From contig CAKZOW010000117.1 in the NCBI GenBank assembly GCA_937138345.1, forward strand, positions 37,572-101,571: a DNA stretch of 64,000 nucleotides. Direction: 5' to 3'. Positions 1-64,000 of this stretch are shown in pieces. The notes beneath the pieces are model-generated. The model was not told where the DNA came from. It saw only the letters and a list, made by a program, of their open reading frames with translations, and made no database searches. The position numbers and the translations under genes are program-made. Every line of letters begins with the position of its first letter. Within the stretch, counting starts at the first letter, position 1. This stretch comes from an uncultured archaeon (GTDB lineage Archaea; Nanobdellota; Nanobdellia; Woesearchaeales; UBA583).

Positions 1-213
1 TCTTTGCTCCAATACCTTATTCTCCTTAGTAAGACGTGCTTTAATTGTTTTGCAAATATCAACGTATTCAGCTTTAGAAATACTTTTACCTAAGTTAAAT
101 TTTACAAATTCCTCATAGCTAGTATTAGCTATGCTTTGTAATTTTTCTTTGTTATTGTCTAAGGCTACTTGTCTTCTAGCGTTTACACTAACGATGTCAT
201 TTCTATTCTTCAT
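1..213 (-). CDS. hypothetical protein, N-terminal 71 codons only; the gene continues leftwards out of the window
   Basis: ATG at 213-211 on the minus strand opens an uninterrupted frame to position 1 (MKNRNDIVSVNARRQVALDNNKEKLQSIANTSYEEF...). It is absent from the ORF track because it is truncated by the window edge. Confidence 0.45.
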   Translation of the reverse strand, partial: MKNRNDIVSVNARRQVALDNNKEKLQSIANTSYEEFVKFNLGKSISKAEYVDICKTIKARLTKENKVLEQR

Positions 214-729
214 AATACTGTTTTTAATGTGACGCTGTTACACGTCTATGTTAATTAATGACCTTTTAACTCATAAGATTCTCTCTTATGAAACTCAATC
301 CGCAGTTGCTCTAACACATTGCTGCTTAATCACATATCCCCTACACCCATTGTTAGAGCATGGCAAGGCTGTCTTTTGTGAACTGTAACTTGAGAGATTT
401 CAACTTTTATTTATACTCGTTTAAGTCAATCGTCAGATTAATTTCGAGTTAGGTATTACCCTTTTAATTCTTTCTCTTTCTGTCTCCTTAATTTAATAAG
501 TTCTTTAGAAGAAAGTGCGCCTCTTTCACGCTTTTGTGCCTCTAGGATATCTATATCCATATCTGCTAACTCGTTATGAGCATCTTGAGCTTTAGCTCTC
601 ACTTCAGCTTCTTTTACACTTCTAGTACGAGTTTCACCATCCTTGATAAATTTTTATTACTTCGGATAATTCTTTAAGATTTGTAGCTGAATTAACCAAT
701 CTCCATTTATAAATGTCTGTCATATTAAT

Positions 730-1563
730 TTATTTGTCAAAACGATATAATTTCATGTTGTCAATCAAAGTAACTAATTTATCTGCGTATTTCTTATCAG
801 TTGCGTAACCTGCTTTGGATAATCCTTTTGCCCAAGATTTATAATCCGAGCGCGGAATTTTTCTCAAATGCTGATAACGACTACGTTGTAAAAACAAGCT
901 GTGTGCTCTATAGCTTTCCCAAACACTATTATAGTTTCTAAAAAAGTCTTTATGTGAATCATCAGAATGATTTGAGCAATGTCCTGATTTACAATTTCTA
1001 GCAAAACATTTAATGCCAAAATGATTGTTGTTATTGACTGCCAAACGACTCTGACCTGCGTCACTTTCTAATAATCCTTGAGCGAGTGTGATGCTTGCTG
1101 GAATGCCATATTTTTTCATTTCCTTCACAGCTACCAATGAAAAACGCTTTACATAATCATTACAAATGGTATTCTTTTGTGCTACAATTTTTGGATTGAC
1201 ATTGTTTCTTTTCGCGTAAGTCGGATTTAAAACAAAAGCAATATTTGGAAACTGTGAAGCACTTGAAGATCTCGGTTTCTGTTCTGTATTCTTTGTCGAT
1301 TTAGGTGCTGGTAACACTTTTTTCGGAGTATTAATCACATCATTAGTAACGACATTAGCTACTTTAGCTACCTTTTCTTGTATTACTTCAACAATAGGAG
1401 ATTTCTCAATAGAAACACCTTTATTTATGTTAATATCAACATGAAAACTAAACATAAAGGGTAGCATGAATATAAACGCTAATTTATATACTATACTAGC
1501 ATTCTGTACTCTTTTTACTGCATTTGTAGTTTTGTATACTACAAGATTTTTTAAATTTTTCAT
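730..1563 (-). CDS. peptidoglycan hydrolase, mannosyl-glycoprotein endo-beta-N-acetylglucosaminidase (FlgJ/LytD-type) domain, with an N-terminal hydrophobic anchor; candidate endolysin
   Basis: 277 aa. The segment ASITLAQGLLESDAGQSRLAVNNNNHFGIKCF matches the glucosaminidase domain signature AQ..LESg.g.S.la...NNlFGIK. The N-terminus carries a hydrophobic stretch (IVYKLAFIFMLPFMFSF) after a basic region. Confidence 0.7.
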   Translation of the reverse strand: MKNLKNLVVYKTTNAVKRVQNASIVYKLAFIFMLPFMFSFHVDININKGVSIEKSPIVEVIQEKVAKVANVVTNDVINTPKKVLPAPKSTKNTEQKPRSSSASQFPNIAFVLNPTYAKRNNVNPKIVAQKNTICNDYVKRFSLVAVKEMKKYGIPASITLAQGLLESDAGQSRLAVNNNNHFGIKCFARNCKSGHCSNHSDDSHKDFFRNYNSVWESYRAHSLFLQRSRYQHLRKIPRSDYKSWAKGLSKAGYATDKKYADKLVTLIDNMKLYRFDK

Positions 1564-1695
1564 TTTATTGATTTTAGTTATTAAATAGTCGCAAAGTAAG
1601 GAATCGAACCTCTTCTCGTATTATTTAAAGCGTACACCAGTACCTAATTGCGATTTGACAGGTTTTCACCTGCCCTAGATTTAAAGTTCTAGTTC

Positions 1696-2103
1696 TTATT
1701 TGTTTAAAACAGCTAAGATATTACTTTCGACCTTCTCTACATCAAATAACATTCCTACAAATATTTCTACCACATAACGATTAACCACTACCCCTAATTT
1801 GGATATACCTGGTGTTAATCGAATTTCTTCAATTATATCATCAGTTAAGTCAAAATTAGTATTAAGATAGTTTCCTTCTATTTTCACTTTATATTCAAAA
1901 GTATCTGCTTCAAATTTTTTATGTATTTTAAATTCTTTTAAAGGTGTAAAACCTTCCAGTAATAATCCTTTTTTAGTTCTACGAATTGTGTAAGGCGTTA
2001 GTGATAAATGAGGAGTAGTATCTTCTTTATAAGTACGTCCTTCTTTTGTAAAAGAATCTCTAACACTTCCATTTACCACATAAAGGTATTCAGCGCTTTC
2101 CAC
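1696..2103 (-). CDS. hypothetical protein
   Basis: 135-aa ORF in 30% GC DNA; no recognisable motif. Confidence 0.55.
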   Translation of the reverse strand: MESAEYLYVVNGSVRDSFTKEGRTYKEDTTPHLSLTPYTIRRTKKGLLLEGFTPLKEFKIHKKFEADTFEYKVKIEGNYLNTNFDLTDDIIEEIRLTPGISKLGVVVNRYVVEIFVGMLFDVEKVESNILAVLNK

Positions 2104-2179
2104 TATTCTTTCAATAACTCCTTCCTGCTGTAAAACATAAACTTCTCATAAAAATTGTATTTAAAAAGTGAATAATTAT

Positions 2180-2494
2180 TTATTTACCAAATCTCCTATT
2201 CCTAAGTTTAGAATGTTTATTTCTAAACTCTTGATAGTTTGCTTCAGTGTTCTCAGATGCTTCATCAACCATTCTCTGAGCTGCTCTAGTCAGTTGATTG
2301 TAACTAAAATATCTACTAAGTAACGCTGCTCTAGTATTATGATGTTGTCTACCATCAATATCACGGATATTAATAGTATCTCCCTCATACCAGTTTTCTT
2401 TACCTGTAGCCTTACTAATACGCTTCACATCTCCATTATTTGAAAGATGTGTAGTCATATTAATTGATTCTAATTCTGGAATTTCTTTCCACAT
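2180..2494 (-). CDS. hypothetical protein
   Basis: 104-aa ORF, tightly packed with the next gene (2497). Confidence 0.5.
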   Translation of the reverse strand: MWKEIPELESINMTTHLSNNGDVKRISKATGKENWYEGDTINIRDIDGRQHHNTRAALLSRYFSYNQLTRAAQRMVDEASENTEANYQEFRNKHSKLRNRRFGK

Positions 2495-2496
2495 AA

Positions 2497-2769
2497 TTAT
2501 ATATGTTTAAGCATTTCTGAAAAATCTATTAAAGCTCTATAATATCCTTGTTCTTCAATCCTAAGTACAGAGAACTCCTTACCATCCCAATCTTTAATGT
2601 TTTGAGAACTTTCTTTAAGAGAATCTTCTATTTGCGCTTTTAAGTCAATTAAATCAGTTTCCTTGCTTTCAATTTTGATTTGTCTAGGAATCTTATCTAA
2701 TTTTTTTGTTAAAAGAGTTCCGACATCTTCTAAAATATCAGCCTTAATTTCTTTTATTAATTCTTCCAT
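2497..2769 (-). CDS. hypothetical protein (acidic, coiled-coil-like)
   Basis: 90-aa ORF in gene-dense minus-strand packing. Confidence 0.5.
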   Translation of the reverse strand: MEELIKEIKADILEDVGTLLTKKLDKIPRQIKIESKETDLIDLKAQIEDSLKESSQNIKDWDGKEFSVLRIEEQGYYRALIDFSEMLKHI

Positions 2770-2891
2770 AATTACTCAAGTATAGGCTCTACGCCTGATT
2801 TATTAGGTAATGGTTTTCCCTCAAACATTTTCTTAATGTGAGGTTTCTGCTCTTCTAAAATTTTTTTTGATTTTTTACTCATAATTATTTT

Positions 2892-3329
2892 TTAATAATG
2901 AAAAACGTGGAAAAAGCCGTTATTAGCCATTTCATAAACATCATCTCTCCAATCTTGGTCGAAGAAATACTCATCTCTTGAAGGCAACTCGTCCTTATCT
3001 AAGTAACCTAGTGTACATCTCTGTAGTTTCTCATCATAGAGTACCACAAAGAATATATTCTCTAAAGAATTATCTAAGTCGTTTACATGAATTTTCTTAG
3101 CTATATCTCTATTAGGCTTATCCTTAAACAATAGTACGATGTTTATTTTAGTGTCAGGATTGCAAGCAAGGTATACTGTACTTGTGTCAATATCTACAAA
3201 TTGATTTCCCTCTAATTGAAATGTTCCAATAGAAGTATCTGAACAATGTACGTGTTTGAATCCTGTACAACTACTTAACCAAGCTATTGCTAGGATGATT
3301 AAGTAGATCGATAACTTATTTTTCTTCAT
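2892..3329 (-). CDS. putative lipoprotein
   Basis: 145 aa. N-terminus MKKNKLSIYLIILAIAWLSSC is a signal peptide with lipobox LSSC. Confidence 0.6.
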   Translation of the reverse strand: MKKNKLSIYLIILAIAWLSSCTGFKHVHCSDTSIGTFQLEGNQFVDIDTSTVYLACNPDTKINIVLLFKDKPNRDIAKKIHVNDLDNSLENIFFVVLYDEKLQRCTLGYLDKDELPSRDEYFFDQDWRDDVYEMANNGFFHVFHY

Positions 3330-3427
3330 TTTCTAATTATTTTAATTGTTCCTCTGAAATTTTACCAGATTTATTTAATTCAAATAACTCATCAATTTCT
3401 CGTTGAGCGTTTTCACTTCTTATCCAT

Positions 3428-3871
3428 TTACTCATGATATACATTTATGTTGAATGATTTAATACCATATGCCTGATATGTACTTTTCAGTACGTCATTT
3501 ACATACAACCTGATTTCTATGATTTCTGAACCATTTTCAATATAATCAGTTGCAAATTTAAGCCTTTGTCTAAATCTATTGTGATTACTTAATTGTTCAT
3601 CCCAGTAAAACTGAATTATTCCTATAGCATCATAGTGAGTATATGAGAACATTTTCGTCAATGATACAGAAGATATTTTTATATCATCTATGTACATTTT
3701 CTCTGGAGTAATAGAAATACTATTAGTATCACCAAACTCCTGTAAATCTTTGAATAGAGTATTTAACTCCAATTCTTTCTGTAATTCTACTACTGGTACT
3801 ACTGGTAATACTTCATCTGTACAAGACGAAAATAACGACAGTAATGCTAAAAATGTTAATAATTTTTTCAT
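3428..3871 (-). CDS. putative lipoprotein
   Basis: 147 aa. N-terminus MKKLLTFLALLSLFSSC is a signal peptide with a Cys lipobox. Confidence 0.6.
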   Translation of the reverse strand: MKKLLTFLALLSLFSSCTDEVLPVVPVVELQKELELNTLFKDLQEFGDTNSISITPEKMYIDDIKISSVSLTKMFSYTHYDAIGIIQFYWDEQLSNHNRFRQRLKFATDYIENGSEIIEIRLYVNDVLKSTYQAYGIKSFNINVYHE

Positions 3872-4197
3872 TATTTTTGTTTTAGTTAATTAAATTTAGG
3901 TACATTTTCAATATTAGATAACACTTCTTCTAAATAAAAAGCTTTTCCTACAGTTACTATAGCAGAGTACTTACTAGTTACTGTTACGCTATTTACTCCC
4001 GTTACGCTTTCTAACAAGTCTCTATTCTTTTCATTGTTAAAAATTCCCTATCCCCTTCTGAATAACGGTAAATAGATTCTGTAGTACTAGACATACCAAT
4101 AGCCATTAAAAATAATTTACTGAAAGCTCCAAAGCTACTGTAGTGTCTTTCGCCTTTTTTTAATTTGTTAATTACGTCTATAACTCTCATAATTTTA

Positions 4198-4599
4198 TTA
4201 TTTATAACGAGTAAATCCGTAGTGTTTAGCTATTTTATTTAATGTAGGGATACCATAATTAGTATAATTATCAATGTCATCTACAATTTCTCCATAAAAA
4301 GAATTATCATCTAACCAAATCCATGTTTTAAAATGTAGCATAGAACGTCCTGCCGAAAGACCTCTTTCATTTTCTGCTTTATTATATGCAAAATCTAGAT
4401 AATCTAGTATTTCTTTTTTAGGATCTGTACTAATTACCCATTTTACTGTACCAGCTTCAACTTCTTTAACATATTCCTCTTTTAAAAATGTTTTAGCATT
4501 ATCAAAAGTCATATAGTTAATTAAATCATTTTTTTGTGTTCCAAACAAATCACTAACCTTTTGGAATCTAACTTTAATTTCTTCTTGATTTCTTATCAT
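4198..4599 (-). CDS. hypothetical protein
   Basis: 133-aa ORF; the iteron-like repeats lie immediately upstream of its start. Confidence 0.55.
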   Translation of the reverse strand: MIRNQEEIKVRFQKVSDLFGTQKNDLINYMTFDNAKTFLKEEYVKEVEAGTVKWVISTDPKKEILDYLDFAYNKAENERGLSAGRSMLHFKTWIWLDDNSFYGEIVDDIDNYTNYGIPTLNKIAKHYGFTRYK

Positions 4600-4600
4600 T

Positions 4601-4713
4601 TTTACTTATTTTGAATAGTTTAATATAACTTTTACTTATAATTAATTTAAAGTTTATAAGTTTTACTTATGATAAGTTTTACTTATGTCTTATCATTTTT
4701 ACTTATAATTAAC
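4601..4713. repeat. iteron-like direct repeat cluster: five copies of TTTTACTTAT(A/G), flanked by a 19-bp direct repeat TCTTATCATTTTTACTTAT
   Basis: Copies at about 4601, 4631, 4661, 4677 and 4697. The 19-mer occurs at about 4591-4609 and 4688-4706. The cluster lies in the intergenic region between the 4198-4599 and 4839-5240 genes. Confidence 0.7.
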
Positions 4714-4838
4714 CAAAAACATACAAATTGTCATAAAAAAACTGTAACTTTGGGACAGGTCGAACAACCTGTAAGAAGTGAAGGACTTAACTTACAAACT
4801 TGTTTTGTGTTCTTCCTTCCTATTAATTAAAGCAATTA

Positions 4839-5240
4839 TTAATACCCATACAACTTTTTAAATCTAATTTCATTCTTTTTAGATAATCTACTCAGTTCAT
4901 GTAGTTCCATCCAAAGGAAGTAAGCATCTACATGTTTTTTCCACAGATCATTTAGTTTATCTTTTACGTGATATAACCGTACATATTCATAATGTTGTAA
5001 TTGTGGGAATAGTCTATATTCCATCCAGTAAGTATAATTATAACCAGACCCTCCTCTTTCTGGCTTCCACCATTGTCCTAGTCTTTTAATGTACTCCTGC
5101 CTTTTTCCTTTACTATTACCTCTGACTAAATACTCACCATCAGGTAAATATTTATCATTATACTTAGTAGGATTATCTACTTTGATATAATCGCTATCAG
5201 GGAAGTAATCTGGATCGTATTCTACTGATATAAATTTCAT
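4839..5240 (-). CDS. hypothetical protein (aromatic-rich)
   Basis: 133-aa ORF. It is followed, in minus orientation, by a hairpin ACAGG..CCTGT at about 4747-4767 and then a T-run. Confidence 0.55.
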   Translation of the reverse strand: MKFISVEYDPDYFPDSDYIKVDNPTKYNDKYLPDGEYLVRGNSKGKRQEYIKRLGQWWKPERGGSGYNYTYWMEYRLFPQLQHYEYVRLYHVKDKLNDLWKKHVDAYFLWMELHELSRLSKKNEIRFKKLYGY

Positions 5241-5319
5241 ATTATTTAGTTTTTACCACCCAGTTAATAATGAAGATTAACCTCCACTTTAACATGGATG
5301 GCTATGATTAATTTACCTA

Positions 5320-5469
5320 TCATGGTAAAATTATTGCTCCTGCTATGATCAATATTAATCCCATGGCAATTATACCAAAAGAAATTATTTTGAATTTATC
5401 AGATTTTACTACTTGATTGCCTATAATACCTAGTATTATAAGCAAAAATCCTAATACTATCGCTATCAT
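5320..5469 (-). CDS. small two-TM membrane protein (49 aa); holin-like candidate
   Basis: Read from the minus strand as MIAIVLGFLLIILGIIGNQVVKSDKFKIISFGIIAMGLILIIAGAIILP*. Two hydrophobic helices. Below the ORF-track size cut-off. Confidence 0.4.
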   Translation of the reverse strand: MIAIVLGFLLIILGIIGNQVVKSDKFKIISFGIIAMGLILIIAGAIILP

Positions 5470-5555
5470 AATTTAATTTTTAATAAGTTTATAAAATAGG
5501 GAGGTAAAATAATTTACGCTGTTAAATATTTAAAACCCTCCCTGATGAAAAATAG

Positions 5556-5627
5556 AGCCAATGGTAGGAATCGAACCTACTTACTACTAAGATTGTAACC
5601 TAGCGCATTCCATAATGCTACATTGGC
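5556..5627 (-). tRNA. tRNA (72 nt) with apparent anticodon ACA (A34); isotype uncertain, Cys-decoding if genuine
   Basis: Cloverleaf derived by hand: acceptor GCCAATG/CATTGGC, D-stem GCAT/ATGC, anticodon stem CTAGG/CTTAG with loop TTACAAT, T-arm GTAGG-TTCGATT-CCTAC, discriminator T. Confidence 0.6.
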
Positions 5628-5703
5628 AAAAACCAACCACGGTTAAAAATAAATTGAATTAAAAATGGATTAATAAATTAAAATTGTGTGGTTGGTGTAC
5701 TTT

Positions 5704-6423
5704 TTATAGTTTCTTTGGTAAATTTTTCTTTAGCCACTTTAATCTAGGAGATATATTAGCTCTTGTCCAGTAATAACCTGTGTTATTTTGACGCTCTTTT
5801 CTTATTTTTACATTTATGTATTCACTCTCTGCTTTAGTAATTAATTTACTTTCTAATAAAGAAGCTAACCATGAGCAGAGTCCTGTTTTAAAATAATCTT
5901 TGTTATGCTTAAATACTTTAAGTAATTTTTTTTGTGTACGGATTTCACCAGTCATATGAATATGTATCCAGTCTATTCTGGATTGCATATCATCGCGTGA
6001 CCAATAAAAAACACTAGCTCTTTTAGTTCGGTGTTTATTTATTAGTAATTTTATATATATAAACTCTTCTTGTAAGATTTTATTCTTACTTAATAAATCA
6101 CAGGCACTGAAACACAGAGTATTCCGTGTACAGTCTCTTTTATTACTGTTAGTTAATTCCTCTAATAATAATAAACCTAATCTCTTTTTGTTAGATATTA
6201 GATTGGCTATTAACCAATCTTCTCTAACCTCCCAATTACCTCTTTCCCATTTATAGCTTGCATCAGTTTCTTCTACATCTTTATGTAAGCTATTAATGTA
6301 TTTCTCTTCTTGATCAGTTATAATTTTTAATTCTACAAGATAATGTGTGTAAGCACATAGACCTGTTTTAAAAAATTCTTTATTTTCTATAAGAATTTTT
6401 AGTAATTTCTTTTTACTTATCAT
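5704..6423 (-). CDS. hypothetical protein with internal tandem duplication
   Basis: 239 aa. Two homologous halves: KKLLKILIENKEFFKTGLCAYTHYLVELKIIT and KKLLKVFKHNKDYFKTGLCSWLASLLESKLIT. Confidence 0.6.
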   Translation of the reverse strand: MISKKKLLKILIENKEFFKTGLCAYTHYLVELKIITDQEEKYINSLHKDVEETDASYKWERGNWEVREDWLIANLISNKKRLGLLLLEELTNSNKRDCTRNTLCFSACDLLSKNKILQEEFIYIKLLINKHRTKRASVFYWSRDDMQSRIDWIHIHMTGEIRTQKKLLKVFKHNKDYFKTGLCSWLASLLESKLITKAESEYINVKIRKERQNNTGYYWTRANISPRLKWLKKNLPKKL

Positions 6424-6629
6424 AATTTAAAATTTGATAGAATGAATTCTAGCGTCTCTATATCAAGGTTAGTAGAATCCATATTTTTTATGATATAATA
6501 CTCTGCTTCGAATAAATGAAACAGAGCTTTTTCTGCTTGCTCTTGGTAACCTAACTCATGAATTAGATTACCTACCTTAGCTAACTGCTCTGGGAACAAT
6601 TTAGCTAAGGTATAGATAATTTCTTTCAT
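6420..6629 (-). CDS. hypothetical protein
   Basis: 69-aa ORF; its stop overlaps the next start (ATGA coupling). Confidence 0.4.
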   Translation of the reverse strand: MKEIIYTLAKLFPEQLAKVGNLIHELGYQEQAEKALFHLFEAEYYIIKNMDSTNLDIETLEFILSNFKL

Positions 6630-7000
6630 ATTCCTAACTGTTTTTCCAATTGTGTTATTACTTCTGTTTGAAGGTATAACAGTTCTGCCAACTGGTTATT
6701 AGTTATTGTAGTTATTTTTAACCTATTTATATTTACTACAAAAGTAGGTGAATTATGTTCATTGGACAAATTTATATTATAATTCAAAGACATTCCATCT
6801 ATTACAATCATAGTTTGTTTCATCTCAAAAGCATACTTATAAGTATCAGACCCTTTAGGATTACTAAACCCTAATAAGTTATGATGTCTCACCTGTGTAT
6901 GTGTGCGGTGTAAATACATAGAATTCCAGCTTAATATTTCTAAAGCTGAAGGGATGTAATTTAAATGAATTACTCTGTCTTTTACTTCTATTGTTTTCAT
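6626..7000 (-). CDS. hypothetical protein
   Basis: 124-aa ORF, overlapping-coupled to its neighbours. Confidence 0.5.
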   Translation of the reverse strand: MKTIEVKDRVIHLNYIPSALEILSWNSMYLHRTHTQVRHHNLLGFSNPKGSDTYKYAFEMKQTMIVIDGMSLNYNINLSNEHNSPTFVVNINRLKITTITNNQLAELLYLQTEVITQLEKQLGI

Positions 7001-7002
7001 AA

Positions 7003-7239
7003 CTAAAATTTATCATCTGTATGACCTAATTTTTTTCTAAAGCCATGTACCCTATGAGCATCTCTTCTACTCATGTTACCATTTCTACCTTCTTCAGGTT
7101 CGATACCTTCATCTTTATACTTTTTCTTTATGCTTAGTATTTTAGATACTAGTCTTAATAAGAATGGTAGCTTTATTTCCTCTTCTGGGAGGTCTGTAAT
7201 TTTTGTATTATCTGTGCTCATTTCTATTGATTTATCCAA
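7003..7239 (-). CDS. hypothetical small basic protein
   Basis: 78-aa ORF. The overlapping plus-strand ORF 7073-7267 is judged spurious. Confidence 0.4.
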   Translation of the reverse strand: MDKSIEMSTDNTKITDLPEEEIKLPFLLRLVSKILSIKKKYKDEGIEPEEGRNGNMSRRDAHRVHGFRKKLGHTDDKF

Positions 7240-7479
7240 AGAAGAATGTTCTAAGGAAATTTATTAAATGGTTTTCACTATATACTTTACCTAATGATTG
7301 AGTTTCTGTACCATAAGTTATAGCAGCTATAACACAATCGTCTCTTTGAGAGTAAGTGACTACTATAGCACACCAGCTACTTCCCCCACAGATGAATTCT
7401 ATGCTTTGTTAGCTGGTTGCATTAAATTAGTTCGTTACATTCTTTAATTTAGCAATTTCTAGACCTGCCAATTGGTAGG

Positions 7480-7839
7480 TTATAATGATTTAATATATCT
7501 AGATGTTTTAACCATACGAGGATGATACTCTAATAATGCTTCAGCACTACTGTAAATACCATATTCTCCTTCGACTTCATATAAGGTATTTTTATCCTTG
7601 CAGTTAAATATAACCTCAATATCCTGTACCCTATACTTAGGGTTCGATTTCTCTACAGAGGCTAAGACTGCGTGTGCTTGACTCACAAACTCTTCGGCAT
7701 CACAAGCACAAGAGTCAAAGTTTTCTACACTCTTATCGCCATCGTAGAAACTAACTACGTAATTTGGTTCTCCGAATCTAGGACACGGATTAAAAACTAG
7801 GGTAGGATTTGAAGTTCTCTCTTTATTATATTGTATCAT
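7480..7839 (-). CDS. hypothetical protein
   Basis: 119-aa ORF. Confidence 0.5.
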   Translation of the reverse strand: MIQYNKERTSNPTLVFNPCPRFGEPNYVVSFYDGDKSVENFDSCACDAEEFVSQAHAVLASVEKSNPKYRVQDIEVIFNCKDKNTLYEVEGEYGIYSSAEALLEYHPRMVKTSRYIKSL

Positions 7840-8032
7840 AATTTTTGCTTTACGTATATAAAATGTTTAACCACGAGAAATGTGGCTTTTTTAAAAGGGT
7901 TAAAAGTATGGGGTTTTTGGACTGGGTTCATAACCTCCACACTTTCAACCATTTACAACAGAATTTAAATAAAAACACAGGCAAAGTGATAACTTTTTAC
8001 CACTCACCTGTGTAACATCCAAATCAACCTTT

Positions 8033-8455
8033 TTAATTCTTTTGAATTTTAGTTTTCCCTAGCTTACCGTTCCTAACTACCAGTACATGGTAACTAGATT
8101 TTCCAGTAGGTTTTTTAACTGAGCGCCAAACAGTTTTACCTTCCAGTGTATAAGTAGTTTTATAACCATAAGACTTTTTATACTCAGTGCCAGATTTAGA
8201 CACTTTATTCAAATAGTGTTTACCACTATCTGAAACTAGTACTGTAAAGTTTTGCCCATCGACCACAAGGTTGACAGTTTCATTTACAGATTTAGCTACA
8301 TTAGTACTAACATAACTAAAATTTACAGGAGTAGTGTCGTCACCCATGTTAATAGATGCAGCCATAACCTCACCATCTGTAGATGTAGAACAGGACCATA
8401 TCAATAAGACAAACAATAAGATTGTGCCTCCTAGGCATTGTATAAATACTTTCAT
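8033..8455 (-). CDS. putative lipoprotein / secreted protein
   Basis: 140 aa. N-terminus MKVFIQCLGGTILLFVLLIWSCS has a signal peptide and a Cys lipobox. Confidence 0.55.
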   Translation of the reverse strand: MKVFIQCLGGTILLFVLLIWSCSTSTDGEVMAASINMGDDTTPVNFSYVSTNVAKSVNETVNLVVDGQNFTVLVSDSGKHYLNKVSKSGTEYKKSYGYKTTYTLEGKTVWRSVKKPTGKSSYHVLVVRNGKLGKTKIQKN

Positions 8456-8622
8456 GATATTTGAATTTTACCCTAAATCTCAATTGATATAGGGTTTCCG
8501 AAGGAAAAGAAATAAATACATAGAGCGAAGCGATACGCCAACTCTAAGAAACGCTCGTTAAAAAAAGATTTAGTAAAAGATAAGGCTAGTACTACCGAAG
8601 TAATACTAACCTATACTATTAA

Positions 8623-8985
8623 CTAGAAGTCGTCCTCATCGAAGTCTTGGTCGAATTCCAACACTAAAGAGTCAGCTACTTTCTGTTGGTACATCTTGTT
8701 TAACTGAAGAGAGTAGTTCAAACGCTTCAATCCTGGTTTCTTAAAGGTGATACCAGAGAATACGTGAGGGTTCTCTACTGTAGTATCGTCTGGAGCTGTA
8801 GTTTCCTCCCAGTTAAGTTTGTTACCGATAGCCATAGTGTAAGGAGTATTACGCCCTAAGCCTAAGTCAGTGAACAAAGTCTGTAAGTCTCTTTTAGAAA
8901 GCCAGATTGAGCCATTAACCAAGTAAGAGATACGACCATCAGATAATTTTACTCTACGAACAGTTTTGATTACGAAAGATTGCAT
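8623..8985 (-). CDS. hypothetical protein with acidic C-terminal tail ending in Phe (SSB-like tail)
   Basis: 120 aa ending ...LEFDQDFDEDDF, which resembles the acidic C-terminal protein-interaction tails of bacterial SSB and T7 gp2.5. Confidence 0.5.
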   Translation of the reverse strand: MQSFVIKTVRRVKLSDGRISYLVNGSIWLSKRDLQTLFTDLGLGRNTPYTMAIGNKLNWEETTAPDDTTVENPHVFSGITFKKPGLKRLNYSLQLNKMYQQKVADSLVLEFDQDFDEDDF

Positions 8986-9325
8986 AATATTAATTTTTGT
9001 AATAGACCCAGAGAATTAACCACAATATTGTAGCTCTTAGCATCTCAAGGTCTAATGATTTGAAAATAAAGGTTTTAAAACGATGCAAATGGATATATCG
9101 CTTCCACAAGCCGAGTTCTTTACTAGTCGGTTTCCTCAATAACCTCAAGGGTTATCAGCACGTCAGTAAAGCTTACATCGTTTTTAAAACTCTAGGGGGT
9201 CTTACCCCGTCAAGATAAGACCGGTGGAGTTAAGGAAGGGAGGATGTCCAATGTTAACATATACAACGAAATAAATATAATGTTTTATTGAAAAAAATTG
9301 AAAAAAAATTTCGTATCTTTACAGT

Positions 9326-10198
9326 ATGAAAGGAATATACGGAATAACAAATGCAGTAAACGGTAAAGTCTATGTAGGGTCTAGTAAGTCTATCTCTAGA
9401 AGATGGAAGGAACATAGAAAAATGCTAAGAGGTAATATTCATCACTCTAGTCACTTACAGTACTCTTGGAACAAATATGGTGAAGAAAACTTTACTTTTG
9501 AAGTTATTGAAGAAGTAGAGGATGTAGAGAGAATCTTTGAAAGAGAGGCTCATTGGATAATAGAATGGAATACTCTAGATGCCAAGTACGGTTACAACAT
9601 GTGCCTACCAAACGGAGGAGCAAAAAGAGAAGAATCTATACAAAAATTAAGAGACCACTGGAATGTAACAGTACCTCATAATTACATAGGTTGTCATAAA
9701 GAATACCTAGAAATGAAGGCTAAAGGGTATGAGAAGGTAGGTATGAAATGGTTAAAGAAGGATAGGGTTAAAGGATTTAGCCGTACTAAAAGAGCAGTAG
9801 ACCAGTACGACTTTAATTTCACTTTAATAGGTTCTTACGATAGTATAATAGATGCTGCTAGAGCTACAGGTTTATCAGACAAGATAGGTGGTTCTTGTAG
9901 AGGAGATAAGAAGTCTTGTGGTGGATTCTATTGGAAGTTTAGAGAAGAGTCCTTAGAGGAGCTTAAAACGCGTGTACAAATAAAAGATACTAAACTGATG
10001 TGCGGGATTACTCAAGTAAAAGTATACGAATACCAAGGGAAAAGAAGTCTACATAAGAAAAATTTCGATACTTACAGAAAGAACAAAGCTATAAAAATGG
10101 TAGAAGTATACATGGTACCATCCAAGATAGAGAGGAAGAGATTAACACCAGAACAAATCAGTATATCTAACTACAAATATCTAGAAACACTTAATTAA
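9326..10198 (+). CDS. GIY-YIG family homing endonuclease (free-standing)
   Basis: N-terminus GIYGITNAVNGKVYVGSSKSISRRWKEH carries the GIY...YVG motif with the conserved Arg and Glu; the C-terminal half is basic and DNA-binding-like. 290 aa. Confidence 0.8.
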   Translation: MKGIYGITNAVNGKVYVGSSKSISRRWKEHRKMLRGNIHHSSHLQYSWNKYGEENFTFEVIEEVEDVERIFEREAHWIIEWNTLDAKYGYNMCLPNGGAKREESIQKLRDHWNVTVPHNYIGCHKEYLEMKAKGYEKVGMKWLKKDRVKGFSRTKRAVDQYDFNFTLIGSYDSIIDAARATGLSDKIGGSCRGDKKSCGGFYWKFREESLEELKTRVQIKDTKLMCGITQVKVYEYQGKRSLHKKNFDTYRKNKAIKMVEVYMVPSKIERKRLTPEQISISNYKYLETLN

Positions 10199-10217
10199 TT
10201 TTTACTACCTTTATAGT

Positions 10218-10595
10218 ATGAAGGACAAATATTGGGATGCAGTGTACAGACCAGATAACCCTAGGGAATGTGGTATACTAACAGAAGACGATGAGTTGGT
10301 ACTAGACGTACTTGATGTAGATTACTCGACTATAGCCTACATAGTCGGTATACATAATAATTCTGTTAGAGATAGGAGAGAGCCTAGGAGACTAATGTTC
10401 TCGGAGACTGGTGACAGATTCGAAATGTTAGTACAAAATAAGTATAATACAGGAGAAGCACTTCATAAAGGCGAGTTAAAGATAACTGTAGTTAAAGGTA
10501 ATAAAAGGACTAGGTTACAGAAGTTTTTGAATAGGATTTACAAAAAGTGGTATCCTGAAATTAATACAATAAAAGTAGAGCATGAGAGAGATTAA
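10218..10595 (+). CDS. hypothetical protein
   Basis: 125-aa ORF. Its upstream element TACCTTTATAGT-ATG resembles the one at 9326 (TATCTTTACAGT-ATG). Confidence 0.5.
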   Translation: MKDKYWDAVYRPDNPRECGILTEDDELVLDVLDVDYSTIAYIVGIHNNSVRDRREPRRLMFSETGDRFEMLVQNKYNTGEALHKGELKITVVKGNKRTRLQKFLNRIYKKWYPEINTIKVEHERD

Positions 10596-10884
10596 AGATA
10601 TTATACCTATTACAGCTAAAAGATTAGGTATACCTGAAGAGGAATTAGCTAGACATGTAAAACAGTATGAGAAAGATTTAAAAGACGCTTTAGCTAATAA
10701 GCCTTATTTAGAGTACGATTTTTACTTCCTAGGTAAACTAAGGTACATGAAAAATCCTCTTAAAAAAGTAATAAAGAACTTTAGTAACAAGGGATTTGAC
10801 GTAGAGCACTATAAGAAAGTTTTGAAACTTTTCGACATAGATTACGAAATAAAACGTAAAAGATGGAATAAGAGTAGTGAATAA
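10582..10884 (+). CDS. hypothetical protein
   Basis: 100-aa ORF. Confidence 0.45.
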   Translation: MREIKDIIPITAKRLGIPEEELARHVKQYEKDLKDALANKPYLEYDFYFLGKLRYMKNPLKKVIKNFSNKGFDVEHYKKVLKLFDIDYEIKRKRWNKSSE

Positions 10885-10924
10885 TAATTTTTTTTATTAT
10901 ATTTGTGTATACAAATGAATAAAA

Positions 10925-11257
10925 ATGAAAAGAACGCACCCTATAGTGTTAAAAGTAGGTAAAGTAGTGTTAGTAGAATTTCAACTGAAATGGATGCTAC
11001 ATCCTAAACCTATTACAGGTAAAGATTTAAAAGTACTAGCTTATGTATTCCTATATAAAGGAAAAGCTATTGAGAAGATGTTAGAGGACGGAGTATCTAA
11101 GAGTAAGAAGAGTTTAGAGAACACTATATCGACTTACAGGAAATTAGGTGTAATACAGGGATTCCAAGAGAAGACGATACTTAATCCGGCTCTTAACGCT
11201 TTGACACAAGATTTGTCATACACAATAAATTTTAAACTAGATGATACGTTGGATTAG
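10925..11257 (+). CDS. hypothetical protein
   Basis: 110-aa ORF. Confidence 0.45.
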   Translation: MKRTHPIVLKVGKVVLVEFQLKWMLHPKPITGKDLKVLAYVFLYKGKAIEKMLEDGVSKSKKSLENTISTYRKLGVIQGFQEKTILNPALNALTQDLSYTINFKLDDTLD

Positions 11258-11582
11258 GAACTATAGAAAGTCTACTAAAAAGCTTACGTGGGAAAATGTA
11301 AAGAACTACTTTGCCGCTAAGAGGAGACAAAGGAGAATACAGTTAATTGAGGATACTTTTTTTTCTGGTCCAGGACTAAAACCAATACCGGGAGCTAAGA
11401 CAGTAGTTTGGCGAGAAAAACAAGTAAAGAAATTCTCACCAATCTGTTTAAAGCAAGGTTATTGTAAAGAATGTTACTGTTCGTTTGAGGATGGTTTATT
11501 ATACGAAGAAAAAGCCTGTGAAGGTGGATGCTACCCAAATTGGGAAGAATCAAAAAAATTAGCAAATGATATTCAAGAGTAA
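11241..11582 (+). CDS. hypothetical Cys-rich protein
   Basis: 113 aa with a CKECYCS...CEGGC cysteine cluster; possible metal binding. Confidence 0.45.
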   Translation: MIRWIRNYRKSTKKLTWENVKNYFAAKRRQRRIQLIEDTFFSGPGLKPIPGAKTVVWREKQVKKFSPICLKQGYCKECYCSFEDGLLYEEKACEGGCYPNWEESKKLANDIQE

Positions 11583-11880
11583 AAATATTAAAGTAGGAAG
11601 TAAAGTTAGGACAGATGCTCCTTTCACTTTCGAAGGTAAAGCAAGTACAGATTATAAAAATATTAAAGCGACTCCTAGTTGTGGATGTACAGGTGCCACA
11701 TTTAGAGTACTAAGAAATAGTCAATGGCAACCTTCAACAAGGGTGGCAGAAGGCGAAGCCTTTAGAGTTACAGGTAAGTTGAATAACGTACCTACTAATG
11801 GATCTGTTACTAAAAAAGTGACTATTACGGCTACGGGATTGGCTCCTATTCCTTTACTATTCACAATGTATTTAGTATGA
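11566..11880 (+). CDS. DUF1573-like protein
   Basis: 104 aa. Contains PSCGCTGATF, resembling the SCGCT signature of DUF1573 (a Bacteroidota family, recalled from memory). Confidence 0.4.
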   Translation: MIFKSKNIKVGSKVRTDAPFTFEGKASTDYKNIKATPSCGCTGATFRVLRNSQWQPSTRVAEGEAFRVTGKLNNVPTNGSVTKKVTITATGLAPIPLLFTMYLV

Positions 11881-12749
11881 TTTTTCACGCAGATACTCAT
11901 TCCTATTACAATGGAGATGAAAAATACTTAGGCGTTACTTCTACAATAGGTAAAATGAAACAACCTACTGATTGGGATCAGATAGCAGAGAATTACGTGA
12001 ATAAAAAAACACGTAGAGAATTGTTAGAGGACCTAGCTAAAAAGTGGAAGATTACTTTCAGACAAGCTAGAGAGAAGTGGGGTAATGAAGAGTTTACAGG
12101 TCCTTGGATTAGAACTGTCTGGAAAGATAAATCAGAAAGAGCATTAGCAGGTGGTAGTTTCTTCCATGATTGGAAAGAGATACAAGATTCTGATACTTGC
12201 TTCTACAACCCAGTTGTAAATAACAAGAAGACTCTTTTAGACCTGAATGAGTTAACTGATGGTACTTACTTAGAATTAGGAGTATACGCACATCAGTACT
12301 ATACTTGTGGACAAGTAGATAAGATTAAATTTGAAGGAAAGTACTTTGATATTTCTGATTACAAAACAGATGCAGAGAAACCTTCAACAGAAACTAAGGC
12401 TTATTGGAATAGTAATACAGGTAGAAGTGAGGTAAAGAAGTTTATATCTCCCTTATCACATATACCAGAAACTAATTACTACAAACATGCCTTACAGATG
12501 TCTACTTATTCTAGGATGTTAGAATTATACAAAGGTTATAAGTGCAGGAGTTTGACTGTGAAGTATGTACACACAGAATATCGACATCCCTTACAAGCTG
12601 GAGATGATTTAGTTATACATGAAGAACCTGAGTTCGATAGAGTACGAGTATTCTTAGGGTTAGAAGATATTGAATTACCTTATTTAAAAAAAGAAGCAGA
12701 AGCTATCTTAAAATACAATAGAAATGCCTACAGACAAAAAAACCGATGA
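11877..12749 (+). CDS. PD-(D/E)XK nuclease, RecB/Cas4/YqaJ-like
   Basis: 290 aa. GQVDKIKFEGKYFDISDYKT supplies the D...(D/E)xK motifs, followed by ALQMSTY (the QhxxY motif of RecB-family nucleases). Confidence 0.55.
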   Translation: MIFHADTHSYYNGDEKYLGVTSTIGKMKQPTDWDQIAENYVNKKTRRELLEDLAKKWKITFRQAREKWGNEEFTGPWIRTVWKDKSERALAGGSFFHDWKEIQDSDTCFYNPVVNNKKTLLDLNELTDGTYLELGVYAHQYYTCGQVDKIKFEGKYFDISDYKTDAEKPSTETKAYWNSNTGRSEVKKFISPLSHIPETNYYKHALQMSTYSRMLELYKGYKCRSLTVKYVHTEYRHPLQAGDDLVIHEEPEFDRVRVFLGLEDIELPYLKKEAEAILKYNRNAYRQKNR

Positions 12750-13569
12750 ATATTACAAGCGACTAGATATAATATCTGCTAAAAAGTTTTATGCTGGACG
12801 TGATTCTTGTATAAATTCTTCGCAATATCTAGGATGGAATGGTATGGCTACTAGTATAACGGATTCAACTGTTTCATCAAAAACAAAACTAATAGGAGGT
12901 ACTTTTATACAAGAAAGTCCTTATATGGTGCAAATATGTAAATCAAACAAAATGCAATCAACATTATTTTTAGACGTAGATAATACATTGATAGTGTCCA
13001 AAGATGGTTCACTGTTTCCAACAGTAGATAACTGGGTATTCAAAGCAGGTATTTTGGAAACTTTGATTAAGAAAGTCAGGGAGTATGACCAAGTGATTCT
13101 AGTAACTAATCAGGGCGGTGTAGATGCAGGTTTCAAAACACCTCAAGAAGTAGAACGCTATATCAGTGAAGTTTGTCACGGATTGGAAGTAGTTACTAGT
13201 ATTCAGGCGAAAACATTCATTGCGTATATAAATGAGGACAGAAAGCCAGTATTAGGTAATTTCATCAAGGATTTAACTAGGCTTAATGAGTTAACTCACT
13301 TAGAAGAGTATGCAGGACTTAACTATGATGCTAAAGTGAATGTGTTTGATAACATTAATCTTAATCAATCTACAATGGTAGGAGATGCTTCAGGATTAAC
13401 TAGAGTATTAACTAAGAAAGGTAAATTTGTTAGATTAGGAAAAGATTTAGAGATAGCGGAAGAAGATGAAGGTTATATCGTTAAAAAAGACTTCTCAGAT
13501 TCAGACAAATTATTTGCGGAGAATATGGGAGTATTTTATCAAGATATTGAAGAATTTTTAAACAAATAA
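12724..13569 (+). CDS. HAD-superfamily phosphatase (subfamily IIIA / polynucleotide 3'-phosphatase-like)
   Basis: 281 aa. LFLDVDNTLI is the DxDxT motif I; VILVTNQGGV is the TNQ motif typical of HAD IIIA enzymes (GmhB, Pnk phosphatase). Confidence 0.6.
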   Translation: MPTDKKTDEYYKRLDIISAKKFYAGRDSCINSSQYLGWNGMATSITDSTVSSKTKLIGGTFIQESPYMVQICKSNKMQSTLFLDVDNTLIVSKDGSLFPTVDNWVFKAGILETLIKKVREYDQVILVTNQGGVDAGFKTPQEVERYISEVCHGLEVVTSIQAKTFIAYINEDRKPVLGNFIKDLTRLNELTHLEEYAGLNYDAKVNVFDNINLNQSTMVGDASGLTRVLTKKGKFVRLGKDLEIAEEDEGYIVKKDFSDSDKLFAENMGVFYQDIEEFLNK

Positions 13570-13571
13570 AC

Positions 13572-13850
13572 ATGGATATTTATACTAAGAAGTGTACTAA
13601 AGCAGAAATTCAAGAGTTATTTGATAATCTTCCTGAAGAACCAAACTGGAAAGTAGTTACTCCTGAAAGACCTTGGATGTATATATATGATAAGTCGAGA
13701 CACATTTACGTAGTCAATGAAGAAGTAGCCCAACAAAACGCTTCAGAAATGTACTGGTTTTTATCTAAAGTTGATAAATCAAAAGTACATTATACCAAAG
13801 AATACAATCCTGAAAAAGCTTTAGCAAGTATTAACTCTACAGAAGTATGA
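13572..13850 (+). CDS. hypothetical protein
   Basis: 92-aa ORF with ATGA-type coupling to its neighbours. Confidence 0.45.
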   Translation: MDIYTKKCTKAEIQELFDNLPEEPNWKVVTPERPWMYIYDKSRHIYVVNEEVAQQNASEMYWFLSKVDKSKVHYTKEYNPEKALASINSTEV

Positions 13851-15145
13851 TAGATCCGATGTTAAAAGAATTTGGATACGAATTAGGAGAAGTACTTTCT
13901 AAAAAAGATATAAGTACGAAAAGACTGGAATGTAATAATAAGATGAGAACACTTGGATATGAAACACCTAGTACAGTCTACTATTTTCATGATCCATTAA
14001 GTCATTTTTCTACAGGTTCAATGAGATTATCCTTTGACAAAGATATGAATGAAATTTATCATAAATTATATAAAATGGACATTTACAATCAAAAAATCCC
14101 TACATACAAAGTAGGTACAGAAGGTTTAGAGCAGACAGGAGAAATGGGTATTCCTTTAGTAAGAGGAAGTAAAGATTCTCCAGGTCAAAAAGGAGATGAT
14201 TTTGATATAGATAAACCTTTAACTGAAAATGAAAAATTCCAAGTAATGTCTGCCTATGGTAAAAATTTTGAAGATTTTTTGATGAAATCTAGTAAGATGA
14301 TAATTCCTGATATTACAAAGGATAAGCCTGTAGCTAATACAGGTATTCCTGGTAAAGGGGGTGAGAAGTTTACAGTTAAATTTAGTAAAGATATGTTTAA
14401 CGCAGTTAGATTTCCCACAGTTACACCTGATAACCCTAGTGAGTATGCTTTAGCGATGCTGGCTAATGGTCTACATATTTACAAGGATGGTGAATGGCGA
14501 GAATTACCTTTAAAACCAGAAGAAGCGTTCGTATCTAAAACTAACGTTGAAACTAAATTAGGTGATAGGTATACAGATAGTGTTAACGAAAAAAATTATA
14601 TATATGAAGGGTTTTGGGTAGAAAGTTATAAGTCTATAGAGAATATGCCTGATGCAATACTTTCCTTAAATAAAGATGTAAGACGTACTTATGTACCTGA
14701 AGAGTTGGGTACCTTTTGCTTATGTCCGGATACTAATAAATTCTATGAATGGAAAGGTCGTTGGGTAGAATTTTTTGAATTCGAAGTAGAGTTGAAAGAA
14801 CATCCAGGATATAAGGTGTTTAGAGATAAAGTAAAAGAAGGTAAGTGTGAACTTGGTATAGATAATCCTCAACTAAAAGAATCAGAAGGTAAGTTACCTT
14901 ACGAATTAGAATGGGGCTTTATAGAAGGTATGGCTAAGAGAATGCAAGCTAACAAAGGAAAGTATGAACCTTATAACTGGAAGAACAATAAGATACCAGT
15001 ACATAAACTCAAAGAAGCCTTATCTCGACACTTTATCGAAGTACAGAAAGGTAACTACGATGATGAAGGATTATATGGACATTTATATGCTTTGGCTTGT
15101 AATTCTATGATGATTATCGAACAGTTAAAAATGAAAGCTGTCTAA
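13847..15145 (+). CDS. hypothetical protein with C-terminal DUF5664-like (dATP/dGTP pyrophosphohydrolase-associated) domain
   Basis: 432 aa. The C-terminus YNWKNNKIPVHKLKEALSRHFIEVQKGNYDDEGLYGHLYALACNSMMIIEQL matches the pattern nW..g......A..RH......G..D.eSG..HLaha..N..f that I recall for DUF5664 phage proteins. Confidence 0.4.
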   Translation: MIDPMLKEFGYELGEVLSKKDISTKRLECNNKMRTLGYETPSTVYYFHDPLSHFSTGSMRLSFDKDMNEIYHKLYKMDIYNQKIPTYKVGTEGLEQTGEMGIPLVRGSKDSPGQKGDDFDIDKPLTENEKFQVMSAYGKNFEDFLMKSSKMIIPDITKDKPVANTGIPGKGGEKFTVKFSKDMFNAVRFPTVTPDNPSEYALAMLANGLHIYKDGEWRELPLKPEEAFVSKTNVETKLGDRYTDSVNEKNYIYEGFWVESYKSIENMPDAILSLNKDVRRTYVPEELGTFCLCPDTNKFYEWKGRWVEFFEFEVELKEHPGYKVFRDKVKEGKCELGIDNPQLKESEGKLPYELEWGFIEGMAKRMQANKGKYEPYNWKNNKIPVHKLKEALSRHFIEVQKGNYDDEGLYGHLYALACNSMMIIEQLKMKAV

Positions 15146-15265
15146 ATTATATGTAATTACTAAATTAGGTACAAGTATACTTAGAGATGAGGAAATCTTT
15201 AAAGGTTATATCAGAACTACTAGAGACTTGGATGTAATTCTTTCAGCAGTTATAAATACAGATTA

Positions 15266-15607
15266 ATGAGAATAGTTAACTTAGAAGAGTTTAGAAAACT
15301 CCCAGAAGGTGTTCTTTTTATGGAGTATCATTCTACAGCATTTGGTCCTTTGACTATTAAAGGTGAAACTTGGGAAAGTGACTATCTAGAATGTATACCT
15401 TTTAGAGATTTGGATACTCAAGATTCCAAAGAATATTACGAGGTACTGAAGCACATGGAGGAAACAGGTGAACCTAGACCAATTGAGATTTCATATAGTA
15501 GAGAAGGTTTATTTGAAAAAGATAAAAAGTACGCTATTATTGAGAAGGGAGATTATGATAAATTTTTAAACCATATACAAGATTTAGGATATTATGAAGG
15601 TAATTGA
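15266..15607 (+). CDS. hypothetical protein
   Basis: 113-aa ORF. Confidence 0.5.
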   Translation: MRIVNLEEFRKLPEGVLFMEYHSTAFGPLTIKGETWESDYLECIPFRDLDTQDSKEYYEVLKHMEETGEPRPIEISYSREGLFEKDKKYAIIEKGDYDKFLNHIQDLGYYEGN

Positions 15608-15728
15608 TTTTTTAAAACAGTTAGATGCTGGAGCATTAGTAGAAGAGATGTTTCCAGAGTTTGTCGAAGATGGAGAAGGCGGTGTTCGTATAGATAGTAA
15701 CTATGATTCTAAACAACTAGGAGCTGAA

Positions 15729-15800
15729 ATGGCTTTTTAGCCCAAATGGACGATGTTGTGCTGTTGTCGGTCGTTTTCTTTTTTTCGGCAGTAGCACAAT
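15729..15800 (+). repeat. related GC-rich imperfect inverted repeat (TTGTGCTGTTGTCGG ... CGGCAGTAGCACAA) with GGACGATGTTG motif
   Basis: Long imperfect hairpin with a T-rich loop immediately upstream of the DUF4326 gene. Confidence 0.5.
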
Positions 15801-15807
15801 TTTAATT

Positions 15808-16284
15808 ATGGATGTATCATTGAAAGGACTTGCACAAGAAATGCGAGAAAATTTATTAGAAGAAATTTCAAATTTTAAAAAGAAAATATACATGAATGGA
15901 ACAATAATTAATAATCCAAAACGAATAAAAAGACAATATTACAAGAAACTTCCACCCAAATCAAAATCAGTAACAAGACCTGGCAAGTGGGGCAATCCTT
16001 TTTTAATTGTTTTAGAGGATGATGTTTATTTTGTCAAAGATAAAAGCGGAAATTATTGGGGCAATAATAATGAAGGATATAAAACAAAAGAATTAGCAGC
16101 AAAAAAATCGGTTCAATGTTTTAAAGGCTATTTATCAGCTAAAGTAATGAAAGGCGAATTAAGTCTTTCAGCTTTTGACAATATTGACAATATAGCTTGT
16201 TTTTGTAAATTAGAAGAAACTTGTCACGCTGATATTATTATTGATTTTGTTTCTCAATATCGAAATGGTCAGACTTTTTTCTAA
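15808..16284 (+). CDS. DUF4326-family protein (NADAR/YbiA-related fold per the literature)
   Basis: 158 aa. Contains TRPGKWGNPF, ...KKSVQCFKGYL and IACFCKLEETCHADIIIDF, matching the DUF4326 hallmarks (WGNPF, then C.C....CH near the C-terminus). Confidence 0.65.
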   Translation: MDVSLKGLAQEMRENLLEEISNFKKKIYMNGTIINNPKRIKRQYYKKLPPKSKSVTRPGKWGNPFLIVLEDDVYFVKDKSGNYWGNNNEGYKTKELAAKKSVQCFKGYLSAKVMKGELSLSAFDNIDNIACFCKLEETCHADIIIDFVSQYRNGQTFF

Positions 16285-16345
16285 TGACCGACAATGCCTG
16301 CAACCGCAGCCGTATGAGCGGCTGTGAAATATGGACGCTGTTGCA
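16283..16345 (+). repeat. related GC-rich hairpin element (CAGCCG-TATGAG-CGGCTG) with flanking motifs GACCGACAATGC and GGACGCTGTTGC
   Basis: It shares the GAC(C)GACAATGC left motif with 18233 and the GGACG(A/C)TGTTG right motif with 15735 and 17121. Confidence 0.6.
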
Positions 16346-16390
16346 TTTATTATGCACTCGTCTTTTTTTAAACTTTTTTAGACTTTTAAA

Positions 16391-17071
16391 ATGAAAAACA
16401 CTTATTCAGATTTTTTAAATTTATTTAGTACTTTTTGTGTGGAGGTAGGTCTGACCGAAAACCATGCAAAGGAAATGATGACGACATTCGACATTCGTTT
16501 TGATTATATCGAAGCTTATGGAGACAATGAACAAGGCTTAGAATTAGCTTATAATTATTATAAAACAACTGTAATTCCTCACAAAGTAGCTGTTTTTAAA
16601 GAAGCTATGAAAATGGAGGACGCATTTAAAAGACAAAGAAAAGAAGATTTAATCGTTCAACTTCGTGACCATGACTTGTCTAAATTTTGCTTTGAAGAAC
16701 TTGCTTATGCCGATGTAGATTTTAAAAACTTTAAAGACAACCCAAAATGGGTTATAGATAATTTTAAAAAAAGTTGGCATCACCATAAATCAGTTAACCC
16801 ACATCATCCAGAATATTGGTTTGATGTAAAGAAAGACGGAACAGCAAATCCAATTAAAATTCCGACTCATTTTTTAGCTGAAATGGTTGCAGATTGGCGA
16901 GGTGCAGGGATTACTTATGGAAACCCTATTGGGTATTGGTTAAAAAAAAATTTACACACTTTTCGTTTTCATAAAGAAACGGCTATGGAGTTGGCTGTAC
17001 TTTTGGCTAAATACTGTCAAATAGAAACAAAACTAAAAGATGACAGTGATGAAGTTTTGTTTTGTGTTTGA
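16391..17071 (+). CDS. hypothetical protein (His-rich segment HHHKSVNPHHPEYW)
   Basis: 226-aa ORF flanked on both sides by GC-rich hairpin repeat elements. Confidence 0.55.
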   Translation: MKNTYSDFLNLFSTFCVEVGLTENHAKEMMTTFDIRFDYIEAYGDNEQGLELAYNYYKTTVIPHKVAVFKEAMKMEDAFKRQRKEDLIVQLRDHDLSKFCFEELAYADVDFKNFKDNPKWVIDNFKKSWHHHKSVNPHHPEYWFDVKKDGTANPIKIPTHFLAEMVADWRGAGITYGNPIGYWLKKNLHTFRFHKETAMELAVLLAKYCQIETKLKDDSDEVLFCV

Positions 17072-17080
17072 TGGTGCATA

Positions 17081-17374
17081 ATGTCTGGAACAATGCACGG
17101 TCACGGCTTTTGCCGTGGCTGGTCGATGTTGCTTTTATTAGAGGGCGTTTTCTTTATTTTTTTATTTATGAGTTTTAAAATCGGCGACAAAGTACAATAC
17201 TCTATATCATATTTGACAAAAAAGAATATACATTCAATGGATATTGTTTTAGCTGCCTTTGTTGTGGATGGATTTGATGTTTATTTTGGATGCGATAAAG
17301 AATTAAGATTAAAAAGAAAAGATGGCGTTTATATTTATGCGAACGCAAAAGATTTAGAGAAAATAATTGATTGA
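17081..17374 (+). CDS. hypothetical protein; annotated start probably too far upstream (true start likely Met near 17170)
   Basis: The first about 29 codons are read through the 38-bp GC-rich repeat at 17087-17124. The downstream part (MSFKIGDKVQYS...) has normal AT-rich coding character. Confidence 0.4.
   Translation: MSGTMHGHGFCRGWSMLLLLEGVFFIFLFMSFKIGDKVQYSISYLTKKNIHSMDIVLAAFVVDGFDVYFGCDKELRLKRKDGVYIYANAKDLEKIID
17087..17124 (+). repeat. 38-bp GC-rich repeat GGAACAATGCACGGTCACGGCTTTTGCCGTGGCTGGTC (copy 1), containing hairpin CACGGC-TTTT-GCCGTG
   Basis: Identical 38-mer at 18248-18285. GC content is far above the roughly 30% of its surroundings. Confidence 0.85.
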
Positions 17375-17691
17375 CATTTGTTTTAATTCAAGTACAAAAA
17401 AAAATTAAGAATATGAAACTTACAAAAAGACAAATACAAAAAATTAGAACAGCTCATAAAAAAGCATTGAGACTGGAGGAACTTTTATCTAGTGCAAGGC
17501 AAGATTTGTCTTTTGTTATTTCATCAATCACAAAAATAGAGGGTAATGTTGATTTTCTGCAAGGCGATGGTTTCGGTTTTACACCAGAAGTAGACAATGA
17601 TACACATATACCTGTTGATGAATTATTAAATTTTGCAGAAAAAGGAAGAGATATAAATATAGAGTTGGTATTAGATAATTTATCTATTTAA
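17371..17691 (+). CDS. hypothetical protein (start possibly at internal Met near 17413)
   Basis: 106-aa ORF. Confidence 0.45.
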   Translation: MTFVLIQVQKKIKNMKLTKRQIQKIRTAHKKALRLEELLSSARQDLSFVISSITKIEGNVDFLQGDGFGFTPEVDNDTHIPVDELLNFAEKGRDINIELVLDNLSI

Positions 17692-17795
17692 TGCCCTCTA
17701 ATGCTTAGCTCGGTGACTGGTGGTGACGCCTGTCACCGCTGGGCAATGAGCGTTCTTATTGTCGGCTGCTTCATTGCGCTAATGCTCGTTCTCAA
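17692..17795 (+). repeat. GC-rich hairpin element (GGTGAC-GCCT-GTCACC) with CTAATGCT direct repeats
   Basis: Hairpin at 17722-17737. The listed ORF 17701-17886 is probably an artefact of this element. Confidence 0.5.
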
Positions 17796-17851
17796 CTATT
17801 CGATTTTTTCAAATAGTTCAATTTGTTTTTTCACTCATTTTAATAAAAAAC

Positions 17852-18232
17852 ATGCAACTATTATATTTTGGAACAACTATATATGATAAAGGATTTGGTG
17901 TTTTTGACATAACAGAAAATATATATCAAAAAATACATCATAACTTTTCAAAATTAAGTACAATTGGTCAATCATCTGAATTAGCATATACTTATTCAAA
18001 TTCTAAATTTAAAAACGGGACTGTTCATTTTGGAAGGTTTAAAGGTGGAACATTCTTAATTGTAGCAGGAAGCCCAATTGACAAAAGAGGTAATACAGTT
18101 TCTTGTTTTTTTACTTTTGAAAATAAAGACATTTCTTATTCTGACTTTTATAAAAAGATAAAAGACAATATGATTTTTAAAAAAACAACTGAAATTTTAA
18201 AAGCTAACTTTGATGATGTTATTTTCTTTTAG
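17852..18232 (+). CDS. hypothetical protein
   Basis: 126-aa ORF; it ends just before the second copy of the 38-bp repeat. Confidence 0.45.
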   Translation: MQLLYFGTTIYDKGFGVFDITENIYQKIHHNFSKLSTIGQSSELAYTYSNSKFKNGTVHFGRFKGGTFLIVAGSPIDKRGNTVSCFFTFENKDISYSDFYKKIKDNMIFKKTTEILKANFDDVIFF

Positions 18233-18247
18233 TTGACGACAATGCTA

Positions 18248-18285
18248 GGAACAATGCACGGTCACGGCTTTTGCCGTGGCTGGTC
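18248..18285 (+). repeat. 38-bp GC-rich repeat (copy 2), identical to 17087-17124
   Basis: Exact direct repeat. The upstream flank TGACGACAATGC resembles TGACCGACAATGC at 16283. Confidence 0.85.
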
Positions 18286-18399
18286 ATGGAGGATTGAAAA
18301 TGTATCTAAAGCAGGGTGGACCTATCACAGGAATTATGTACAATGGTCGATTAGTAAAAGACGTAAAAAAGTTTTTAAAAATATTTGAATTAATAGAGG

Positions 18400-18903
18400 A
18401 TGAATAAAATATTTACGATAGAAGATGGTAAGGTTGTAGTAACACCTGATGTACTAAACATACCTTGGTTAAGGGTAGTCTATGATAAGTACGAGTTACC
18501 TATGGCTGCTTTGAATTATTTACATTATATGTCTGACCCTATAAGTTCTTACTTTAACTTAGGGGAAGATGAAAGAAGTGATAGATTATTGAAGGAGTTT
18601 CCAGGAGATTACAAAATAACAGATATTGAGATTACAGAAGCTTTCAACAATCTAATAGACTTGAGAGTTAACTACGACCCTATTGTTAGAATGAAAGTAG
18701 CTAACGAAGTTATGATGAATAAATTATCAATAATGTGTGAAGGTATGATATTAGATGATAGTAAAGAAGGTAATCTAGATAAAGCTTTAAAAATATTAGA
18801 GAAGACCGGTAAATTTTCTGACAACCATGTTCGCCTATCTAAAGTAGTAGAAGAGAAGTTAAACAAAGGTAGAGGAGGAGTTCAACTTAGTTATGATATG
18901 TAG
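18400..18903 (+). CDS. hypothetical protein
   Basis: 167-aa ORF. Confidence 0.55.
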   Translation: MNKIFTIEDGKVVVTPDVLNIPWLRVVYDKYELPMAALNYLHYMSDPISSYFNLGEDERSDRLLKEFPGDYKITDIEITEAFNNLIDLRVNYDPIVRMKVANEVMMNKLSIMCEGMILDDSKEGNLDKALKILEKTGKFSDNHVRLSKVVEEKLNKGRGGVQLSYDM

Positions 18904-19076
18904 GTTTGGTTATATGATATAATTTATTTATCTTTGAGTTATGAACACGAATAAGAAGATTTAAAGCAAGGAGAATGTATCGGAGATGTGAGTGTTTCCG
19001 TAGCTACTAGTTTAGATAATAGTTATAGTATAGATTGTAGTGAGTATCGTTGTAGAGTTTGTAAAAGATAGTAGTT

Positions 19077-19364
19077 ATGAAAAAGGTGAAAAATTATAAG
19101 TTATATTATGCGTTGTTTTTCGTAGTAGTACTAGGAGCTATAATACTTGTTGTGAATCTTTCACCAAATAAAACAGACAGTATGATAGTATCAGAGCAAA
19201 TAGAAGTTTGTAAAGAGGAACTCAAAATACTTAACTCTGGTAAAGCAGGTATAGTTACAGGACAACTGGTAATTACAGATGATTTATCTAAGAGAATAGG
19301 GTCAAAGGATTTACATAACTTTTATAAAGGTACAACAGAAGAGTTGTTGAAATTAATGAAATAA
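19077..19364 (+). CDS. hypothetical membrane-anchored protein
   Basis: 95 aa with an N-terminal TM helix (YALFFVVVLGAIILVVNL). Confidence 0.45.
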   Translation: MKKVKNYKLYYALFFVVVLGAIILVVNLSPNKTDSMIVSEQIEVCKEELKILNSGKAGIVTGQLVITDDLSKRIGSKDLHNFYKGTTEELLKLMK

Positions 19365-19371
19365 GTAGTGA

Positions 19372-19440
19372 ACCACTTTAACTCAGGGATAGAGTACCTT
19401 CATATGAAGGAAGTCGTAGGTTTGAGTCCTACAAGTCGTA
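19372..19440 (+). tRNA. non-canonical tRNA-like gene (69 nt). It has acceptor, D and T arms, a short variable loop, and an anticodon loop ATATGAA with apparent anticodon ATG
   Basis: Hand-derived structure: acceptor ACCACTT/AAGTCGT (one mismatch), D-arm ACTC-AGGGATA-GAGT, T-arm GTAGG-TTTGAGT-CCTAC. The anticodon stem CCTTC/GGAAG has a C-A mismatch and sits inside a perfect palindrome CCTTCATATGAAGG. The variable loop is only 2 nt. Confidence 0.35.
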
Positions 19441-19451
19441 CTACTTTACTA

Positions 19452-19525
19452 GCCTCCTTAGCTCAGGTGATTAGAGCACCTCACTTGTAATGAGGATGTC
19501 ACAGGTTTGACTCCTGTAGGAGGCT
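19452..19525 (+). tRNA. tRNA-Thr (anticodon TGT)
   Basis: Acceptor GCCTCCT/AGGAGGC, D-arm GCTC-AGGTGATTA-GAGC, anticodon arm CCTCA-CTTGTAA-TGAGG, variable loop ATGTC, T-arm ACAGG-TTTGACT-CCTGT, discriminator T. Confidence 0.8.
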
Positions 19526-19584
19526 CAATAAGTTTTAATATTTTCCTTTTTACCGTGCGTAGGTATTAGATAAAATATTTATAA

Positions 19585-19657
19585 TGCAGGATAGCTGAGT
19601 CGGTTTAGCACAAGATTCATAATCTTGAGTACGATGGTTCGAGTCCATCTCCTGCGT
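19585..19657 (+). tRNA. tRNA-Met (anticodon CAT; could be elongator Met, initiator, or Ile2 if lysidine-modified)
   Basis: Acceptor TGCAGGA/TCCTGCG (T1-G72 wobble), D-arm GCTG-AGTCGGTT-TAGC, anticodon arm CAAGA-TTCATAA-TCTTG, T-arm GATGG-TTCGAGT-CCATC. Confidence 0.75.
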
Positions 19658-19686
19658 CTAATTGTTAACAAACTAAATTAATTACA

Positions 19687-19938
19687 ATGAGTAGGTTACC
19701 GTTCCGTATAGTAATAGCAGGAATATTATTAGTATTACTACCTTTCTTATTAGGTACAGGTTATTTCACCCTTATACAGGGTAAGAGTGTAGGTGATCCT
19801 GTAAAGTTATATGAGATTCTAATTGGTCTTGGGATTATCTTTGGAGGATATTTTGCCTTATTTTTAATTGCTGTATCTAAAGGAGGTGACTGGATTAGAG
19901 ACTGGATTAACAGTGTGACTAAAAAAGAAAATGATTAA
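19687..19938 (+). CDS. small two-TM membrane protein (83 aa); holin-like or membrane-associated
   Basis: Two hydrophobic helices (VIAGILLVLLPFLLGTGYF and ILIGLGIIFGGYFALFLIAV) and a charged C-terminus. Confidence 0.5.
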   Translation: MSRLPFRIVIAGILLVLLPFLLGTGYFTLIQGKSVGDPVKLYEILIGLGIIFGGYFALFLIAVSKGGDWIRDWINSVTKKEND

Positions 19939-20059
19939 AGAATTTAAGTTACAAAGAATGTATCGATACATCAGATATAGTTAAGTGCAATTGATTATAT
20001 CTACGTTTACTTAGGTTAATTAGGTTCGAATCCTAGTAGTAAAATTTGTAACTTAGTAC

Positions 20060-20133
20060 GGATAATTGGTCTAGCTGGCTAAGACGCTATCCTGTCACGG
20101 TAGAGATCACGGGTTCGAATCCCGTATTATCCG
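20060..20133 (+). tRNA. tRNA-Asp (anticodon GTC)
   Basis: Acceptor GGATAAT/ATTATCC (perfect), D-arm GTCT-AGCTGGCTA-AGAC, anticodon arm CTATC-CTGTCAC-GGTAG, variable loop AGATC, T-arm ACGGG-TTCGAAT-CCCGT, discriminator G. Confidence 0.85.
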
Positions 20134-20148
20134 CTAAAATTAAATACT

Positions 20149-20433
20149 ATGAATCCAATAAAAGAATTTTTAAAAGCTAAAGGTACAGTAGAATTTGTTG
20201 CTGACGAGAATAAATGGGAGAAATACCCTATGCAGATTGTAGTAGAAGGAGAAGTTAAAACTGCTTTTATACAAGATGCTGATAAATCTCATAATGATGA
20301 GGAGCATGTATTAGTAGTACTACTTATGGTAGAGGGTAAAGTATTTAAAGTAGTAAAAGTTTGCCAAGCTCCAGTTACTTGTGAAATTGATTGGGATACA
20401 GTAACTTGTGCTACTACTATAGAAAGTATGTAA
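20149..20433 (+). CDS. hypothetical protein
   Basis: 94-aa ORF starting 15 nt after tRNA-Asp. Confidence 0.5.
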   Translation: MNPIKEFLKAKGTVEFVADENKWEKYPMQIVVEGEVKTAFIQDADKSHNDEEHVLVVLLMVEGKVFKVVKVCQAPVTCEIDWDTVTCATTIESM

Positions 20434-20592
20434 AATTTCTAACTCCTTACGATTATTCTAGGTTTATGTTTACCTTTGAGGTTTAATCTATTGTAGGAGT
20501 TAGTTTTTAAGGGAAAGTATGCAAGTGGTTAAAGCACGCGCATTGTAAATGCGTCACTTCGGTTTCAGAGGTTCGAATCCAAGTAGGCACAC

Positions 20593-20850
20593 ATGGAAAA
20601 GTTAGTAGAGAATGGTTTAGAATTTACTAGATACAATTGCTTAGAAGGGTATGTGGATTATACTCGTCTAAACGCAGGACATGATCCTAATAAAAAGAAA
20701 CCTTTTTCTACTTTAAATCTAATAGTAAACTGGTTACGTTTTAAAGGACATCCTTGGGAACTCTATGATACTAAAAGAGTTCGAGAGATGTTATCTAACA
20801 AGGATGGCTTTACATCAGAAGAACTTTATTTTTTAATTGATAACCGATAG
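20593..20850 (+). CDS. hypothetical protein
   Basis: 85-aa ORF sandwiched between the tRNA-like element at 20511-20590 and tRNA-Cys. Confidence 0.5.
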   Translation: MEKLVENGLEFTRYNCLEGYVDYTRLNAGHDPNKKKPFSTLNLIVNWLRFKGHPWELYDTKRVREMLSNKDGFTSEELYFLIDNR

Positions 20851-20921
20851 TCTACTCAATATTGGTATAGAGGTGGGTCTGCAAAACCTTCTTAATTCCG
20901 GTTCGATTCCGGAGATTATCT
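20846..20921 (+). tRNA. tRNA-Cys (anticodon GCA)
   Basis: Acceptor GATAGTC/GATTATC (one G-T pair), anticodon stem TGGGT/ACCTT with loop CTGCAAA, T-arm TCCGG-TTCGATT-CCGGA. The D-arm is slightly irregular. Confidence 0.65.
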
Positions 20922-20944
20922 CTATTCTTAATCAAAATTAAATT

Positions 20945-21424
20945 ATGAGAATTTTATTTACAACATTACTGTTACTCGTTACTATGTCTGTATTTGCACA
21001 GAATATCGGTGATTGTGTTAAGACAGTATATTACCCTCCTGTAGCTGTGCAGGGCTTTAAAGTAGTCGAACTAGAACCAGCAATTTACGAGACTTACATC
21101 AAAACTCCAGCTGTATCTAGTACAGTGAGAACTGAAGCTGTTTATGAATGGAGAACTAAGGAAATCTTAGTAAAGTCAGCGCACACAGATTACGTTAAAT
21201 CTAATTGTGGTACTGATGCAGGATGTTCTTGGAAGAAAGTAGCAGTTCCAGCAGTTTACAAAACTATTAGGTACAAAGTTTTAGTAAAAGACGCTTGTGT
21301 TACTACAGTAGTAACTATTCCCGCAGTACTTGGTAGACGTTTGGTAAGACCAGCTATTACTAGTAAAGTACGAACTGAAACCATTACAGAGGGTGGTAAA
21401 ATAGTATTACAAAGCTGTAATTAA
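20945..21424 (+). CDS. secreted protein (signal peptide)
   Basis: 159 aa. MRILFTTLLLLVTMSVFAQ is a cleavable signal peptide; the mature protein is Val/Thr/Lys-rich. Confidence 0.55.
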   Translation: MRILFTTLLLLVTMSVFAQNIGDCVKTVYYPPVAVQGFKVVELEPAIYETYIKTPAVSSTVRTEAVYEWRTKEILVKSAHTDYVKSNCGTDAGCSWKKVAVPAVYKTIRYKVLVKDACVTTVVTIPAVLGRRLVRPAITSKVRTETITEGGKIVLQSCN

Positions 21425-21435
21425 AACAATTTATT

Positions 21436-21765
21436 ATGCGTAAAACATTAAAAAATACGACTAGTGATGGTGCTAGTAAAAATGTAAGAGATATTAAATT
21501 TTGGGGAGATGGAGATACTTTCAAATTAATATCAAAAGCTTTTTCAAAAGCGGAAGGTTGGATGAAGTCTACAAAAGCTATGCAAATAGATGGTGTAGGA
21601 TGTGTAATTCAAGTAACTACTCAACAAGGAGAAGGTATTACAGAACACGGTACTAGACAAGTCGATAATATTGCAGAAGCTTTAACATTTGTACCAGGAG
21701 TAAAGATTGAAGAAGTAATGAATTCTGAAGGACTAGTTATTAGTAGAAAAATTGTAGTTATTTAA
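21436..21765 (+). CDS. hypothetical protein
   Basis: 109-aa ORF. Confidence 0.5.
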   Translation: MRKTLKNTTSDGASKNVRDIKFWGDGDTFKLISKAFSKAEGWMKSTKAMQIDGVGCVIQVTTQQGEGITEHGTRQVDNIAEALTFVPGVKIEEVMNSEGLVISRKIVVI

Positions 21766-21827
21766 AGGATTTATAACTCCAAAAACATTTAAATTTTTTA
21801 TTAACTGGTATTTAATTAAAAAAACAA

Positions 21828-22052
21828 ATGGTAATACAGAAAGTAATTTTAAACCCTTGCAAACCTAAAGCAGACGGTACAGCAAATATTACGGGTTGCT
21901 CTTTATTAGAAATCGACAAACCTACTTACGAGTGGATTAATGATATGGCATTTGATAAGGAGGAAGTAAAATTAATAGTAATAGATACGAATAGGTACGA
22001 AGAATTTATTTATCAAGAAGCTAAACGATTAGCGGACAAATTAGAAAATTAA
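21828..22052 (+). CDS. hypothetical protein
   Basis: 74-aa ORF. Confidence 0.4.
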   Translation: MVIQKVILNPCKPKADGTANITGCSLLEIDKPTYEWINDMAFDKEEVKLIVIDTNRYEEFIYQEAKRLADKLEN

Positions 22053-22057
22053 GAGAT

Positions 22058-22579
22058 ATGCAGTTTAAAACATTAGAAGATGCTCAAGCAGCGTTAGATT
22101 CAAATTTAGTAGAGTTTAGAGAATTAGAAAAGATTGTTAATAATCAAGGAAGTAAAATTCAATCTATTAGAGATAAACTTACTAAAGCCGCTGAAGAAGG
22201 TAATAAGAATATGGTAGCCATCCAAACAAAAGCTCAGAAGAGTATGGATGCTATTAAACAGAGTCTTCAAATTCAAGAGACTAAGGCAATTAAAGATGCT
22301 AAAAAATATGAGGCTAAAATTACTAATAACACTATCTTGATGCAAAAAAACATCATGGAGCGTCACGAATTAGCAGGTGCAATCAAACAACTGGGTGGCG
22401 AAGTTCCAGAAGAAAGTAAAGTAGTTTTCCCTGACCTATTACCAGAAGAAGAAGAGTTGTTACAAGAATTCACTGATGTAGGTGGTACAGGAGATTTAGA
22501 AGAAGTAACATCTGGTTATTTACAAGTTGAAGGACAAGAAAATATTACAGAAGGCGTTTTAACTACTACATTGAATTAA
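22058..22579 (+). CDS. coiled-coil protein; candidate small terminase subunit (assigned by position only)
   Basis: 173-aa helical, charged protein immediately upstream of the putative large terminase gene. Confidence 0.3.
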   Translation: MQFKTLEDAQAALDSNLVEFRELEKIVNNQGSKIQSIRDKLTKAAEEGNKNMVAIQTKAQKSMDAIKQSLQIQETKAIKDAKKYEAKITNNTILMQKNIMERHELAGAIKQLGGEVPEESKVVFPDLLPEEEELLQEFTDVGGTGDLEEVTSGYLQVEGQENITEGVLTTTLN

Positions 22580-22597
22580 TTATAGCCCCAAAAAAAC

Positions 22598-24682
22598 ATG
22601 ATTACTGAATTCAAAAACAATGTAGGTGTTTGGAATGGTTCTGAATTTGTTTTAGAGAATATTACTAAAGATCATAGAATACAGATGATTCGGGACTTAA
22701 CTAAAAGACCTGGAGAAATTAAATTCGATGAACGTGTATTCGACTTCACTAAGACTAGGGACTATTTCAATAAGCACAGATATTACACTAACCTAGTCTC
22801 TTACTCAAGAGACTGGGTTTCCTTCTGGGAACATGAGAAATCGCTTCTGTATTCTGGTGTGATAATAGACGACTTCTATATTTCTGGAGATATGTATCAT
22901 TATCTCAATTTCATACAAATACCTAATAAAGTCGCAGGAGGTCCTACCTTTCCTTGGTTCTTAGATACAGATGTTTGGTACCACAATCATATAGAACTAG
23001 CTCCTCTTATTAATAAATTTACAGTAACAGTTAAGAAAAGACAGATTGGTATTTCTTTGAAGCATTGTGCTAAAATGTTAAAGAGATTTTATCATGAGCA
23101 AAATTTCGTAGGAAGATTAGCATCTTTCAATGAAAGTTACGTAAAAGAGAACTGGAAGATTATGGATGATTTTCATGATTTTCTACAAGAACACACTGCT
23201 TGGAAAAGACCTTTAGATCCAGGTAAAACATTAAACTGGAGGCAGAGGATTAAAATGCCTGATAGTACTTACAAAGGTAGAAAGTCTACTTTAAAAGGAG
23301 TTACTACCAAAACCAATCCAGCAGCATTAGTATCAGGTACAGTAAGTGAAGTATGGAAGGATGAAATAGGAATTGATTCTACATTAATTGATAGTGTGGA
23401 ATTTGCTCGTCCTGCTTTGTCTTGGGGAAACCTTATTAAAGGAGAAATGCACCTAACAGGGGCAGTAGGTAAGTTAAAGGATAGTGCAGATTTAAAGAAA
23501 CTCTTTTACAATCCAGATGATTATAACATGCTCTCATTTGAGAATGATTATAATAATGATTCAGAGAAAATAGGAATGTTTATTCCTGAGCAATGGTCTT
23601 ATGGTGATTTTATAGATGAGTACGGTAATTCTGACGTAGAAGGAGCTTTAGTAGAAATAGAAAGATTAGCTGAGTTAGAGAAAAAGAAGTCTTTCAAGGC
23701 TTATATGATTTACAAATCTCAAAGACCTACAGATCCTTCAGAAGCCTTTGCAGAAAGAGAGGAGAATGATTTTCCTGTATATATCATAGAACCTCACTAC
23801 AAAAAACTACAAGCAGGCTTTAATCCTATGACTGTAGAATTATTTACAGATTCTAGAGGTAACGTCAAACACACTTTCTCTACTAAGTATCCTATAATAA
23901 AAGACTTTCCAGTTAAGAAGGATACTATTAAAAATGGTATAATAGTTATTGACGAAATGCCTTTACCTAATACCCCTTTTGGCTTATACTACGCAGGTGT
24001 CGATACAATTAGTCCTATTACGTCAACTGGGTCGTCAATCTCATTGCAATCCTGTTATATATATAAATCAGCACATGAGTTAGATGGTGAATTTTCCAGT
24101 GAAAAAGTTGTAGCATGGTACGCAGGTAGACCTGAAGAAAGATACGGAGCCTTTGATATCACGAAAAATTTGATTAACTTTTATAATGCGAGAGCGGCTA
24201 TAGAAAATGATAATAAGAACTTTATCGAATGGATGATTGGTAAGAAGCAGCAGAATTGTATGATGCGTCGAAGAGAATTCAACCTAGGTAAAGAAACTTT
24301 TGCTAAGTCTAGTATATCTACTATTGAGTATGGTTTACGTACTGGTACTAAAGATATGAAGAATTACTTAATATCATTAGCCATAGAGTATGTTTCTGAA
24401 GAAATTGGTAATAGAGTAGATACTGATACAGGAAAGACTGTTCCTATATATGGTGTAGAAAGAATTAAAGATGAAATGCTTCTAAGAGAGATGTTAGATT
24501 ATACTCCACGTAAGAATGTAGATAGAATTGTATCCTTTGCTATAGCTTTGTTCGCATCTAGATCTAATACTAACAGAGGATTTAAATTATCTAATAAAGT
24601 AAAAGAATACAAACCAAAGGCTAAAAGAGTTGATAGACGTTTTACAAAGACGTATAGTAGTCCTTTCCAAATTAAAAGATAA
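22598..24682 (+). CDS. putative terminase large subunit (ATPase plus RNase H-like nuclease) with a deviant Walker A
   Basis: 694 aa. P-loop-like TVKKRQIGIS sits at about residue 160 (compare the gp17-type SRQLGKT Walker A). The C-terminal half has GIIVIDEMPLP...LYYAGVDTISP, resembling nuclease motif I (h-h-G-h-D) of large terminases. It lies directly upstream of the portal-like gene. Confidence 0.5.
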   Translation: MITEFKNNVGVWNGSEFVLENITKDHRIQMIRDLTKRPGEIKFDERVFDFTKTRDYFNKHRYYTNLVSYSRDWVSFWEHEKSLLYSGVIIDDFYISGDMYHYLNFIQIPNKVAGGPTFPWFLDTDVWYHNHIELAPLINKFTVTVKKRQIGISLKHCAKMLKRFYHEQNFVGRLASFNESYVKENWKIMDDFHDFLQEHTAWKRPLDPGKTLNWRQRIKMPDSTYKGRKSTLKGVTTKTNPAALVSGTVSEVWKDEIGIDSTLIDSVEFARPALSWGNLIKGEMHLTGAVGKLKDSADLKKLFYNPDDYNMLSFENDYNNDSEKIGMFIPEQWSYGDFIDEYGNSDVEGALVEIERLAELEKKKSFKAYMIYKSQRPTDPSEAFAEREENDFPVYIIEPHYKKLQAGFNPMTVELFTDSRGNVKHTFSTKYPIIKDFPVKKDTIKNGIIVIDEMPLPNTPFGLYYAGVDTISPITSTGSSISLQSCYIYKSAHELDGEFSSEKVVAWYAGRPEERYGAFDITKNLINFYNARAAIENDNKNFIEWMIGKKQQNCMMRRREFNLGKETFAKSSISTIEYGLRTGTKDMKNYLISLAIEYVSEEIGNRVDTDTGKTVPIYGVERIKDEMLLREMLDYTPRKNVDRIVSFAIALFASRSNTNRGFKLSNKVKEYKPKAKRVDRRFTKTYSSPFQIKR

Positions 24683-27273
24683 TGCGTTCAAGTACTATAA
24701 GTTTAATAATACCAGAGAAAAAGAAATTCCAGAAGAATAGTAATCAAGGGAGTGATTTAGTGAGAGATATATTTGACTACTACGATTCGATTGGTAGAGG
24801 TCAGGTATTAGATAAGGATCGTAAGTACAGGAAACTAGAGAACCTAGCTATAGGTAAAATTAACCTAGAAGACTATATTGATGTAGAAGTTCCTGAAGAG
24901 ATAGAGTTTAACAGGCAAGAACTACAACATATAGATTTAATGTTCTTCCCTATTATCCCACCTATTATAAACGGTATTATAGGAGAGTATGATAATAAGT
25001 ACATCAAAACTACTGCGAAAGCGGTAAACCCAGAAAATACTAATGATATACTTGAAAACTTTAATCAGAGTTTAAGGTCTTCTTTAGTGAGTTCAGCAGA
25101 GAAATTATTTTTCGCGGAGAATCCTAACGTACAAGAAGAAGAAGTAGCTCAATTTCATCAGTCTGAGAAAATACAAAAATTCTATAAAACAAATTATAGG
25201 ACTGAAGTAGAACTATGGGCTAACCATATGCTAGAAGTAGATGATCAGAGGTTTGATATTAAGAGTATCGAAAGGAAGTTACTTCGAAGAATCCTTACAA
25301 CTGAAGACCCTGTAGTTCATGTACAATACATGGATGGCAGATACTTCCCTGAAGTTTGGAACGAAAAAGACTGTTTTCATCTTAAATCACCTATGGTTGA
25401 AGATTACTCAGAATCAATGATGTTTGGTTGTTATAACTATACTAATTTTGGATCTATACTTAGTAAATGGGGAAGTGAGTTAAAGGCTGAAGATGTAGAA
25501 AGATTGGAAGGCTGGAGTACAGGTAATAAACCTGGAGGTTTGTATATTAATGGTCACTTTGATGCTGTTACAGGTAATAGGACTGGACATATAGAACAAA
25601 CTAATAATTACCTCTTTTTTAAGAACAAAGAGAATAGTACACGTAGGTATGATGACTATAGTAATGAACTAGTAAGAGAAACACAGATTTACTTCTTACT
25701 ACCTAGAAAAAAAGGATTACTAACTTACATGTCTGATAATGGACCTATTAAGTCTATCGTAGATGAAACTTTCAAGAAAACAATTAAAGCTGTTTATAAC
25801 GGTCCTAAGATAGTAGAGAATCTTGTACAAGGAGAGCATATTGAGTGGTACTACGAGAATGAATTATGGTATGGGGTCAAAATAGACTTAGATAATTCTT
25901 CTCCAGGTCAAGTGTCTCAGACAGATATGGATTCTATCTGGGTTAAACTAGAGAAACATCCTATACAATATTCTTTTCCTAATTCAAGATATGGTACGAG
26001 AATCCCTGTACATGGAGGTTCAGTAACTAATATGTACAATGATAGTATGAGTCTTACTAAAATTTGTGCATCTTGGCAAATAATGTATAACTGGTTATGG
26101 AATAGAAATAATCAATTACTATCCTCAGAGATAGGTAAATTCTTAATGCTTAATCAGGCAGCAATTCCTAGTGAATCTCTTGGAGGTTCATGGAATGAGA
26201 AGAATACAGAAAAGTGGGCAGTTACAGGTAGAGATACCGGTATAGCGCCTATGGATTTATCCTTATCAAATATGGGACAATCTTCTGGAGCTATGAATGG
26301 TGGAGTAGCTCAAATGATTGATATGACAAAAACGGAGGAGGTCATTCAGAAAGCTAACTTAGCTCGGATGATTAAAATCGAATGTTATCAGCAAGTAGGG
26401 CTTACAGAAGATTATTTATATGGTAACGTACAATCTAGAGTAAGTGCTCAGGCAGCTGCTATGGGAAATCAAAGAAGTTCTACTCAAATACAGTGGGTTT
26501 ATACTCGTTTAAATACTATTCTTAAAAAACTTAGAACCACTATGCTTGACACTGCCCAGTATATAGCGGTAACTCAAGGTTCTGAATTCTTATCTTATAC
26601 TACTAGAGAAGGTGCAAGAGAATTGTTTAAAATCGATTCTCAAAAATTAGTACTAGCTCAACTTGATATTTACTTGAATAGTAATCTATCCGATTTAGGA
26701 GCAATGGAGAATATCAAGCAAAATATGATGACTAATAATACTATGGGAGCAGATGCTTTCGAAATAGCTGTTATTCAGGATTCTACTAGTATGGCGGAAT
26801 TAATGAACTCTTTAAAAGAACTTAAAGAAGATAAGGAAGCTAAGGAAGCTCAGATTAGGCAAGAGGAGAACCAGAAACACCAAGAAATATTACAAGCTCA
26901 GAAAGAACAGCAACAATTAGCTCTACAGCAAGCTGAGAGAAAAGAGCAATTGGATAGAGAGAAAGATATCATGGTAGCTCAGATTAAAGCGGTTGGTTAT
27001 GGTAACTCTACTTCCGATGAGATTAGTCAAGAAATCTTGGAATTACAGCAAGCTAATAAAGAACAGCGCGACCTTTATGACAGAGTAGTAAGTGATCAGG
27101 AGGATAGAGAAGTTAAACGTCAAGAAGGTGAAAGAAAGGAAAGAATGTCTAATGAGGACAGGATGATGAATAAGGAAATTAAGTTCAAAGAATTAGCTCA
27201 AAGAGATAGAGAGCTTGATATTCGAGAGAAAGAAGTCAAAGCATCTAATAAAAGAACTAAAAAATTAAACTAA
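24682..27273 (+). CDS. putative portal protein with long C-terminal coiled-coil (barrel-like) extension
   Basis: 863 aa. The last about 180 residues are highly charged heptad-like helix (EDKEAKEAQIRQEENQKHQEILQAQKEQQQLALQQAERKEQLDREKD...). Its position follows the large terminase candidate. Confidence 0.45.
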   Translation: MRSSTISLIIPEKKKFQKNSNQGSDLVRDIFDYYDSIGRGQVLDKDRKYRKLENLAIGKINLEDYIDVEVPEEIEFNRQELQHIDLMFFPIIPPIINGIIGEYDNKYIKTTAKAVNPENTNDILENFNQSLRSSLVSSAEKLFFAENPNVQEEEVAQFHQSEKIQKFYKTNYRTEVELWANHMLEVDDQRFDIKSIERKLLRRILTTEDPVVHVQYMDGRYFPEVWNEKDCFHLKSPMVEDYSESMMFGCYNYTNFGSILSKWGSELKAEDVERLEGWSTGNKPGGLYINGHFDAVTGNRTGHIEQTNNYLFFKNKENSTRRYDDYSNELVRETQIYFLLPRKKGLLTYMSDNGPIKSIVDETFKKTIKAVYNGPKIVENLVQGEHIEWYYENELWYGVKIDLDNSSPGQVSQTDMDSIWVKLEKHPIQYSFPNSRYGTRIPVHGGSVTNMYNDSMSLTKICASWQIMYNWLWNRNNQLLSSEIGKFLMLNQAAIPSESLGGSWNEKNTEKWAVTGRDTGIAPMDLSLSNMGQSSGAMNGGVAQMIDMTKTEEVIQKANLARMIKIECYQQVGLTEDYLYGNVQSRVSAQAAAMGNQRSSTQIQWVYTRLNTILKKLRTTMLDTAQYIAVTQGSEFLSYTTREGARELFKIDSQKLVLAQLDIYLNSNLSDLGAMENIKQNMMTNNTMGADAFEIAVIQDSTSMAELMNSLKELKEDKEAKEAQIRQEENQKHQEILQAQKEQQQLALQQAERKEQLDREKDIMVAQIKAVGYGNSTSDEISQEILELQQANKEQRDLYDRVVSDQEDREVKRQEGERKERMSNEDRMMNKEIKFKELAQRDRELDIREKEVKASNKRTKKLN

Positions 27274-27312
27274 TTAAATTTTTTTTTGTAATTTATATAT
27301 AAAGAAACAAAT

Positions 27313-28365
27313 ATGATACAATTTAATACCCCAATAGATAATGAAGGAACTGAGCCAGAGGTTACGCCTCCAGCGACTCCTCCAACGACTCCTCCACCGG
27401 CTGTACCAGCAGATACTCCGCCAGAGACACCTCCATCTGAATATGGGAATATGGAAGATTACTTACCAGAAGCTGCAAAGTTTTTATACGATAAAAAGTA
27501 TATAACACATATTCCTGAAGGATTTAACACTGAGGAATTAGATATAGAATCTTATGGTAATTTACTTACATACAACCAAGAACAAACACAAAAAGAAGCT
27601 TTTGGTAAAGGTATGGAAAGTTACCAAGATAACCTTAACTCTAAACTATCTCCTCTAGGTAAAAAAATCCTACAGTACAGTGTTCAGAACACCAATGTTA
27701 GCGATGAAGATATTCAGGGATTGATTAAAGAGATGCAGAATAAAGCATACTATAGTAATTTGAGTGTAGAAGATTCTCCTCAAGAAGTAGTAAAAGCTTA
27801 TTATGAAGGTATCGGATGGGATCCTGACATGGTTAACCAGAAACTAGATAATTTAATCAGTACAAGTAGTCTTGAAAAAGAAGCAAAATTAGTTAAACCT
27901 GGATTAGATAGGATTGCAGAAAAGCAAACTCAGAAGAGAGAAGCTGATGATAAAGCAATCAGAGATTTCCAGACAAACTTAGATAATAAACTTAAAACAC
28001 AGATTAGTCAACAGTTACAAACAGGTAAACTGAATGGTGTTGATTTAGACCGTGAAACTGCGGAGTTTTTGTACAATGCTACTATGAATCAGAATGTACC
28101 TGTACAGTTAGGAAAACAAACAGTTAATATGGGTTATGCTGAAGCTCTTATGCGTCAACAGAAGTATAATGGTAATACAGAGAATGTAATGCTCTCATTA
28201 TTAGTATTAAAGGATGGTCCTAAAGCTATCCAGAAATATTTTGCACAGCCTTTAAAAAATGATGTAGTAGAAAAGCATGTAAGAGAGATTAAATTCTCTT
28301 CTAAACGTCGCGGAACTGCTAAACACACAAAACCTACCTCAACAGGTACAGGTATAACTTTTTAA
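27313..28365 (+). CDS. hypothetical head-associated protein with Pro/Thr-rich N-terminal linker (scaffold or decoration candidate)
   Basis: 350 aa. The N-terminus is TPPATPPTTPPPAVPADTPPETPP. Confidence 0.4.
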   Translation: MIQFNTPIDNEGTEPEVTPPATPPTTPPPAVPADTPPETPPSEYGNMEDYLPEAAKFLYDKKYITHIPEGFNTEELDIESYGNLLTYNQEQTQKEAFGKGMESYQDNLNSKLSPLGKKILQYSVQNTNVSDEDIQGLIKEMQNKAYYSNLSVEDSPQEVVKAYYEGIGWDPDMVNQKLDNLISTSSLEKEAKLVKPGLDRIAEKQTQKREADDKAIRDFQTNLDNKLKTQISQQLQTGKLNGVDLDRETAEFLYNATMNQNVPVQLGKQTVNMGYAEALMRQQKYNGNTENVMLSLLVLKDGPKAIQKYFAQPLKNDVVEKHVREIKFSSKRRGTAKHTKPTSTGTGITF

Positions 28366-28374
28366 ACATAAAAC

Positions 28375-30072
28375 ATGAATTCTAAACCCTTAGTTTTAAA
28401 TAACGGTGTTTATCTACAAAGTACAGAATGGTCTTCTGCTTCGCATTTAGATAAATCACACGTACAGTATCTAAATAAAGATTCTGGACCTTCTACAGAC
28501 TTAGGTATTGTTACTCCTTTTGTAACAGCCGGTTATAAATTAAAACCATATTTATATGATTTCTCAGGTAGAGGCGCAAGACGTATCTTCTTGGATGGTC
28601 ATACCTATACATGGAAAACTCCTTTAAATGCTGAACCATGTTATATCTTGAAAGATATGTCAGGCACAGACAAGCCAGGTATGGCTGGAGAGAAATTCAA
28701 AGTAAAACTTAGTAACAATCATTATGGTAATGGCTATATCTTAGCAATTGACCAACATGATCCTCATCACATGATGGTTACTGAAGATGAAATTATACAA
28801 GACGGTGATGGTTATATACATACTATGAAGTTAGTATCAGTAGACCAAGCTAACCGTTGGTTCCCTAAAGAGTATTTGCGTCCAAATACTAAGCTTTTCC
28901 CTATTACAACTGTAACTAGTGAGTATGCTCAAGAATATGCAAACATTCCTACTATGAGTGGAGGTATGCGTGAGTATTACAACACTGTAGGAGAATCTAG
29001 CGCAGCATTATACTACTCGGTATCAAGAGATGCAGCTTATAGTAAAATAAAGGATACCATTACTTCAAGTATTAGAGATTACCGTAAGGTTATTGAAATG
29101 TACGTTTTCCGTCCAGGTTCATTAGCATACGACCTATCTTTAAAAGGACAACAGAGTAAAGGTGCTGGTTTAATGAATGAATACCAGAAGGCATATGGTA
29201 TGGGTTCTGCTTCAGGTCGTTTAAATAGCGACATTGTTTTACGTTCTTGGGTACCTGAAATTGAGTTGACAGGTATTGCATGGTTAGAAGCTATGGTTGA
29301 GCAAGCAGCAATGTGGGGTTCAGGTGGTAAAGTAAATGTAGATGGTCGTAGGTCAGTGAAACTTCCATTAGGTTTATTCCATCAATTGAACATGGGTAAT
29401 ACACACTCTTATAACTTATTTAACATGACGTTAGAGAAGTTTGAGTTCATGATTAGCTCACGTTTAGTAGGTAAAGAAGATTTTGACCCTGGTTCTGAAT
29501 TTGTTATCAAAACAGGTCGTGGTGGTTTAGCTATGGTTCGTAATTGGTTACGTTATATTCCAGGTAATAATGGTATGATCACTGACTCTAAAGATTACAC
29601 ACGAAATCACGGTAGTCAACATAACAAGAATCTTATTTTTGATGCTCCTGAGTATACAGGTTGGTCTATGCGTAATGGTATGGGTACAATCAAATTCGAA
29701 TTAGCTCCAGGCCTTGATCCTACTGACGCTAATATGCAAGTGAATCCTGTGATTCCAGCATCTAAAGGTATTGGTGGACACAGATTGAGTTCTTACATGT
29801 TTATCATTGACGATATCACTAACTCAATGGATGGTAATATTTACGAATTGCTTTATGGTCCAGATTGGGATATTAGCAAACGTCATATTTCAGGTAAATT
29901 GAATTACATGGGTACGGATAACTTTGCATCGGCAGGGCACCACCCAGGATTTGAGGTATTCTTAGAGAAGCGCCATAAGGCGTACTGGGTTAAAGATATC
30001 ACTAAATCTTTATTGATTAAACCAATTAATCCATTTACAGGTAGAGAAATTTATAGTTCTTACCACAGATAA
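28375..30072 (+). CDS. candidate major capsid protein
   Basis: 565 aa with no motif evidence. The call rests on its position after portal and scaffold-like genes and on the strong GC-rich hairpin immediately downstream (30086-30106). Confidence 0.35.
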   Translation: MNSKPLVLNNGVYLQSTEWSSASHLDKSHVQYLNKDSGPSTDLGIVTPFVTAGYKLKPYLYDFSGRGARRIFLDGHTYTWKTPLNAEPCYILKDMSGTDKPGMAGEKFKVKLSNNHYGNGYILAIDQHDPHHMMVTEDEIIQDGDGYIHTMKLVSVDQANRWFPKEYLRPNTKLFPITTVTSEYAQEYANIPTMSGGMREYYNTVGESSAALYYSVSRDAAYSKIKDTITSSIRDYRKVIEMYVFRPGSLAYDLSLKGQQSKGAGLMNEYQKAYGMGSASGRLNSDIVLRSWVPEIELTGIAWLEAMVEQAAMWGSGGKVNVDGRRSVKLPLGLFHQLNMGNTHSYNLFNMTLEKFEFMISSRLVGKEDFDPGSEFVIKTGRGGLAMVRNWLRYIPGNNGMITDSKDYTRNHGSQHNKNLIFDAPEYTGWSMRNGMGTIKFELAPGLDPTDANMQVNPVIPASKGIGGHRLSSYMFIIDDITNSMDGNIYELLYGPDWDISKRHISGKLNYMGTDNFASAGHHPGFEVFLEKRHKAYWVKDITKSLLIKPINPFTGREIYSSYHR

Positions 30073-30085
30073 TTAAAAAAAATAA

Positions 30086-30106
30086 AGGGAGGGCTATTCT
30101 CTCCCT
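30086..30106 (+). terminator. stem-loop AGGGAG-GGCTATTCT-CTCCCT downstream of the capsid candidate
   Basis: 6-bp GC-rich stem in an AT-rich intergenic region. The flanks are A-rich rather than T-rich on the plus strand. Confidence 0.45.
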
Positions 30107-30119
30107 AAAAGTATAAAAA

Positions 30120-30983
30120 ATGAGCAGAGAAGCACGTATTAAGCAAGCGCCAACCAAAGATTTTAAATTAGGCTTGGAGAGACATGGATTACAATATTTT
30201 GAGATAACAAATTCTACTTATGAAATGCCTTATATTAGAGGTGAATGGCAGCATGGTTTAAATGAAGCTGATAAAAAAACAGTAGAAAACCATTACGGTC
30301 ATAAGTTTGATAATAAAGACCACTTCCAGTTTTGGGCAGATTTAGGTGCAGTAGATTTAGATCACACTATACAGGGAGTAGATTTATCTAATCCTGTAGA
30401 TATTCTTAAAATTGGTATCTTACGAGGTATGAAAGTTTTAGCAAATGATATTGATGAAGCTTCAGATTCTATGGCAGGGTACGGGTTTTACCTATCAAAT
30501 GTAGAAGAAGAGGAAGAACATAAATCTTCTTTATACGAGAGACGAGATCAAGCTATTGCTGATTTACTAAACATTAGGAAATCTGCTAAGTATATAGTAG
30601 CTTTTGCTAAATACACTTTACCTAAAGGTATTCAAGTAAACGATGCTACTTCTGCTTACATCAAAATGAGAGATTTCTTAGATGGTAAATTAAAAACAGT
30701 TAACAGTAAGGGAAAGAATGATGCTTTAAATTCTTTTGAAGCTACTAAGAAATTAGAGAAGAACTTGTTATATGCAACAGTCGATTATAGAATGGCTGTT
30801 AGACAAAATATTATTAGATTAAATAATGACCAAAGATATTATAATACTGGGTCGAATACTATTTTAGGTAAAAACGAAGAGGAATGTGTTAAATTCCTAC
30901 TAGATCCTAAGAACCAAGACGAATTGGGTATGGGTCATAAAAATGATAAAACCTATAGTATTAGAAATCAATTAAAAAATTAA
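30120..30983 (+). CDS. hypothetical structural protein
   Basis: 287-aa ORF. Confidence 0.55.
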   Translation: MSREARIKQAPTKDFKLGLERHGLQYFEITNSTYEMPYIRGEWQHGLNEADKKTVENHYGHKFDNKDHFQFWADLGAVDLDHTIQGVDLSNPVDILKIGILRGMKVLANDIDEASDSMAGYGFYLSNVEEEEEHKSSLYERRDQAIADLLNIRKSAKYIVAFAKYTLPKGIQVNDATSAYIKMRDFLDGKLKTVNSKGKNDALNSFEATKKLEKNLLYATVDYRMAVRQNIIRLNNDQRYYNTGSNTILGKNEEECVKFLLDPKNQDELGMGHKNDKTYSIRNQLKN

Positions 30984-30986
30984 AAT

Positions 30987-33239
30987 ATGAACTTTTCAAG
31001 ACAAATTCCTTCTACGTTTGTAGTGAAGTCAGTAGCACCGGCAGGTTTACGTGCGCATGAACTTAGCTATTTACAAATAGGAATCATTGATGAAGATACT
31101 AATTTAACAGTCGATAAAGCTACTTATCATCCAGATAAGAAGTACCAGCTTGTATATAAGACAGGTTCAATTGGTTCAGATAATAGAATGTTTCCTGATC
31201 AAGAAGGTGCGAAATTACCTATTAGAATTGACTTAGGTAAAATCGACACTGCTCACTCTTTTGACTCACCTAAAGAAGCTACATCTATGGTAACTACTCT
31301 AGGTTGGGATGGTATCTCTGATTGTGATACTCTTAGTTTAGAATGTGGGCAAGAATACGCTTTACAAGTAACTGCTCGCGGTGAAACAGTACGTAATGTA
31401 TTTAAGCGTAATTTAACAGAAATTATTCCTTTCTCTACTTCTTGTTGTGATGATTGTGATACGGATGCTCAAGCAGAATCTACTGTAGATGCTATTATAC
31501 AAGCTATAGAAAATAACTCTTTCTGGGCTAAAAATTATTTCAAAGCAGAGAAGATTAAATCTACTTGTGTAACTGAAGTACCTTTTGAGAAAGTAGGTTA
31601 TCATGCTTTTGAATTAGAAGTATTAGATGAAGGTAATTCCGCAGCTACGGCTGAGGTACAAGAGGCTTACCCAGGAATGGAAGTTGAGCGTGTATCTCGT
31701 GAAGGTATTACTACTACTTACCGAGTAATTGTAGCTGACCAAGTATTACCTACAATCGCGGTAGCAGCAGCAGCGGCAGCAACTATTGGTTCACGTCATG
31801 ATATTGATAGTACTACTGCATTTACAATCACTGTTCCTGCATCTACAGGTACAACGGATTATTTACGTTTTGTAGATACTTTAGCTACAGCTGGAACTAA
31901 CAACATTACTTTTGCAGGTGCTTATGCTGCTGTACAATCTACTGATGCTTTTGACTTTGTTTTACAAGGTGATGGTGCTGGTGGTTGGGTTATATCTAAT
32001 TTAGCTGGAACGGTAGCTGATTTCACTCAGTCTAAGTCTAAGCGATTAGTATGTGATGAATGTCCTACTTGTCCTGGTTCTTATACTAAAGTAGACTCTA
32101 GTTACAAATTTTTAGCTCGTGTTCAATCATGGACGGAATCTACTACTGTAGATGAAGCAGCTATTGTAGCTTTAGGTATCCCTAATTACATTCCTTTATC
32201 AGGTAAATCATTAGGATTCGATGGTAAAGTAGGTGTAATTGAATTTAGAACTACTACTGCCGCTACTCCTGTAGCTGCTGATGTAGTTATTTCTAGTGAG
32301 TTTGGTTTACAAGTTGGTTACTGTGAAGGTACAAGTACTTTCTCTTGGTGTGAAAAAGAATTTGTTTACAAAATCTCTCGCTTACAAGTAGTAACTGTTA
32401 AGAAAGACGATTGTAGTGAAGGTGCTGTAGGTAATACTGCGGAATTAGAAGCTGAAATCATCGACGTATTAGGTACAGAATTGTATGGTACTTTGACTGT
32501 AAAAGAGAATAACTGTTTAGCAGAAATTACGGTTTCTCAATTAAACAACGATTTCTTAGAAGATGGTTGCGATACTTATGGTAAAGATGGTGCCAAATTT
32601 AACAACTTGACTCCAATTGGAGGTTCAATCTGGACCGATGAGAAATGTCAAGGATGGACGTTTGATGCGGGAGGTTGTCCAGTAGCTCCGGTTGCTGCGA
32701 CTACAACTACTGATTTACTAGGTGTCAAGTTTACTTGTGCTTTTGTAAACCCAGAGAAACCTGTTCCACATGTATACGACATTGGCGACAATATCGAACG
32801 TGAGCCTATTGAAATGGAGTTCACTATTATACGTCAATATGAGGATAGTACATTTGGAGCTTGTGCAGACCACGAGATGCCTAAGATTACAGTCTTACAA
32901 CACGGGTCTATTCCTGAAGGTTTAGGACAATGTGTTATGAGAGAAGAAGTTCTTTCAAGATTCTATGATGGTTACTACTATCACAACCCTAAAGGAATAA
33001 ATGGAAACTTATTTAAGAACGCAGAAGGTTACGACTATGCTGCGGATCCTAGTAAGAAGTACATGCATGTTTCTTTATACATGAATTTTGATCGAAATAG
33101 AAACGCGTTTAAAAATGACCACCGCCAAAGACATTTAATTAAGCTTTATGTCGAAGAGAATGATGTTAAATTGTTCCAAGAGATGAAGTCCTATTTAAAT
33201 AGTACTTTGTTGAGCAACGGTCTTTCAAAATTATTATAA
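30987..33239 (+). CDS. hypothetical structural protein (Thr/Ala-rich; fibre or capsid-associated)
   Basis: 750-aa ORF with low-complexity AVAAAAAATIGS and many Cys residues; followed by a terminator. Confidence 0.55.
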   Translation: MNFSRQIPSTFVVKSVAPAGLRAHELSYLQIGIIDEDTNLTVDKATYHPDKKYQLVYKTGSIGSDNRMFPDQEGAKLPIRIDLGKIDTAHSFDSPKEATSMVTTLGWDGISDCDTLSLECGQEYALQVTARGETVRNVFKRNLTEIIPFSTSCCDDCDTDAQAESTVDAIIQAIENNSFWAKNYFKAEKIKSTCVTEVPFEKVGYHAFELEVLDEGNSAATAEVQEAYPGMEVERVSREGITTTYRVIVADQVLPTIAVAAAAAATIGSRHDIDSTTAFTITVPASTGTTDYLRFVDTLATAGTNNITFAGAYAAVQSTDAFDFVLQGDGAGGWVISNLAGTVADFTQSKSKRLVCDECPTCPGSYTKVDSSYKFLARVQSWTESTTVDEAAIVALGIPNYIPLSGKSLGFDGKVGVIEFRTTTAATPVAADVVISSEFGLQVGYCEGTSTFSWCEKEFVYKISRLQVVTVKKDDCSEGAVGNTAELEAEIIDVLGTELYGTLTVKENNCLAEITVSQLNNDFLEDGCDTYGKDGAKFNNLTPIGGSIWTDEKCQGWTFDAGGCPVAPVAATTTTDLLGVKFTCAFVNPEKPVPHVYDIGDNIEREPIEMEFTIIRQYEDSTFGACADHEMPKITVLQHGSIPEGLGQCVMREEVLSRFYDGYYYHNPKGINGNLFKNAEGYDYAADPSKKYMHVSLYMNFDRNRNAFKNDHRQRHLIKLYVEENDVKLFQEMKSYLNSTLLSNGLSKLL

Positions 33240-33269
33240 ATTCTTGTCTATTTGTTTTTAACTGCTTCA

Positions 33270-33300
33270 AGGGTCAGGGCTTAGTATCTGACCTTCTTTA
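33270..33300 (+). terminator. Rho-independent terminator-like hairpin (AGGGTCAG-10 nt loop-CTGACCTT) followed by a T-rich tract
   Basis: 8-bp stem, then CTTTATAAATTT. Confidence 0.55.
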
Positions 33301-33329
33301 TAAATTTCAACATGAAAGTACAAACGTGA

Positions 33330-33518
33330 GTGACTCTTCCAGATGAAGCTGAAACAGGTACTCCTTTAGTAAGTACTGAAAGAATGGCTGAATTAGAAGC
33401 CAAAGTGGAAGTTCTTAGGAAAGAAAACAAAACTTTAAACAATACTATATTAGCTTTTATAAGTATAATAAAAGAAATCGAAAGTCGTTTAGAAAAAACT
33501 ACTGATGACAGTAAATGA
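33330..33518 (+). CDS. hypothetical small coiled-coil protein
   Basis: 62-aa ORF. Confidence 0.35.
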   Translation: MTLPDEAETGTPLVSTERMAELEAKVEVLRKENKTLNNTILAFISIIKEIESRLEKTTDDSK

Positions 33519-34152
33519 TATTTATTTTACAGTACAAGACAGAATTAATAAGCATAATACAGGCAGTAATCAGAATATATCTGAGAGACAGTTTGTAGGA
33601 GCTTTTAATATGGCTTTGTATTTTTGGTTTGACCAAAGAGTTAAAGTAGAAGAAGGTAATAAAATACTAGCAACAGAGTTACAGAGTTTTATAGTAAACC
33701 TAAAGCAAGTTCCTTCTTACAATGAAGACTATTACTTTATACTATTACCAGAGGATTACTATTACTACAAAAGAGTTAAAGTAAGAGCTACAAAAGAAAG
33801 TTGTGGTGAGCAGGATTTAACAGTCAGAATTGTGGAAGAATCTAATATAGATACTTATTTACAATCTGATTTGGATAAACCTTCGTTTAAATGGCAAGAT
33901 ACTGTAGGTTCGATAGCTTCTAATGAAGTACATGTTTATCATGGAGATGATTTTAAAGTGACTAATATTAACTTAGTCTATTACAAAAAACCTACTGAGA
34001 TTGCTATGGAAGCGGTTAGTGGTGTAAATACTACTACTACTCTTGAAGGAAGCTCTTTATATGAAGTAATTAATTTTACTGCTCTTATACTCGCATCTGA
34101 CATCAAGGATGGCGCATCTATTCAAACACTTAGAAATTTACTTAATCAATGA
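33505..34152 (+). CDS. hypothetical structural protein
   Basis: 215-aa ORF. Confidence 0.5.
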   Translation: MTVNDIYFTVQDRINKHNTGSNQNISERQFVGAFNMALYFWFDQRVKVEEGNKILATELQSFIVNLKQVPSYNEDYYFILLPEDYYYYKRVKVRATKESCGEQDLTVRIVEESNIDTYLQSDLDKPSFKWQDTVGSIASNEVHVYHGDDFKVTNINLVYYKKPTEIAMEAVSGVNTTTTLEGSSLYEVINFTALILASDIKDGASIQTLRNLLNQ

Positions 34153-34604
34153 AGCATGAATTAAATTTTACCATTGCTAAACAAGTATCGTGCGATAGTA
34201 TTCTATTATTCGACACTTCTAAGTATTTGTCAGTAGAACCTACTAATCCAATACTTTACATTACAGTACCTAATAGTTCTGTAGAAGTGGATATGCCTTT
34301 TAATTTAAGTCAAGCTACTAATATAACTAGTTCACATGTAGTACTAATGTCAGGTGTATACAAATTTAGATTAAGCGTCTGCCCCAATGCGACCCTGTAT
34401 ATTGAGAAGAGTTACTTACGTATATGTGATGAACTCGCCATTATAAGAGATTTAGTATGTGAAGGTAAAGACGTTGTAGAAGTTAAAATGATGTTAGAAG
34501 TTGCTCAAGACCTAGTATGGTGTGATCAAATTTCTAAAGGAATAGAACTATACAATCTAACTGTTAACAAATTAAAAAGCTTACAAGGATGTATGACTTG
34601 CTAA
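34149..34604 (+). CDS. hypothetical structural protein
   Basis: 151-aa ORF, overlap-coupled to its neighbours. Confidence 0.5.
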   Translation: MKHELNFTIAKQVSCDSILLFDTSKYLSVEPTNPILYITVPNSSVEVDMPFNLSQATNITSSHVVLMSGVYKFRLSVCPNATLYIEKSYLRICDELAIIRDLVCEGKDVVEVKMMLEVAQDLVWCDQISKGIELYNLTVNKLKSLQGCMTC

Positions 34605-34670
34605 TACTATACAAAGGATTTATTCAAAAAAATTACGGTTTAAAGCAAACTGTGGATATCAAAAAACAAT

Positions 34671-35165
34671 ATGTCAAATACCTCTGTAACAAATCCAGTT
34701 GATGCTAGTCAAGTGATTAACGTCAATGTAAACTGGGGAAACATAACGGCTCCTACTTGCCCTAATCTAAACAATAGTTTACAAACTATACTAGATACGG
34801 TTAATGGGGATTTAGATACTCAGTACACCTTAAACTGTTTAACTCCCGTAACTAATAGTACTCCAGATGTTTTACAATCTCTTATTGACTATACCTGTGG
34901 ACTAACACTCACCACAACAACTACTGTCGAACAAGGTCCGCTAACTTTAGATTTATCTCTTCAGGATACTTTCGATTGTACAGCTAATTCCGCTGTAGTC
35001 GTTCTTGCTGCTGGAGCAACTGAAACTTTACAAGAACAAATTCAAGCACTTACTTCAAGGGTGGTGACATTATCAGAAATGCTTAAAACTAAGTGTACTG
35101 AAGTTACTGACCTAACGGCTGAAGTAGATGCATTAAAAATCACTGTGACAGGTTGCTGTCCTTAA
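34671..35165 (+). CDS. Thr-rich hypothetical protein ending in TGCCP
   Basis: 164-aa ORF. Confidence 0.5.
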   Translation: MSNTSVTNPVDASQVINVNVNWGNITAPTCPNLNNSLQTILDTVNGDLDTQYTLNCLTPVTNSTPDVLQSLIDYTCGLTLTTTTTVEQGPLTLDLSLQDTFDCTANSAVVVLAAGATETLQEQIQALTSRVVTLSEMLKTKCTEVTDLTAEVDALKITVTGCCP

Positions 35166-35174
35166 TAAACTATC

Positions 35175-35471
35175 ATGGCTTGTACTTCTTGTACTTCTGG
35201 TTGTAGCTCTTGTACAACTGTAACATACGTAGATCCTTGTACTACAACTACTGCATGTACAGGTTGCGAGGAATATTACCCTGTCGAATGTATACTAAAT
35301 CCTGACGGTACCAATGGTTCTACAGGAATTACTCTCCCACCACTTACTACAGCTGAAATAACAGCTCTAGGCACGCCTTCCGCAGGTACTACTGTTTACA
35401 ATACAACTCTTTTAACTATATGCTTTTACAATGGTACAACTTGGCAAAAAGTAACTAATACAGCTATGTAA
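35175..35471 (+). CDS. small Cys/Thr-rich protein (13 Cys in 98 aa)
   Basis: Begins MACTSCTSGCSSCTTVTYVDPCTTTTACTGCEEYYPVEC. Confidence 0.5.
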   Translation: MACTSCTSGCSSCTTVTYVDPCTTTTACTGCEEYYPVECILNPDGTNGSTGITLPPLTTAEITALGTPSAGTTVYNTTLLTICFYNGTTWQKVTNTAM

Positions 35472-35533
35472 TCTCTGGTTTTTTGCTTATCTTATAATAA
35501 GTAAGAATATTACTTGTAATAATTTTTTTTATT

Positions 35534-35938
35534 ATGAATAGACCAGACAAGAATAGGACTTATTTACCAGATTTAGATTCCTTTGTGAGCGCAACTTATA
35601 TGAGTGCTTTATCGAAAGATATTATGCAAGCCATACTTGATGATGGCGCTATATCAACTCCATTTGGTACTTTAATTATAGAAGGGTCTAAGAAATTAGC
35701 TCCCTCTGCTAAATTAAGTAAGCTCTATGGTAAACTTGTATATGTAGATAACTCACACTCAGATGGTTACAGATTTACTGTCAAATATAAGCCTAATTGG
35801 AACCACTACATAGTAAGTAGATACAATACAAAAAAATACTGTCTCAAGTTTAAACCCTATGATGTTTTTAAAGGTAAAATCTTTAGAACCATCATGGAAG
35901 GTCTATGGTTAAATTGGTACAGAGATGACCGTCAGTGA
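35534..35938 (+). CDS. hypothetical protein
   Basis: 134-aa ORF. Confidence 0.5.
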   Translation: MNRPDKNRTYLPDLDSFVSATYMSALSKDIMQAILDDGAISTPFGTLIIEGSKKLAPSAKLSKLYGKLVYVDNSHSDGYRFTVKYKPNWNHYIVSRYNTKKYCLKFKPYDVFKGKIFRTIMEGLWLNWYRDDRQ

Positions 35939-36518
35939 ATTTATATATAAAGTTAAAGAACCCTTGAAACTACACAGCGGAGATAATGTTATCTCTAATA
36001 GAACTGTGTGGGCACACATACAATCAAGTTTCTTATTACTACTCAGTAGAGATAAGAGAAAAATCTATAAAACAAACTTATTCAAAAAAATAGAAGTACA
36101 GTTAGAGAAGGTTAACCTATCTAGTTGTATTCCTTTGGATTGTATGGGTGTTAGATTTAAACTACCTTCCTATATCGAAGATGATAGTGGTATAGTCTAC
36201 AGAGGATTAACCACCGCGGATTATTCTAAGTCCTTTAGAATAGTAAGCCCTAGAGATTTCCTAATTAAAACTAATATTAAAGGTAATAACCAGCCATACG
36301 CTTTTCAGCAAGGAGAATACATCTACTTGTCTGAGAACTATAATTGTATGATACTGGAATATTTACCTGATCCTACTGATAGCTGTAAAGTTTTAGTAGA
36401 AGAAGCTCCTATACCTAGTTATATGGAGGATAATGTATGTAGTATGGCTACACAAAAACTTGCTAACGCACTTAGAATTCCGTTTGATCATACTCAAAAT
36501 AAAAATAGTAATCAATGA
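35925..36518 (+). CDS. hypothetical protein
   Basis: 197-aa ORF. Confidence 0.5.
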   Translation: MTVSEFIYKVKEPLKLHSGDNVISNRTVWAHIQSSFLLLLSRDKRKIYKTNLFKKIEVQLEKVNLSSCIPLDCMGVRFKLPSYIEDDSGIVYRGLTTADYSKSFRIVSPRDFLIKTNIKGNNQPYAFQQGEYIYLSENYNCMILEYLPDPTDSCKVLVEEAPIPSYMEDNVCSMATQKLANALRIPFDHTQNKNSNQ

Positions 36519-37405
36519 AGTATATAAAATCTAACCAATTGATAGATGAAGTAAAGAATACCTTATCATCTTGGTTTAATTCGAATAAGTTAGATGAAAG
36601 TATACTGTATAGTAGAATACGTTACTGTTTATCGAAGTTCAGATATGAAACTTATCCTTACAAAACTACTACATTAGTTGTAGAGAATTATAAAGCTACT
36701 TTACCAGAGGATTTAATAAACCTTAATCTAGCTTTATTATGTTATCAAGAAGAAGCTCAGAATCCTTTAGAAAGATATGAAGATATTGTAAATACTAGAG
36801 ATTGGGTAGAAGCTATTGATTGGGGTAATACACATGTAAATGATGTGATGGATTTACACAAGGATGGCAAAGATACAATAGAAAAAATTGTAGTAAGCTA
36901 TAACGATTTCCCTGCCTTAATTTACAATAGATTTTCGCCTTTAACTTTATCTCAAAAATCAGATAGTTGTACTAAAACTTGTTTAAATAGTCAAGGAAGT
37001 ACACAGTCCGGAGCAATGGTAAGAAACGGTGAACTCCATACTAATCAAGAAACAGGGCTAGTTTATATAGAGTATTACTCAGAATTAGAAGATGATGGTG
37101 TTTATTTGATACCTGACCACCCAAGAGTAACTGAATGGATTAAATCTGATATGATTTATGAATGCTTTAAGTACTTATATTTAAATGGCGAAACTGATAT
37201 TTTACAAAGGATGCAGTTAACTAAACAAGAAACCAATATAATGTTTCATGATGCTATGGGTTTAATTAAAACTAGTGAAGTACATGAATACTATGCTTTA
37301 ACCGATAGATTACAAGCACGCTACACAAGAGCAGCTAATAATATTTATAACGAAAAATTATACCCTACAAGATATGGACAGGATTACCACAACAAACGTC
37401 GTTAG
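36515..37405 (+). CDS. hypothetical tail-associated protein
   Basis: 296-aa ORF. Confidence 0.5.
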   Translation: MKYIKSNQLIDEVKNTLSSWFNSNKLDESILYSRIRYCLSKFRYETYPYKTTTLVVENYKATLPEDLINLNLALLCYQEEAQNPLERYEDIVNTRDWVEAIDWGNTHVNDVMDLHKDGKDTIEKIVVSYNDFPALIYNRFSPLTLSQKSDSCTKTCLNSQGSTQSGAMVRNGELHTNQETGLVYIEYYSELEDDGVYLIPDHPRVTEWIKSDMIYECFKYLYLNGETDILQRMQLTKQETNIMFHDAMGLIKTSEVHEYYALTDRLQARYTRAANNIYNEKLYPTRYGQDYHNKRR

Positions 37406-40400
37406 TCACGATACATCTGCTGAACTAGGCGAAGGTGTACTTAACTATATGTTAAACGGAGATATTCAAGGACAGAATACTTCTGAAGGTAATTACTATG
37501 CCCAAAATGTTCTAGGAAATATTTCTTGTCTAGACATAGTACCTTTAGGAGTAATTAGATTAGATAAGGAACAATACATCTTATTCCATGATAATACTAT
37601 TACTTTATTCGATGCTAAAAATTGTGTTAAAACAGAAGTAGCTAAAGGAGATTGTTTAGACTTTAAGAACCCAATTAACGGAGTTTACAAGTACTACCAA
37701 GGGAAGAGGTATATTTACTGGGTGGAAGAAGGAAAACCTTGGAGGTTTCTGAACATAGATGATTGCGAACCAAAGGTTAAAACTAGTACTTGCTCTGATT
37801 GCTTAGAAGTATATGGTACAGATTTGGATTGTGACTATATGTTATTCAATCAGAAATTTAATGTTCCTTGCGTAGAGTTAGAAGAATTACAAGGTAATTT
37901 ACCTAACGGAGTCTACCAAGTAGCTATCGCTTATACTATTGATGGTTCGCGAGTAACTGACTACTATACTTTTCCTAATGTTATTAAACTTTTCTCTCAT
38001 GACTTTACTCATGGAATTAATGTAAAACTAGGAGATTGTATAGATTCTAAATTAGACCAATTCGAATTGGTACTAATAACACAACGAGCTGATAGGAGCG
38101 TCTCTGCGCAACGTATAGGATTTTTTGATACATCACAACGTTCAGTCTTTATAGATACGTTAGACGAGAGCTTTTACGTCCCTATAGACGTATCTGTATT
38201 ACTTTCTTCTAAAGTATATTATGAAGAAGGAGCTGATATGGCAGTTAATGGCGAATCGTTAGTAGTATCAGGTATAAAAGTTAAAGAAGATTTTGACTAT
38301 AGATTAGACGCTCAAAGTATTATAGGCGAATGGGTGAGTATAGCTACTCCAAAAGTAGAAGCCCATAAATACCAATCTTTAATGAGAGATGAGGTATACG
38401 CATTCGATATTGCATTCATCCACCCGGATGGTCAAATAAGTCATAAAACACATTTACCTAATTTAAATCCAGGTACTACTTACCAAGGATTAAATGCTAC
38501 AGATACAGCTCCGACTAGTGACGATTTCTTTGAAGAAGTTGCAGGTACATGTTTTGAAGATAATAGAAGAGTATTTGAAGTATACAATACCGCTACAGTA
38601 ACTACAGCTAATGTAGTAGATTGTACAACTTGTGGTGCTGTGGAGCAAGCTTCAGGGTCGTTTGGTTATTGGGAATCGAATCTCAACTATCCAGATGATT
38701 ATCCTACATTAGGTTGTACTCCTATCAAGTACCATAAAATGCCGTCCCATGATATTACACATATCCATGATGGAGATTGTGCTAATATTTTAACAGTTAG
38801 ATTTAGTAATATCCCTAAACCAAAGGATTGTGATGGTAACGATATTCCTGTTACTGGTTACATAATCTACGTATCAGATAGAAGGAACCATAAATCGGTA
38901 TTACACAAAGGATTGATTTACAATACTAGAAACTATACAGAATCTTGTGAAACTATAGAATATCCTAACTACCCGTTTAATGACCTTAACTCTGATGTAT
39001 TTTTACTAGATGAGAAGAGGAGACAATCTGCCGGTAATGGTAACCAACTAAATGATTTCAATTACGATAAATACACTTACCACTCACCAGATGTTCACTT
39101 TATCAAAGGAAGTCGAGGAAGTGAACTAAAGGTATATACTGAACAAATAGGTAAAATAAGAGGTGAATACCACTACACCAAGGATTACCCTATGTACCAG
39201 AAACTATCTCAGTTAGGTACAATAATCGCTCAAAGTGTAGGAGTACTTGAAACTTTTAAATCTCTTTACGGAGATAAGGAACAAGAAACTATAGTAGAGA
39301 GGACATTAACGAGGCTTAAAGAAAGAGTTACCAATGTAACTAATTTCCCTGTAGCTAGTTATGACCAAAATGCTATTGGCGGAGGAGGAGGTACTTTTAA
39401 CTTAGTATTCGCGCCTCCAGGAGGTACTTTAATAGGTAACTTTAATCCTAATAGTGGAGGAGCAGGTAATACTACTATCCTGCAAGAGGACTACACAACT
39501 ACAGTAGATGGTGATACAGAATGTACTGCTTTAAATAGATATATTTATACTGGAGGGTTACTACAAGATTTTGGGTTAGTAAATGCTTTGATACCTACGT
39601 TAGATGGTCAATGTAAAGTTAGATTAAATACAACTGCTCCAGAAGGTACTGGGGTAAGGTGGGATTTTAATGGTAACACTTACACAGGAATCACTGATGA
39701 TGGAGGTAACGTTACTTTCTTTGTAACTAATGATTGTGAATCTATTTCAAATATTGCTGTAGGTGGACTTATATTACCGGCTGTATTGGATGTATATTTC
39801 ACACCTGAATGTAATTTCGATGGAGATGAAAAAGTAACAGTTACTACTAAGACTAAGAATAAAGAGAATAAGATTCAATTATTAGACGATATGCCTTTCT
39901 TCGAAAGAGTACCAGTTCTAATGTTCTATTACTCAGAAGGTATCTTAGCTGCTCAGAGATTATTACAGTCAATTATAAAGCCTAAACAGTATGCTATAGA
40001 GTACACTGCCTTGGCGGATTATGACGAATATATTCCAGTAACTACTATTGGCGAACAAAGAAGACGAATTACCAAGCAAAGGTATATCGAACCTATCAAA
40101 CAATTGATAGACAGTGAAAGATTTCAAGCTTGGAATAACTCAGAATACATTCAATTAGATAACGTATTACCTGCTCCTACTACTACAGATTTTTCTAGAG
40201 TACTACATAGTGATGCAGGGTGTGATACTACAGATTGTCCGGACATCAGCTCTTTTGGGTTTGGTACTAATGTAGACGGTAACTTAGTTCAAGCAAGTTC
40301 TTATTACGTAGGGTTTAAACGTTATAATCCAAATCAATACGGAGAATTAGATGACTATGTATCTAGGCAAGCTTCTTGTGTACAAACTAACTTTACTCAA

Positions 40401-42125
40401 TCAGATACTATTTTTGCTGGAGATATTCATATTTCTAAATTCCAAGTGGAAAGAAAAATGAAGTTCTTTGATAAACTACCAACTGGTTTAGGAGATAACA
40501 CAGATTTCTCTTTATCAGAATACTTCTCGTTAGCTTATCCTAGATTTTGGATGGATGTAGTTAAGGACAGTGCAATTGAAGATGCAATAGAAAATCTTAT
40601 ACCAGGTGGTAATCGACTAATAGAACAAAACTTAGAAGCTATAAAAGCATTGGGCGAGTGTATGTCAGCATTTGAACAAACTTTACACAATATAGGACCT
40701 AATCTAGGTGTAGCCGGAGTAGCAGCTGAGATACTTGCTTTCATTACAGATATTGTAAATGGAGGAAATTTAACTAATCCTTTTAAACAGGATGGCTTAT
40801 TCTATACACATGTTACAGGTGTAGCAGATTTTTGGACTGAATCTGAGTTTATAGGTGACTATAGATTAGAGAAAAAACACTATCCGTACAGAGATTTAGT
40901 AGATTTAGAGAAGTCAAATGAGTTATTTGAATATAATTTACAGTATCTTTGGGACGGAGTATCTAAAAATCCAACTACTTTAGACCCAGACTGTTGTAAA
41001 AATGATTATGAGAATACTTTAGTTTACTCAGTTAGGAACGACCAAGATAGTAAAATGGATAATTGGTTAAAGTTTTTACCAAACAATTTCCAGAGACTTC
41101 CTAATAATACAGGGCAGTTTACAGGTATGGTGGAAATAGATGACTATAACTTATTCTTAGCCTTCGAAGATGGAGTATATGTAACTCAACAAGATGAAGG
41201 GCTTATAACAGATAGCGGTAATACAGTATTCTTAGGTACTTCTAATGGTTTTCAGAGAAGATTAAAAAGACTATCTACAGATTCTACAGGTTATACTGGA
41301 TGTATAGACAAAGACTCTATAGTATCAACTAGATATGGAGTATTCTGGTTCGATAGGAAACGTAAGAAGTTCTTTCAGTATGGTCAACAAGTTAACGATA
41401 TGACCGGAGATTGGCAATCCTACTTTAATGAACATTTAGATGAGCCTATCCAAGGAGTTTATGATAATTATTCTGATAGATTGTATTATTCTACTTCTAA
41501 ATGGACAATTTCTTTTAACCCTAAACAAGGTAAATTTGTAGGATTCCATAGTTTTTTACCGTCCAGTTACATACAGATGTCTAATAATTTCCTTACTATC
41601 AAGGATGGCATATGGAAACATAACTCTGGTGATTATCAGACTTACTATAATGACTTTTATCCGTTTGAAGTTAGTCTACAGACTAATGAGAAGTTTAATG
41701 TCAATACGTTACAATCTTTAAAGTTCTATTCAGAATACTTCAGAGAAAGTGGGTACAACAATAAAATTTGGTTGAATAAGTTTTTCGATAAGCTAATGAT
41801 ACACAACAATCAAGGTTCGACAGGTATAATGGATTTACACATAAAAGATCCAAATAAACCTACCTTAGATGGTGTGCCAGTTAGTAAGATGAATGGTTGG
41901 AGGTATCAGATTAATAAGTTTAAAGAAGCTAATTTAGCACAGCCTTATGTAAGATGGGATGGAATGAATTACTCTGTAGGACAAGTGATTAATGGTAATA
42001 AGGAGTTTGGTACAATCCAAGGTAATTACTACAACATTCATTTGATAGCAGACAATCCTACTTACTCAGATACTAAAATTAAATTAAAACTCTCAATAGA
42101 ACAGTACGATGCAATTATACAATAA
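37374..42125 (+). CDS. large tail fibre / tailspike-like structural protein
   Basis: 1583 aa, Cys-rich with Gly-rich segments (GGGGGTFNLVFAPPGGTLIGNFNPNSGGAGNTT). Its size and position suit a receptor-binding or tail protein. Confidence 0.5.
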   Translation: MDRITTTNVVSHDTSAELGEGVLNYMLNGDIQGQNTSEGNYYAQNVLGNISCLDIVPLGVIRLDKEQYILFHDNTITLFDAKNCVKTEVAKGDCLDFKNPINGVYKYYQGKRYIYWVEEGKPWRFLNIDDCEPKVKTSTCSDCLEVYGTDLDCDYMLFNQKFNVPCVELEELQGNLPNGVYQVAIAYTIDGSRVTDYYTFPNVIKLFSHDFTHGINVKLGDCIDSKLDQFELVLITQRADRSVSAQRIGFFDTSQRSVFIDTLDESFYVPIDVSVLLSSKVYYEEGADMAVNGESLVVSGIKVKEDFDYRLDAQSIIGEWVSIATPKVEAHKYQSLMRDEVYAFDIAFIHPDGQISHKTHLPNLNPGTTYQGLNATDTAPTSDDFFEEVAGTCFEDNRRVFEVYNTATVTTANVVDCTTCGAVEQASGSFGYWESNLNYPDDYPTLGCTPIKYHKMPSHDITHIHDGDCANILTVRFSNIPKPKDCDGNDIPVTGYIIYVSDRRNHKSVLHKGLIYNTRNYTESCETIEYPNYPFNDLNSDVFLLDEKRRQSAGNGNQLNDFNYDKYTYHSPDVHFIKGSRGSELKVYTEQIGKIRGEYHYTKDYPMYQKLSQLGTIIAQSVGVLETFKSLYGDKEQETIVERTLTRLKERVTNVTNFPVASYDQNAIGGGGGTFNLVFAPPGGTLIGNFNPNSGGAGNTTILQEDYTTTVDGDTECTALNRYIYTGGLLQDFGLVNALIPTLDGQCKVRLNTTAPEGTGVRWDFNGNTYTGITDDGGNVTFFVTNDCESISNIAVGGLILPAVLDVYFTPECNFDGDEKVTVTTKTKNKENKIQLLDDMPFFERVPVLMFYYSEGILAAQRLLQSIIKPKQYAIEYTALADYDEYIPVTTIGEQRRRITKQRYIEPIKQLIDSERFQAWNNSEYIQLDNVLPAPTTTDFSRVLHSDAGCDTTDCPDISSFGFGTNVDGNLVQASSYYVGFKRYNPNQYGELDDYVSRQASCVQTNFTQSDTIFAGDIHISKFQVERKMKFFDKLPTGLGDNTDFSLSEYFSLAYPRFWMDVVKDSAIEDAIENLIPGGNRLIEQNLEAIKALGECMSAFEQTLHNIGPNLGVAGVAAEILAFITDIVNGGNLTNPFKQDGLFYTHVTGVADFWTESEFIGDYRLEKKHYPYRDLVDLEKSNELFEYNLQYLWDGVSKNPTTLDPDCCKNDYENTLVYSVRNDQDSKMDNWLKFLPNNFQRLPNNTGQFTGMVEIDDYNLFLAFEDGVYVTQQDEGLITDSGNTVFLGTSNGFQRRLKRLSTDSTGYTGCIDKDSIVSTRYGVFWFDRKRKKFFQYGQQVNDMTGDWQSYFNEHLDEPIQGVYDNYSDRLYYSTSKWTISFNPKQGKFVGFHSFLPSSYIQMSNNFLTIKDGIWKHNSGDYQTYYNDFYPFEVSLQTNEKFNVNTLQSLKFYSEYFRESGYNNKIWLNKFFDKLMIHNNQGSTGIMDLHIKDPNKPTLDGVPVSKMNGWRYQINKFKEANLAQPYVRWDGMNYSVGQVINGNKEFGTIQGNYYNIHLIADNPTYSDTKIKLKLSIEQYDAIIQ

Positions 42126-43233
42126 AATACAAGAAAACAAATATGGTATGGAGTATGATATGTTAGCGGCTAATTTCTTAATGAATTCCACTGCGAGCCT
42201 GTTAGACGGGCGAACTAATAGAAAAGAAGAAGAAAGACTTCGTAAACAATCTAATCTAGACCAATTTATAGAAACACCTTATGATAGGTATGCTTATGAG
42301 TCTTATTCGAACTCTCCTTATATGAAGGATGGTGGTATGATTGGTAGTATGCGTCACAAAAAGAAAGGTATCTTCAATCAGGATTTATACCAAGAGAGTC
42401 GAAGTGTCGCACCTAAACATAAACCTAATCTAGGTCTGAATGATTTCATGGGAATGACTCCTCAACAAGCTATGGTATTTAAGGATGGGGGTTTATATAC
42501 TAGAGATAGAGAGGCTTATATTAATAGTTCTAATGTAACAATGAGAGGGATTAATAGTCCTGTATTAGGTTTTCCAGATATAGGTGACCCAGTTTTAATG
42601 ATGCCAGGTAAAGAATACAATTTCCCTAATGCTAGAGGTGTTCGTGAGCATAAGTTTCAAGAAGGAGGATTCTGGCAAGGTAATCAAGAAGAAGAAGTTT
42701 ACGATACTACAAGCAAGAATAAAGAAATGCTTAAATCTGCTAGAACTCGTAGACCATTACCTCAACCTATAAAAACTCCTAGAAATATAGCAGACTTAAA
42801 ACCTATCAGAGGTACTAAAGGTAAAAGAAATAGTGGAGGTACTACTATTAAAGAAGGTTTAGTTAAAAGAGGATTTAGTAATGATGAAGCTGCTGCAATT
42901 ACAGGAAACATTTACGCAGAAAGCGCGTTTAATTCTAAAGCAGTTAATCCTAGCTCTAAAGCTTTTGGACTTATGCAGTGGTTAGGTGATAGGAAACGAA
43001 AACTTCATAGTAAGTACGGAGATAATCCTACTACTGAGAATCAATTAGATTACATCGCTTGGGAATTACAAGGAGGTAACAAATATGAGAGTAATCAATT
43101 TGCTAAAGCAATGAGAGGTAAAACTTTAGAGGAAAAAACTTATGGATTTGCTAAACATGTTGAAAGACCTTCGCCAAGAGAAATAGAACAATCAATACAA
43201 AAAAGACAAAATTATGCAGCAACATACCAGTAA
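42109..43233 (+). CDS. virion-associated lytic transglycosylase (SLT domain) protein
   Basis: 374 aa. AITGNIYAESAFNSKAVNPSSKAFGLMQWLGDRKRKL contains the family-1 SLT signature (catalytic E-S followed by GLMQ). Confidence 0.65.
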   Translation: MQLYNKIQENKYGMEYDMLAANFLMNSTASLLDGRTNRKEEERLRKQSNLDQFIETPYDRYAYESYSNSPYMKDGGMIGSMRHKKKGIFNQDLYQESRSVAPKHKPNLGLNDFMGMTPQQAMVFKDGGLYTRDREAYINSSNVTMRGINSPVLGFPDIGDPVLMMPGKEYNFPNARGVREHKFQEGGFWQGNQEEEVYDTTSKNKEMLKSARTRRPLPQPIKTPRNIADLKPIRGTKGKRNSGGTTIKEGLVKRGFSNDEAAAITGNIYAESAFNSKAVNPSSKAFGLMQWLGDRKRKLHSKYGDNPTTENQLDYIAWELQGGNKYESNQFAKAMRGKTLEEKTYGFAKHVERPSPREIEQSIQKRQNYAATYQ

Positions 43234-43528
43234 AAAAGAATTATTGAACGCTTACTTAGGTACATTACCTTCAGACCAACAGGATACATTTATGAGTAAT
43301 TTCATAACTCTTAATGAAGAGAATAAAGGTTATTTATTACAGACTATTCGTAGTATGACTCCTGGGCATAGAGAAGTGCACCAAGAAGGCGGCTTACATT
43401 TCACAGGAGGTGGGTATAGTAATGTACCTAAGAGTACAGAAGAAGATTTAGATAGGTACTTAGCTACTTTAGATAAAGAACCTAAAAGCATTCAAATTGA
43501 TAAATTTAGAAAATACTTACAAATATGA
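43214..43528 (+). CDS. hypothetical protein
   Basis: 104-aa ORF. Confidence 0.45.
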   Translation: MQQHTSKKELLNAYLGTLPSDQQDTFMSNFITLNEENKGYLLQTIRSMTPGHREVHQEGGLHFTGGGYSNVPKSTEEDLDRYLATLDKEPKSIQIDKFRKYLQI

Positions 43529-45198
43529 AATTTAAAGATTATCCTTTTCTAAATTTCCCTGATGCTATAGCTAATGTAGAAGTAGAGAAAGATGAGACAG
43601 TAATGTTACCTAACGGCACTGTTTACAATATAAAAGGAAAGAAGCATAAAGATGGTGGAGAGAAAGTGTTCCTACCGGATGGTACTAAAGTATTCTCAGA
43701 ACATTTAAAACTTCCAGAGGATATTGCTACTAAACTAGTAGGTAGAAAGACTAAAAAATCTTCACCTGCCCAATTATCTAAGAAATTCAATACTTTGAAA
43801 TACAAAGAGATGATGGAGGATAATACAGGTAAGTGGGATAGATTAGCTGTACAAACTGCTGAGATGATGTTTAACAAGAATATCGCTCACCAAAATGCTA
43901 TATTCGAGACTCAAGAAGATTCTAAGAATAAGAAACAAACTGATATTTTTAAGTATGGAGGCGTGTATAAGTCTAAGACTAAATACCAGAATGGGGGACA
44001 GTATCCTTATAAACTAAATCCTAGTGTTAACGAAGAAGATAATTTAGTTACATTTGACTTTGGTAACCAAAATACAGGATTACAACCTCGTTCAGAGAAT
44101 CCAGACTTATTTGGTAAACAAAGTCAATATAATCCTGCTCACGTAGTTTGGCAGAAATACTACTATGGTGAAGACACTAATGCTATTAATTTTCAACAAA
44201 GACATGGCGAGGCTTATAAACACTTTACTGGTCAAGATTACAGGTATGATAACAAAACTCGTACAGATGGGAAATATGGAAACGTTACTGCCCACGCTCC
44301 TTTATTTAGTACTACTATGCAAGGTACAAAAGAAGGTAAAGTAACTCTTCAACAATACTTAGACAATCCTAGTATAGGCGACAGTTACGGTGTAGATTTG
44401 AGTAAAGCTTTTGATAAAAAGAGTAAAGACCCTTTCTATGAGGTGAATATCTTTGCTGAACCAAAAGCTACTATCGAACCTTTTGATTTTAACGTAACTT
44501 CTTTACAGGGAAAACCTATAAAACCTTTAGCTACGCCAGAATTAAATCTACCTGACTTATTACCTAATCCTCCAGCATCTAATGTACCAGAGAGAAAAGG
44601 TCCTACTCAAGAGGATATGTTATATGGTGTTCAACAAGGAATGTTATTAACTGGATTGGCTAGTTTAGGAAAAGAGAATCCGTATTTTAACCGTACAGAA
44701 CTCAAACCTATTTATAAACGATTCGACCCTATTAATAACCTTGCACAGGAAAGAGCATTTAATTTAATGCGAGAAAATATCGAAAGTTCTAATTTACCTG
44801 AACAAGTTAAACAAGCTCAATTACAGAATATGGGAGCTAAGTTAATGGAAAGTACAGGTCAAGTAGATTTACAGAACTATCAAGGTAAACTACAATTAGA
44901 TAACGATAATAGACAGATTCTACAGAATACTCTTAACCAGAATGTACAGAACCGAGAACTAGGTAATAGACAGTATGCTATGGACAAAGCTAGAGTAGAT
45001 GAATTATATAACCGTCAAAAGATGGGTTATATAAATAATATGTTAGATTTGTGGAGAGGTAGAGTAGAGGAACAAAGTAATGTAAACCTATTAAACCAGA
45101 TGTCTCGTAATTACAATATAGTAAATGGTAAAGGAACTTTTGATGCTGGAAAAGGTACAAATATTGATCCTAATACGATAAGAAACAGTTACCAATGA
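43525..45198 (+). CDS. hypothetical virion protein
   Basis: 557-aa ORF. Confidence 0.55.
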   Translation: MKFKDYPFLNFPDAIANVEVEKDETVMLPNGTVYNIKGKKHKDGGEKVFLPDGTKVFSEHLKLPEDIATKLVGRKTKKSSPAQLSKKFNTLKYKEMMEDNTGKWDRLAVQTAEMMFNKNIAHQNAIFETQEDSKNKKQTDIFKYGGVYKSKTKYQNGGQYPYKLNPSVNEEDNLVTFDFGNQNTGLQPRSENPDLFGKQSQYNPAHVVWQKYYYGEDTNAINFQQRHGEAYKHFTGQDYRYDNKTRTDGKYGNVTAHAPLFSTTMQGTKEGKVTLQQYLDNPSIGDSYGVDLSKAFDKKSKDPFYEVNIFAEPKATIEPFDFNVTSLQGKPIKPLATPELNLPDLLPNPPASNVPERKGPTQEDMLYGVQQGMLLTGLASLGKENPYFNRTELKPIYKRFDPINNLAQERAFNLMRENIESSNLPEQVKQAQLQNMGAKLMESTGQVDLQNYQGKLQLDNDNRQILQNTLNQNVQNRELGNRQYAMDKARVDELYNRQKMGYINNMLDLWRGRVEEQSNVNLLNQMSRNYNIVNGKGTFDAGKGTNIDPNTIRNSYQ

Positions 45199-47948
45199 AA
45201 ATAAGTGCATACCAACAAGACGTTGTAACTCCTATGTTTCAGAACGCTAAGTTAAATATTAACCTAGCGTCTCGTGTACTATTAGGTAAACAGCAACAAT
45301 TTGACGCAGCTTATCAGTCAATGCAAAATTTGAAGAAAGATTCTTTGAATATTAAATTTCTGAATAAGCAGTCTCGGGCAAAGATATATGGTTATAACGC
45401 TCAGATTTCCGCGGATTTTCCAGATATTTCTAGTGGGAATTTTGATTTGTCTAGTTCTAATGTAACTGAAAAATACATGAAGAACTTTAGAGCAATCGCT
45501 AATGACACAGAGTTAATCAAGAACTATAAGAAAGATAGAGAAGTACAAGGGTCGCTACAAGCACTAGCTAAAATGAAGGCAGAGAAAGATCCTATGAAAG
45601 CAGGTTATCATGCTATTAATGAAGCTAATTTCTTAGGTCAAGTACAACGCTACATAGATGCTACAGGTGATTTATCTGGACATAATGTAAGTTACACTCC
45701 TTATGTAGATACGGCTAGAGAAATGTCTGCTTTATCTAAGACTATACCAAAGGAAAAAAGTCAAAACTTTCAAACGACTGCTGATGGTGGTATGATTGAG
45801 ATTACCAAAGAAGGTAAAAGTCCTTCCGCAATAAGAGCAAGTTCTCAAAAGTACCACACAGGCAGAGGAGCAGGTCAGATGAGACAAGAAGCTATCTATA
45901 GTTATAACAAGATTAAAGATAACGACGCTGCAAAAACAGAAATACAGAACAATTATAATGATGTTATTGTCTCTCAAATAGCTCAGAATGATAAAATGTT
46001 AGACGCTCTGAAGGCTCGTAAACCTAAGACTGATGAAGAACAGTTCCAGATTATGCAGCAAATAGCTAATATCGAACAAGTCAATGGTCAACTAGAGAAC
46101 AAACAAGAACAATTACTAGACCCTGCTAATTTCAGAGACGATGCTCAGTGGGAAAATTGGATGACTGATTTGTATACACATCAGACTATTGAAAGAGATG
46201 TTCAATCCTATGGTCAGCAATCCATATCTTATGAGTATAAAGAAAACCCAGTATATAGGTCTGCTAGAGATTGGGAAGCTACTGTAAATACTAACGCTCC
46301 TATAAATACTTTAGAGGATATTGTTTCTCAAGGTACTGTAGCAGGAGGAACTTACGAGTCAACTTCTGAAGGAGTACTACCTTCTGATTCTTATATCAAT
46401 GGCATATTTGACCATTTAGAAGATACTCAATACAAATCAACTAATCCTTTTGAGTCAGGAGTGACAGGTGAATACGAGATGACACCTTCTGAATCTAAAG
46501 AGTACGCTACTATCCAAGGAGAAATAGATGAAGTTAAAAAAGGACGTGAAAAGTTCTCGAAGGAAAAAGTATCTATAGTAGATAATCTTAAAGGTACATA
46601 CCAGAAGTCTCGTCCTAAGAGTAATAATCCTAAGAGGAAAGACCCTGGATTCACTGCTGCACCATTATTAGACCAAATAAATAAAGGTCTTTCTGATGCT
46701 GAAAATGTACTTATGGGAGCTAATCAAGTAGAAGGTTATGAGTTAGAATTAAATAATAACGGCACTGAATTAGTTATAGGAAGTATAGAAGGATATACTT
46801 TGAAGTCTCTAGAAGCAGCGCGTAAAAATACCTCTATTGACCCTAAATACAAGAAAGAAGTAGAGAAAGAACTAGATAGAAGGTATAAGGCAATTTGGAA
46901 GGCGGAAAAAACTCTCAAAGATTATAAGTCTGATTTGAAGACTTATAATGAATCAGAGGACGGTTTTATTAAAAAGAATAAGAAACTGTCTCAAAAGTAT
47001 ATAGATAACTACAATAATAAATTACAGGCTTTAGAAGAAAAAAGAGACGCTATCACCAACATTACTACTTTAAAGGGAGATGATATGCTAGATATAGTAA
47101 TGAATGTAGATAAATATAGAGATTTTAAAAAGAACGAGTATTTAGCAGATAATGTTTATATTAAGGCAGCTAGAGATATTGTAAAGAGAAACTCTAGTAT
47201 TACTAAAGAAGAACTGAAAGAGCAAGTTAAAGCTAAAGTAAATGACCAGTCAGGTAAATATTATGGTGAGTTAGTACGTCAGAAAAGAATACAACAATAT
47301 CATCAGCACTTTTTTAGGAACGTTACTAAACCTGAACACATTAAAGCTATTTTAGCTAATCATAATACAGCTTCTTTTTATACTCCTTTTTATATAGATA
47401 TGAGAGGTAAGTCTACAGGTAAAGAACAAACGACTGCTAGACAGAATATTAAGACAGATGTTTTGATAGGCTTACGAGCTAATTTAGTTGGAGGAAAAGG
47501 TAAAATAGGTAGAGATGAAATACCACCAGATGCTATATCTACTTATAGGGTTTATAAAGGCTATACGGAAATAACGATAGATGTTACTAAAATGCCTGGC
47601 TATGATAAAGATAAAGATTATAGTAAGTCTTACAGTATAAATGGAGATAAATTTAAACTGGATTCTAAGAATAACACGATTAAATTTTACGACGCTTCTT
47701 TAGATAAGGATTTATCTCAAGACTTTATGTTAGGAATACCTACTATGGTAGATGTAGAATATGCAGATTATGTAGGTTTAAAAGGTAGAAAATTCATTCT
47801 TCAAACAGAAGATAACGAACACTATGATATTGTTTTAATAGAAAATGGTAAAGAGGTGATGAGAGCAGAAGATAAGAAAATTACAGCGGACGCTATTATC
47901 CAAGCCGGAGATAGATGGGCTAAAGGAGGAAGTTTAAGTATACAATAA
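45195..47948 (+). CDS. hypothetical large virion protein
   Basis: 917-aa ORF. Confidence 0.55.
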   Translation: MKISAYQQDVVTPMFQNAKLNINLASRVLLGKQQQFDAAYQSMQNLKKDSLNIKFLNKQSRAKIYGYNAQISADFPDISSGNFDLSSSNVTEKYMKNFRAIANDTELIKNYKKDREVQGSLQALAKMKAEKDPMKAGYHAINEANFLGQVQRYIDATGDLSGHNVSYTPYVDTAREMSALSKTIPKEKSQNFQTTADGGMIEITKEGKSPSAIRASSQKYHTGRGAGQMRQEAIYSYNKIKDNDAAKTEIQNNYNDVIVSQIAQNDKMLDALKARKPKTDEEQFQIMQQIANIEQVNGQLENKQEQLLDPANFRDDAQWENWMTDLYTHQTIERDVQSYGQQSISYEYKENPVYRSARDWEATVNTNAPINTLEDIVSQGTVAGGTYESTSEGVLPSDSYINGIFDHLEDTQYKSTNPFESGVTGEYEMTPSESKEYATIQGEIDEVKKGREKFSKEKVSIVDNLKGTYQKSRPKSNNPKRKDPGFTAAPLLDQINKGLSDAENVLMGANQVEGYELELNNNGTELVIGSIEGYTLKSLEAARKNTSIDPKYKKEVEKELDRRYKAIWKAEKTLKDYKSDLKTYNESEDGFIKKNKKLSQKYIDNYNNKLQALEEKRDAITNITTLKGDDMLDIVMNVDKYRDFKKNEYLADNVYIKAARDIVKRNSSITKEELKEQVKAKVNDQSGKYYGELVRQKRIQQYHQHFFRNVTKPEHIKAILANHNTASFYTPFYIDMRGKSTGKEQTTARQNIKTDVLIGLRANLVGGKGKIGRDEIPPDAISTYRVYKGYTEITIDVTKMPGYDKDKDYSKSYSINGDKFKLDSKNNTIKFYDASLDKDLSQDFMLGIPTMVDVEYADYVGLKGRKFILQTEDNEHYDIVLIENGKEVMRAEDKKITADAIIQAGDRWAKGGSLSIQ

Positions 47949-50797
47949 TGGAAGAACAACAACAGTATAGGAATAAAGAGATACTTGATGATGACTATAA
48001 GTTCACAGAAAGAGCTAATAGTTTAGAAGCACAGTTGGATCAATCTATTGCTAAAAATGCAATGTATATCCCTGCTTTCAAGACTTCTCAAGCTATGGCG
48101 AAGCGTTATAACAATCCTAATATTGCATTCAATCCGAATGTTAATATGGAGGAGATTTATGCAAAGAGCGACCCGTTTACATTAGGAGATGCTTTATCTA
48201 AAACTAAAAGATTGTTTACAGAACAAGTAGGACAATCTTGGATGTCTTTAGTAGATGGGGCTTTTACAGCTGTAAATACTGGTGATGTATCTAAGTTATG
48301 GGATAACGAAACTAATTCTAATGTGGCTGATGCGATGGCTGCTGTAGAAGAACTATTTCCGCAATATCAAACACAAGACCAACAGGATAATCCAGGTGCT
48401 TTAAGAAACTGGGGTAATACTTTTAAAACTTTCTTACCGTCTTCTGCTTCTGCCGGAGCTATGATGGCTGATGCAGTATTAACAGAGTTAGTATTTATAG
48501 GTGTAGGTGCTGCAACTGGGTATGGTGTAGGAGCTATTCCAGGAGCCGCTGCCGGACTTGCTAGGATAGCTGCTAGAGCACCTAAATACTTTAAGGATAT
48601 TAGAACTTTATCGAATGCTATTGCAGATGGTATAACTGCTGTAAGAGCTTGGAAAGCTGGTAGGGCAATTAAAAGTACCTTACCTAGCGGTAAAATGGTA
48701 ATGTCTGGTTTCATAGCTGCCAATGGAGAGGCAGGGTTACAGGCTAAAATGGCTTCTTCTGAGTTAATGCAATCCGAGGTTAATAAGTATATGGAGCTAT
48801 ACGGAAAACCTCCTGACCAAGCTACATTCGACCAGATAGAAGCCAATGGTAAAGAACTAGAAAAGAAAGTATGGCAAATGAATGTCCCTGTACTTATGAC
48901 TAGTAATTTAATTCAATTAGGTAATATCTTCAAAGGTACTAAACTTGCTAATGCAGGTATCACTTCATTACAACGTTCTGGAGGTAAATTAGGGTACAAT
49001 GGTTGGAAAGCAGGTAGAAAATATTTATGGAATTTAGGTAAGTCTTCTTTTTCTGAAGGTTTAGAAGAGTATTACCAAGGAGCTTCAACTTCTGCGGCTC
49101 AACAACACTTTTCTATATTTACTAAGGATTCTAAGAGTTATACAGATAGATTCTTTAAAGAGGTTTCTCATAGATGGACTACCCAAGAAGGTCAGATGGA
49201 ATTCGCTGGCGGAGCCGTTATTGGAGGTATGTTTACAGGAGTAGGCTCGCTTTATGGTACTAGGAATGATTACAACCGTTATAAACAATTAGCTAATGTA
49301 TCTAACAGTAGTACCCAAGCTCTTTATCAACAGTATGGTCAGAACGAAGCTCTTACAGACCAGATAGTTAAAGATGTAGAAGAGAATAAAATATCTAAAG
49401 CAACATTTGGAATTAATAAGAATATCTTCAATCTAGCTAAGATGCACAAGAATAACGATACTTGGGCAAGTATGGATTCTAACTTCGATGATATGAAGAG
49501 GATGGAAGTAGCTGAATTCAATGAGGTTTATGATACTAAGTTTACTCAAGCTGAAAAAGACCAAATAGTAGGACAAGTTCAGAAGAAATTCAACATGGCT
49601 TTAGAAGCTTCTGCTGTTACGGACAAGTATTTACAATACAATCCCTTGTTACAAGATCCAAGATTTAAAGAACTATCTAGGAAAGTAAAAGGTGTTGAGA
49701 CACAGAAATCTGATTTACTTTGGGGGAAAATTAAAGATTCTTTTACTGAGATGATTTATAATCAAGAGATGTTTGGGTTAGAAGAAGCTAATGCTGCTTT
49801 CACTATCGATAATGACCCAACTATTTCTAATGATATACAAGGATTGCTTAACTTTCAAGACGGAGATATTGATACTTGGTTAAAAACTAAGTTACAGGAA
49901 GCTGAAGCTATGAGTAAACCAAATGCTACTTTACTTAAAATTAAAGATGCAGGTAGTTACTCTGAGAAACTAGGAATGATTTTAAATGACTACTATAAAC
50001 TGGATGGCGAAGCAAAGGATAAGGTTAATAACTTACTGACAATCAGAGGGATGCTTAAAACAATCGGAGATACTGTAGAAGGATTTAATGATCCAGAACA
50101 ATTGTACCAAAATGCTAAAGAGGTTGCTGATTGGATGGAATACTTAGATGTTAATGGTTTGGATACTGTAGGGCAAGAAGATCAACATGCTCCTACTGAA
50201 CCTATAGAAACTCCTGTGGAAGAAGAGTCAGAACCAGAACAGAAGAGTTACAACGATGTAAGAGATGATATCGACAATGCTTCTGAAATAGGATTGGATA
50301 ATATTAGTGTTGACCATTTACCTTCCAAACAGAAGAAGGCTGCTAAAGAAGCTATTCAAACTAAGAAGGATAATATCAGAGGTGATAAGATTAAAGCTGA
50401 ATATAACGCTAAACCTAAAACTAAAGAGAACTTAGATAAGTTAATAGCAGAAGATGAATTTCCAGGAAAAACAGTTGAAGTAGAAGCTTTTAAACAAAAA
50501 GTACTTAGCAAGACTGTAGATAAGGTACTAGCTAAAATAGCTAAAGCTAAACTAGAAGATTTAGATATTGTACTAGAGTTTGGTCCTCATAATAGAAGAG
50601 TAAAAAAAGCTATACAAGCTCGAAAGAATAAACTAGCTTCTGGACAAACACAAGTAGAACAAGTTCAAGTGAATAGAAAAACAAACATAGAAAAGATTAC
50701 AATGGCTGAACAAGAAGCCGCTTATCAGAAAGGTCAGTCAATGACTCCTGAAGAAGCTCTTGCAGACTTAATGAGAATCCATAAAGAAAATTGCTAA
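47948..50797 (+). CDS. internal virion / ejection protein with Gly/Ala-rich hydrophobic segments (tape-measure- or core-protein-like)
   Basis: 949 aa. Segments such as VFIGVGAATGYGVGAIPGAAAGLARIAARA and MVMSGFIAANGEAGL are membrane-interacting glycine-zipper-like stretches. Confidence 0.45.
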   Translation: MEEQQQYRNKEILDDDYKFTERANSLEAQLDQSIAKNAMYIPAFKTSQAMAKRYNNPNIAFNPNVNMEEIYAKSDPFTLGDALSKTKRLFTEQVGQSWMSLVDGAFTAVNTGDVSKLWDNETNSNVADAMAAVEELFPQYQTQDQQDNPGALRNWGNTFKTFLPSSASAGAMMADAVLTELVFIGVGAATGYGVGAIPGAAAGLARIAARAPKYFKDIRTLSNAIADGITAVRAWKAGRAIKSTLPSGKMVMSGFIAANGEAGLQAKMASSELMQSEVNKYMELYGKPPDQATFDQIEANGKELEKKVWQMNVPVLMTSNLIQLGNIFKGTKLANAGITSLQRSGGKLGYNGWKAGRKYLWNLGKSSFSEGLEEYYQGASTSAAQQHFSIFTKDSKSYTDRFFKEVSHRWTTQEGQMEFAGGAVIGGMFTGVGSLYGTRNDYNRYKQLANVSNSSTQALYQQYGQNEALTDQIVKDVEENKISKATFGINKNIFNLAKMHKNNDTWASMDSNFDDMKRMEVAEFNEVYDTKFTQAEKDQIVGQVQKKFNMALEASAVTDKYLQYNPLLQDPRFKELSRKVKGVETQKSDLLWGKIKDSFTEMIYNQEMFGLEEANAAFTIDNDPTISNDIQGLLNFQDGDIDTWLKTKLQEAEAMSKPNATLLKIKDAGSYSEKLGMILNDYYKLDGEAKDKVNNLLTIRGMLKTIGDTVEGFNDPEQLYQNAKEVADWMEYLDVNGLDTVGQEDQHAPTEPIETPVEEESEPEQKSYNDVRDDIDNASEIGLDNISVDHLPSKQKKAAKEAIQTKKDNIRGDKIKAEYNAKPKTKENLDKLIAEDEFPGKTVEVEAFKQKVLSKTVDKVLAKIAKAKLEDLDIVLEFGPHNRRVKKAIQARKNKLASGQTQVEQVQVNRKTNIEKITMAEQEAAYQKGQSMTPEEALADLMRIHKENC

Positions 50798-53241
50798 TGT
50801 CAAAGATAACATGTACACTAAGTAAATCAGCACAGTTAGGTTTCTTGTCTTACTTGTCGGCTAAATTAAAGGATGTAAAACACTTACAACAACAGGAAGC
50901 TATTAGAGAAATAATGAAACCTTTCGATAATTACGATGAAGGAGATAAGTTCCAGTATTATTCAATACTACACGTTAACTTATCTGCTGTAACTGGCTTC
51001 TATACTAGAGAAAATTTAGGAGAAGTTCAATTGTTTAATAACAATAAACTAGATCCTACTTCTTTAACTAATATCGCTGCAAGTATTTACAGTAAAAAAA
51101 CTCCTGAAGCTATTCATGACGCTATTGAAGCTTTGTATAAGACTCCTGTAGTTGAGGAAAATGTAGGCGACCCTGTTATTAGTGGAGAATTTAATACAGT
51201 GAATTTTGAAGAAAAAAGATTAGATCTTAGAAGTCGTAAGTCTAGTAAAGAAGAAAGATTTGAGTTTATTAAAAAACTACCTGATGGTACTATAATTAAA
51301 GATCCTGAAGATGATTCTATCTATACTATAGTAGAAAATAAACCATTAAAGGATGGTAGAGAGAGTATTACTTTAACTACTTACCTAATAAAAGAAGAAG
51401 GTACGGAAAGAATAGATACTAAAATTTACAATAGAACTAGGAGAGGAGACCTTATTAAAGTGGCTTTCCCTTCAATACTACAAGAAGATAATCTAATCTA
51501 TGAAACTAATGCTGAAGTGGGTAAAACTTTTTCTACGAGTACTATCAAGGATGGTAAAAAAGATGTAGTAAAGAGTAACGATGTATTTAATGAGTCTAAA
51601 CCTCTAGGTTGGTCAGAAACCTACGAAGCTCGTAAGCAACAACATATTAAAGATATTGAAACTAAATTAGGTATCAGAGATACTAAAGGTAGAAAAGAAT
51701 ACAAAGATACTGTAGAAGCTAAAAAAGTTGCAGAGACATTAGCTAAAAAGAATCCTAAATATACATTTATTACAAAGGGTAAAACTATTGTAGCAGATGT
51801 TAAAAAGGTAGATAATAAAGCAGAGATAGGTAAATGGGTTAAACCTGGTGAAGGTACTAAGGAAGTCATGAAAAGAATAGGAGAATCTAAACACAGATTT
51901 GCTCCTTTGGCTAGACGATTATTACCTTTTATTAAAACTTCTGTACCTATAAATGTAGTAGACGCTGTGTTTTTAGGTAGGTTTGATAAAGATAAAATAT
52001 TCATATCTCACTCTGCTGCTAGGACTAAAAAAGGAGATGTTGTTACCACCCTTATACATGAAACACTTCATAGTATCACCAATGATATATTAAAAGGAAA
52101 TAGTAAAGAAGCTAGAGACTTTAAAAAGATTTATGATAATGTACTTAAACACAAAGACAAATTCTCTAATGATTACCCTTTAAAGAATATTAGAGAGTTT
52201 ATGACTGGTATTTTTACAGATGAAACCTTTATGGAGGAGTTGTCTAAGATACCTAGCACCAAGTCTACTAATGCCTGGAAAGATATTAAGAACTGGTTAG
52301 AGAAAGTATTTGGAATTAAAGGTAGTTCTTTATTAGCAGAAGCTATTGAAAGTGGTACTGGAGTTATCGCCTATAAACCTGAAAACGGGTCTACAATTGC
52401 TACAGGTTTAGGAGACTTTGGTGAAGCGATGGGTAATGCTATAAAAGGTAGTGTTGAAAAAGCTGTAGTAAGAGATGTTAAGAAGCATGGTGAAGCAGAG
52501 CGAAGAAAGAGAAATCCTAAAGAAACAGATGCTCAGTGGGCTAAAGCTCAGAAAATTATGGAAGCCTTAGCTAATAAAACAGATTTAAGATATGTTAACC
52601 TAACCAACGAACATTGGATAACTAATAAGTCTGGTGTAGAGGTATTAAATTCTTTAAAGAGTAGTACTGAGATAAAAGCGTTCTTATCGAACAGTCCTGA
52701 TAGTATGGCTTTCTTCTACGATTGGTTTAAACAACACGATAAGTTAAAAGATAAAGAAGCTGACTTAGCAGGATTTATAGGTAAACCTAAAAGTGAAGAG
52801 TTTATAATCAGAGTACATCCTAATACTCCTGTAGAGATCAGAAAACTGTTTGGTAATATAGCTAAGGTTGTAGTAAAAGGAGAAGAGGTTTTAAGTACTA
52901 CAGCACCAGAAGGTCAGATATATCTAATAAAAGGGAAGAGTGGTAACTATTTAATAAAGAGCCTTAAAAAAGACGGGAAAACTTATAAAGCTCTAAAAGT
53001 AATTGAAGGAGATAAAACTACTTATAAGACGGTTAGAATTAAGAACCTAGGTAATCCTGAACTTATTCCTATTACAAGTCAAATGAATTCCGTATCTTTG
53101 AAAGCGATAGGCGTAACTCAGGTAGAAATCCCTACAGGGAAACTAAAAAACATAGACATATTTCTAAACGAGCGTCCATTTGAAAACGGCTCGCTCTACA
53201 GAAAGTTAGAAAGTTCGGGTATAATAAACATTAAATGTTAA
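50791..53241 (+). CDS. virion protein with HExxH zincin-like metallopeptidase motif
   Basis: 816 aa. VVTTLIHETLHSITNDI carries HETLH (the HExxH motif). Confidence 0.45.
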   Translation: MLMSKITCTLSKSAQLGFLSYLSAKLKDVKHLQQQEAIREIMKPFDNYDEGDKFQYYSILHVNLSAVTGFYTRENLGEVQLFNNNKLDPTSLTNIAASIYSKKTPEAIHDAIEALYKTPVVEENVGDPVISGEFNTVNFEEKRLDLRSRKSSKEERFEFIKKLPDGTIIKDPEDDSIYTIVENKPLKDGRESITLTTYLIKEEGTERIDTKIYNRTRRGDLIKVAFPSILQEDNLIYETNAEVGKTFSTSTIKDGKKDVVKSNDVFNESKPLGWSETYEARKQQHIKDIETKLGIRDTKGRKEYKDTVEAKKVAETLAKKNPKYTFITKGKTIVADVKKVDNKAEIGKWVKPGEGTKEVMKRIGESKHRFAPLARRLLPFIKTSVPINVVDAVFLGRFDKDKIFISHSAARTKKGDVVTTLIHETLHSITNDILKGNSKEARDFKKIYDNVLKHKDKFSNDYPLKNIREFMTGIFTDETFMEELSKIPSTKSTNAWKDIKNWLEKVFGIKGSSLLAEAIESGTGVIAYKPENGSTIATGLGDFGEAMGNAIKGSVEKAVVRDVKKHGEAERRKRNPKETDAQWAKAQKIMEALANKTDLRYVNLTNEHWITNKSGVEVLNSLKSSTEIKAFLSNSPDSMAFFYDWFKQHDKLKDKEADLAGFIGKPKSEEFIIRVHPNTPVEIRKLFGNIAKVVVKGEEVLSTTAPEGQIYLIKGKSGNYLIKSLKKDGKTYKALKVIEGDKTTYKTVRIKNLGNPELIPITSQMNSVSLKAIGVTQVEIPTGKLKNIDIFLNERPFENGSLYRKLESSGIINIKC

Positions 53242-53633
53242 AGACTAGAAACTGGTTTCCAGAACATACGGAAATCTATACAACCCAAGGATGGGTAAAT
53301 ATTAGTATAATAGAGAAAAAAGACTTTTCATTAGTAGGATACGAAAGTGAAGAGATTGTTGAATGTAAATTAAAAGAATTTAATAAACATTCCTTTGAAG
53401 GTCCTATCCTTAGTTATAAAGCAAAAGATATATTTTTAGAAGGTCTGTATATAGAGAACTACATAACTAGATACAGAGCCACATTAGACCTACCTAAAAT
53501 AAGGTACTCACATTACAACGGTTATCTGTATAATATAGTCACAACTACAGGAAATTTTATTATCAGAAGCCTGAAAGGAAAACATAACAATAACGATTAT
53601 AATATAGTAAAATGCCAAATAAGTGTAAAATAG
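53235..53633 (+). CDS. hypothetical protein
   Basis: 132-aa ORF overlapping the start of the giant gene. Confidence 0.45.
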   Translation: MLKTRNWFPEHTEIYTTQGWVNISIIEKKDFSLVGYESEEIVECKLKEFNKHSFEGPILSYKAKDIFLEGLYIENYITRYRATLDLPKIRYSHYNGYLYNIVTTTGNFIIRSLKGKHNNNDYNIVKCQISVK

Positions 53634-56600
53634 AGGTTACTCACCCTTTACTTAAACAAGTAATTACTGGAGCAGATACAGTTGAAGAAATACTAACAGC
53701 TTTAAATACTACAGATAAGTTCTTAACTAGAGCTGGAAGGTCTATTAGTAGTAAAGACTTTGAGTTCCTAGTAACAGAAGAACAAGATATTGTAGTCAAT
53801 ATTGGAGGAATAGATGTACCTTTAGTAGAGTTCCAAGAATTCACAGATAAACCTATTCCAGTAATTATTCCTCAGATAATTATTCCAGAGGAAATCAAAC
53901 ACATTGATTCTGATACTACATTAAAGGAAGATAACTTTTCTGCTATTAAATGGGAATCAGGACTTGCTTTAGCTAATAAAGATACCGTAGGTTTTACTAA
54001 TGAGATTAGTCAAGAACAGCGTTCTACATTCAGAGGACAGTTGATGGAGAAGCTAACTACTCGTCCTAAAGCTAAATTGATTTTAATAAAAGATTCTGAT
54101 GCTAATTACTCTCAAACAGAAGAAGAAAGAGGTTTCAAAGCTGATGGTCATGTAGCTATAGTTGTAGAAAACTTTGAAGAAGGATTATCTTTAACTGAAC
54201 TACTAAAGAGAGTTCCTGACTACGCTAAACTCAATGGGAAACCTTTCTTACTCCATACAGAATTCTCTGCTAAGAATAATACTTTTGATGAAACAGGTTT
54301 TGGTAAACGTGACCATGAGAAACGCTTAGACATCTATACTGAGAAAACAGGTAAAACTAGAGAACAAGCTAAAGCGCACTTCGATAAAGAGTTTAGAGAT
54401 TGGAAAAGAGCTGCAACTGAAATAGAAGAAAACTCTTACACCGTCCTTGAGATAAAGTCTATCTCTGAAGGTAATATTGGTAAATACAATAAACACAAAG
54501 CTCCTCTATCTCCAGAGATGGTGAATAGAGTAAGCGAAATTGAGATTGTAGACGGACATGTATTTGTAAATTTTGACGAGACTTTACCTACTAAGGAGAA
54601 GATTAAAACTAAGGTAAGGGTAATTGGTAGTAAAGTAAGTAACCACGAGAAAGGAGTTCTATTCAAATTACTAGATAGTTATACTACCCAGATTCCAGAA
54701 GAGTTTGTAGCTTACTTAGTATTATTGTATGGTAAAAGAGTGTCATTGAAACCTAATAACTTATCATTCAAAAGAAAAGGAGATAAGATTCAAATCAGTT
54801 ATGACCAAGGAGGTAAAATATTCTCTATAAAAACAGACCAGAACTACAAAGATTTAGAACAAAGAAAAGAAATACTCAAGACCATCCTAGAGAACATTCC
54901 AAGAAGTATACCTTTTGATATGGTAATCGCCTCACAGAATGGAGATACTATTGATAGATACTTGTCTGAATTAAAAATCAATGATACAGACTTACGTGTA
55001 CCAGATGTAGATGATTTAGTAAAAGGTACTACTACTCTACAAGATTATTTACTAGATGCTGTATATCCTGTACAAATGGATACGAATCATTATAAGGTAA
55101 ACGGTCAGAAGCAATCCAGTTATAAACCAATCAATAGATATGCTTACTATAACATGGATGGTAAAGTACACAAAGACCTTAGTAGAGAACTAGAAACTAA
55201 AGTAAATGAGAAGTTCGAAGCTAGTGGTATAGATACTGTTATTCTTACTGAAGGTGAGATGCGAGAAAAAGCTGCTGAATGGAATAAGGAAGATGGTACT
55301 AACCATCCTGTTACATATGGGCGGTACAAAAATGGTGTAGTTTATATTACTAAAACAGCACCAAAACACGTAGTATTAGAAGAAAGAATACATGCTCTTA
55401 CAGTAGCAGCTATTAAAGAAGAAGATTTAAATGAAAAAGCTGAGATAGTACAAGTAGTTAACGAACTTAGAACTCGTGTAGCTAAACTAGAAAACGGGGC
55501 TTTAAAAGATAAATGGAATGCGACTATTGGTACTGATGGTAAAGTTACTGTAGAACATGTAGCAGAACTTACTGGTAGAGGTATGTCAGATCCTAATATG
55601 GTAGAGTTCTTAAAGAAAAACCAATTAGGAGATTCATTCTATGCTAAGATTAAAAACTGGATAAATGCTTTAATCTCCAAAGTAACAGGTGTAACTTTCT
55701 ACGATACTATAGAAGGATATACTTATAAGTTAATGGATACTAAGATTGAAGAAGATTTAGATGAAGATATATTTGATCCATTAGGAGGTTTCTTTTCTTA
55801 TGAACAATTAAATGAACCTCCTGTAAAAGATATTCATGACCAGTTGAACTACCATTTCCTAAATATATTCTTGAAAAAGAAAAAGATAACATTATCTGAT
55901 TTATTTGAAAAAGATTTACCTAAAGGTATATTCAAAGAGTATAAAGCTCAGTTAAAGTCAAAAGCTAAGACAAAGTTTTTAGTAAAAGATGAAAAAAGTT
56001 TTGATAAATGGTCTAAAAAATTCTTTGCTAAGGAAGAAGTAGAAGAAGTTTCTGAAATTGAAAGACTAGAATCAGATGATTTGTCTGAAGTAATTAACGA
56101 AACTCACTCGACTAAAAGTTCACAAGAAAGGATTAGCAAGAAGATTAAAGCAATTATAGAAACAATGCCTAAAGTTGATGAGAATGGTAAAGCTGTTCGT
56201 TATCCTTCAGGTATTCCTATGGCTGCTAATATCTCTAGTACTCTTTACAAACTTATCAAGAATTATGGAGGTGTAATCGACATCAACGTACTGGCTAAGA
56301 ATATAGCTAAAGCTGCTTACAAGAAAGATGATAAAAATAGGAATGTAGCCAATCAAGATGATATTTTAATACTAGCACTTGCTTTAGGTATTAAACCGGA
56401 TGGTAGTTATCAGAAGACTCCTTTGATGTACTCTTTTGTAACAGGTATGCAGTTGTTTGAATTACCTGCTTATAAAGCAGTAGAAAGTGATATAGCTTCT
56501 TTTGTATTTAAGGAAAGCGGTACTAACACTAAAGCGCTTAAAAAGGAATGGGATAGTGCTTTTAGAGAGAATAGGTCAGGAAGATTTGATAAAGACTTTA

Positions 56601-59600
56601 ATCCTACAGAAGAATATGTAGCAGCAATTAGACAAGCTGTAGATAACAAAGATAGATATACTCTATTCGAGTTACTTAACATCGAAACAGACGCTAATAC
56701 TACACTTAACTGGCAGTTTATAGAGTCTAGGATATTTGGGTATAGACCTCGTAATATAGTAGGGTTAAAAGGCTTTGATAAAGCATCTAACAACCCATTA
56801 GCTTCTCCTATATCTGATATTTTCAGTTCAGGTGAGAATAAGAACTTACTAAAGGAAGCTGCTGTTTTATCTGGTCATAGAGATACTGTAATGTACTTGA
56901 ATAGTGCAGGTAAAATGCAGAACAACTATAGTTTACCTAACTCTGTCATCATGATGAATAGTATTTTCCAAACCTATACCAGCCTATTAGCTAAGGATGG
57001 TGAAGTCGCCGGACATGAGGAGTTGTTGTATGGTATGCTTAGGAATTTTAATTCTCCTAAGTTTAAGGCTACTGATTTGTATAAGATGTTAACGCATCCT
57101 AATCCAGCAAGAAGGTATAAGATTGAGATTATTAACGTGGATGGCTATACTGATTCAAGAAAAGGTGAAGACATAAAAGATACTACTTCTAAGTTACAGA
57201 ATTTCAGTTGGTTACGTCAACAACACTTAAACTGGAAAGAAGGATTTGTAGAGTTTATGCGTACTGGAACAGGTAGTTCTGCTTGGGGTTACAGAGTAGT
57301 AAGTCCTAAAGGTAAAGCTCATAAATGGGTCACAAATGTTAAAGAAGCTCAGACTATATTTGGTAACTTTCTACTAGGAGAATTAGCTCAGTGGCAAAAA
57401 GTAAAAGATAAGACCAACTACAAATACGACCCGTTTACAATAAGCGCTTATTTAAGCGAAGACTTAAAAACGAAGTTAAAAGAAATGGAATTCGATGGTA
57501 CTCTTGGAGAGTATACAGACGAAGTTTTAGCAGAATTGAATGAAGCTTTATCAGGTGTATTTAGAGATACAGAACAACTCTATGCAGATTACGGGATAAC
57601 TGATTTAGAAAAAGTAGGAATGTTTGGTGTTAATTACAAGATACACCAGATATACTCTACTATGATGTTCTATGGTGATTTAAACTGGTTTGGTAAAAAA
57701 TTCTTTAAGCGTTCGCCACTAGCTGTTTCTACTGGTACAGGTAATACAGTTACAGAAGGATTATATGAAACGATTACACATGATTTAAAATCTGTATTTA
57801 CACCTAATACTAAAGGCTCGCTTACAGCTAAAGTATTAGCAGTAAAAGATATTAAAGCAGATTATAGTCCTAAAAAGTTAAAAGAATTCAAATCTAATGT
57901 AGCTAGTTCTGTTGAGAGTTATTTTAAAAACTCTAATATACCTGATCACTTGAAGAAAGATTTTAAAGATGCTTTAATGGAATCTTTGAACTCTTATAAC
58001 GATATCGAAGTAGCAGATGGTCAGTCTTGGGTATCTTTAGATTTAGCTAAATCTATGTTAGTTACTATAGACAAATGGGAGACTAATGGTTTACAAAAGA
58101 TGTATGACTATGAGGTAGCTTTCCTTAAAATGTGGAAACAAGCTCCTGAGAATCTTAAAGAGAGATACCGTGGTAATAATGATATTAATCTAGAATCAGC
58201 TTTAGCTAAGTTAAAACTAACTGAATCTGATATTAAGTTACTATTGAATAAACCTAAAGGAAACTGGACTTCTATGAAGTGGCAGTACTTCGGACCTATC
58301 AAGTCAAACGCTGATGTAGAGGCTTACAATCCATTAGTGTCACTTAAAACATCATTTGCTCCTATTATACCATCTGCTGTTGTAGGTACTAATGCAGAGC
58401 AGTTTATCGGACTTATGTACAAGGATGGTCATGATATCATTACGATTAAGTCTGCAATGAAAACAGGTATCGCAGAACATGGTGCTGCATCTTTAGCTCC
58501 ATTCTATACAAAGGATGGTATACAACAATTGTCTAATGAAGCTGACAGAGCTTATGAAATATACCTACCATACTTAAAAGAACAGTTAGAAACTAACACG
58601 AAAGTAAAGAAGGTGAATCTACTGGCGTCCCAGTTTAGAAAGTTACTTTATGCAGATACTTTAGTTCCTACTTTCGATGGAGATGCTTTTATAGGAAATC
58701 AATGGTTATCTCCAGATGTTGAAAAGTTATTCAATGAGTTCCTAAACATTCAAGAGCAGATAGTAGAAGTCCAAAAGGTTAAACTACTAGAAGAACTTAA
58801 ACTAGAAAGAATAGGTAAAGAGTATATCATTACTGATAGAACTCACCTAATTAAAACTATAAAAGATGAATTAGAACGCCAAGACAAAGGTGACAAAGGC
58901 CTATATGATTTGCTAGAAGCAATTAATAAAGACGATAATAATTTTGATTATTCCGGTGCCACACAAATGTTGGAGAACTTTGTAGGAGGTTTAATTAAGA
59001 AGAGATTGTCTAATATCAAGCTTCCAGGTAATGCTCTTATTCTTAAAGCATCTCCGACCACAGAAAAACTAGATTCAGAAGGATTTGGATTGAAATATTA
59101 CGGTTATGAGAAAGCTGAAGAATTTGAAGGATTTTGGACAAGAAAAGAGGTAGCTAAAGATACAGAAAAAGTTTATCTATTTGGAGATAATACAGCCGAT
59201 AGAGCAACTAAATATGTTCCTTCAAAAACTCAAGCTGTTATTAGAGGTTTAGATAATGCTATAGGTATAGATACTAAAAAGAATAGAGGTACAGGAAAAG
59301 ATTCTTATTTCACAGATAAAGATTTTGATGAGTTTAAAGACCAAGTAGATAAAGCTATTCAAACTGCTAAAGATAGTGGTAAAACTATTGTTATACCTAA
59401 AGATGGTATTGGTACAGGAAAAGCTATGCTTGCTAAGAAAGCTCCTAAACTTTATAAGTACTTAACAGAAGAGTTAAATAAATTAAAAGAACCTAAAGTA
59501 ACAAAAGCAGAAGGTAAAATATCTATATCTCAAGGAGAGTTCGGAAACTTACTTAAAAGAAAGGATGTAATAGAAAATGCATTATCAAATAGAGAAGATG

Positions 59601-62600
59601 ATTTACTAAGGTCTTTAAATGAGTTAATGGCTCAAGGAAAGATACCAGAGGATTTGATCACTATATTTGGTTATCGTATTCCTACATCTGGACTTAACTT
59701 AATGGATAGTTATATTATCAAAGAATTTTTACCTTATAATGAAGGTTCAGTTATTATTTTACCACCAGAAGCTGTTATTAAAGCAGGTGAGGATTATGAT
59801 ATTGATAAAAAGAACTTCTATTTCCCGTCTATCAGTGCGGATGGTACCAGGTTACCTGTACTTACAGAAAAACAATTTACTAAGAACAAGGAGGAGTTAC
59901 AAGAACGTGAAGAAGCTCTTAGCGAGCGTTATAAAGAGTTAACTAACTCAGTGTTAGAAGTTGAAGGAGAAGGTCTTACAGGTAAGGAAATAGAGCAATT
60001 AAGAGAAGATTTAAGATTTGACAACGAACTAGAAAAACTAGATATAGTTGATGAGTACGCTTTAGTAAAAGAACAGTTAAAAACTTACAAGAATTATTTA
60101 GATTACAGGACTAAAACACTTACAAACAAGTTAATTCAAAATGCTGTAGCAGCTACTTTAGTACCAGAAAGGTTCTTTAGTTTAGTTACTCCGGTTAATA
60201 ATAAACACGTAGAAGATAGTTTAAAAGAATTTGGTCAATCAGTAGAACCTACACCTTGGGAAACTACTAACATTAGTACGTCTGCTTCTAAGAGAGAAGA
60301 TATGGTACTTAACGGTCAAGCATTGACAGGTTTCGTAGCTACAGATGCAGTAGCCTTACAGGTAGTATTAAAGAAAGGATTACGGGTTAATAAGGACTCT
60401 AAACTAGGTAAAACTGTTTACCCATTATTAACAGAAGAAGAAGTTGCCAGAATGGATAGAGGAGATTACTTAGATTTATCTAATCCTCTTATGTTCGATG
60501 GTATGCTTAAATCTGATGTATTTAACCAATATACACAAGCTACAATTGATGCAGCTAATTCTCCATTACTTTCTTCAGTAAATATTACTAAGGACACCAT
60601 ACCTGTAATGAGCTGGTTAACTATGGTAGGAATTCCTGTTAAAAGAATTGGGATGTTTCTAACTCAACCTATCCTTAGAGAACGTCAAAGACTACTAGGA
60701 CAAGGAATGAAGAGTACTGCTGTATATACTAAGCAAGGTAAAGCTTTATTAACTCAAATGGTTAATGAAGGTACATTAAAAAGTACTAAGCAATTCTTTG
60801 GAGGTAAAGACCATAACGGTAACGATATTGGTAAGAAGAGTATCAACTGGGCTAAAGTAGGTGCTTATATTAATAGTGAGAGTAGTACAGGTGACGGTAA
60901 AACTAAATACCCTACGCTTACCAACAAGTCTGCGGCAATTGAAAAAAAGACTGGACGTAAAATCCATTCGAGTGAAGCTCCATTTGAGCAGTTGTATGTA
61001 CTATGGTTATTCCATAAACACCAGAATGAAAGTCTAGAATTCCTACAGTTGAAAATGGCTATGGGAGTGGATACCAATCCTGATAGAAACTCGTTGAGTA
61101 TAGCACTTAGAGAAAAAGCTATTGGAGATATTAACTCTGATAAAAATCCTTTCATTGACAAGACTACTATCAACAAGATTCTTAAAAAATCTGAGGTTTC
61201 TCCGTACTATCAACCAGAAATTACAGATGCTGTACTTAAAGCGTTAAATCCTATACGTTCTAACGCTACGTTTGTGAGTAAATTCTTACAAGAGTTTGGT
61301 GATAGTCGAATGAAATACATGGGTCGTAATAGACGTGAAAAATTTATCCGTACTGCTACCAATGATTTCTTGGATTTCTTAGTGAAAACTAAAGTCTACA
61401 TTGACGGTAAACCATTTAATCAACACTACAACTCTATTAGAAAAGATATTTACTCTAGATTTAGAGCCGTAGCTGGACCAACTTTACTTAGATATACATC
61501 TGTTAAAAAGGATGGTATGATTGCTTTGAATTACGAAGCTGTTGAAGATGGATTTACAGATACTTTAAAATATGAATTGTCTTTAATTAAAGATAGCGAC
61601 CCTGTATTATATAGAGATTTACTAGTTGCTTTCCATGCTCAGTATGGTTATAACTTTACTATTGATACTTTACAAACTATTATCCCTAAACTAGATTTCT
61701 ATAATTTAGTTAAGGAGGACTTAGCAGGTGTAAATGTAGATAATGAGGTTAAATACTTTATAACTGCTTGGAAGAGTGAGAATGAATCCTACATCAAAGG
61801 TAAGAAGAATGTAACCACAAAGTTCTTAAAAGTTAAACGAGGAGCTACTTCTAGTACAGTTAGTAGTAATACTAAACTACGTCAACAAGTAAAACAAGGA
61901 GCTGTTAATATCGACAAAGGTATTTACTCTAATCCTTTCTTAGGAATGGCTGACTCTAAAGTTGCTAAAGATATGTACAAAGATTGGTTAAATGGAAGTA
62001 ATAACCCTGTAGCTGCTTATATCGTATCTGATAATAAACTTGTAAACCAAGAGAGAAATTACTTAGGAGAAGTTGAAATAGATGTCGATGGGCAAATACA
62101 GGAAGTAACTTTTTTCCAGTATGGTAACGCTCGAATTATAGAACTAGAGAATGGACAATTGGTATCAGAAAAATCTAGTAAAATAATAGCAGATTCTTGG
62201 GAACACTTGGAAAACCATGTTCCTTTGACTAGAGAATTAGAAGATGAAGGATTTAAACTAGAAGGAGATTTCAGAACTCTAAACGATATAGAGCCTTCTA
62301 GCAGAGAAAAGTTATTAGAAGAGATTAAATCTGGTAAATTAGATAAAACAGAATTTGTTAGTACAAGTACTGATAACCATGCAAGTATACTAATCGACAA
62401 AATTAAGGATAGAAATAAGGTAGCAGCTACTTCTCTTAAACAAAATGACGATACCAAGACTTATGTAGTTACAGAAGGTAAAGGAGGTAAAGGAGGTAAT
62501 AAGTTAGTAATACCTAAGTTCAATAGTATTCAAGATGTAAAAGACTTTGTAGATACTATTCCAGAGGAGGTTGTATTTCCTACTAGAGGATTAGCAGTTA

Positions 62601-64000
62601 CTAAATCTTATCAGAAAGACTTTAACCAATTGGTAAAAGAGAAATTCAATTATACTAACCCTATTGAGTCAGCTTACTCTTTCACTTACAACGGTACTAC
62701 AGTTCCCACACCTTTTGAGTTGTCTAAAGAACAATCCATAGCATTAGAGGAATTGATAGATCATGTTGAATCTGGTACAGAAGTTGACTGGACTTTGAGT
62801 GCAAAAGGAGGATGTTTAGCTAAAGGTACTAAGGTAGTAATGTTCGATGGTACTTTTAAGAATGTTGAAGATGTAGAAGTAGGTGATTTACTTATGGGTC
62901 CAGATTCTACTCCTAGAACAGTGCTTGATTTAAGAAGAGGTCGAGAGCAAATGTACTGGGTAAGACAAACTAAAGGAGATGATTACAGAGTCAATGAGAG
63001 ACATATTTTATCTTTAAAAAAGGTACATCCTGCTACTTATAGTAGGGTTGTTGCAGGTAAAGGTAAAAGAGTTAAAACAAATAAAGTACTTAAACCTAAA
63101 AGAACAGAAACTTTAAACATTTCTGTGAAGGATTATCTGAATTACCCTACTAGTAAGAAACATATTATGGGTTATATGACAGGAGTAGAGTTCTCTAAAA
63201 AAGAAACTACTATAGATCCTTATTATCTAGGGCTATGGTTGGGAGATGGGTCTACTAAAAATATAAACCAAATATCCAATATTGACAAACCTATATTAGA
63301 TTATTTATTTAGTAAATGGGAACATTATAAGTTTGACGGTAGGTGTACCTATACTTCTACAGGTAATAAGTACAATGAAGAGTTTAAAAAGTTATACAAC
63401 TTAACTAATGCTGGTAAATTAAAAGAAAAGTATATACCTACTAGTTACCTTTATAATACAAGGGAAATACGTTTACAATTACTAGCAGGATTAATAGACA
63501 GTGATGGTCACTTAGCTAATAAAACTTATGAAATAACTCAAAAACATAAAAAATTAGCGCACCAAATAGCTTATCTATGTAGAAGTTTGGGACTTAGAAC
63601 ATACATACGTCCTAAAAAGGTTAAAATTAGAGAAGGAGATGTTAGGGTTTATTGGAGAATTACCTTCAATGGTACTCCAGATGTTCCTACTAAATTACCT
63701 AGGAAACAATGTGATAAATTATCTGTATTCAAAGAACGTAAACATACTAGTGTTAAGTTGGAGAAGGATGTAGTAGATGATTATTACGGGTTCACTTTAG
63801 ATAAGGATCATTTATTCTTACTAGAGGATTTTACAGTAACTCACAACACCGGAAAAACGTCAATAATCGGTGTCTTAGGACAATACCTTAAAAGTGCAGA
63901 GATTCTTTATCTTGCTCCCACCCATGCAGTTACAGTGGAGTTAGCTATAGCGACTTTACCTTTTGGTAATACGAATTTCCCTATAACTATTCCTTCTTCT
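53612..64000 (+). CDS. giant multidomain virion/polyvalent-type protein, at least 3463 codons, 3'-partial. Its C-terminal RecD/Pif1-like SF1 helicase domain is interrupted by an intein
   Basis: I translated it by hand from ATG 53612 (preceded by in-frame TAA at 53600) in one frame without stops to the window end. It is not in the ORF track because no stop lies inside the window. Internal landmarks: a Rossmann-like segment VYLFGDN...GIDT...IVIPKDGIGTGKAML (about 59162-59460); a DUF4326-like segment GAVNIDKGIYSNPFLG...YKDWL (about 61898-61990); the helicase Walker A split as ...LSAKGG / TGKTSIIGVLGQYLKSAEILYLAPTHAVTVEL. Confidence 0.8.
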   Translation, partial: MPNKCKIEVTHPLLKQVITGADTVEEILTALNTTDKFLTRAGRSISSKDFEFLVTEEQDIVVNIGGIDVPLVEFQEFTDKPIPVIIPQIIIPEEIKHIDSDTTLKEDNFSAIKWESGLALANKDTVGFTNEISQEQRSTFRGQLMEKLTTRPKAKLILIKDSDANYSQTEEERGFKADGHVAIVVENFEEGLSLTELLKRVPDYAKLNGKPFLLHTEFSAKNNTFDETGFGKRDHEKRLDIYTEKTGKTREQAKAHFDKEFRDWKRAATEIEENSYTVLEIKSISEGNIGKYNKHKAPLSPEMVNRVSEIEIVDGHVFVNFDETLPTKEKIKTKVRVIGSKVSNHEKGVLFKLLDSYTTQIPEEFVAYLVLLYGKRVSLKPNNLSFKRKGDKIQISYDQGGKIFSIKTDQNYKDLEQRKEILKTILENIPRSIPFDMVIASQNGDTIDRYLSELKINDTDLRVPDVDDLVKGTTTLQDYLLDAVYPVQMDTNHYKVNGQKQSSYKPINRYAYYNMDGKVHKDLSRELETKVNEKFEASGIDTVILTEGEMREKAAEWNKEDGTNHPVTYGRYKNGVVYITKTAPKHVVLEERIHALTVAAIKEEDLNEKAEIVQVVNELRTRVAKLENGALKDKWNATIGTDGKVTVEHVAELTGRGMSDPNMVEFLKKNQLGDSFYAKIKNWINALISKVTGVTFYDTIEGYTYKLMDTKIEEDLDEDIFDPLGGFFSYEQLNEPPVKDIHDQLNYHFLNIFLKKKKITLSDLFEKDLPKGIFKEYKAQLKSKAKTKFLVKDEKSFDKWSKKFFAKEEVEEVSEIERLESDDLSEVINETHSTKSSQERISKKIKAIIETMPKVDENGKAVRYPSGIPMAANISSTLYKLIKNYGGVIDINVLAKNIAKAAYKKDDKNRNVANQDDILILALALGIKPDGSYQKTPLMYSFVTGMQLFELPAYKAVESDIASFVFKESGTNTKALKKEWDSAFRENRSGRFDKDFNPTEEYVAAIRQAVDNKDRYTLFELLNIETDANTTLNWQFIESRIFGYRPRNIVGLKGFDKASNNPLASPISDIFSSGENKNLLKEAAVLSGHRDTVMYLNSAGKMQNNYSLPNSVIMMNSIFQTYTSLLAKDGEVAGHEELLYGMLRNFNSPKFKATDLYKMLTHPNPARRYKIEIINVDGYTDSRKGEDIKDTTSKLQNFSWLRQQHLNWKEGFVEFMRTGTGSSAWGYRVVSPKGKAHKWVTNVKEAQTIFGNFLLGELAQWQKVKDKTNYKYDPFTISAYLSEDLKTKLKEMEFDGTLGEYTDEVLAELNEALSGVFRDTEQLYADYGITDLEKVGMFGVNYKIHQIYSTMMFYGDLNWFGKKFFKRSPLAVSTGTGNTVTEGLYETITHDLKSVFTPNTKGSLTAKVLAVKDIKADYSPKKLKEFKSNVASSVESYFKNSNIPDHLKKDFKDALMESLNSYNDIEVADGQSWVSLDLAKSMLVTIDKWETNGLQKMYDYEVAFLKMWKQAPENLKERYRGNNDINLESALAKLKLTESDIKLLLNKPKGNWTSMKWQYFGPIKSNADVEAYNPLVSLKTSFAPIIPSAVVGTNAEQFIGLMYKDGHDIITIKSAMKTGIAEHGAASLAPFYTKDGIQQLSNEADRAYEIYLPYLKEQLETNTKVKKVNLLASQFRKLLYADTLVPTFDGDAFIGNQWLSPDVEKLFNEFLNIQEQIVEVQKVKLLEELKLERIGKEYIITDRTHLIKTIKDELERQDKGDKGLYDLLEAINKDDNNFDYSGATQMLENFVGGLIKKRLSNIKLPGNALILKASPTTEKLDSEGFGLKYYGYEKAEEFEGFWTRKEVAKDTEKVYLFGDNTADRATKYVPSKTQAVIRGLDNAIGIDTKKNRGTGKDSYFTDKDFDEFKDQVDKAIQTAKDSGKTIVIPKDGIGTGKAMLAKKAPKLYKYLTEELNKLKEPKVTKAEGKISISQGEFGNLLKRKDVIENALSNREDDLLRSLNELMAQGKIPEDLITIFGYRIPTSGLNLMDSYIIKEFLPYNEGSVIILPPEAVIKAGEDYDIDKKNFYFPSISADGTRLPVLTEKQFTKNKEELQEREEALSERYKELTNSVLEVEGEGLTGKEIEQLREDLRFDNELEKLDIVDEYALVKEQLKTYKNYLDYRTKTLTNKLIQNAVAATLVPERFFSLVTPVNNKHVEDSLKEFGQSVEPTPWETTNISTSASKREDMVLNGQALTGFVATDAVALQVVLKKGLRVNKDSKLGKTVYPLLTEEEVARMDRGDYLDLSNPLMFDGMLKSDVFNQYTQATIDAANSPLLSSVNITKDTIPVMSWLTMVGIPVKRIGMFLTQPILRERQRLLGQGMKSTAVYTKQGKALLTQMVNEGTLKSTKQFFGGKDHNGNDIGKKSINWAKVGAYINSESSTGDGKTKYPTLTNKSAAIEKKTGRKIHSSEAPFEQLYVLWLFHKHQNESLEFLQLKMAMGVDTNPDRNSLSIALREKAIGDINSDKNPFIDKTTINKILKKSEVSPYYQPEITDAVLKALNPIRSNATFVSKFLQEFGDSRMKYMGRNRREKFIRTATNDFLDFLVKTKVYIDGKPFNQHYNSIRKDIYSRFRAVAGPTLLRYTSVKKDGMIALNYEAVEDGFTDTLKYELSLIKDSDPVLYRDLLVAFHAQYGYNFTIDTLQTIIPKLDFYNLVKEDLAGVNVDNEVKYFITAWKSENESYIKGKKNVTTKFLKVKRGATSSTVSSNTKLRQQVKQGAVNIDKGIYSNPFLGMADSKVAKDMYKDWLNGSNNPVAAYIVSDNKLVNQERNYLGEVEIDVDGQIQEVTFFQYGNARIIELENGQLVSEKSSKIIADSWEHLENHVPLTRELEDEGFKLEGDFRTLNDIEPSSREKLLEEIKSGKLDKTEFVSTSTDNHASILIDKIKDRNKVAATSLKQNDDTKTYVVTEGKGGKGGNKLVIPKFNSIQDVKDFVDTIPEEVVFPTRGLAVTKSYQKDFNQLVKEKFNYTNPIESAYSFTYNGTTVPTPFELSKEQSIALEELIDHVESGTEVDWTLSAKGGCLAKGTKVVMFDGTFKNVEDVEVGDLLMGPDSTPRTVLDLRRGREQMYWVRQTKGDDYRVNERHILSLKKVHPATYSRVVAGKGKRVKTNKVLKPKRTETLNISVKDYLNYPTSKKHIMGYMTGVEFSKKETTIDPYYLGLWLGDGSTKNINQISNIDKPILDYLFSKWEHYKFDGRCTYTSTGNKYNEEFKKLYNLTNAGKLKEKYIPTSYLYNTREIRLQLLAGLIDSDGHLANKTYEITQKHKKLAHQIAYLCRSLGLRTYIRPKKVKIREGDVRVYWRITFNGTPDVPTKLPRKQCDKLSVFKERKHTSVKLEKDVVDDYYGFTLDKDHLFLLEDFTVTHNTGKTSIIGVLGQYLKSAEILYLAPTHAVTVELAIATLPFGNTNFPITIPSS
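62813..63847 (+). mobile_element. intein (345 aa) with a two-motif LAGLIDADG homing endonuclease, inserted in the P-loop of the giant protein's helicase domain
   Basis: N-terminal splice block CLAKGTKVVMFDGTFKNVEDVEVGDLLMG; block B-like YRVNERHILSL; LAGLIDADG motifs YYLGLWLGDGS and LLAGLIDSDGHL; C-terminal block FLLEDFTVTHN followed by Thr at +1. The flanking exteins rejoin to GGTGKTS (Walker A). Confidence 0.85.

Follow-up and report, generated by a model that had tools for sequence, protein, structure and literature searches.

A stretch of phage DNA of 64,000 nucleotides (the window) encodes an intein that interrupts the Walker A loop of a predicted helicase, itself the C-terminal part of a giant protein with a core homologous to a virion RNA polymerase. 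Sequence comparison and structure modelling together confirm window positions 62813–63847 (+ strand) as a class-1 intein of the PI-SceI type (Hom_end_hint plus LAGLIDADG). Very probably it splices out of its host, a crAss-type polymerase–helicase, and then homes as a selfish element. Sequence and model show an insertion with defined boundaries at a site that is empty in homologues, and an intein fold in which all splicing and endonuclease residues are conserved; from these we infer splicing and endonuclease activity.

Boundaries, parts and fold of the intein

The + strand frame is open across window positions 62600–64000, and the 345 aa intein protein, CLAKGTKVVMFDG...FTVTHN, corresponds exactly to 62813–63847. 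The preliminary description had given 62807–63862; the intein lies inside that interval, which also takes in the flanking GG and TGKTS codons. A HINT splicing domain, folded from the N- and C-terminal segments, is split by a LAGLIDADG homing-endonuclease domain, as indicated by Pfam, the match to PI-SceI, an AlphaFold (AF2) model, Foldseek and the absence of the segment from homologues.

All the blocks named in that description (Cys1, DVEVGDLL, a block B histidine, two LAGLIDADG motifs, a terminal HN and Thr+1) were found on the + strand. Block A (CLAKGTKVVMFDG; 62813–62851) carries the Cys1 nucleophile, DVEVGDLL occupies intein residues 20–27, and block B (RVNERHILSL; 62987–63016) contains His64. 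The first LAGLIDADG motif is YYLGLWLGDGS (intein residues 137–147; 63221–63253) and the second LLAGLIDSDGH (residues 223–233; 63479–63511); their cores, LGLWLGDG with Asp145 and LAGLIDSDG with Asp231, both predicted catalytic residues, align to LLGLWIGDG and FLAGLIDSDGY of PI-SceI. Blocks F and G (VDDYYGFTLDKDHLFLLED FTVTHN; 63773–63847), block F being VDDYYGFTLDKDH, correspond to DDYYGITL...VVVHN of PI-SceI and end in His344-Asn345, and the next residue in the translation is Thr+1. In a 61-member family alignment C1, H64, D229, D231, H344 and N345 are invariant, and N61 and D145 are at least 90% conserved. The splicing residues of a class-1 intein (C1, H64, H344, N345 and T+1) are all present.

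The similarity to known inteins greatly exceeds chance: Pfam Hom_end_hint matches intein residues 1–344 over the entire profile (positions 1–228 of 228; 2.1e-24), with further matches to Hom_end (4.6e-10) and LAGLIDADG_3 (2e-9). A search of PDB sequences returned PI-SceI at 3.8e-21 and Prp8 inteins at 1e-13. An HMM of the intein family scored 1.1e-142 at the intein, its sole match when all six frames of the window were scanned, and revealed no second intein in the rest of the window or in the remaining source contig. The AF2 model of the intein (pLDDT 95.9, pTM 0.91) had PI-SceI as its best PDB match in Foldseek (8e-25, TMq 0.74–0.76), followed by archaeal VMA inteins, PI-PfuI, Prp8 and I-DmoI; Prp8 mini-inteins reached a TMt of 0.82–0.84, and I-DmoI matched the middle domain.

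The interrupted helicase and its host protein

The intein keeps the reading frame and separates KGG from TGKTS in the Walker A loop. The N-extein of the helicase domain (FELSKEQSIALEEL...WTLSAKGG; 62720–62812, + strand) takes in the first half of Walker A at its end; in the spliced protein it is where the AAA_30 match begins, and it aligns with the homologues P0122, P0127, P0169 and P0187. In the translation, the C-extein (63848–64000, + strand) opens with Thr+1, completes Walker A (TGKTS) and includes motif Ia (LAPTH); the helicase goes on past the window end. In-silico removal of the 345 aa gave a continuous AAA_30 match (1.7e-17; profile positions 2–178 of 191), against just 7.9e-4 for the unspliced window-only fragment, and the spliced extein also matched AAA_19 (5.9e-9) and PIF1 (2.6e-8). 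The SF1B motifs occur in order: AKGGTGKTS, LAPTH, VVDEASMV (with Walker B, DEASM), GDYEQ (the motif III pattern GDxxQ), SFRQGE, KSQGS and ASRAK, those beyond the window being taken from P0121/L007.

On this sequence evidence, the interrupted domain is a predicted SF1B helicase of the RecD/Pif1/Dda-like kind (Pfam AAA_30). The P-loop and APT motif that the preliminary description had read in the flanking extein are there as stated, and domain scans, alignment with intein-less proteins, the structure model and the fold search agree with its central claim, that a LAGLIDADG intein splits the Walker A motif of a RecD/Pif1-type helicase between GG and TGKTS. Its suggestion that the helicase is probably important to the phage is a reasonable one, because all the SF1B motifs are intact.

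The empty site, which was to be defined from intein-less homologues, could be placed precisely. The 345 aa are absent from four giant homologues with uninterrupted P-loops, which read KGG-AGKTS (P0122), SAG-VGKTA (P0127) and AG-TGKTT (P0169 and P0187). Because the loop is unbroken in the syntenic relative P0122 (WTLEAKGG-AGKTSIIG), the empty site is defined as lying between positions 19759 and 19760 of its contig, L006. At the +1 position the nearest empty alleles carry Ala or Val, and splicing after invasion would require a nucleophile codon there.

The giant ORF (53612–64000, + strand) begins with an ATG at 53612, is open to the window end and would stop at window-equivalent 65986. Its full product, called on the source contig (ENA ERZ928327 k127_662283), has 4,124 aa, and the spliced product would have 3,779 aa; over 3,462 aa P0121 shows no difference from the window translation. 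The 4,124-aa protein with the intein is recorded identically on five contigs, and the intein is therefore not an assembly artefact.

Giant residues ~908–2748 (56333–61855, + strand) form a crAss-type two-barrel virion RNA polymerase core homologous to gp66 of Cellulophaga phage phi14:2. The giant protein matched phi14:2 g066 and Bacteroides/crAss phages in tblastn, and hhalign of the family profile against gp66 gave a probability of 100% (E 8e-71) over 1,530 aligned columns, spanning gp66 residues 288–2030. A DYDID motif (giant residues 2061–2065; 59792–59806, + strand) aligns in BLASTP (GEDYDIDK over GSDFDIDK) with DFDID 1361–1365 of gp66, the catalytic motif of that enzyme (bioRxiv 10.1101/2020.03.07.982082). 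Inside the polymerase-homologous stretch lies a DUF7831 domain (giant residues 1837–1953; 59120–59470, + strand; Pfam PF25176, 2.3e-29), which is present in 98 of 150 listed giant-family representatives and absent from the close relative P0122. Pfam, PHROGs and PDB sequence scans gave no families for the N-terminal ~1,800 aa or for residues 2,600–3,030, and phmmer with the polymerase region found no match among PDB sequences even at E = 1; the polymerase assignment rests on tblastn/BLASTP and profile alignment, not on structure.

On these alignments the giant core is a crAss-like virion RNA polymerase homologue and not merely a structural protein, and the ~1,000-aa C-terminal region holds the SF1B helicase with its intein. 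The terminase, portal and capsid genes precede the giant gene and share its strand; the terminase is most similar to those of Crassvirales. The preliminary description had considered a virion-module giant an unusual host for an intein. The intein is indeed rare in the sampled host family, but since the giant appears to be a gp66-type polymerase homologue with a C-terminal helicase, it is a nucleic-acid enzyme and thus the usual kind of host. Four more gp66-type polymerase–SF1B helicase fusions were found, all without an intein.

Distribution, proposed mechanism and alternative readings

The intein itself is of an ordinary kind, from a family that is very common; only its host is unusual. Its best 120 relatives lie without exception (120/120) in P-loops of PhoH, RecD-like, AAA+, DnaB or RecA proteins, in the registers G/[TSC]GK or GK/T (the slash marks the insertion point), the +1 residue being T, S or C. 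Related inteins were found in 792 phage records of GenBank. P-loop insertion of inteins has been termed 'classic' (PMC5050341), and intein hosts include RecD, PhoH, UvrD and DnaB (PMC4760082). Among the 150 listed giant-family representatives, only the window protein carries the intein. An alignment-based scan of IMG/VR found it in 0 of 80 helicase relatives, a count biased toward empty sites in that one of the two seed patterns demands an unbroken P-loop; a single helicase sequence used as the query there recovered no relative. No intein-less, near-identical allele of the same phage was found; megablast of 60000–64000 against GenBank phages gave no match, and IMG/VR did not contain an exact 40-mer taken from the end of the window. 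When the spliced extein (800 aa) was searched against a word index of proteins, nothing was returned, not even the protein itself, and the giants seem to lie outside that index; relatives of the giant protein were obtained by exhaustive search. P0001, the closest intein, shares only 57% protein and 63% DNA identity with the window intein and has dissimilar flanks. Its host comes from the same sequencing project, but the nucleotide identity and the unrelated flanks led to rejection of a recent transfer from it. The genome was also said to carry at least two classes of homing endonuclease, and by sequence two are present: the LAGLIDADG domain of the intein and a GIY-YIG ORF at 9326–10198 (Pfam GIY-YIG 1.3e-12; phage homing-endonuclease PHROGs 1.5e-29).

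We propose that the giant gene would be translated into one precursor in which the ATP site of the helicase is split and presumably inactive. Splicing would begin with an N–S acyl shift at Cys1; the hydroxyl of Thr+1 would attack the thioester to form a branched intermediate, cyclisation of Asn345, aided by His344, would free the intein, and an O–N shift would leave a normal peptide bond at the extein junction. The P-loop AKGGTGKTS would thereby be restored within a 3,779-aa polymerase–helicase. The freed intein, of ~40 kDa, would act as a LAGLIDADG endonuclease through Asp145 and Asp231, cutting the P-loop-coding DNA of intein-less alleles in co-infection, and repair would copy the intein into the cut allele (homing). 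The intein is best regarded as a selfish element at a conserved site, rather than as a phage adaptation.

It is conceivable, although we think it doubtful, that splicing has been kept while the endonuclease is inactive or without targets, so that the intein would be a fixed, vertically inherited remnant and not mobile. The GC content of the intein (31.5%) has ameliorated to that of the host gene (33.3%), which points to long residence and allows for a decayed endonuclease. The lack of a close donor, the single intein allele in the sampled giant family, the empty sites in IMG/VR and the failure to see an intein-less allele of the same phage would fit such a remnant as well. However, the two LAGLIDADG motifs, with the catalytic Asp in each, are intact and conserved, the model of the endonuclease domain is of high confidence and matches PI-SceI and I-DmoI, and degenerate inteins usually become mini-inteins, as in P0043. 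Homing by a selfish element remains the preferred reading. The possibility that splicing has been lost, the insert inactivating a helicase that is then dispensable, is very unlikely, given that C1, H64, H344, N345 and T+1 are all kept, as are the helicase motifs on both sides of the intein and an intact frame across 12.4 kb. Practically nothing speaks for the 345 aa being a native helicase domain, an assembly chimera or a group I intron ORF, a reading already contradicted: the segment is exactly absent from four homologous giants and one syntenic contig, the protein is identical on the five contigs, and HINT halves flank the endonuclease in frame. A group I or group II intron was rejected, with no intron family match in Rfam.

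Two further readings would give the insertion a function. gp66 is packaged in the virion and ejected, and in vitro it transcribes only from single-stranded or denatured DNA (bioRxiv 10.1101/2020.03.07.982082). By analogy, an SF1B helicase coupled to the polymerase in one ejected polypeptide would, because of this template requirement, supply the unwound template that gp66-/QDE-1-type enzymes need, and maturation would depend on splicing of the P-loop, possibly triggered by a cue, a step that would time competence for early transcription; we consider this improbable. Conditional protein splicing, in which the intein would hold the helicase inactive until a cue from redox state or metals arrived, for instance once assembly was complete or the protein had been ejected into the next host, seems to us distinctly unlikely. 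P-loop insertion would guarantee an inactive precursor helicase, the host protein is homologous to a packaged, ejected polymerase, and Cys1 P-loop DnaB inteins are reported to respond to oxidative stress and zinc (PMC6195587; PMC7360933). Nevertheless, the intein family occupies many unrelated ATPases, as expected of a selfish element, and homologues work without an intein.

Comparison with known inteins and polymerases

For intein biology the window protein lengthens an already long list of hosts by one, and illustrates how a single family colonises unrelated ATPases at their Walker A loops and in two registers. The exact boundaries allow the 4,124-aa gene to be annotated as precursor, intein and mature protein, and provide a defined target site for a new predicted LAGLIDADG enzyme.

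PI-SceI, too, interrupts a Walker A loop, with a single residue between it and GKT (GAFG before the intein, CGKT after it). This intein of S. cerevisiae VMA1 (PDB 1VDE, 1LWS, 1EF0) is the best match of the window intein in both sequence and fold, and has the same Hom_end_hint plus LAGLIDADG architecture and the same four blocks (A, B, F and G); the catalytic Asp residues of the two inteins align. The two are ~22–24% identical and differ in length (454 aa against 345 aa) and in the +1 residue (Cys against Thr), and the host of PI-SceI is a eukaryotic V-ATPase subunit whereas that of the window intein is a phage helicase domain.

The family of the window intein, at 42–57% identity, includes P-loop inteins of RecD-like (P0001, P0008), PhoH (P0002), AAA+ (P0020), DnaB (P0052) and RecA-like (P0075) proteins, and the 'intein containing helicase precursor' of Salmonella phages has an intein of the same family in its Walker A loop. 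The register G/[TSC]GK[ST] is shared with the RecD-like, PhoH and AAA+ hosts, whereas DnaB and RecA use GK/T. These hosts are stand-alone proteins of 570–810 aa, mostly from replication/repair modules, in contrast to the window giant, and their exteins are not orthologous to the window helicase. P-loop inteins in mycobacteriophage TerL are competent for splicing and endonuclease activity (Kelley et al., 2016; PMC5050341). The relevant passages of a crAss-like phage survey report TerL 'Hint-Hop' inteins, and inteins as frequent in some lineages, but mention none in the RNA polymerase block (Yutin et al., 2021; PMC7886860). The TerL inteins likewise lie in P-loops or domains of phage ATPases, although their host is a terminase and not a polymerase–helicase.

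The more notable by-product is a marine Crassvirales-like phage that encodes, as a predicted fusion, a gp66-type virion RNA polymerase and an SF1B helicase. As gp66 needs a single-stranded template in vitro, such fusions would be a natural test of the way in which double-stranded DNA becomes accessible to crAss-type polymerases. In phi14:2, gp66 was the single tblastn match to the first 3,000 giant residues. It has 2,180 aa, to which the window protein adds an N-terminus of ~900 aa, the DUF7831 insert and the C-terminal helicase region of ~1,000 aa. gp66 is a virion-packaged protein, and the giant may be one too; both genes have large neighbours adjoining them and come after the structural genes.

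Identity and boundaries of the intein

Between 62600 and 64000 (+), one frame is without a stop codon and the remaining two are full of stops. The open frame, that of the giant protein, runs from 53603, has its first ATG at 53612 and extends past the end of the window, with at least 3,462 codons inside it. Within it, the segment from CLAKGTK to FTVTHN occupies 62813-63847 (+) and translates to 345 aa. The preliminary description had placed an intein at 62807-63862, which is right for this segment together with the flanking GG and TGKTS codons, and all the intein motifs that it named appear in the translation of the plus strand: block A (62813-62851), block B with RVNERHILSL (62987-63016), two LAGLIDADG motifs (63221-63253 and 63479-63511), blocks F and G (63773-63847), and Thr at +1 after the intein.

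Intein residues 1-344 cover the Pfam profile Hom_end_hint end to end (1-228/228, 2.1e-24), with Hom_end (4.6e-10) and LAGLIDADG_3 (2e-9) matching mid-intein. Among PDB sequences, PI-SceI and the VMA1 precursor score best (3.8e-21), ahead of fungal Prp8 inteins (1e-13); the alignments take in the two LAGLIDADG motifs as well as the DDYYG...HN block at the C-terminus of the window intein. Across a 61-sequence alignment of intein relatives, C1, H64, D229, D231, H344 and N345 are invariant and D145 is at least 90% conserved. An AlphaFold2 model made with this alignment as input (mean pLDDT 95.9, pTM 0.91) has PI-SceI as its best Foldseek match in the PDB (E 8e-25, query TM 0.74-0.76), and then, in order, the archaeal TliVMA and PhoVMA inteins, PI-PfuI, Prp8 mini-inteins and I-DmoI. 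The Prp8 mini-inteins match the HINT part of the model (target TM 0.82-0.84) and I-DmoI the endonuclease part. Profile, sequence, alignment and fold comparisons all agree on the identification as an intein, and the earlier reading of a LAGLIDADG intein in a Walker A motif was correct.

Scanned in six frames with the family HMM, the window and the rest of its source contig (L007) yielded this single copy (E 1.1e-142) and no second intein. A group I or II intron was ruled out by an Rfam scan, which gave no match.

The empty site and the proposed splicing

The source contig (ENA ERZ928327 / ERR2094169, k127_662283, 127,896 bp), reached by way of the adjacent 132-aa gene, belongs to project PRJEB22134, a metagenome from marine aquaculture. 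The giant product called on it is 4,124 aa long, and an identical protein was found on five contigs. This full protein, P0121, and its homologues were retrieved by an exhaustive protein search. One homologue, P0122 (3,963 aa), has 62% identity across the query and 53% across the C-terminal 867 aa. Its contig, L006, is syntenic: the genes before that of P0122 encode products of 561, 973, 949, 805 and 133 aa and the one after it 1,650 aa, where the giant gene here has upstream neighbours of 557, 917, 949, 814 and 132 aa and a downstream one of 1,649 aa.

P0122 reads WTLEAKGG-AGKTSIIG without the insert, and three further giant homologues are also uninterrupted (P0127, LQGSAG-VGKTAVIG; P0169 and P0187, AG-TGKTT). 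The 345 aa are therefore not a native part of the helicase, and in the DNA of L006 the empty site lies at 19759|19760, where the flanks agree with those in the window at 63 of 90 bases. With the insert in place, the part of the giant protein inside the window has a weak fragment match to AAA_30 (7.9e-4); after in silico deletion of the 345 aa, the match is continuous (1.7e-17, profile positions 2-178 of 191), and AAA_19 and PIF1 match too. Beyond the window, the helicase of P0121 retains VVDEASMV, GDYEQ, SFRQGE, KSQGS and ASRAK. The +1 residue is Thr here, while the nearest two alleles without the insert have Ala or Val, which fits the requirement for a nucleophile at this position.

We infer the following mechanism. 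The 4,124-aa precursor would be translated with its ATP site split, and standard four-step class-1 splicing would act on it: Cys1 would form a thioester, Thr+1 would attack it in a transesterification, Asn345 would cyclise, and an O-N shift would complete the peptide bond. The products would be a polymerase-helicase of 3,779 aa, whose P-loop would read AKGGTGKTS, and a free LAGLIDADG enzyme of ~40 kDa. In a co-infection, this enzyme could home into intein-less alleles.

Other readings are less likely. That the insert is something other than an intein can be practically dismissed, and an insert that fails to splice is very improbable. A regulatory role through conditional splicing would make use of the interruption of the ATP site; we consider it improbable. 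A resident intein with a dead endonuclease would splice and no longer home, and is possible, if unlikely; both LAGLIDADG motifs are present. Active splicing with homing remains our preferred reading.

The polymerase-helicase host

The window belongs to a phage and encodes terminase (22598-24682), portal (24682-27273) and capsid (28375-30072) proteins. The nearest relatives of the terminase, at 26-29% identity, are Crassvirales whose sources are the gut, termite symbionts, Flavobacterium and Cellulophaga; on these relatives, the host is probably a marine Bacteroidota. In tblastn, the giant protein matched g066, which is the RNA polymerase gene of Cellulophaga phage phi14:2, as well as many Bacteroides/crAss phages. 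BLASTP aligned its GEDYDIDK with GSDFDIDK of the g066 product, gp66, whose catalytic motif DFDID (1361-1365) has been tested by mutating each aspartate to alanine, and which in vitro accepts only single-stranded or denatured DNA as template (bioRxiv 10.1101/2020.03.07.982082). An hhalign comparison of the giant-family profile with gp66 (probability 100%, E 8e-71, 1,530 columns) equated giant residues ~908-2748 with gp66 288-2030. On these matches the giant protein is, at the level of sequence, a crAss-type virion RNA polymerase homologue. Beyond the gp66-type core it adds a ~900-aa N-terminal extension, a DUF7831 insert and a C-terminal SF1B helicase, with the intein inside the helicase. What the earlier label called a virion-module giant protein is thus better described as a homologue of crAss-type virion RNA polymerases that carries a helicase; homology and gene position suggest that it is packaged in the virion.

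Among 150 listed giant-family representatives, 81 have the polymerase region, 98 DUF7831 and five the helicase, and the window protein is the only one with the intein. The gp66-type core with a C-terminal SF1B helicase is found in at least five giant proteins of 3,554-4,481 aa (that of the window, P0122, P0127, P0169 and P0187). The intein was absent from 80 IMG/VR helicase relatives, 25 of them inside long ORFs, in a scan partly biased toward unbroken P-loops. P0122 (L006 10001-21892) lacks DUF7831 (window 59120-59470) and has a 2OG-Fe(II) oxygenase match (PF13532) instead, in what looks like a domain swap within the giant protein; DUF7831 is present, too, in proteins of Rhizobium, Sinorhizobium and Roseobacter phages.

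The giant gene is preceded by ORFs of 557, 917, 949, 816 and 132 aa (43525-53633, +) and followed by a 1,649-aa ORF (L007 22375-27324), which all keep their size and order in L006. These ORFs match virtually no known family and may encode tail or ejected 'cargo' proteins. As first proposed, the genome carries, by sequence, a second endonuclease class: a free-standing 290-aa GIY-YIG protein (9326-10198, +), recognised by Pfam at 1.3e-12 and by PHROGs of phage homing endonucleases at 1.5e-29. A PNK3P polynucleotide kinase-phosphatase homologue (12724-13569, +) adjoins the gene of a 432-aa protein with a dATP/dGTP diphosphohydrolase N-terminal domain (PF18909, 1.1e-12; 13847-15145, +), a pair that might point to manipulation of the nucleotide pool or to DNA modification. 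tRNA genes lie in the intervals 5555-5627 (-) and 19372-20922 (+): ARAGORN reported Thr, Met, Asp, Cys(GCA) and an atypical Cys(ACA) encoded by the minus strand, the tRNA at 19372-19440 was found by Rfam only and missed by ARAGORN, and that at 20846-20922 was not reported by Rfam.

Comparison with known inteins and polymerases

A search with the intein segment gave 3,296 matches, and the best 120 are 45-57% identical and always lie within the Walker A loop. In these 120, the register G|[TSC]GK[ST] is occupied in PhoH, RecD-like, AAA+ and other hosts, and GK|T in DnaB and RecA-like hosts; intein similarity separates the registers weakly (~50-53% identity within, 46% between). P0043 (785 aa, from a 55-kb JGI contig) has two inteins in one Walker A loop: the first, at G|SGK, is a mini-intein, and the second, three residues on at GK|ST, is a full LAGLIDADG intein, so both registers are occupied simultaneously.

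The closest of the best 120 (57% aa identity) is in P0001, a stand-alone RecD-like helicase encoded in the replication region of a different phage, on a contig that project PRJEB22134 also yielded (ERR2094173; L003 10001-12301, L004). The two inteins are 63% identical in nucleotides and their flanks are unrelated, which rules out a recent exchange. The GC content of the window intein (31.5%) matches that of its host gene (33.3%). A separate LAGLIDADG-like ORF (L003 20739-21650) adjoins the DNA polymerase A gene of P0001's phage.

The intein family occurs in 792 GenBank phage records; among them are Salmonella phages with genes that already bear the annotation 'intein containing helicase precursor'. 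Known intein hosts include DnaB, RecA, PhoH, UvrD and RecD (PMC4760082), the Lys|Thr P-loop site has been termed a 'classic' insertion in a study that found phage TerL inteins competent in both splicing and endonuclease activity (PMC5050341), and inteins are reported in TerL of crAss-like phages (PMC7886860). A limited literature search found no description of an intein in a crAss-type virion polymerase, nor of a helicase fused to one. The fusion deserves separate attention because gp66 alone is restricted in its templates, and joining a helicase to the polymerase may solve template access. The intein itself is a new addition to a well-known kind at a typical site; the unusual part is its host, a crAss-type polymerase-helicase fusion.
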